A DNA stretch of 51,082 nucleotides from Macrostomum lignano (lineage: Eukaryota): assembly GCA_002269645.1 (NCBI GenBank), contig NIVC01004307.1, forward strand, positions 1 to 51,082, read 5' to 3'. The notes below the pieces were generated by a model. That model was not told the origin of the DNA. It searched no databases and was given only the letters and a program-made list of their open reading frames with translations. Shown piece after piece: positions 1 to 51,082 of the stretch. The translations under genes and the position numbers were made by a program. Position 1 is the first letter of the stretch. Every line of letters begins with the position of its first letter.

Positions 1-439
1 TTTGTGTACTTCAGCAATTGACACTTAACTCTGCGGCTTCACCGGCTGTAAAGTGGCCCAAATGGGTACCAGCATTTAGCGACCCCCCTTGGCGACCCCG
101 TCGTTGGACTGAACATCGACCCGTACGCAGCCTTCAGATTCGCCGCGCAATAGCTACGGCTGAGCTGCCGGTTGCGCATCTGCCCATAATACAGTAATGA
201 TAATAGTATTATTAACTTATGGCACTATTATCAAAAGACGAAACAAATCGATCTAAACTTGAAGGTACCAGGTACAGTTGTCATCGTCGTCAGCACCTTC
301 AACAGAAAGCACAAGGTGACTATGGACACCCTGTTGCTAATTTCTTTAGTTTCGCTTAACAAGCCTCGACAGTGGGCTATAAACCACAACTGCTGCATAG
401 ACATCCTCATCTAGTCTCTCAAAGATTCCGTTATCAACC

Positions 440-2600
440 CGACGCCATCAGCACCAACAACATCGGTGCTCCTGAACACCGGCGCCCAACGTGCCTTGAT
501 CGTCGCACCGGAGGGCAGAGCGTGCCTGACCTCAGCCTTGCCAGTGCTAGTGTTGCTGATCATTGCACCTGGGAGACGCTCAACGAGCTGGGGTCTGACC
601 AGAAACCTATTTTGATCACGCTCAACACCGACTGTCAAACCCTTGACCGCGCCCCCGCCTCACCTGGGCCTGGCAGAAAGCTGACTGGAACAGCTACCAG
701 GACAGGCTCGAGGAGTGGAGCGATGGACTCAACAAGGGTACTATTAAAGAGCAAATTGACCGTCTCTGTAAGAGAATGTCCAAGGCCGCCAGCGCCAGCA
801 TCCCGCTCAAGAAAGTCGGTGGAAATCAAAAACCGTACTGGGATGCGGAGCTTTCTCACATTCGCGAGGAAAAAAATTGTCTCAGAAGCCTGGGCGATCC
901 TGATGCCTGGCGCAACAAAAATGCGGAGCTCAATAAGCGCTGTGCGGAAAAGAAGCAGGAGTTCTGGAAATCCTACGTCCAGGACCTTTCCTCCTCATCC
1001 GACCCTAAGAAGATTTGGCGCACCATCAAGATACTGGAGACTGGGGATAAGAGCACGGCGAAAAACGAGAACATCGTTGTTAACAATCGCGAACACCGCA
1101 CGGACCTGGAAAAGGCTAACGCCTTTGGGCGTTTCTATGTGTCTATTAGCTCGTAGCTCTCTCAAACATGATGCCCGTGACCGCGCCTTTAAGGTCGAGA
1201 CCGCAAATAGGCCCTGGGCAACACCAACCACGAAAGCCAGTTCTCCCTTGGGGAACTTCAGCGTGCCTTATGCAAGCTGGATGTCACCAAAAAGTGTGGC
1301 CCAGATGACATTGAAACGGCCTTCCTTAAAAATCTGCCGACAACTTGGCAGTTGGCCTGGCTCAAGGTGTTCAACCGCTGCTGGAGCCTTGGCCACTGTC
1401 CTGGAGTCTGGAAAAAGGCCATCATCGTGCCTCTCCTTAAAGACGAAAAAGACCCCAAAGACTGAAGACTGAAGACCAAAGACCCCAAATATCCTCTGGG
1501 GCACGTACTCAAAAATTTGGTGCGGCTGGGAGCGCTACAGAAAAGTCAGTCAAAGACTGCTCCAGTTTCCGGCCCGTCAGCCTTACGTCCATCTGCGTCA
1601 AGCTCATGGAGCGGATGGTGCTGACCGGCTGATGCATAGGCTCAAGACCAACGGCACTCTGCAGCCCTGGCAAGCGGGATTTCAACGCGGCCGGAGCTGC
1701 GAGGAACAAATAGCTCGCCTCGTGCAAGAAATCCAGGACGGATGGGAAAGAAGGCCCCACCTCAAGACGTTGGCCGTCACGCTCGATTGCTCAAGGGCGT
1801 TCGACCGGGTTTGGCGGGCAAAGCTTTTGCTCGTCTTATGGACGAAGGCCTGCCCGGTCGCTTTATTCGCTGGTTCGCCAGCTTCATGGAAGGGCGTCAA
1901 ATCGCTGTGCGTGTCGGTGAGGAGGTCGGCAAGTGGCGGCCCCTCCGCGAGGGGTGCCCTAGGGGGCCGTCAGCTCTCCTATTCTGTTTCTCCTGTACAT
2001 CAACGACTGGCGGGACAAACTGGTCCCCCAGGTCTGCTACGGGGGATTCGCTGACGACCTCGGCATTTGGACTACCGGTCGGAACACTAACGAGCTGGAA
2101 TTTCGCATTCAGACTGCGCTAAACCGCATTGAAAACTGGGCTGCCGACCTGAGAATCGACCTAAACCCCTCCAAGTCTGAGTGCTGTCTGTACACGCGCG
2201 ATCGGAGCGAGCGAAATCGCCCTCTAAACCTGTCGATTTCTGGCACTCGTCTCCCTACCAAGCGTGAGGTACGATACCTCGGCGTCTGGATTGACGGTGG
2301 CCTGACCTTCAAGTGCCAGACGGCCGAAGTTGTTTCTAAGTTGCACCGCCGATGCAGCATCTTCCGCGCCCTGGCCAACAGAGAGTGGGGCTGGGACTGT
2401 GACACCCTCCGCACTGTCTACAAGGCGGTCGTCGAGTCCGTCGCTTGGCATGCGGCCGCGGCTTGGATGCCTTGGCTTCGACACGCCGCTTGTTTGGAGT
2501 TTATAACCTAAACGACCTTGCCGATGGTCACTTGGTGGCGCGGCTCCTGGGTGCCCTCGATTGGGTCCCCATCTGAAGGAGCCGCACTCCGCAATCAATG

Positions 2601-2651
<51 letters not shown>
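440..2651 (+). mobile_element. Degenerate non-LTR retrotransposon (APE endonuclease C-terminus + reverse transcriptase), 5'-truncated, with stops, frameshifts and an internal deletion near 2480-2515
   Basis: APE tail motif PT..RTG..S.PDL..W....LGSDQKPI (SDHxPI-like). RT motifs IIVPLLK, FRPVSLTS, QAGFQRGRS, LDCSRAFDRVW, FADD (2047-2058), YLG (2275-2283) and WGW..LRTVY. Probable terminal codons ...LLGALDWVPI* followed by a short 3' UTR and a (ACA)n tail. Confidence 0.92.
2601..2651 (+). repeat. (ACA)17 microsatellite, probable 3' tail of the retroelement
   Basis: 17 perfect ACA units about 25 nt after the element's probable terminal TGA. Confidence 0.9.
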
Positions 2652-2652
<1 letters not shown>

Positions 2653-3891
2653 AAACCACTCAATGGCCAGAAAGGGGAGAGAAGTCGGAGAGCGCGTCTT
2701 TAGGTCATGGCTCTAAAAATTCACACCCCATTTTGGTCCTAGGCGCCAGCACCAGTCAAAAGCCAGTCAGGGTATCTCGCCGTTCACCCTTGGTCTCGCC
2801 TGAGCGGTCCCTGTAGCTTGAGCAGCAGCACTTATAGATAACAGATGGATAACAGACAACAGATCAACAGATAATACCCTTAAATTTCCTTACCCTCACT
2901 ACCCTTAACATTTCTAAAGCTCTTAAAATTATTTTAAGCATATTTTGTCCGGCACAGAGTTATATACAAAACTGTTTCCTCATTAAAGTCGACGATTTCT
3001 CGATCCATTTTCACGTTTCCTGAATCACGAGTGCTTTGTAAACAATTTTTTAAGGAAACTGAAATCCCATATTTTCTGGTTTAAAGTTTCACGTTTTACA
3101 ATTGCGTCACAAAAAACATCTTTTTTTGTTAATCCAGCCGGGGCGACCACGTTCAGGGGATCCTGCAGTTTGCATCTTAGTGGCGAATAAAGTCTCTTTC
3201 CCTAAAAGTATTAAGTTTATTTGGGCTCTCTGTCAACTCATATTAACAGAGTTTACGATACAGGGTCCGCAAGTCTCTCAAAGAAAGAGTAAATTCGCAT
3301 TGGTAAGTTCAATCATTTTCGATCAACAAGACGCGCGGGTTTCCCGGTGCAAGGGAATCAACCTCAGAGACAATTGCTGGAAAAGTGACGCATTCAGGGT
3401 AAAGACGCGCGTGATTCTGGAATGATCGCGAATGGACTGCGAATAATATTTCGAAAATCCTCGGGCTACAATAATTCAGAGAAATCGCAGGGTTTTCGAG
3501 TGAATTCACAACAGCAGTAGGGGGCGATGCGCACCTGCCACAGATGAAAGAAATTAAACTTTATCCATGCAAGCTAAACATTTATTTATTGAATAGAAGA
3601 AATATAGCAAAGTTCCAGCAATTCAAGGTTGCAAGTCTCCCAAACATTGTAATCGGCGATTTGTTGGTTACAAAAAATCTAATTGTTATCAACGAATACG
3701 CTTGTATAAAGTACACAGGCCTTTAAGTTTTACTTCCAGACTACGAAATACATTAGAAATTTAAATTTAAGATAGAAACGGTCGATAGCATAAGTGCATT
3801 CACTACTGATAAGCTAATTGTCTCCTTGATAGAACATGGTGCAAAACCACACGGTAGCATCAAGTTATCACATTATGTAACTGCTCTTCAT

Positions 3892-6297
3892 TCATTCGTC
3901 TTTGACCAAATCAACCAACGAAGAGAAGGTTCCTTCAATGCAATTGTTCGAATACGCACTGGCTGCAAATGCACTCGTGACTATGACTGTAAGCACAGTG
4001 ACGAAGATGTTCATCGCAAAGAACACTTTGTCGGCTGACGCTACAACAATGCTGCACTCATTGGTCGTTGTTAGGGGACTTGGCGGGATGTCTCCATCAG
4101 AGCCCTCAGACTGGTCAGCTGTATCTTGTGCAGCATGCACCTGTGGCTTCCTCCCAGTCACGAGTCGGTTGAGGAACAGAGCACGGATCAGCCGGTTGCT
4201 GACGTGAGCGCTGTTGTGCTGCTTGGAGTGACACCTCAGCACGAATGCATTGCACAGCACGTTCAGAATTGTCATCACTACTGCGATGCTGAAGTACCAA
4301 GCTGCAACGGAAATTGTGACCGCATAAGCATACATGTACAGAGATTCGGTCAGCACAACGACCATCTCGCGACTCACTGATGAGCGGCACGGACTCGCTC
4401 TGTGTCGGTGTGTAGTTGCCAGCCAGCTGCAGGAACACGCACATGGACAGCACGATGGTGATGCTGAAGGAGACTCGCTCACCGCAGTCTGGAGGCATTC
4501 GGAATGCGAGTGCGGAGATGGCGAGCAGGAGGATGCTCGGAAAGAGCAGATTCGTCACGTAGAACGCCGACCGTCTCTTAAAAGAAGCAATGAAATAACA
4601 TATTTTCAGATCGATCTGTCCAAATTGTTTCATTTTAAATGCTACCAAGGCTTTTTGAACTCGCAAAACGATCTGTTCAATGCTAATTTTAGCAGCTTGA
4701 GCTGTCTCTAAAGCCATGAGCACACGGTACATGCATAAAATTGAACTAATTTGTGTTTGTATTAATTATTTGATCAAATCCAACAAAGTTGTAGTCCTAC
4801 TTGAAAGGATTTCAATTAGGAACGAGAAGCGAGGCCTTCGTACCAAACCGATCGCAAGAAATATTATTTCGAGCAAGTAAACATGCAACTCAGAAACAGT
4901 TCATCAAGGTCCTTCCTCCCTTCGGCTGTAATGGGTGGGCTAAAATGTGTATTTCTTGTCGAATTAGTATCTATAGGTTGAAAGAGGGCTGCGGGCGCCC
5001 TGGCGCAAAGCCTTCAATGACATTGTCCCACAAGCACTGAGGAAATTTTACTACTGTACACAGGCACGCACTCATACAAGCTCACCCAGGCTGTACAGCG
5101 ATTCTGACTTTCTAGTCGTCAGGCAAGGTGCATTCTCGGTGCCTTGGATGTTGGCCCTAACAGGTTTGAATGGCACGAAAAACTTCGGTTAATTTTCGTG
5201 CACAAGCCAAATGAATGTGGCCACGTACGGAATCGAACACACAGGCGTCATGTCGTGAGAGTCAACACATTTACCTCTGAGCTGCTCTGTAGCAAGTAAA
5301 TGTAATAAAAGTACGAAATAGTTCGTTAGAAAATAAAGTGCACGTGATTCTTTCTTGCCTGAAATTTAAGCACAAGAATAACCGCATCAAGTACGTCCAG
5401 TCGATGCTTTTCCAGAAAGATTCTCTTGATGCAGAATTAGTTGTTCCTTGCCAAGTATTTTTCTGTAGAAAAGTTTTGTAGAAAAAGAATCTTCAACATT
5501 GTCTCGTGCGGTAAATTTTGAGGCCGGATGCTAATGCCGCATTTCTGACTGTCAAACGGAAAATATTGCATCTCCATCTGACACTTGAACGTGACGAGCA
5601 GCACTTTCTGGTGTTGAACAAATCCATCGATAAAAATTAAAGCAGGTGGCTCGTCCAGGGTAACATCCTTTATCTCCATCCTGTAAGACATGGGGAAAAA
5701 GCATTATAAACTGCTGCGAGATGGCGGGCGACAGAAACGGGGCCTCAACTCACAAAGTGTCAACAGTAACATCAGGTATCCACAACAATTTTGAAGGAAC
5801 GGATATGTTGTGCACTCCGCCGAATGCTGAATTAGACATTGCCATCCATGATAGTCGAGAATCGAACCATTGCTACGATGAGGTTTTAAAAGCTTCTAGC
5901 AGGTTATTTTCGTAATTAAATCCACTTAGACAAAAAATCGCTCCCCCCTAATCAATGTAAGCAGGTACTGACCTTCGAAAGCATAAACTGCAGTGTAACC
6001 TCCTGAGACGCAGAGTCCTGCAAGATCGACAAAGACTAGTAATGATTAAATCGATGTCTTGAAGAGCTATAGCAAATATCAACTCACCACTTTGATGAGG
6101 CTGTATAGAAAGATCAACAAGTGTACAGTGTTTGCGGTACCGCTGTCCGGGGGCGGCCGGACCTCCCTGTTGTAATCGGTTCCGAGCTTCAGCGCCGCCA
6201 TCAGAGCAGCGTCCGGCGAAGCTTCATTGGCAGCTTCAGCGGTTGAAGCAGCGAGCAGAGCAGCGAAGGAGACGATGAGGCAACTGGTTGGAACCAT
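3892..6297 (-). pseudogene. Cys-loop ligand-gated cation channel subunit, copy A (nAChR-like, non-alpha), with an in-frame stop in exon 4
   Basis: Exons 6088-6297, 5973-6017 (45 nt), 5754-5872, 5359-5680, 4378-4576, 3892-4301; phases are consistent, 434 aa if read through. Signal peptide, WFDSRLSW, WIPD, Cys-loop CQMEMQYFPFDSQKC, M1-M4 and the GER motif before M2. TAA at 5437-5439 where copy B has GAA. The exon 4 donor is GC where B has GT. Confidence 0.85.
5218..5290 (-). mobile_element. tRNA-derived (SINE-head-like) relic in intron 4 of copy A
   Basis: A-box-like AGCTCAGAGG (5274-5283) and B-box GTTCGATTCC (5229-5238) on the minus strand. A homologous sequence lies at 10516-10580. No clean cloverleaf. 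Confidence 0.4.
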
Positions 6298-6983
6298 GAC
6301 GGACGGAGCGTGGCTGGGTGTGACAGATACAATGAGTGAAATGCTGTACGAATGGATTTTATCGCGTGTATCGACAATTGTTTATTCAGCAAGCAATGTT
6401 CTGTTGTTTGCCTTGTCAAGAAAAGCTTTATTTACTGACTCCATTAGCTTCATTGCCAAGATTGATTGATGCAATTAGCGAATTGCTGCAGTTTAGTGAA
6501 ATTAGTTGTTGACTGAAGCCCAAAATGCTGGTTAAACATGAATTATTTAGGAGATAAAAACTTGCTTCCTGAATAAGGTTTAATTGTTAACTATTTTCAG
6601 CTGAATCATGCTAAAATTTGTTGAGTTAAACAAAGTAATTCGATTGTGCATTTGCACTGTTTGATTAAGTATCCTTCTCGTGTTCGCCTCCGAAAGCAGA
6701 GAAAAATGCAATTATTGCAAAAATTAGCGCACGCAAAGCGCAAATATGAGACGCCATCAGGCTTCAGACAAAAGTGAGTAACACGTGTGCCTCATTCTGT
6801 CTAAACTTATTTGCCGAATTTTAAAGGGAATGAGTAAAAGTGCTGAATGCTGATTAAGTTGTCCTGCACCAATATTGCCAAGTATTTTATATCTGTGGGA
6901 AAACTATTCGCACAACTCAGAGACTAGGGGGGATTTTCAAGTATATTTCTGGCATTTTGCATTTTGCTTTTGCGTTGCACTTT

Positions 6984-7573
6984 GCATTTTGCGTTGCACT
7001 TAAGCTTACGGGCAAATCACTTGATCCTAAGTGGCAGGATTACACTGGCGAGGGCAGCTGCCGATCAAGTCTATGGCCCAAACCGTTGGCTGGCGGGCAA
7101 GTTACTTAAGCCTTGGGGCACTGACTTAATCCATTCATGCTCTATAAAAGCGAACTAGAAGCTAAGGCTCGCAGCAAAATGAGCTCAACATGGTCCATGT
7201 TTTGCTCATTTTGGTCATTGCCAGAACTGTGTTGCAGCTGCTGTTGTTTACTTTCCCACTTTGTTATGGCCAACCAACCACCTGCCGATGTTCCCTCATT
7301 TGCTCATACTTTGCTCATTTGCTCATATGTTGCTCATATTGACCGATTAAAATTATGCCCTTGCCACAGCACCACCCACTGGGCGGCCGATTGAAAGCGT
7401 TTCAAACTGCGATAGAGCATGAATGGATTAAGTCTGTACCCTAAGGCTAAAGTAAATTGCCCATTAGCCACCAGTTGAGACCATAGAATCGATCGGCAGC
7501 TGCCCTCGCCAGTGTAATTCTGCCACTTAGGATTAAGTGATTTGCCCGTAAGCTTAAGTGCAACGCAAAATGC
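6984..7573. mobile_element. MITE/foldback element with ~160-bp terminal inverted repeats
   Basis: 6984-7145 is the reverse complement of 7412-7573 (GCATTTTGCGTTGCACTTAAGCTTACGGGCAAATCAC...CCATTCATGCTCTAT). The interior has short TGCTCAT repeats and no coding capacity. No TSD resolved. Confidence 0.8.
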
Positions 7574-9167
7574 TATATTGTCCATGGGTGGTTAACAGAG
7601 ACAGTTACAGTTACTTAGAAGTACAACACTCGGATTCGTGACTGATTTAATAACCGTTTGGTGTACCGTATCACGCGTTGAATCAGAACCTACTGAATAA
7701 TCCTCTGAACTAGTGGATAATCTGTAAAAATTGGTGGCGTCTAGACCTATTAGCTCGTAACACGCCTTTGAAAACTTCGGCGAGATGCGACACTTCAAAG
7801 TTTCATATTTTGCTTTGGCGAACTGAGAGTGTTGATTATGTGCATGTCGGAAAAGATGCAAGTTGCACCCGTGGGTAACACGTATGTTTTAGCGGAAAGC
7901 GAAACTTCAAGAGTTTTTTCTGGTATTTTTGTTTTCCAATTGTGTAAAATAACTATCAGCTGAATAAATGATAACACATTACGAGCTTAGTGTGAGGGAG
8001 TTGCTCAGAGCCAAAGCTCAAAAAGGGGAGCTGATATCTTAGGCTACACAGCTGGCTTTCAGGGCTGATGCTGTTTTGCTTTAAACATCATTTTCCTCCA
8101 GAAACTAACAACAGTGACTCTACAAGCTCAAAGGCTACATGTAGATTATTCAAAACATTTATTCCATTCTTTATTGCCTCCCTGACGGGGGTAGAAGCTT
8201 GCTAGTTAACTTTCTGGAGTTATTTTTTCCGTTTCGTTGAAACATTTTTAGGTTTTTGTTTTACTGCATGATTTTCTACGCAAGATTTAAATCTGCTTTC
8301 GTTAGTTTTTTACTGAGAGCGCTTGTCGCGCGTTTATAGGCTGTGGACCTCTGCATGTACCGCATCCAGCATAACCAATTAGCTCGTAATTAATGGCATC
8401 GTCAAATAAACTGTCATGGATCAGTTAAATATGTATAAAACCAGTAATTGAACCTCCATTTTTTAATGTACTTATTGCGAGGCAGCATCGACGAAAAGTA
8501 TCCTGGCACACGAACATTATCAAAATTCATCACCTCAGTCCATGGGTAGCTACCGAGTCCCACAAAAAACGAAGCTATGGTGGAAAATTTCACCAAAATT
8601 AGGTACGATATATACGAGATACAAGATATCAGTCAAACTTGAATCCGTTACAAATTTTCAGATGAGCGTGACAAAGAAGTCAGTGAGAAGTGGAACTAGG
8701 CACCGCCTTCCTAGATTTTTACGAGCGTACAAGCGTACAAAAAGTACACGAAAAGTTTCACGTGCACCTTGAGTTAAATACCAAAGCCATATAATATAAA
8801 AAAAGTTTTCCACTCTCACTGACCGAATTCTGATAGGGTCGAGCTTTAATCATGCAGAGCTGCCCCAAATATAAATACTAAAGCATCTATCCATTCTTCA
8901 AATCGTTTCTCTGCCATTTATGTCTGTCAATGTATTGTCAGTGCATCGCTGAGAAACTAGCTCTTTCTCTTTCCCAAGACGCCTCCGAGATCTTGAAAGC
9001 GGAACAAGACTGATTTTTCCAGCATTAGATTTTTCCATGTCACTTTTTAGTTTTCAACGAGTGGAAAGATTATTTATTTACTTAAAATCCTGACCACCTT
9101 TGCTAGCGATGGCAAAATACGCTCGTATTTCTGCACTGGTGCTTAATAGCATTGAAACACGATAAAA

Positions 9168-11584
9168 TTACTCCTCTTTGACCAAATCAACCAACGAAGA
9201 GAAGGTTCCTTCAATGCAATTGTTCGAATACGCACTGACTGCAAATGCACTCGTGACTATGACTGTAAGCACAGTGACGAAGATGTTCATCGCAAAGAAC
9301 ACTTTGTCGGCTGACGCTACAACAATGCTGCACTCATTGGTCGTTGTTAGGGGACTTGGCGGGATGGCTCCATCAGAGCCCTCAGACTGGTCAGCTGTAT
9401 CTTGTGCAGCATGCACCTGTGGTTCCTCCCAGTCACGAGTCGGTTGAGGAACAGAGCACGGATCAGCCGGTTGCTGACGTGAGCGCTTTTGCTGCTTGGA
9501 GTGACACCTCAGCACGAATGCATTGCACAGCACGTTCAGAATTGTCATCACTACTGCGATGCTGAAGTACCAAGCTGCAACGGAAATTGTGACCGCATAA
9601 GCATACATGTACAGAGATTCGGTCAGCACAACGACCATCTCGCGACTCACTGATGAGCGGCACGGACTCGCTCTGTGTCGGTGTGTAGTTGCCAGCCAGC
9701 TGCAGGAACACGCACATGGACAGCACGATGGTGATGCTGAAGGAGACTCGCTCGCCGCAGTCTGGAGGCATTCGGAATGCGAGTGCGGAGATGGCGAGCA
9801 GGAGGATGCTCGGAAAGAGCAGGTTCGTCACGTAGAACGCCGACCGTCTCTTAAAGAAGCAATGCAATAACACTTTTAGGTTGATCTGTACTAATTGTTA
9901 CGTTCAAAAGACTACCGAGGCTTTATGAACACGTGTTCATAAACGTGTTCATAACGTGTTCATGTGTTCACGTAACATGAACGTGAACACGTGTTCATAA
10001 GCGTATGAGCCTCGGAGCAAAAGACTACCGAGGCTTTATGAACACGTGTGAAACGGTCAGTCCACGGGAAGTTTAGCATCATGCACAGGCGCTAAAGACA
10101 CAATCAAACGGTACATTGATGTAAACTATTTTTTGTTTGCATTTACGCTCGTATTGATTAGATCAAATTCAATAAATTGATAATCATACTCAAAGGTGAT
10201 TTCAATTGGGAGCAAGAAGCTCGGCTTCCGAGCAAACCGGTTAGAGAAACATGCAACGCAGAAACAGTCCATGCATCAAGGCGCAAATCCTGCTCTAATG
10301 GGTGGGCTAAAAACGCGTATTTCATGTCGAAAAAGGTTCTATAGTTTGAAAGAGGCCTGAAGTTCCGTAAGGCTTAAGCAGAGGCTAAAGAGAAAAAGTG
10401 GTATAGAATGCCTCAGCCTAGCAAATACGAGCTGAAATAATAATCATAATCTCATAGGGGTGAATCGCACGAAAGCCTTTGGATAATTTAAGTACACAAA
10501 AGCCCCAAATGAATATGGCCTCGCACGGAATCGAACCAGGGTCATGATGCGACAGTCAGACCGTTGAGCTGCTCTGCCCAGTAGCAAGTGTGTGTATAAA
10601 TATTACGAAATCATCCTTAGAAATTATCGTGCACATTTTTTTCTCTTACCTGAAATTTAAGCGCAAGAATAGCTGCATCAACTAAATCCAATCGATGCTT
10701 CTCCAGAAAGATTCTCTTGATGCAGAATTCGTTGTTCCTTGACAAGTATTTTTCCGTAGGAAAGTCTCTGTTGAAATTTGTTTTCAGCATTGTCTCGTGA
10801 GGTAAATTTTGAGACCGGATGCTAATGCCGCATTTCTGACTGTCAAACGGAAAATATTGCATCTCCATCTGACACTTGAACGTGACGAGCAGCTCTTTCT
10901 GGTGGTGAACCAATCCATTGATAAAAATTGAAACAGGCGGCTCGTCCAGTGAAAGGTCTTTTATTCCCAACCTGTAATAGATTGGGAAACATAATTAATA
11001 AATTGCTGCGAGATGGCAAAAGACAGGGGACATCAACTCACACATTGTCGAAAGTAAGACCAGCTATCCAGACCATTTTTGAGGGAACCGATATTCTCCG
11101 CACTCCGCCGAATGACGAATTTGGCTTCGTCAGCCATGATAGTCGAGAGTCGAACCATTGCTACGATGAGGTTTTAAAAGCTTATAGCTGGCTCTTTTCT
11201 TAATGAAACCAATTCGACAAAATATCGCTCTATTTTAATTGATATAAGCAAGTACTGACCTTCGAGAGAGAAAACTGCAGTGTCACCTCCTGAGACGCTG
11301 AGTCCTGCGAAGTTGACAAAGACTACTGCTGATTAAATAAATGTCTTGAAGAGCTATAGCAAATATCAACTCACCACTTTGACGAGGCTGAACAGAAAGA
11401 TGAACAAGGTCACAGTGTTTGCGGTACCGTTGTCCGGGGGCGGCCGGACCGCCCTGCTGTACTCGGTGCCGAGCTTCAGCGCCGCCATCACAGCAGCGTC
11501 CGGCGAGGCTTCATTGGCAGCTTTAGCGGTTGAAGCAGCGAGCAGAGCAGCGAAGGAGACAATGAGGCAACTGGTTGGAACCAT
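9168..11584 (-). CDS. Cys-loop ligand-gated cation channel subunit, copy B (nAChR-like, non-alpha), open ORF of 433 aa
   Basis: Exons 11375-11584, 11260-11304, 11042-11160, 10650-10971, 9651-9849, 9168-9574; all GT-AG and phase-consistent. Cys-loop CQMEMQYFPFDSQKC, PPDCGERVSFSITIVLSMCVFL (M2 with 9' Leu). Compensating -2/-1 indels in the M3-M4 loop. Confidence 0.88.
10516..10580 (-). mobile_element. tRNA-derived (SINE-head-like) relic in intron 4 of copy B
   Basis: A-box-like AGCTCAACGG (10561-10570) and B-box GGTTCGATTCC (10527-10537) on the minus strand. Same intron position as the copy A relic. Confidence 0.45.
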
Positions 11585-13175
11585 GACGGTCGGAGTTTGA
11601 CTGATTGCGACACATCATGAGGGAACAACTTGAGCCAATGGGTTTTATAGCGTGTATGAATAAACTCTAATTCAATAGCAATATTGTGTTGTTTGCATTG
11701 TCACGAAAAGCCTTATTTACTGTGTTAACAAGAGAATATGAAGAATAGAGAACTTAACACTTGGCGCTAGCGCCGCATTGCCAATAGTAGCTACACAAAG
11801 CAAGATACTAGAGTTGAGCACACTTGAGTCTTGTGCCAGGTACGTATTGATTCTCAATTTTATAAAAGGCGGGGTTGACACAGGCTTTAGCCCGGGTTGA
11901 TAAGTTTGCATAATTTGCAATTTACGCTCGTACGTTATAAAAAATTAGAAAGTGGGAGCTGAGAAAGGTGGCTTGAAGTGGAATGGGCCGGTGCACTAGG
12001 CGATTACGAGTGTGAGTAGTATGGTACAGACGTACAATGGTATAAACAAAAACTTTACTCCTCAAACCATACCAGCTTTCTTGGCATGAGCACATTCTAA
12101 TAAAAACAAAGAACCCCTCGACCGTCTTAACGTTGAAATATTAGATATCATAATACCGAGTATCTTGCACGAAAAAAATTAATCGCTACTCGTATAACGC
12201 AATGCTCAAAGAGCGAAAACGGGCATCAAAAAATTAGGTGAAGTAAACAAAGTACAGGGATGAGATAAGTATTAAACTGTTTTAACAAACAGGGTAGGTG
12301 AGTCAAAAAAACGTTGCGTTCAGTGCGAGGAAGTGAGCAAAAGGGAGAAGCGCTGAAAGATAGGAAAAACTATAATCGAACAGAGTATGCCGAAACCTCT
12401 GACTATGGCAAAAAACTTTAGCTTAACCCTAGCATGTAATAAATTGAGTCTTCACAGTAAAAGACTGTTATTACTGATCACAAGACAATACAGAGTTTAT
12501 AATACGGGGTCCGCAAGTCTATCAAACAAAGGGTAAATTCGCATTGGTGAGGCCAAGCATTTGGGATCAACTAGACGCGCGGGTTTCCCGATCAAGTGCA
12601 TCAACCTCAGAGAAAATTTCTGCAAAAGTGACGCGAATCGAAAGTAAAGTAAAAAGTAAAGTAAAAAGTAAAGGCTCGCGAATCGAGAATGGGCTACAAC
12701 TAATATTTCGAAAATACTCTGGCTTACAATAGTTCCGAGAAAATCGCAGGGTTTTCGAGTGAATTCCAAAAAGCAGTAGGTGGCGATGCGCACCCTGCCA
12801 CAGATAAAAGAATTAAAACTTTATCTATGCAAGCGAAACATCCATCCATTGAATAGAAGAAATATAATCGTAGCAAAGTTCCAGCATTCAAGATCGCAAG
12901 TCTTCCAAACACTATCCCAAGCCATATCTTCAGAATTTTGTGTAGAACCGTTTGAATTGCAATGTTAAGTTAAGTTATAGTAGTTACCGAAAGTCTGATT
13001 GCTATCATCCATTTACGCTCGTATAAAATAGACAAACCTTTCAGTTTTATTTCGAGACTACGCAAGATATTAGAAATTTAAGATGAAAACTATCGATAGC
13101 AAAAGTGCCGTCACTACTGATAAGCTCATGGTGCACAGGCGCACCGTAGCATCACGTTATCACGTTTCTCTCCAT

Positions 13176-16100
13176 TCATTTGTCTTTGACCAAATCATCC
13201 AACGAAGAGAAGGTTCCTTCAATGCAATTGTTCGAATACGCACTGACTGCAAATGCACTCGTGACTATGACTGTAATCACAGTGACGAAGATGTTCATCG
13301 CAAAGAACACTTTGTCGGCTGACGCTACAACAATGCTGCACTCATTGGTCGTTGTTAGGGGACTTGGCGGGATGTCTCCATCAGAGCCCTCAGACTGGTC
13401 AGCTGTATCTTGTGCAGCATGCACCTGTGGCTTCCTCCCAGTCACGAGTCGATTGAGGAACAGAGCACGAATCAGCCGGTTGCTGACGTGAGCGCTGTTG
13501 TGCTGCTTGGAGTGACACCTCAGCACGAATGCATTGCACAGCACGTTCAGAATTGTCATCACTACTGCAATGCTGAAGTACCAAGCTGCAACGGAAATTG
13601 TGACCGCATAAGCATACATGTACAGAGATTCGGTCAGCACAACGACCATCTCGCGACTCACTGATGAGCGGCACGGACTCGCTCTGCGTCGGCGTGTAGT
13701 TGCCAGCCAGCTGCAGGAACACGCACATGGACAGCACGATGGTGATGCTGAAAGAGACTCGCTCGCCGCAGTCTGGAGGCATTCGGAATGCGAGTGCGGA
13801 GATGGCGAGCAGGAGGATGCTCGGAAAGAGCAGATTCGTCACGTAGAACGCCACCCGTCTCTGAAAATAACCATACGCATGTGTTGGCCACGGACTACTT
13901 AATTGTCGTTTATACTTAAGTAGTCCGTGGTGTTGGCCTTCATATTTTCATATTATATTATTTATTTTTATATTGTAAATATATTGTGATATTGTGATGT
14001 CTGGTCTGTTGAGTGCTCTTGCAATTTTTCAGTTGTTTTTGCGTGCGCCCTAGGCGGCCATCCCCAGACCAGTTCTGGCTGGTTGGGGGGGGGGCGCTCT
14101 GTCCGGCTGGAGTCTTTCCCCGCAGCGGCCACTGATTGGCTGGGCTTGTGTTTTTGTGTTTTTCTTTTCTAGCCCCTATTCACTCAGATCTGCTCGGCGG
14201 GCACGCTGATTGGCTGAGAGGTCATTTCTTTTGTTTGGCGTTTCTCTCTCTCACGCTGCCTGCCCCTCTACCCTGTTAAGTGGTATACAGTGCTCAAGCC
14301 TGGCCCAGCCAGCTGGCCGCACTCCGCTCCGCGCCCCTCGCCTAGCTCTTCAAACTAAACTAGCGATACTCAAGCGAGTCGTAAAGACGGTGTCTTACTG
14401 CGAAGTCTCTTAATTTTGCATGTGTTACTCAAGCGAGCCGTGTCTAGACGGTCTCTTACTGCGAGGACTCAATTGATTGCGAGCAAATAAAGCGGTCAAG
14501 TGGTAGCGATATTCGAACGAGCCTCACAGCTTCTGGCACCGGTAGGACCCCGAGTTCATTCGCTTCTTTAGCTTTTCTGAGGCCTTGCCGTAGCAGTGGT
14601 TCCATAGCTAGAGCGTCATCACGCCTGCGACTGTGACCACTGCAGCACAGCAGCGTAGTATATTGTGTATTATTGTGGTACTGTACCGGTTACTTTATAT
14701 AGTGTGTACAACCTACAGTATCGAAACTAGAAGCACTCGAGAGTGTCACCACACCTCGAGCCGCAGCGTGAACTCTGAGTGTCACAACACCAGAGGGATC
14801 GAACTATTATCGCAGAGCGTCGCACGCCTGCTCGTATCCATAAAAGTACAGACAGAGCGTCACTACGCCTGTTATATTACGTATAATATATTTTACTCGG
14901 GACTGGGAACCCAAAACGACGCGGGTTACGACAATATTTATGAGTACTGCATGTATAGTATTTTTTGTTTTGTTTATGAATTCGAGAATTTATTTCAAGA
15001 CCCTGTCAATTATATTTAACTAAAGTTTCTACACGTACTTTCCTCTATTGGTCAAAACGTCTATGGCCCATCGCTCGGGCGCAGGCAGAGCACTGAATTT
15101 AAGACACAGTGCAGTTAAATTCAGACAAGTCACACCCACTCTGCAAACGAAGCGAGAGTCCACCAGACGAAATTAAATACAGGATTGGCGTCTCATGGTA
15201 CAGCAGAGAATTGCGGAGTCAGTTGTGGATGCCATCATGGTTGCCAAGAATGCAGCCAAGACTGGTTTGCTCAGCTTACACACTGCGCTTCCTACCCCGT
15301 TGTTTGGCCTGTGAAAACGTCTGATTGAGCACACATATGTTCTGACATTTTAGTCACAGGAACATGATTGTGAGTTTAAAGTCTGAATTGAACTGTTTAA
15401 ATTCAGTTTTAGCCATAGAAAATAGAATTTGAAAAATTTAATTTCATCTATACGAATCAATCTAGGTTTTCTATGGTTTTCTATGGTTTTATGGTCCGCT
15501 GAATGTTTAAACTCTTAGATAATATTATGATATTAGTGTCTAATAGTACTATTATTGTGCCATAGACATTTGTGTCCTTGACAAAGTGGGACAAAATTAG
15601 CGGACAGTTAATGACATTAACTGCCCGCTAATTTGAATTGAAGTAAGTTTGACTCCTACAAGCGCGCTTAAATGTAGTCTATGGCATTAAAAGGCAAGAA
15701 TAAGTGCCCAGCGGGCACAAAGGTCATGGTACACACTGCTGCACTGTGGTGACGCACTGCGACCGCTGATTATTTATAGCTCGGACATAGATTTTTTACT
15801 GTTTTACGATTCTTCTTACCTGAAACGTAAGCAGAAGTATCGGCGCAGTTAGAGCATCTATATTAAATTTCTTTAGGAAAACCTTCTTGATGCAGAATTC
15901 GTTGCTCTTTGACAAGTATCTTTCGACAGAATATTGTTTGTCAAAAAGTAAGTTGAGCGCCGTGGTGGCAGGTGTTTGAGACCGGATGCTAATGCCACAC
16001 ATCTGACTGTCGAAAGGAAACAGGTGCATTTGCATTTGACATTTGAAGGTCACGAGAAGCACAGTACTATGACGAAGCCATCCAGCTGCACTGATCGAAA

Positions 16101-19100
16101 CAGGCGACTCGTCCAGCACAACATGCTTCATCTCCACTCTGCGTTCGAAGTTCGAAGCACATTTTTACTTTGATGATGTCAACAGGTTAAAAAACTTTCG
16201 TCAACTCACACAGTGTCGACTGTAATAGCAGGTGTCCAAACCATTTGAGGCGGAACCCAGAGGGGAATGGTGGTGTCCAATGTCCGATTAGGCGTTGAAT
16301 TCCACACCAGTCGCGAATCGAACCAATGCTACAGAAATTTACAGAGAATTTCGACATGTACATGTGAATTCGTGTTGCTCGTAAAGATACGAGAATTGTT
16401 CTGATGCTAGAAGAATAGAAAATACCGAAAGACCAGCTGTACTGATAGGTCGATTTTGATCTACAATCCAGTACCTGTCAAATTTTGGCTTCATAGGACC
16501 CGCCAATTCTGATCCCCGTTAGGACTTTCTATCCTAACTCAATCGACTGGTTGTTCCACACAAAAAAATATTGTTACTTTGGGGCCAGGATCTTTAGCCG
16601 AGGTATTTTTAGTTGGATTTTTCCGTGCTTTTTAAATTTATGACCGCACCTGTCAAGTTCCTATGGTGTCTAAGAGGTCGCCCGGTGCAGAGGATTTTCA
16701 GGGTCTGAAAGCTCAGCCAATCAAAATCAAGCTAGTCATTCCGGGCTCGTCCAATCAGAAAATTCGACGCTTGGTATAACAATTTGGCCACTGGAAGGAT
16801 ATTCAAGGCCGGCCTGGCTCTCGAAAACGTTGTTTATCCGGCTGTCGGTCTGATAACCGGGTTGGATAAACCACCGTGCACATGCCCGCTCGAGACGCTG
16901 CAGCTAAGTACCCCGAAAGCGCCGGGTTAACGTCGATGAAACGTCCTCTGCAAGCTTTAGACTCCCTGGATCTAAATCATCTTAGAGCAGCAGCAGCACC
17001 CTGCTGTCTTTGTCACAGTGGATTTCTTGGCCACCAGCAGCTTGAAACTCTGATTGGCTGAGAAGCTTTCTTGACCTGCTCTATCGGAGCGCACTTGTTT
17101 TCCGTTTTCCGAGCCCTTTGCACTTTTACTTATTTGCTTTCATGTGCTGGGAAAATTGCTTATTTACTCCAACACAATTTGAAAGAAGTGTGAATTTAGG
17201 AGAAAAACCAGATCGTATCTCTCTCTTTTAAGTTCGATCTTTCTTTTTAGCCTTGCTAGCCACGATGAGTGGCTGTAATTTATTGAGTCGAATGTCACAG
17301 CGGAACGAAGCATTGCAGCCTCCTTTCACTTAACCTATCAATCAGTCAGATTCCGAAATCAGGGCAAACCATTTGCCAGGGGTGTACTTTTGTGCTGTCC
17401 CAGGCGGCAAAGCAGCAGGAAGGAATCATTCAGAGTTAGTCTAGGGATCTCTTGAAGGCTCTGATAGTTCTGCCATCAGCACCATTTACAGACCAGTGGA
17501 CAAATTTCAGGCCAAAAGCGAGCAAGTACATATACTCAGCAACAGTCGAAAGTTCCACCCTCCAAGCGAGATTAATTTTTTCCACTTTGCGAGCGACGCA
17601 ACTTAAGGCACGCGCAAAGTTTATTGCCACTTGGGGTGGCTTGGGTCTCCTTAAATGTCCAGGATGACAACGCGCCGCCACACCGAGTCGATGGTGTTAG
17701 TCAACTGAAAGAACAGCTACAGCTGCGCACTCTGCGCTGGCCTTCCCGGTCCCCCAGACATGAATCCCATCGAGCATGTCTGGGACTTCCTAAAATGCAG
17801 CATTCGAAAAGAGTTATCCACCACAGAATGTTGTGGAGCTGCGTCATACCACTGAAAAGGCTTGGCTGCAGCTTACAAAGGACGCCCCGCAGAGTCGCCG
17901 CACTTCTGCGTGCGAGGGGATCTCGCATGCGTTATTAAGCAACGCGATTCTGACTGCGTATTGCATAGAAATCAAACTGTTATTTTCCCTTCCTCGCGGC
18001 GGCCCACGAGTAGTGGCGTAACTTGAGGGTTGAATTGTGAGTGAAAAGTTGTCGCAATAAGTGATAAAATTTTCATCTCGCTGCTTGGAGAGTGAAACTT
18101 TTGACTATTGCTGAGTATAAATTGAGCATTCATTGGTGCATAGAGAATCGCCAGCACAAGAACCCCCCCCCCCTGCAAAAGCCCTCTCTGTCCCTGCATG
18201 GTCAGAGTGAGATACCGTACGACTGAGAGTTGACGAAGCTGCTTGGCGTTTATTATACTCAGCAACATTGAAAAGTCGCCACTCTATGCGCCAGTGAGCA
18301 ATATTTCTCTTGGACTATTCTGAATTAAAAGAATTCAATGAATTCAATGAGAAAACTGATCAGGGTAGCTTTAATCCGTCCAACCCTCGCACACCGCTCC
18401 CCTCACTTCATTCTTCAACTCAAGTCTGCCGCGGCGTAGCTAAGTTGCGTCACTCGCAAAGATTGAGAGACTTTACCTGCACTCTCAAAAGTGGCGACCA
18501 CAGACGGAATCTTCTGTGATGACGAATTTTCGATGTTGCTGAGTATAGATCGATACGCAGGTTAAATGCGATACAACGACTGTCGAATAATCGGGTATAG
18601 ACGATAGAGACAGAGGGTGAGTGGAAAGCACGTACATACTGTGAAATAGCAACTCCCAACCCCCGCTCTAGCGACTAGCGCATACAAGTACACTTGCAAC
18701 TCACTGCCCATTGAAGCCGCTATGACTTCGAGGTTGGCAGCAAAAAAGAAACCGGTTCGCAGGTTGTCTCAGAGCCCCTTCTAGTCGGAAACCCGATTTC
18801 CAGAGGCAGCGGGTTGGTGGCAGCGGGTTTAGTTTGATCTCTGGATTAGCTGATTTCAACTTTTTTTTCCAATTCTCCCTGCTTGTCTCTCGCTGTCCTC
18901 TCTTAGCTATCGGGGACCCAGCCGCTTGTATCTTCGCTACCTGGGGCTGACTGACCGTCTGACGGGAGAGAGAGCTCAGTGATTAATTTCTGCACTCCGA
19001 GGCCCAAGAAGTCTCCTCCGATCAAAGTGCTGAACCATCACTTAGACAAATGCGAATCGCCTCGCGATCACGAATTACGAGTGAAAATAACGTCTTAGTC

Positions 19101-19502
19101 ATGCGACTTAAAACTAAAATCTCCGGATTTACTGGTTTTAGTACACAATATTATTAAAACAAATTATTTTCTGTAGTTACCTTCCCGAGTAAAAACTGCA
19201 GTGTCACCTCCTGAGACGCAGAGTTCTGAAACATTCAGTGGATACTTGCTGTAAATTCATGTCCGGAAGAGCAACGACGAAGATCAACTCACCACTTTGG
19301 CGAGGCTGTACAGAAAGATAAACAAGTTCACAGTGTTTGCGGTGCCGTTGTCCGGGGGCGGCCGGACTGCCCTGTTGTACTCGGTGCCCAGCTTCAGTGC
19401 CGCCATCACGGCAGCGTCCTGTGAGATGTCATTGGCAACTTCAGCGGTTGAAGCAGCAAGCAGAGCAGCGAAGAAGACGACGAGGCTACTGAGAGAAATC
19501 AT
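13176..19502 (-). CDS. Cys-loop ligand-gated cation channel subunit, copy C (nAChR-like, non-alpha), open ORF of 433 aa
   Basis: Exons 19293-19502, 19181-19225, 16210-16328, 15820-16138, 13662-13860, 13176-13585; GT-AG and phase-consistent. WFDSRLVW, Cys-loop CQMQMHLFPFDSQMC, GER-M2. Introns 2 and 4 are enlarged by repeat insertions. Confidence 0.88.
13989..14912 (+). mobile_element. Unclassified interspersed repeat (LTR/TIR-like, CCAAT boxes, AATAAA at 14486-14491) in intron 4 of copy C
   Basis: Segments 13989-14237 and 14595-14912 match 19962-20569 in reverse orientation; the six-frame track shows the same spurious MTTAAQQRSILCII... peptide at both sites. Confidence 0.7.
17660..17938 (+). 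mobile_element. Tc1-family DD34E transposase 3' fragment, frameshifted and internally deleted
   Basis: QDDNAPPH...WPSRSPDMNPIEHVW after removing one extra C in the C-run near 17750. There are 34 residues between the second D and the E. Typical Tc1 C-terminus RRVAALLRARGSRMRY*. Confidence 0.85.
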
Positions 19503-19961
19503 GACGGACGGTGTCGGACTAATTGCGGCGAGCGCTAATATAAAATACGGATCAGTTTAATAGCCACCAATGAGCAGTCCTTAACCCCGCATTAATTGTG
19601 CAAACACAAATGGTCCAGTATTTGCTTTGCCTGAAATTATCGTATTTGCCCGACTCAATTAGCTGATCAGAGAGCTCGAACAGACTCAGCAGCTATGTCC
19701 TGTAGTTGAGTGAACTGACTCACAGGCTGGAGACCTCACTGTATGCTGTGCAAATATAAATCTGCTGTCGATATGCAGAGTCTCCTCTATGAATAAATGG
19801 CTTTCGGTTATCTTCTGCTAATATTAAAGTTGCTGACTCGAAATAATGTGCAGGTCTCTGAATTGTATCCAATGTCATTTTCGCTCTTCTATTGTAAAGG
19901 TTTTCCTGCTTAACTGTCCTCGTCTGCCCCAACAGATACTAAAATGACTGGATGGGCCTGG

Positions 19962-20569
19962 AGTGCCCAGTCCATGGTACAGTAGGTTATACGTAATATA
20001 GCAGGCGTAGTGACGCTCTGTCTTGTACTTATATGAATACTGTACAAGCTGGCGTGACGACGCGATAATAGGTTGCTCCGTCTGCTGTTGTGACACTCAG
20101 AGTTCACGCTGCGGCTCGAGGTGTGATGACACTCTTGAGTGCTTCTAGTTTCGATACTGTATGTTGTACACGCTATATAAAGTAACCGGTACAGTACTAC
20201 AATAATACACAATATACTTCGCTGCTGTGCTGCAGTGGTCACAGTCGCAGGCGTGATGACGCTCTAGCTATGGAACCACTACAAAAAGAAACGACCCCTC
20301 AGCCAATCAGCGTGCCCACCGAGCAGATCTGACTGAATGGGGGTTAGAGCGAAAAACACAAACTCACAGGCCCAGCTAATCAGAGGTCGCCGCGGGTAGA
20401 GAGAAAAAAAACACAAGTCCAGCCAATGAGTGGCCGCCGCGGGGAGACTCAAGCCGGGCCGGCGACCCCCTACCAGCCAGAACTGGTCCGGGGATGGTCG
20501 CTTAGGGCGCATGCAAAAACTCAAACGACCAAGTGCAAGAGCACTCAACAGGCCAGACACCACAGTATA
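19962..20569 (-). mobile_element. Second, inverted copy of the 13989-14912 repeat, lacking its central ~360 bp
   Basis: Reverse-complement match; the two segments abut at ~20280. Confidence 0.7.
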
Positions 20570-20914
20570 AATACTAAGTTTTTGTAATTTTGAAAATATT
20601 CTCTCTTAGAGCTAATTTGCAAAATAATCTGAACACCAAACTCTGGCCATTGTTTTATCCCTTTCACTGCTATCAATATTTGTAAAAGAAGAGCTTCGGA
20701 GCTAATAAATTTGGTGTAGCAAGAGCAGAAAATATTACTGTTTAAGAAAATAGAATTACAGGAGTCAACGTTGACTTGCCAGCCTCTTTTTCCATTTTCC
20801 TTTTATTTTTCCCGACATTTTGACAGAAAAAGATGTAGCTCATATGTTAGATACGCTCGTATAAAACTGAAGGCGAAAAATCGAGATCATAATTATTCAT
20901 AAGTTCCTTTCATC

Positions 20915-22321
20915 CTAGAGCTCGCCAAGGCAGTTAGTATTAGATTTTACACAGAAAATAGCAAATTGCACGACCATCATTGCGACTCCGAAGCTGACAA
21001 ACACTTTAAAGAACACCCGGTCAACGGAAGATCCGACTGTCTTCCATCCGTTGGAAGTCTGAGATGGCGATACTTTGTCATCCGCATCGGCTTCAGTGCG
21101 TGTGACTCTCCGCTCAGAGTTTTCTCCGACAACGAATCGGTTGAGGAAGAGTGCACGGACGAACCGGCTGCTGACGCTGCTCGTCTGTCTGAAGTGACAG
21201 CTGAGAACAAATGCGTTGCAGAGCACATTCAGAATTGTCATGAGCACGGCCAAGCTGAAGTACCAGGCTGGAATGTGAAGCGTGTCAAATTCGGATCAAT
21301 TTCTCCAAGGCAATGCGGTAATAGAGATACTTCGAGGTACTCACTGATGAACGGCACGGACTCGCTCTGTGTGGGCGTGTAGTTGCCAACCAGCTGCAGG
21401 AATACGCACATGGACAACACGATGGTGATGCTGAAGGAGACTCGCTCGCCGCACTCGGGAGGCAGACAGAAGGCGAGCGCGGAGGCTCCAAGGAGAAGAA
21501 TGCAGGGCAGCATCAGGTTTATCATGTAGAAAGTCGGAAGTCGCTACAATTACAAATCCTGGTCCATTATTTTATGGGTGTTAACATTATCCCACGAATT
21601 ACTCATATTACCAAATTTCGGACAAAAACTCACCTGAAATCCGACCCGGAGCACGGCTGTGTCATAGAAGCCAAACAACCAGTTTTCTAACCGGACCCAC
21701 AGAATGCAGAACTCGCTGCTCTTCATGACGTACCCAGTCGGTGTATCATTCTCATTCAGGGACTTGATGCGGATTCGAGTCGATCCTGTGACTTGCTGCA
21801 GACTCGAGAGCCTGACTAAGCAGTTTTGTTCGTCAAACGGGAACAGCTGCATTTGCATGCTGCACTTGGTGGACAGAGTCATTCCGGTGCTCTGTAGCAC
21901 AATGCCTGATGACATCACCGAAAGTATCGCGCGGCCTTTCGTGGCATCTAGGAGCTCAACTCTAGATTAAATTGTTTTAATGAAAACAATCATGACGGAC
22001 GGAGTTATAATTATACTATTTAACCAGTTTATTACTTTCTGAAAGGCGCAGCTATTTAGCTTCAAGCAGAATTGGCTCACACATCGTAAAAAGATGCGTC
22101 AGGTTGCCACAGGTACGAAGCTGGAAGGGTGATTGCGTGGATATGGTCCAGACTGGAGTTGAACTTTTCTTTCCAGGCCAAGCGACTGTCGTTCCAGTGC
22201 CGCAATAACAACATGAATTGCAGCTAGCATCAAAGCTCTGTAGGGAAACTTCAAAGACAACATTCTATGAGCTTACCAATAGCAGCCACACCTTTAGTTG
22301 TATTTCCTGATTAGTGGAATC
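20915..22321 (-). CDS. Cys-loop ligand-gated cation channel subunit, copy D (more divergent, more canonical ECD); first exon(s) not located
   Basis: Exons 22277-22321 (DSTNQEIQLKVWLLL), 22081-22199 (HWNDSRLAW...LWQPDASFYD), 21634-21961 (Cys-loop CSMQMQLFPFDEQNC), 21345-21543 (M1-M2, PPECGERVSFS), 20915-21267 (M3-M4). Intron phases match A-C. The homologous exon 3 acceptor reads GG instead of AG. Confidence 0.8.
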
Positions 22322-23460
22322 CTAAAAATCCTTTCAGAATATTGTGCAACTCATTAGGTATGCCAATTAATGAAACTGTCTGAGACTGTCGATTATACGA
22401 GTATAAAGACCATTGGATCTTAAAATCTTAGTTAAACCATCACAAGGACCTTCAAATTATCAGTTTGCCCCAACAGTCGTTAAACTTTGGGAATAACAAC
22501 AACAATAACAGAATAACAACAAGTCACAGGGCGCGCCTCAAGGCCAGGTCGCGAATGAAAGCCGCGCCGCCGGCCGAATCCGGGGCGCCAGCGTCAGCCA
22601 ACAGGCAGTCGACGAAACGCCTAGTGAGGGCCGTGCGGTTGTAACGGAATGCAAAGTAAAGTTCCGAATCTCGGCAAGTTAGCAAGCGGACTCTAGAACA
22701 AACCAACTGTCTGTTTCAAATGAAGGACTGTTGGGCCAGCAGGTTAGAACTTTATGTTTGCTGAGGTTCAGAGTGCGTCAGCTATCCAGTCAGGCGTCAT
22801 GAGTTTGCTCGCGATCCGACAAAGGAAATTTGGAAGGAAACCAGTCTATTTACTCAGCAGAGATTCCCTCAGCCGGCTTCACACCGCTGCGCGTTGCCAC
22901 AGAAAACTTTTTGGTGCAAATTATTTTCTAATAGATATATTTGTCCAGTCCTGAAGCTATGTGGGGCCCAGGACATCATTCGCGAAAATTTTGTCACGGT
23001 TACAGTAAATGACTTATCTAATTAGTGTAAGAGCGTTTTATGCATATGCTAGGTACGAGGGTTGTCCCAGAAATAGCGGGAAAACCGATACAGAGGCTGA
23101 CTGTGATTTTCTAATTTGATGCAACTTGCTTCAAAAGTAAAAAAAAATCCAACGGTTGTTTTGCTTTTTAAATGGGGTAAAAATGTCAATTCATTCAAAA
23201 GTTATGCCTTTTAGTAGCAGGACGGTCTCGACCACCACCTGGAAAAGCCACTGCCTGGATGGAGCGCTCTGGCGGTAGGGCCTCGGACTGCAGGACTGCC
23301 CTCATAGAACGAAAGGCAGTCCAGCCAAACCCACTGCGACGCCGCAGATCCTCGTGAAGGTCGAAAACCAAACAGCGGAGGTAGACGAACTGCTGATATC
23401 ACGACAATTCTTTCGCCTGTCCGCCAGAGCTTCGGCACTTTAAAAGGTGACCGTAGATGG

Positions 23461-23530
23461 GGGCCGTAGCCTTAGTGTTCTAGCGCGGCGTTCTCATGTG
23501 CCAGCAGCCCAGGCTCGATTCCATTGCAGT
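23461..23530 (+). mobile_element. tRNA-like/SINE-head relic
   Basis: GGGCCGTAGCCTTAGTG (A-box-like)...GGCTCGATTCC (B-box-like) at tRNA-like spacing. Confidence 0.35.
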
Positions 23531-24144
23531 CACATTATAATGGGGCTAAGTTGAAGATCTCGGCTTGTCTCTGCTCGTGCAAATAACGATCTTGAGCGCC
23601 AATCCCCAAGACAAAGTGTGAAGTGTACATGCCTAACGATCGTAAATAAAGTTAGGACCGCTGTACACTCCTGTATGAGTGTGTGCCTGTGCGTATGACT
23701 GCGTACATATCCGCGCGCATGTGTGGCTGCTCATGAGAGTCGGCGGAATGGGCAGCAATGCCTCTCGTCGGTCGAAGACGGTCGAAGTCGAACTTTATTT
23801 TGTGCATAAATTAAGTGATATTATGTATAAATATCTCAAAGCAAACTGTTCATAGACATTGTGGTATGAAAAGTTATTTGTTTGTGCTACAGATATTATG
23901 GCTTAAATAGGGATCTTACATGCATGTCAACTTATTTATCCTACTAGGGGTCTAGTGAGACAGAGAGATGGGGGTTACGATGATTCTCCACTCAGTTCCG
24001 ATCCAACAGAGGGATCCGATAGCTCTGATACAGACTTCGTTGTGGCGATTAGTCTGTTCGGAATCACTCCTCCACCTAATTTCAGTTTTTAGGTTGAAAA
24101 ATCGCCATACAGATAGGGATTTCGAATCTTCGCAAACCTGAGCG

Positions 24145-24289
24145 CAGGGGCGTAGCCAAGGGGGGGGGGACACTGGGGACGTGCCCCCCCCTGGAGGGCA
24201 AAATTTTTTATTTTGCTTTCATCGCTTCCATCAGAGATGGATTTATGTCTCTGTCCCCCCCCCTAACGTGAATCCTGGCTATGCGCCTG
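24145..24289. mobile_element. 145-bp hAT-type MITE with 8-bp target-site duplication
   Basis: Imperfect TIRs CAGGGGCGTAGCCA / TGGCTATGCGCCTG, flanked by direct repeats CCTGAGCG at 24137-24144 and 24290-24297. Confidence 0.88.
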
Positions 24290-25320
24290 CCTGAGCGGGA
24301 AATATTACGGTTCGAGAATTGCACTATTGACCTGCTATTGACCTACATATTTAAAGTTTGAAAATACTCTTTGGACTTGCAGCCTCAGTAGTCGCAATGG
24401 CTGCTACTTGTAGTAGTTTATTTATAAAGTGACACTGGCACAAGGTTTTTGCATTTCCAATAAAGCATTTATGCGCTAATTAGTCAAGACTCAAGCTGAT
24501 GCAACAGTCAGTTCTTAACCTGCTTCCTGTTTAGCACGAGACGCGCCTGCCAGTCTTCCATCTTCAGCCTTCATCCTGTCAGCTCTATTAAAGCAGAACC
24601 AGCAGGCTCGCTCGTCTGACTCACCAAAAGCTTACAAGCCAGGCAGATTTCATGCGGCAAAAATTTACTCAACAAAGAATAGAAATTTTTAGAAAATGAG
24701 ACGGAGCAATTCGGCTGCGCACTTTTAATCAGCAGCTGTTGGTTCTGCGATTGCATCGCAGATAATTAATCACAGTTAAACAATAGAATTAGCGGTTAAA
24801 TAGTGAAGGAGAGGGAAGTTTGCTTTGCATACATGTTCCAAAACTTGTCAATGTGTGAGCAACCTTACAGTCATGGCGCCGCATGTTAAAAAAGTACTTA
24901 CAAGTCTATTACAAACGAAACCAAATTTTCTAAACGGCGCTTACAGACCCAGCACAGTGTACTTTGAGTAGCATGTGAAAGAAAAGCGAGGAGAAAACGC
25001 GCAGGGTGCGGTAGAGCAGCGAATTTCATTTCATCTATCGAATGCGAAGTGAACATCAAAAGCAGAGAAAGCAGTATTACTTGTAGTAATAGATAGAGAC
25101 GGGTCTGAACACATCGAGGGAGTTGAGAACAAACAGCCAGCGATAGCGGCGTCACGGATGAGTTGTGAAAAAACTGCTAAGGCGCAGAAGGCAAGCGACA
25201 AAATACTGACTTGAGGTGGCGCGGGACGTTTCTGCAGACCAGACGCAGTTCTGAAGGCTTTCTGAGCCGAGGCAGTGCGAGGGAGGAGGGAGCAGTGCAG
25301 AAGGGCCAAGGCGGCGCCCC

Positions 25321-51082
<25,762 letters not shown>

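What the first reader, a model, noticed from the sequence alone, without database searches (positions are those of the whole stretch)
3892..16328. Ligand-binding exons diverge while pore exons and even their intron are homogenised
Seen: exon 3 peptides are 25/39 identical between A and B and 16/39 between A and C. Exon 5 (M1-M2) is 66/66 identical for A/B and 65/66 for C, and the 76-nt intron 5 is identical in A, B and C (4302-4377, 9575-9650, 13586-13661). A is mosaic: its exons 1-4 and introns are B-like, but its ~650-bp 3' flank (~3240-3891) matches C's (~12480-13175), while B's similarity stops at the stop codon. Inference: recent gene conversion or unequal crossover keeps a common assembly/pore module while the sensor domain diversifies. 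An identical intron argues for conversion rather than purifying selection alone.
Basis: partly seen in the sequence, partly recalled or inferred. Interest (0 to 1): 0.72.

Follow-up and report, generated by a model that had tools for sequence, protein, structure and literature searches.

The report
Gene conversion homogenises channel-gene pore halves
Three neighbouring genes for neurotransmitter-gated ion-channel subunits in the flatworm Macrostomum lignano keep copying their pore-forming half (intron included) onto one another by gene conversion, while their ligand-binding halves stay old and different. This is a clear example of a well-known process.

Summary
The window is a Macrostomum lignano (Mlig_3_7) contig carrying four same-strand Cys-loop receptor genes of the cationic nAChR/5-HT3 type: A, B, C and a diverged D.

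In A, B and C, exon 5, intron 5 and exon 6 (685 bp) differ by only 1.2-2.5%. Intron 5 differs at 0 of 76 bases and dS is 0.02-0.06. The ligand-binding exons 3-4 have dS of 0.30 (A-B) to about 1.0 (C against A or B).

dN/dS is about 0.3-0.5 in both halves. The contrast therefore reflects age, not constraint, and nothing points to positive selection on the sensor domain.

Homeologous contigs (C1428, C272, C3794) give direct proof. A in the window carries a 590-700 bp B-type patch flanked by A-type sequence, and its homeologue lacks that patch (21 consecutive donor sites, p<=1e-5). C has a smaller patch. Trees separate the paralogues cleanly for the ligand-binding exons and collapse for the pore module.

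- C's exons 1-2 lie outside the stated range.
- A is probably a pseudogene: an in-frame TAA, a GC donor, and a 5' deletion in one homeologue.
- A 110-nt M2-coding block is nearly invariant, synonymous sites included, at 40 or more loci genome-wide. This is unexplained.

Polishing cross-talk cannot be fully excluded without reads.

The parts
3892..6297 (-). Gene A, a probable pseudogene. Exons: 6088-6297, 5973-6017, 5754-5872, 5359-5680, 4378-4576, 3892-4301.
   Evidence: Spliced model with a 0-remainder frame. Pfam Neur_chan_LBD and Neur_chan_memb were found on paralogue C.
5437..5439 (-). In-frame TAA in exon 4 of A. B, C, E and the A copy on C272 have GAA (Glu) here.
   Evidence: The same TAA is on contig C1428.
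5357..5358 (-). GC instead of GT at the donor of A's intron 4. All four A copies share it.
4009..4598 (-). Minimum extent of the B-type conversion tract in the window's A (maximum 3899-4600). It covers the end of intron 4, exon 5, intron 5 and most of exon 6.
   Evidence: Triplet of A(window), A(C272) and B: 21 consecutive donor-type sites flanked by own-type sites, permutation p<=1e-5.
4302..4377 (-). Intron 5 of A (76 nt), identical to that of B and C.
3246..3891 (-). 3' flank of A, homologous to C's 3' flank (12490-13175) at 83.5%.
9168..11584 (-). Gene B. Exons: 11375-11584, 11260-11304, 11042-11160, 10650-10971, 9651-9849, 9168-9574. Intron 5 is 9575-9650.
   Evidence: The homeologue on C1428 is intact.
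9422..9492 (-). Stretch of B exon 6 read out of frame in the window copy only. A 2-nt deletion lies between 9492 and 9491, and a 1-nt deletion between 9423 and 9422. This is either real or a consensus error.
13176..19502 (-). Gene C, intact. Exons: 19293-19502, 19181-19225, 16210-16328, 15820-16138, 13662-13860, 13176-13585. Intron 5 is 13586-13661.
   Evidence: It is intact on C1428 and C272 as well.
13455..13644 (-). Minimum extent of an A/B-type patch in the window's C relative to its homeologues (maximum 13247-13686).
   Evidence: 7-8 consecutive donor-type sites. p<=1e-5 over the whole region and 0.035 within the module.
12490..13175 (-). 3' flank of C, homologous to A's.
20915..22223 (-). 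Diverged fourth paralogue D. Exons 3-6 were recognised; exons 1-2 were not located. It is not part of the homogenised set: E5 83%, intron 5 57%, E6 76% identical to C.
13662..13773 (-). M2-coding block at the 3' end of exon 5. The same block lies at 4378-4489 (A), 9651-9762 (B) and 21345-21456 (D). It is near-invariant at the nucleotide level across the whole gene family.

Best explanation
The window holds a head-to-tail array of Cys-loop receptor subunit genes of the cationic nAChR/5-HT3-like branch, from Macrostomum lignano.

The 3' module of neighbours A, B and C is exon 5, intron 5 and exon 6. It encodes M1-M3, the short cytoplasmic loop and M4. This module has been overwritten repeatedly by non-reciprocal interlocus gene conversion, which is double-strand-break repair using a neighbouring paralogue as template.

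Tracts start where homology starts, at the last few to about 90 nt of intron 4. They end at or just before the stop codon. Beyond those points the copies share no close sequence: intron 4 is long and loaded with repeats, and the 3' UTRs differ.

Shown:
- The divergence contrast between the two halves.
- The conflicting trees.
- Bounded tracts that differ between homeologous subgenomes, so some events postdate the subgenome split.

Inferred:
- The direction of transfer (B-like into A, and A/B-like into C).
- That a nearly invariant M2-coding stretch supplies the perfect homology that seeds exchange.
- That the process is mechanistic rather than selected. dN/dS is the same in both modules, and A, a probable pseudogene, is converted too.
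For: - Gene family: Pfam LBD and TM domains. Best solved relatives are 5-HT3A and nAChR beta2.
- Per-segment identity: E5/I5/E6 97-100%, against 64-90% upstream.
- dS for E5-E6 is 0.020, 0.049 and 0.056 (A-B, A-C, B-C). For E3-E4 it is 0.30, 0.91 and 1.01. Omega is 0.27-0.54 in both modules.
- Control for selection alone: paralogue E (contigs C2287/C641) has exons 93-95% identical but intron 5 only 89.5% identical plus a 4-nt indel. Distant paralogues have intron 5 at 55-68%.
- Trees: A, B, C and E are each monophyletic across homeologues for E1-I1-E2 and E3-I3-E4, with 93-100% support. For E5-I5-E6 they collapse into a comb in which A(window) does not join A(C272) and C(window) does not join C(C272).
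- Difference matrix for the module: A(window)-B is 8-9 substitutions, while A(window)-A(C272) is 23.
- Bounded tracts with permutation p<=1e-5. Sawyer-type test.
- Between homeologues, C's module differs by 2.9% while its neutral flanks differ by 1.2-1.6%.
- A second array, on C301, repeats the pattern: 94% in the TM module against 68-88% upstream.
- The three homeologous subgenomes and their 1.9-2.4% divergence are published (PMC10733133).
Against: - No reads were available. The assembly was Pilon-polished with Illumina and RNA-seq reads (PMC5730564). Reads can cross-map between copies that are 97% or more identical, so some of the last differences may have been erased artificially. The strict 0/76 in intron 5 may be affected in this way.
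- 36% of the assembly length lies in chimeric scaffolds, so 'homeologue' assignments are per segment, not per contig.
- The C patch is only marginal when tested within the module alone (p=0.035).
- A(C272) is itself odd. A 125-nt divergent patch around intron 5 sits between exons that are about 99% B-like. Its history needs more than one event, and the direction of transfer is not proven.
Confidence: 0.85

Rival explanations
1. Assembly or polishing artefact. The pore modules truly differ more, and consensus or polishing with cross-mapped short reads made them look alike.
For: Pilon polishing used Bowtie2-mapped Illumina reads and STAR-mapped RNA-seq reads. The family has 40 or more near-identical M2 blocks. 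Single-base indels in B(C272), A(C3794) and B(window) look like PacBio consensus errors, which shows imperfect base accuracy.
Against: - Cross-mapping needs copies that are already about 95% identical or more. It cannot turn 17-35% divergence into 0-3%.
- Copy-specific differences survive: 8-20 per pair.
- A distinct A version with a 17%-diverged intron 5 was resolved on two contigs.
- The pattern repeats on three or four independently assembled contigs.
- The older ML2-based UniProt model P0001 has the same B pore sequence.
- A 685-bp repeat lies well inside PacBio read length.
Confidence: 0.05
2. One recent unequal crossover or partial duplication copied a single 3' half behind different 5' halves, producing hybrid genes. 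Under this view there was no repeated conversion.
For: Tandem same-strand arrays are prone to unequal crossover. A shares its 3' flank with C but its 5' half with B and E. This intermediate-age (83.5%) mosaic could be an old crossover product.
Against: - The recent tract in A is internal. It has A-type sequence on both sides: 22 and then 203 own-type sites downstream.
- Tract ends differ between pairs: 4663/9933 for A-B, 13866/9855 for B-C and 4589/13873 for A-C.
- Tracts differ between homeologues.
- The 3' flanks of A and B are unrelated right after the stop codon.
Confidence: 0.07
3. Purifying selection alone keeps the pore exons, and an element in the intron, identical.
For: M2 and its surroundings are highly conserved at the protein level in all paralogues. 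Exons of the unconverted paralogue E are still 93-95% identical.
Against: - dS drops 5-50 fold while omega stays unchanged.
- Intron 5 is 0/76 among A, B and C but 83-89% in A(C272) and E, and 55-68% in distant paralogues.
- No Rfam hit and no RNA structure signal.
- A is probably non-functional yet homogenised.
Confidence: 0.02

Closest known systems
Interlocus (non-allelic) gene conversion and concerted evolution of tandem duplicates. Textbook cases are the globins, opsins, RHD/RHCE and CYP21. An ion-channel example is the Nav1.1/1.3 paralogues and the Nav1.4 exon 26a/b duplicates of newts (PMC8476164).
   Same: Short bounded tracts between same-chromosome paralogues. Synonymous and intron sites are homogenised, segment trees conflict, and the tracts are detectable by Sawyer/GENECONV-type run tests.
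   Different: Here the tract repeatedly covers one whole structural module (M1-M4) of a pentameric receptor and spares the ligand-binding module. Three homeologous subgenomes let single events be seen as present or absent. My literature searches found no report for Cys-loop receptor arrays.
CHRNA7/CHRFAM7A partial duplication in humans. Exons 5-10 of an nAChR gene were copied and fused to FAM7A. This rests on established knowledge; a PDB entry naming it appeared.
   Same: Two loci share near-identical pore-forming exons of a cationic Cys-loop subunit, while their 5' parts differ.
   Different: That case is a single segmental duplication that made a hybrid gene lacking a proper ligand-binding domain. 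Here each gene has its own complete, old ligand-binding domain, and the shared part is a bounded patch renewed by conversion.
Lineage-specific expansions of nAChR-like Cys-loop subunits in lophotrochozoans and flatworms (background knowledge, not tested here).
   Same: Many tandem paralogues with divergent extracellular domains and a conserved cation-type M2 (GER...).
   Different: Such expansions are usually described as birth-and-death evolution. Module-restricted homogenisation is not part of that picture.

Membership tests
Cys-loop (pentameric) ligand-gated ion channel, cationic nAChR/5-HT3 branch | Neur_chan_LBD plus Neur_chan_memb domain pair | tested here: met
   PF02931 at 1.3e-27 and PF02932 at 1.3e-21, both above the gathering cut-offs.
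Cys-loop (pentameric) ligand-gated ion channel, cationic nAChR/5-HT3 branch | Cys-x13-Cys loop in the extracellular domain | tested here: met
   CQMEMQYFPFDSQKC in A and B, and CQMQMHLFPFDSQMC in C, in the translations.
Cys-loop (pentameric) ligand-gated ion channel, cationic nAChR/5-HT3 branch | Cation-type M2 mouth (Gly-Glu-Lys/Arg before M2) and closest similarity to cationic members | tested here: met
   PPDCGERVSFSITIVL aligns with PPDSGERVSFKITLLL of 5-HT3A. The top PDB matches are 5-HT3A (2.8e-35) and nAChR beta2.
Cys-loop (pentameric) ligand-gated ion channel, cationic nAChR/5-HT3 branch | Alpha-type vicinal Cys pair in loop C | tested here: not met
   There is only a single Cys (NEFCIK) in the loop C region. 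These are non-alpha-like subunits and the ligand is unknown.
Interlocus gene conversion / concerted evolution | Neutral sites (synonymous and intron) far less diverged inside the tract than outside | tested here: met
   dS 0.02-0.06 against 0.30-1.0, and intron 5 at 0/76 against introns 1 and 3 at 11-35%.
Interlocus gene conversion / concerted evolution | Conflicting phylogenies between adjacent segments | tested here: met
Interlocus gene conversion / concerted evolution | Tract bounded on both sides by recipient-type sequence (non-crossover) | tested here: met
   A(window): own-type, then 21 donor-type, then own-type sites, p<=1e-5.
Interlocus gene conversion / concerted evolution | Confirmation on single molecules (long reads or clones) that the mosaic exists in vivo | not testable with these tools
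   No read data were reachable. The only support is agreement between contigs C4307 and C1428 and the ML2-derived protein P0001.
Unequal-crossover hybrid gene | A single breakpoint, with everything downstream including the flank of donor type | tested here: not met
   The recent tracts end at or before the stop codon, and the flanks remain recipient-type. This stays possible only for the older A/C 3' flank similarity.

The most novel reading that the evidence does not exclude
The local homogenisation may be the visible tip of a family-wide process. The 110-nt M2-coding block at the end of exon 5 is 89-100% identical at 40 or more loci on 14 or more contigs. Third-codon identity is 0.91 there, against 0.58 in the M1 half of the same exon, and even an A-ending Arg codon is invariant.

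This would mean one of two things. Short-tract ectopic conversion may keep a single 'pore cassette' across dozens of dispersed receptor genes, with GC3 of 0.92 as the footprint of biased conversion. Alternatively, an unknown nucleotide-level function may overlap the pore helix. In either case the block would be the homology seed for the longer tracts between neighbours.
Probability: 0.3. Interest if true: 0.65.

Novelty: new member of a known kind. Interest (0 to 1): 0.42.

Why it matters
- For annotation and phylogenetics of expanded receptor families, trees built from full-length sequences or from the conserved transmembrane half will be wrong for these genes. Only the ligand-binding exons track orthology.
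- The case shows how conversion can uncouple the evolutionary ages of two structural modules of one protein. A pseudogene can be kept 'fresh' in one half, and it could feed lesions back into working neighbours.
- The three subgenomes of M. lignano act as natural replicates in which single conversion events can be dated. This makes the species a usable system for measuring conversion rates after polyploidisation.
- The mechanism itself is standard.

Tried and rejected
- RNA structure in the M2 block: folding energy is not better than shuffles (z=+0.79).
- Rfam scan of the module: no hit at E<=1.
- HKA-like contrast of homeologue against paralogue divergence for the M1 half and the M2 block: counts were too small (5/144 against 4/295) and the result is inconclusive.
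- Search for a donor of C's old ligand-binding core: apart from C's own homeologues, the nearest copies in the genome are A, B and E at 54-57% amino-acid identity.
- GC3 as a signature specific to the recent tract: rejected, because unconverted E has the same GC3 profile.
- Calling B a pseudogene from its indels: rejected as unsafe. The indels differ between homeologous contigs, C1428 is intact, and some indels in other copies sit in homopolymers.
- Pfam on transposon-like ORFs in C's introns and on the low-complexity ORF at 25324-26472: nothing above threshold.
- Literature searches for conversion in Cys-loop arrays: no relevant paper.
- My first use of the fetched loci failed because they are not strand-oriented. 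I redid the analysis.
Full report
**What is there.**
The region encodes genes on the minus strand with short GT-AG introns. A self-comparison of the window shows three related units, plus a fourth weaker one at about 19.2-21.5 kb. I rebuilt six-exon models for three genes:
- A: 3892-6297.
- B: 9168-11584.
- C: 13176-19502.

A fourth, diverged paralogue D sits at about 20915-22223.

The proteins carry Neur_chan_LBD and Neur_chan_memb domains and a Cys-x13-Cys loop. Their GER-type M2 mouth aligns with that of 5-HT3A. The best solved relatives are 5-HT3A and nAChR beta2. Loop C has no vicinal Cys pair, so these are non-alpha-like cationic Cys-loop subunits with an unknown ligand.

**Source.**
The closest database proteins are all named Macrostomum lignano. 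The genome behind the window has 764.4 Mb in 5269 contigs, which matches assembly Mlig_3_7 (764,424,962 bp, 5270 scaffolds; PMC5730564). That assembly is known to hold three homeologous subgenomes with 1.9-2.4% SNP divergence, and many of its scaffolds are chimeric (PMC10733133).

Consistent with this, the whole array recurs on other contigs:
- C1428: 99.6% identical over A and about 97% over B and C.
- C272: 96-98%.
- C3794: the A part only.

A further paralogue, E, lies on C2287/C641. I transferred the exon models to all of these copies.

**Check of the observation.**
- Exon 3 peptides: 25/39 (A/B) and 16/39 (A/C).
- Exon 5: 66/66 and 65/66.
- Intron 5: identical at the three stated coordinate pairs.
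- A's 3' flank aligns with C's, and A/B similarity ends at the stop codon.

**Size of the contrast.**
Per-segment identity:

| Segment | A-B | C against A or B |
|---|---|---|
| E1 to E4 and introns 1, 3 | 79-90% | 64-88% |
| E5, I5, E6 | 98.3-100% | 97-100% |

Synonymous divergence:

| Segment | A-B | A-C | B-C |
|---|---|---|---|
| E3-E4 | 0.30 | 0.91 | 1.01 |
| E5-E6 | 0.020 | 0.049 | 0.056 |

For E1-E2, dS is 0.14-0.27 across the pairs.

dN/dS is 0.27-0.54 in every partition. The pore half is therefore not under visibly stronger constraint. It is simply much younger.

The gene is in fact a three-part mosaic. C's signal-peptide exons and the A-C 3' flank (83.5%) are of intermediate age. C's ligand-binding core is very old and has no closer relative anywhere in the genome.

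**What selection alone looks like.**
Paralogue E keeps its exons 93-95% identical, but its intron 5 is 89.5% identical with a 4-nt indel. Ten more distant paralogues keep E5 at 83-90% while intron 5 falls to 55-68%, which is essentially unaligned. The 0/76 in A, B and C is therefore not constraint.

**Direct evidence for conversion from the homeologues.**
In the 685-bp module, A(window) is identical to A(C1428). It differs from B copies at 8-9 sites, but from its own homeologue A(C272), which equals A(C3794), at 23 sites. Thirteen of those 23 lie in intron 5.

I used A(C272) as the 'own' reference and the three B copies as 'donor'. On that basis A(window) is own-type through intron 4. It then shows 21 consecutive donor-type sites from 21 nt upstream of exon 5 to position 568 of the module (window 4598 to 4009). 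After that it is own-type again for over 200 sites in the 3' flank. Permutation gives p<=1e-5, or 4e-5 within the alignable core. This is a bounded non-crossover patch of 590-700 bp that arose after the subgenomes separated.

C(window) carries a smaller A/B-type patch (13644-13455) that C(C1428) and C(C272) lack. For this patch p<=1e-5 over the region and 0.035 within the module.

Maximum-likelihood trees make the same point. For E1-I1-E2 and E3-I3-E4, each paralogue is monophyletic over its homeologues with 93-100% support and long separating branches. For E5-I5-E6, A, B and C collapse into a comb in which homeologues no longer pair.

A Sawyer-type run test on A, B, C and E puts the longest concordant runs inside E5-I5-E6: p=0.0006, 0.0001 and 0.003.

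Between homeologues, C's module differs by 2.8-2.9%, although its intronic and 3' flanks differ by only 1.2-1.6%. That is expected if conversion injects differences.

**Why the tracts stop where they do.**
Upstream of exon 5, C shares nothing with A or B, and its intron 4 is 1959 nt with repeat insertions. A and B share only about 90 nt there. Downstream, B's flank is unrelated to A's and C's from the stop codon on, although it matches E's for about 80 nt. Heteroduplex formation needs homology, so exon-bounded tracts follow without invoking selection. This step is inference.

**State of the genes.**
A has an in-frame TAA (5437-5439) where every other copy has GAA. The same TAA is on C1428. All A copies have GC instead of GT at the donor of intron 4. 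On C272, window 5859-6830 is deleted, which removes exons 1-2 and the start of exon 3. The UniProt model P0001, from the earlier ML2 assembly, joins an intact B to exactly that truncated A.

A is therefore most likely a pseudogene with independent lesions in different subgenomes. Its pore half was still converted and reads open. This argues that the homogenisation is mechanistic, not maintained for function.

B in the window has a -2/-1 indel pair that puts 23 codons after M3 out of frame. B on C1428 is intact, and B on C272 has two other single-base deletions. Such indels may be PacBio consensus errors, so I do not call B a pseudogene. C and E are intact everywhere.

**Artefact question.**
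Cross-mapping could erase the last few differences between copies that are already 97% or more alike. The strict identity of intron 5 should therefore be checked on long reads.

Cross-mapping cannot, however, create similarity from 17-35% divergence. Copy-specific differences survive, a divergent A version was resolved on two contigs, and the pattern recurs on independently assembled contigs. I put the artefact reading at about 5%.

**An additional, unexplained layer.**
The last 109-112 nt of exon 5 run from the Cys codon of PPDCGER to the exon end and encode M2 and the M2-M3 linker. This block is 89-100% identical at 40 scored places (93 candidates) on at least 14 contigs. Some distant paralogues (97%) match C better here than E does (94%).

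Across nine distinct distant paralogues, third-codon identity to C is 0.91 in this block against 0.58 in the M1 half of the same exon. Conservation stops at the intron. GC3 is 0.92, but the A-ending CGA codon is invariant too. No RNA structure or Rfam signal was found, and a homeologue-against-paralogue contrast was inconclusive.

Three explanations remain open:
- Family-wide short-tract conversion.
- Selection on the nucleotide sequence.
- Polishing cross-talk among 40 or more near-identical blocks.

Whatever its cause, the block offers a long, near-perfect homology seed for exchange between otherwise diverged paralogues. A second array on contig C301 shows the same module pattern: 94% in the pore module against 68-88% upstream. 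The behaviour therefore seems general for neighbouring members of this family.

**Comparison with what is known, and verdict.**
Interlocus gene conversion between tandem duplicates is textbook. It has been shown for ion-channel paralogues, for example the newt sodium channels (PMC8476164). I found no report for Cys-loop receptor arrays, but that reflects a gap in the searchable literature, not a new principle.

It is a new member of a known kind. Its added value is the clean module boundary, the dating of events across three subgenomes, the converted pseudogene, and the family-wide M2 block that deserves a read-level check.

Noticed in passing
window 13662-13773 (also 4378-4489, 9651-9762, 21345-21456): The M2-coding block of about 110 nt is near-invariant at the nucleotide level, synonymous sites included, at 40 or more loci on 14 or more contigs. 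The M1 half of the same exon and the adjacent intron are diverged. The cause is unknown: family-wide conversion, nucleotide-level selection or polishing cross-talk.
   Followed up: partly
window 5859-6830 against contig C272 (about 120831-120835): A 972-bp stretch is missing in the C272 homeologue. It holds A's promoter region, exons 1-2 and the first 14 nt of exon 3. The UniProt model P0001 fuses B to this truncated A.
   Followed up: yes
window 1-7789 against 7852-19766, compared with contig C1428: The window is 99.6% identical to C1428 over gene A but only about 94-97% identical over B and C. C1428's C copy nearly equals that of C272. One of these contigs is a recombinant or an assembly chimera between subgenomes.
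   Followed up: partly
window 13989-14910 and 19963-20568: A repeat of about 0.6-0.9 kb in C's intron 4 recurs inverted (73-89% identity) between C and D. It is probably a transposable element and was not classified.
   Followed up: no
window 17576-17938 (+), inside C's intron 2: An open frame carries a 'QDDNAPPH ... WPSRSP' motif reminiscent of a Tc1/mariner transposase remnant. Pfam gave no hit, so this rests on memory of the motif only.
   Followed up: partly
window 6984-7145 and 7412-7573: A 162-bp inverted repeat (89.5% identity) lies in the A-B intergenic region. It looks like a MITE.
   Followed up: no
window 26842-50692: The right half of the window is dense in tandem repeats: (ATCA)n at 36499-37359, (CTGT)n at 43689-44583, a 9-mer array at 41296-41677, a 30-mer array at 38404-38745, a 56-mer array at 29990-30207, a 43-mer array at 50180-50616, and 10/20/40-mer arrays at 33792-34291 and 35321-35857 in inverted orientation.
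   Followed up: partly
window 25324-26472 (-): A 383-codon open frame is rich in Ala, Pro, Gln and Asp and has no Pfam match. It may be a low-complexity exon of a neighbouring gene.
   Followed up: partly
L013/L015 (contig C301:381413-385060): A second tandem pair of the same receptor family repeats the pattern: the pore module is 94% identical while upstream ligand-binding segments are 68-88% identical.
   Followed up: partly

Follow-up and report, generated by a model that had tools for sequence, protein, structure and literature searches.

Organization and integrity of the array

Four paralogous genes for Cys-loop receptors, A to D, each of the six-exon type, lie head-to-tail between positions 3892 and 22321 of the window, a 51,082-nucleotide stretch of the Macrostomum lignano genome (GCA_002269645.1, NIVC01004307.1:1-51082). 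All features located below lie on the minus strand. Exon sizes in A-D follow a canonical pattern (210/45/119/~322/199/~410 nt), and introns are GT-AG except at the lesions listed below. The models of C and D match Pfam Neur_chan_LBD (E 1e-27 and 1e-19, respectively) and Neur_chan_memb (E 1e-21), all above the gathering threshold. Same-strand paralogs, Pfam domains, and a G-E-R pore bear out the sequence-only reading of the locus as a tandem array of cation-type Cys-loop subunits. Its count of four copies is right for the paralogs present but overstates the working set, as C alone is intact here.

Gene C (13176-19502) comprises exons 19502-19293, 19225-19181, 16328-16210, 16138-15820, 13860-13662, and 13585-13176. 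It is the sole fully intact copy among A-D, encoding 433 aa with consensus splice sites, and repeats enlarge its introns 2 (2852 nt) and 4 (1959 nt).

Gene A (3892-6297; exons 6297-6088, 6017-5973, 5872-5754, 5680-5359, 4576-4378, and 4301-3892) is 79-99% identical in exon nucleotide sequence to B. Its exon 4 contains an in-frame TAA at 5437-5439, where B and C read GAA (Glu) within a conserved NNEFC motif, and the donor of the same exon (5357-5358) is GC in place of the GT found in B, C, and D (flank gcaagaaa in A versus gtaagaga in B). The second part of the predicted protein P0001 (UniProt A0A1I8H7M4) represents a near-identical copy of A elsewhere in M. lignano, with E at the position of the stop. 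Judged from these differences, A of the present array copy is probably a pseudogene.

Gene B (9168-11584; exons 11584-11375, 11304-11260, 11160-11042, 10971-10650, 9849-9651, and 9574-9168) has an open frame of 433 aa, yet 23 codons after M3 read out of frame. Aligning the exon 6 DNA of the three genes A, B, and C places this stretch at 9422-9492; its limits are two deletions 70 nt apart, one of 2 nt (between 9492 and 9491) and one of 1 nt (between 9423 and 9422). The two deletions jointly restore the frame and so keep it open, and the out-of-frame stretch between them wipes out the conserved post-M3 motif S.R.IRALFLNR. P0001, over 90% identical to B, lacks the frameshift; it thus marks a near-identical second B-A segment elsewhere in the genome that is free of the B and A lesions. 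The B indels could be long-read assembly errors instead of true lesions.

Gene D (20915-22321) is represented by exons 2-6 only: 22321-22277, 22199 (or cryptic 22223)-22081, 21961-21634, 21543-21345, and 21267-20915. A tblastn search and a motif scan of the window found no match to exon 1. The canonical exon-3 acceptor (22200-22201) is GG, not AG, at a junction that is canonical in the paralogs P0008 and P0158 ('...WFNL|YW', '...WFSL'). A cryptic in-frame TAG acceptor lies 24 nt upstream, and its use would add eight residues (LQFMLLLR) to β2. At 22533-22625 lies a relic of the sequence found immediately ahead of exon 1 in P0158 (tblastn, 74% identity over 31 aa, E 3e-11). Because only 211 nt separate this relic from exon 2, exon 1 (210 nt) and intron 1 must have been deleted or replaced. 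On this gene model, D is here a 5'-truncated pseudogene.

Gene conversion, selection, and possible decay

Exon 5, intron 5, and exon 6 form a gene-conversion tract in A, B, and C (3896-4663, 9172-9933, and 13183-13866, respectively) with 96-97.5% nucleotide identity. Intron 5 is 100% identical in the three genes, and the A/C tract runs on into the 3' flank, where 3246-4589 matches 12490-13873. The transmembrane exons of A, B, and C have a dS of 0.03-0.08, 10- to 25-fold below the 0.83 of the ligand-binding (ECD) exons. The near identity of the A/B/C pore is thus explained by gene conversion homogenizing exons 5-6 and intron 5. The earlier claim of a conserved pore stands as regards GER, the 9' Leu, and the short M3-M4 loop, but it overstates constraint. 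In the ECD, dN/dS is 0.39-0.43 across three sequences, too few to detect site-wise positive selection; since the ratio is below 1, constraint acted on the ECDs through most of their evolution.

No core-family protein appears in the transcript-based GenBank annotation of Mlig_3_7, and the UniProt entries are ab initio models only. For this reason, expression of the family may be very low or absent.

The array copy in this window could be largely a decaying, redundant duplicate without present function, with other copies carrying whatever function the family has, and the chance of this falls not far short of even. The nonsense codon and GC donor of A, the frameshifted segment of B, the lost exon 1 and exon-3 acceptor of D, and the repeat insertions in the introns of C all point to decay, as do the lack of transcript-based gene models and the unlesioned B and A elsewhere in a partly duplicated genome, in which the related gene P0155 occurs on three contigs. 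Decay is harder to reconcile with a fully intact C with consensus splice sites, with the paired deletions that restore the frame of B, and with a long-term dN/dS below 1; some lesions may also be assembly errors.

Fold and pore

All four copies retain the 15-residue Cys-x13-Cys loop with FPFD and the pre-M1 Arg (equivalents of C128, C142, and R209). Other features kept by the subunits include the signal peptide, the WxDxxLxW motif, M1-M4, and the M2-M3 Pro, and the M3-M4 linker is ~60 aa long. The pore of A-D has G-E-R at -2'/-1'/0', Leu at 9', and Val at 13', with no Pro insertion. G-E-R occurs in all core paralogs and G-D-R in P0011 and P0077, so that G-E/D-R, L9', and V13' are invariant across the family. 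An acidic -1' residue without a -2' Pro insertion is the mark of the cation-selective branch, to which A-D and their paralogs accordingly belong. Judged by these motifs, the subunits retain all that is needed for folding, assembly, and cation conduction. The AF2 model of one family member, P0011 (pLDDT 85), folds into the expected strands plus four long helices, and it matches nAChR and 5-HT3A chains at a TM-score of ~0.7.

A family-specific, invariant Cys sits at the start of β9.

Ligand-binding site

The Y93, W149, Y190, Y198, and W55 aromatics make up the cation-π box for ACh, and the loop-B Trp is the cation-π contact in both nAChRs and 5-HT3 receptors. A-D were aligned by L-INS-i to Torpedo α1, human α7, and mouse 5-HT3A, with the first two references confirmed as 100% identical to PDB 6uwz_A and 9j37_A, respectively. 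Given in the order A/B/C/D, the residues are Q/Q/Q/L at W149 (equivalent to 5-HT3 Trp183), D/D/D/Y at Y93, L/V/L/Y at Y198, and M/S/L/W at α7 W55 (the Torpedo γ W55 position), and the E45 position is Ser in all four. The W55 call in D hangs on the 45-nt exon 22277-22321, whose following exon has the GG acceptor. The vicinal Cys192-Cys193 pair at the loop C tip is present in no family member, A-D included. Every residue call of the sequence-only reading was reproduced against the verified Torpedo α1 and human α7, and so was its central claim that the canonical ACh box is dismantled: A, B, and C keep none of the five aromatics and D keeps three, having Leu at W149 and no Y190 position in its shortened hairpin. 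Its ranking of D as the least derived member did not hold up, because D is a truncated pseudogene here and P0003 likewise retains Y93 and Y198 in a partial model that leaves the W55 position uncovered.

The loop-B Trp occurs in none of the core family members versus 45 of ~70 other homology matches in the site table. Loop C (the β9-β10 hairpin) spans 27 aa versus 34 in Torpedo α1, 33 in α7, and 32 in 5-HT3A. As read from the alignment, loss of the loop-B Trp and a 5-7-residue shortening of loop C are ancestral to the whole family, with Y93 (to Asp), Y198, and the complementary W55 additionally replaced in A, B, and C; the Asp of the loop A WxPD motif is missing in B and C.

Phylogeny and family range

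The family forms an M. lignano-only clade whose members, at least 15 of them, occur in three or more arrays. All close relatives for which a source was sought come from M. lignano, and the next-best matches, ~25-30% identical, come from molluscs, a brachiopod, and an annelid, plus hagfish 5-HT3A. An NJ tree with 100 bootstraps supports the core clade at 98, A/B/C at 99, and the whole family, two outliers included, at 76. The expansion is thus lineage-specific, as had been proposed, and in this tree the family stands as its own clade rather than grouping with ordinary non-α subunits. Its sister group is 5-HT3 in 35 and α7 in 22 of the 100 bootstraps, a placement that may be biased because taxa were picked by similarity to the family. 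On this evidence, the family is a clade within the cationic nAChR/5-HT3 branch and probably belongs to neither family proper. The label "nicotinic-type" holds for the branch but is loose beyond it: the best solved-structure sequence match of C is 5-HT3A (E 2.8e-35, 125 bits), that of D is nAChR β2, a non-α subunit, and the split of sister groups leaves nAChR over 5-HT3 unsupported. An origin independent of cephalopod CRs, also suggested earlier, is consistent with the absence of CR structures from the 60 best PDB sequence matches, which include nAChR, 5-HT3A, and DEG-3; the tree itself was built without CR sequences.

Gating and possible functions

The reading that best accounts for these observations is that the locus is probably a birth-and-death tandem array of a Macrostomum-only Cys-loop cation-channel family with non-canonical gating. 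Four subunit genes of a pentameric cation-channel family would be evolving by birth-and-death in tandem. Gene conversion keeps A, B, and C nearly identical in their 3' half, from exon 5 to exon 6, and ligand-binding exons 3-4 have strongly diverged under relaxed purifying selection; the present array copy combines an intact C with A, B, and D bearing disabling or suspect lesions. The predicted pentamers would not be gateable by ACh or serotonin via the canonical aromatic box, and another stimulus would act, whether at the inter-subunit pocket, remodelled and more polar with its loop A Asp and loop B Gln, or at a different site. Some Cys-loop receptors shift cation-π contacts to other loops. 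Since such contacts can move, the ligand may still be an amine, chiefly for D-type members that keep Y93, Y198, and W55.

What the channels would sense is more conjectural. They could be chemosensory receptors in peripheral sensory cells, gated by environmental or conspecific chemicals after an independent transition like that of the cephalopod CRs, although this seems unlikely. Lineage-specific tandem arrays with pseudogenes indicate birth-and-death, the ECD exons diverge far faster than the pore, the canonical transmitter site is dismantled with a short loop C, and scarcity in whole-animal transcript sets would suit expression in few cells. However, gene conversion largely creates the contrast between pore and ECD, the ECD dN/dS of ~0.4 comes from three sequences, a sample too small to reveal site-wise positive selection, and for similar nAChR-like expansions in bivalves the reported links are with development, stress, and immunity, not with chemosensation (PMC6896357).

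The missing vicinal Cys pair and principal-face aromatics would suit accessory (structural) non-binding subunits that act as modulators within ACh-gated heteromers, assembled together with conventional α-type nAChR or 5-HT3-like subunits. Vertebrate β1, δ, ε, and 5-HT3B-E are accessory subunits of that kind, D matches the non-α β2 best in the PDB, and complementary-face W55 is kept in D-type members. Such a role is nonetheless improbable, given that W55 is lost in A, B, and C, the loop A Asp is lost in B and C, and the family forms a clade apart from ordinary non-α subunits; its own invariant β9 Cys and truncated loop C suggest a distinct assembly.

Other Cys-loop channels respond to ions: ZAC is gated by Zn2+, Cu2+, and H+, and nematode PBO-5/6 are comparable channels. 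By analogy, acidic and polar residues replacing the aromatic box could make the M. lignano proteins ion-gated, proton-gated, or otherwise non-organic-ligand channels. The pore is cationic, loop C is truncated, much as its unusual shortness is reported for ZAC (PMC11536092), and the site in A, B, and C has a loop A Asp and a loop B Gln. Such gating is very doubtful, as the analogy is its sole ground, ZAC lies outside the 60 best PDB sequence matches, and no metal-binding His/Cys/Glu cluster was identified.

A broader scenario, in which a Macrostomum-restricted (as sampled) family arose from a transmitter-gated ancestor, dropped the aromatic box, shortened loop C, gained a new conserved Cys pair (start of β9 and post-M4 tail) that might tie the extracellular domain to the C-terminus, and today senses either ions or environmental or conspecific chemicals, is quite unlikely. 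If true, neurotransmitter receptors would have turned into sensory ones independently for a third time, beside IRs and cephalopod CRs.

Comparison with known Cys-loop receptors

The family resembles nAChR subunits (Torpedo α1, human α7, β2) in fold, topology, the 15-residue Cys-loop with FPFD, the 45-nt exon for the β1-β2 segment, the G-E-K/R selectivity motif with 9' Leu and 13' Val, and sequence and structural similarity (E-values 1e-27 to 1e-34; TM-score ~0.7). In contrast to these subunits, it lacks Trp149 (core members) and Cys192-193, has Ser for E45, a loop C shorter by 5-7 residues, and a ~60-aa M3-M4 loop without a long MA helix, and falls outside the α7-like and muscle-type clades; in A, B, and C, Y93, Y198, and W55 are missing as well. 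Identity as an ACh-gated nAChR was rejected on the box counts (0/5 in A, B, and C; 3/5 in D) and the missing vicinal Cys. 5-HT3A shares a near-identical M1-M2 segment (PPD(S/C)GERVSF) with Arg at 0' and is the commonest single bootstrap sister, whereas the family lacks its loop-B Trp183 and long MA helix and has a shorter loop C. 5-HT3 receptor identity was likewise rejected, with Q/Q/Q/L at the W183 equivalent and a clade grouping that is unsupported.

Orphan nAChR-like expansions are already known in lophotrochozoans, and the M. lignano family is a further case. Bivalves and annelids possess large, lineage-specific nAChR-like expansions in tandem arrays (PMC6896357), much as seen here. The expanded mollusc genes are mostly intron-poor retrocopies, whereas the M. 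lignano genes keep six exons. Surveys of lophotrochozoan expansions left out flatworms. Alvinella Alpo4, still an orphan, also lacks the vicinal Cys pair and also lies between nAChR and 5-HT3 (PMC10338036), but unlike the M. lignano family it keeps the aromatic cage (F103, W159, Y199, Y205, W65).

ZAC shares the cationic pore and short loop C: it is a Cys-loop cation channel whose loop C is unusually short and whose agonist is not a transmitter (PMC11536092). ZAC is a vertebrate family, however, with no specific sequence affinity to the M. lignano family detected. Cephalopod CRs are nAChR-derived, lineage-specific, tandemly expanded cation channels that do not bind ACh (PMC11526382; PMC10338036), and CRT1, included in the loop C comparison of the ZAC study, shows that CR loop C is short relative to nAChR (PMC11536092). 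Membership in the CR clade was rejected from the M. lignano source of all looked-up close relatives and the ranking of PDB matches, the tree containing no CR sequences. The M. lignano family thus parallels the CRs in its lineage-specific tandem expansion of cation channels and its short loop C, but it belongs to another phylum and a separate clade, and the function and sensory expression of CRs are experimental findings, whereas the M. lignano family is known from sequence.

Organization of the array

The interval 3892-22321 holds four paralogous Cys-loop receptor genes, A to D, all on the minus strand, whose models were built by hand from the reverse-strand sequence with every junction checked. 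A complete copy comprises six exons of 210, 45, 119, ~322, 199, and ~410 nt. Exons 1 to 6 lie at 6297-6088, 6017-5973, 5872-5754, 5680-5359, 4576-4378, and 4301-3892 in gene A; at 11584-11375, 11304-11260, 11160-11042, 10971-10650, 9849-9651, and 9574-9168 in gene B; and at 19502-19293, 19225-19181, 16328-16210, 16138-15820, 13860-13662, and 13585-13176 in gene C. Gene D consists of exons 2 to 6 (22321-22277, 22199-22081, 21961-21634, 21543-21345, and 21267-20915). The C and D translations match Pfam Neur_chan_LBD and Neur_chan_memb well over threshold, and tblastn with all models finds no fifth copy in the rest of the window.

The array's immediate upstream neighbor, likewise on the minus strand, is a voltage-gated calcium channel alpha1 gene, with exons within 30851-49980 that match Pfam Ion_trans, GPHH, and Ca_chan_IQ. 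Its C-terminal tail may correspond to GC-rich ORFs of low complexity at 25321-27666 (25.3-27.7 kb). Within or near this gene, long blocks of micro- and minisatellites (38200-38760, 40600-41700, 43500-44650, and 50180-50700) yield spurious long repeated-peptide ORFs.

Ligand-binding site and pore

Residues were checked in an L-INS-i alignment and in a second, larger alignment against mouse 5-HT3A and Torpedo alpha1 and human alpha7 references that are 100% identical to PDB 6uwz_A and 9j37_A. Every residue call that the sequence-only reading had made for A to D was reproduced in both. In Torpedo alpha1/alpha7 numbering, the loop-B tryptophan W149 is Gln in A, B, and C and Leu in D. The alpha7 W55 position is occupied by Met, Ser, Leu, and Trp in A to D, respectively, the loop-A Y93 position by Asp in A, B, and C and Tyr in D, and the Y198 position by Leu, Val, Leu, and Tyr. 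E45 is replaced by Ser in all four copies, all of which also lack C192-C193. A, B, and C have no aromatic box at all. The Asp of the loop A WxPD motif is missing in B and C, and in the A-D alignment W176 of the 'GEW' motif is a Phe, followed by an invariant Cys. Loop C (the beta9-beta10 hairpin) spans 27 residues from the W176 position to R209, compared with 34 in Torpedo alpha1, 33 in alpha7, and 32 in 5-HT3A. With the universal loop-B Trp gone, loop C truncated and, in A, B, and C, the aromatic box missing, canonical gating of the family by acetylcholine or 5-HT appears very unlikely.

The subunits keep all the elements for folding, pentamer assembly, and coupling of the extracellular ligand-binding domain (ECD) to the transmembrane domain, namely the Cys-loop FPFD, the pre-M1 Arg, and the M2-M3 Pro. 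They also keep a predicted cation-selective, Leu-gated pore, with G-E-R at -2' to 0', Leu at 9', and Val at 13' in all four copies, and an M3-M4 linker of ~60 residues.

A Macrostomum-restricted lineage

The best database matches of the array are UniProt models from Macrostomum lignano. A profile made from three database proteins (P0001-P0003) and searched against 1.84 billion representatives retrieved 11,451 pLGIC relatives. Its top group is exclusively M. lignano, comprising the paralogs P0002, P0003, P0007, P0008, and P0009 and the outlying members P0011 and P0077; a separate search added P0158 to this group. The next matches, at 130-165 bits per domain, come from molluscs, a brachiopod, and an annelid, together with hagfish 5-HT3A.

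Several public models, including P0001 (A0A1I8H7M4), P0007 (A0A1I8JJA1), P0008 (A0A1I8GX25), and P0009 (A0A1I8GVX6), are fusions of adjacent tandem genes. Once these are taken apart, the family numbers ~15 distinct members, spread over at least three arrays. The 45-nt exon 2 is also missing from public models of the family, and a C-type lectin region is attached to one of them. The array analysis corrects the fused or truncated models A0A1I8H7M4, A0A1I8JJA1, and A0A1I8GX25; uncorrected, the fused models are unfit for phylogeny or expression work.

A neighbor-joining tree of 86 domain units and 295 columns, rooted with bacterial homologs and bootstrapped 100 times, places the Macrostomum sequences in a single clade. 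Bootstrap values are 99/100 for A + B + C, 90/100 for these three with the D/P0002 group, and 76/100 for the whole family including P0011 and P0077. The sequence-only reading had described a lineage-specific expansion of nicotinic-type channels. Its separate clade stands, with 98/100 for the core family, and the nicotinic label is a loose one: a sister group containing 5-HT3 receives 35/100 and one containing alpha7 22/100. Among solved structures, C matches 5-HT3A best (125 bits) and then beta2 (112), and D matches beta2 best (123 bits), followed by alpha4 and alpha7 and then 5-HT3A (101). No chain of a cephalopod chemotactile receptor (CR), of the zinc-activated channel (ZAC), or of the Alvinella orphan receptor Alpo4 is among the 60 best PDB matches of C or of D. 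The AlphaFold2 model of P0011 has the expected fold (pLDDT 85, pTM 0.74), and a Foldseek search of the PDB with it does not tell nAChR and 5-HT3 receptors apart. The description that fits the array family best is that of a lineage of its own, restricted to Macrostomum, within the cationic nAChR/5-HT3 branch.

The loop-B Trp is found in 0 core members, compared with 45 of ~70 outgroup units, and the short loop C is present in all family members. Where beta9 begins, all members likewise carry 'E-F/Y' followed by a Cys (in gene C, its codon lies within 15820-16138), a residue that no other sampled sequence has there. A second Cys lies 4-8 residues past M4 in every complete member, within NNC, TNC, TDC, or SWC (for example, 'NNC' near 13230). 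The pair is seen in A-D, P0002/P0007, P0008, P0009, P0011, P0077, and P0158 and in no pLGIC sampled outside the family, and it suggests a putative disulfide by which the tail beyond M4 would be anchored to the ECD.

Gene conversion and selection

Among A, B, and C, exons 5 and 6 share 97-99% nucleotide identity, and the 76-nt intron 5 is 100% identical. Exons 3-4 share 79-87% between A and B and 61-67% between either of these and C. Nei-Gojobori dS is 0.83 in the ECD exons (A or B versus C) and 0.03-0.08 in exons 5-6 (frameshifted stretch of B excluded). Purifying selection alone is ruled out as the cause of the pore-exon identity because intron 5 is invariant too. Judging from these comparisons, a recent gene-conversion tract has produced the identical pore; in A and C the tract reaches the 3' flank. 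The pore had earlier been called conserved; the agreement among A, B, and C is no independent sign of constraint, but exon 5 of D, 81% nucleotide-identical to the other copies with a dN/dS of ~0.2, shows that the pore is truly conserved over the longer term. The binding-domain exons, with dN/dS of 0.39-0.43, are by this measure under relaxed but real purifying selection.

Integrity and redundancy of the copies

In gene A, an in-frame TAA (5437-5439) stands in place of the Glu codon of B and C, and exon 4 is followed by a GC donor instead of GT. An alternative genetic code reading this TAA as sense is ruled out by the standard stops in the other copies and in all neighboring genes. In exon 6 of B, deletions of 2 nt and 1 nt lie 70 nt apart, so that 23 codons across the conserved post-M3 segment are out of frame; the frame then recovers.

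Neither tblastn with all models nor six-frame family motif scans reveal an exon 1 for D, the only exon-1 copies in the window being those of A, B, and C. A segment at 22533-22625 (minus), translated 'TRRFVDCLLADAGAPDSAGGAAF', shares 74% identity with what directly precedes exon 1 of the paralog P0158. A gap of only 211 nt separates this segment from exon 2 of D, indicating that exon 1 and intron 1 were deleted or replaced. Conserved among D-type genes, the segment is thus a 5' element (a leader, an exon further upstream, or promoter-proximal sequence) that survived the loss of exon 1. The canonical exon-3 acceptor of D is GG, and the sole in-frame alternative would add 8 residues to beta2.

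Gene C is intact; repeats have enlarged its introns 2 and 4, which measure 2.9 and 2.0 kb, respectively. One of these repeats occurs in inverted copies (73-89% identity), in intron 4 (13989-14910, plus) and between C and D (19963-20568, minus); they bracket exons 1-4 of C and could thus promote inversion or rearrangement. An ORF in intron 2 (17624-17938, plus) has a 'DDNAPPHR ... WPSRSP' motif, which we take to resemble a degenerate Tc1/mariner transposase C-terminus; the ORF has no Pfam match at E < 0.01.

The chimeric model P0001 is >90% identical to B and then continues with exon 4 of A. Its B part is free of the frameshift and its A part has Glu in place of the stop, so a second, undamaged copy of the B-A segment exists. 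Look-up found no contigs encoding the exact products of P0001, P0002, or P0003. A second copy fits the published redundancy of the M. lignano assembly, 180 Mb of which lies in blocks of ≥95% identity (PMC5730564), and the recurrence of the gene for P0155. The exact product of this outlying member (BOX15_Mlig024351) is encoded on NIVC01000984.1, NIVC01003722.1, and NIVC01003094.1 (GCA_002269645.1), in each case without LGIC neighbors, exemplifying the assembly's two- to three-fold redundancy.

These lesions, set beside an intact C and a purifying signal in the binding domain, bear on the reading that most of the array copy in the window is redundant and in decay. We give it a substantial but less than even chance, and it is compatible with each functional reading.

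Possible functions

The agonist of these channels, if any, would be something other than acetylcholine or 5-HT, acting at a remodeled polar pocket or at another site. A role as chemosensory receptors, favored by the sequence-only reading and recalling the origin of the CRs, is unlikely. Just as improbable is a role as accessory subunits of conventional receptors, against which the core family's separate clade in the tree speaks. Ion- or proton-gated channels, an idea drawn by analogy with ZAC and with the cationic pore in place, seem very doubtful. Transcript-based GenBank annotation includes P0011-type genes and lacks the core family, which suggests that expression is low or very restricted and does not separate these readings.

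Transgenesis is possible in M. lignano, making the expression and function of the array directly testable. A non-transmitter ligand, if found, would widen the known routes from synaptic receptor to sensor.

Comparison with known orphan expansions

Lineage-specific expansions of nAChR-like orphan genes are recurrent and poorly understood in lophotrochozoan genomes, and to our knowledge only the cephalopod CRs among them have an assigned function. Molluscs and annelids provide well-documented tandem expansions (PMC6896357), the orphan Alpo4 falls between nAChR and 5-HT3 (PMC10338036), and the CRs are chemoreceptors derived from nAChR (PMC11526382). The LGICs of M. lignano have so far been grouped only as 'nAChR-like' (PMC6881066), and literature searches found no description of the array clade. 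The array provides a compact, well-resolved flatworm case of orphan expansion, in which the transmitter site is fully dismantled, a clear conversion tract divides a homogenized pore from diverging ligand-binding exons, and every stage of gene birth and death stands side by side. The family is of the same kind as the known expansions and differs from them in its fuller loss of the binding site, short loop C, and Cys pair, features that, if confirmed, could make it a distinct variant.
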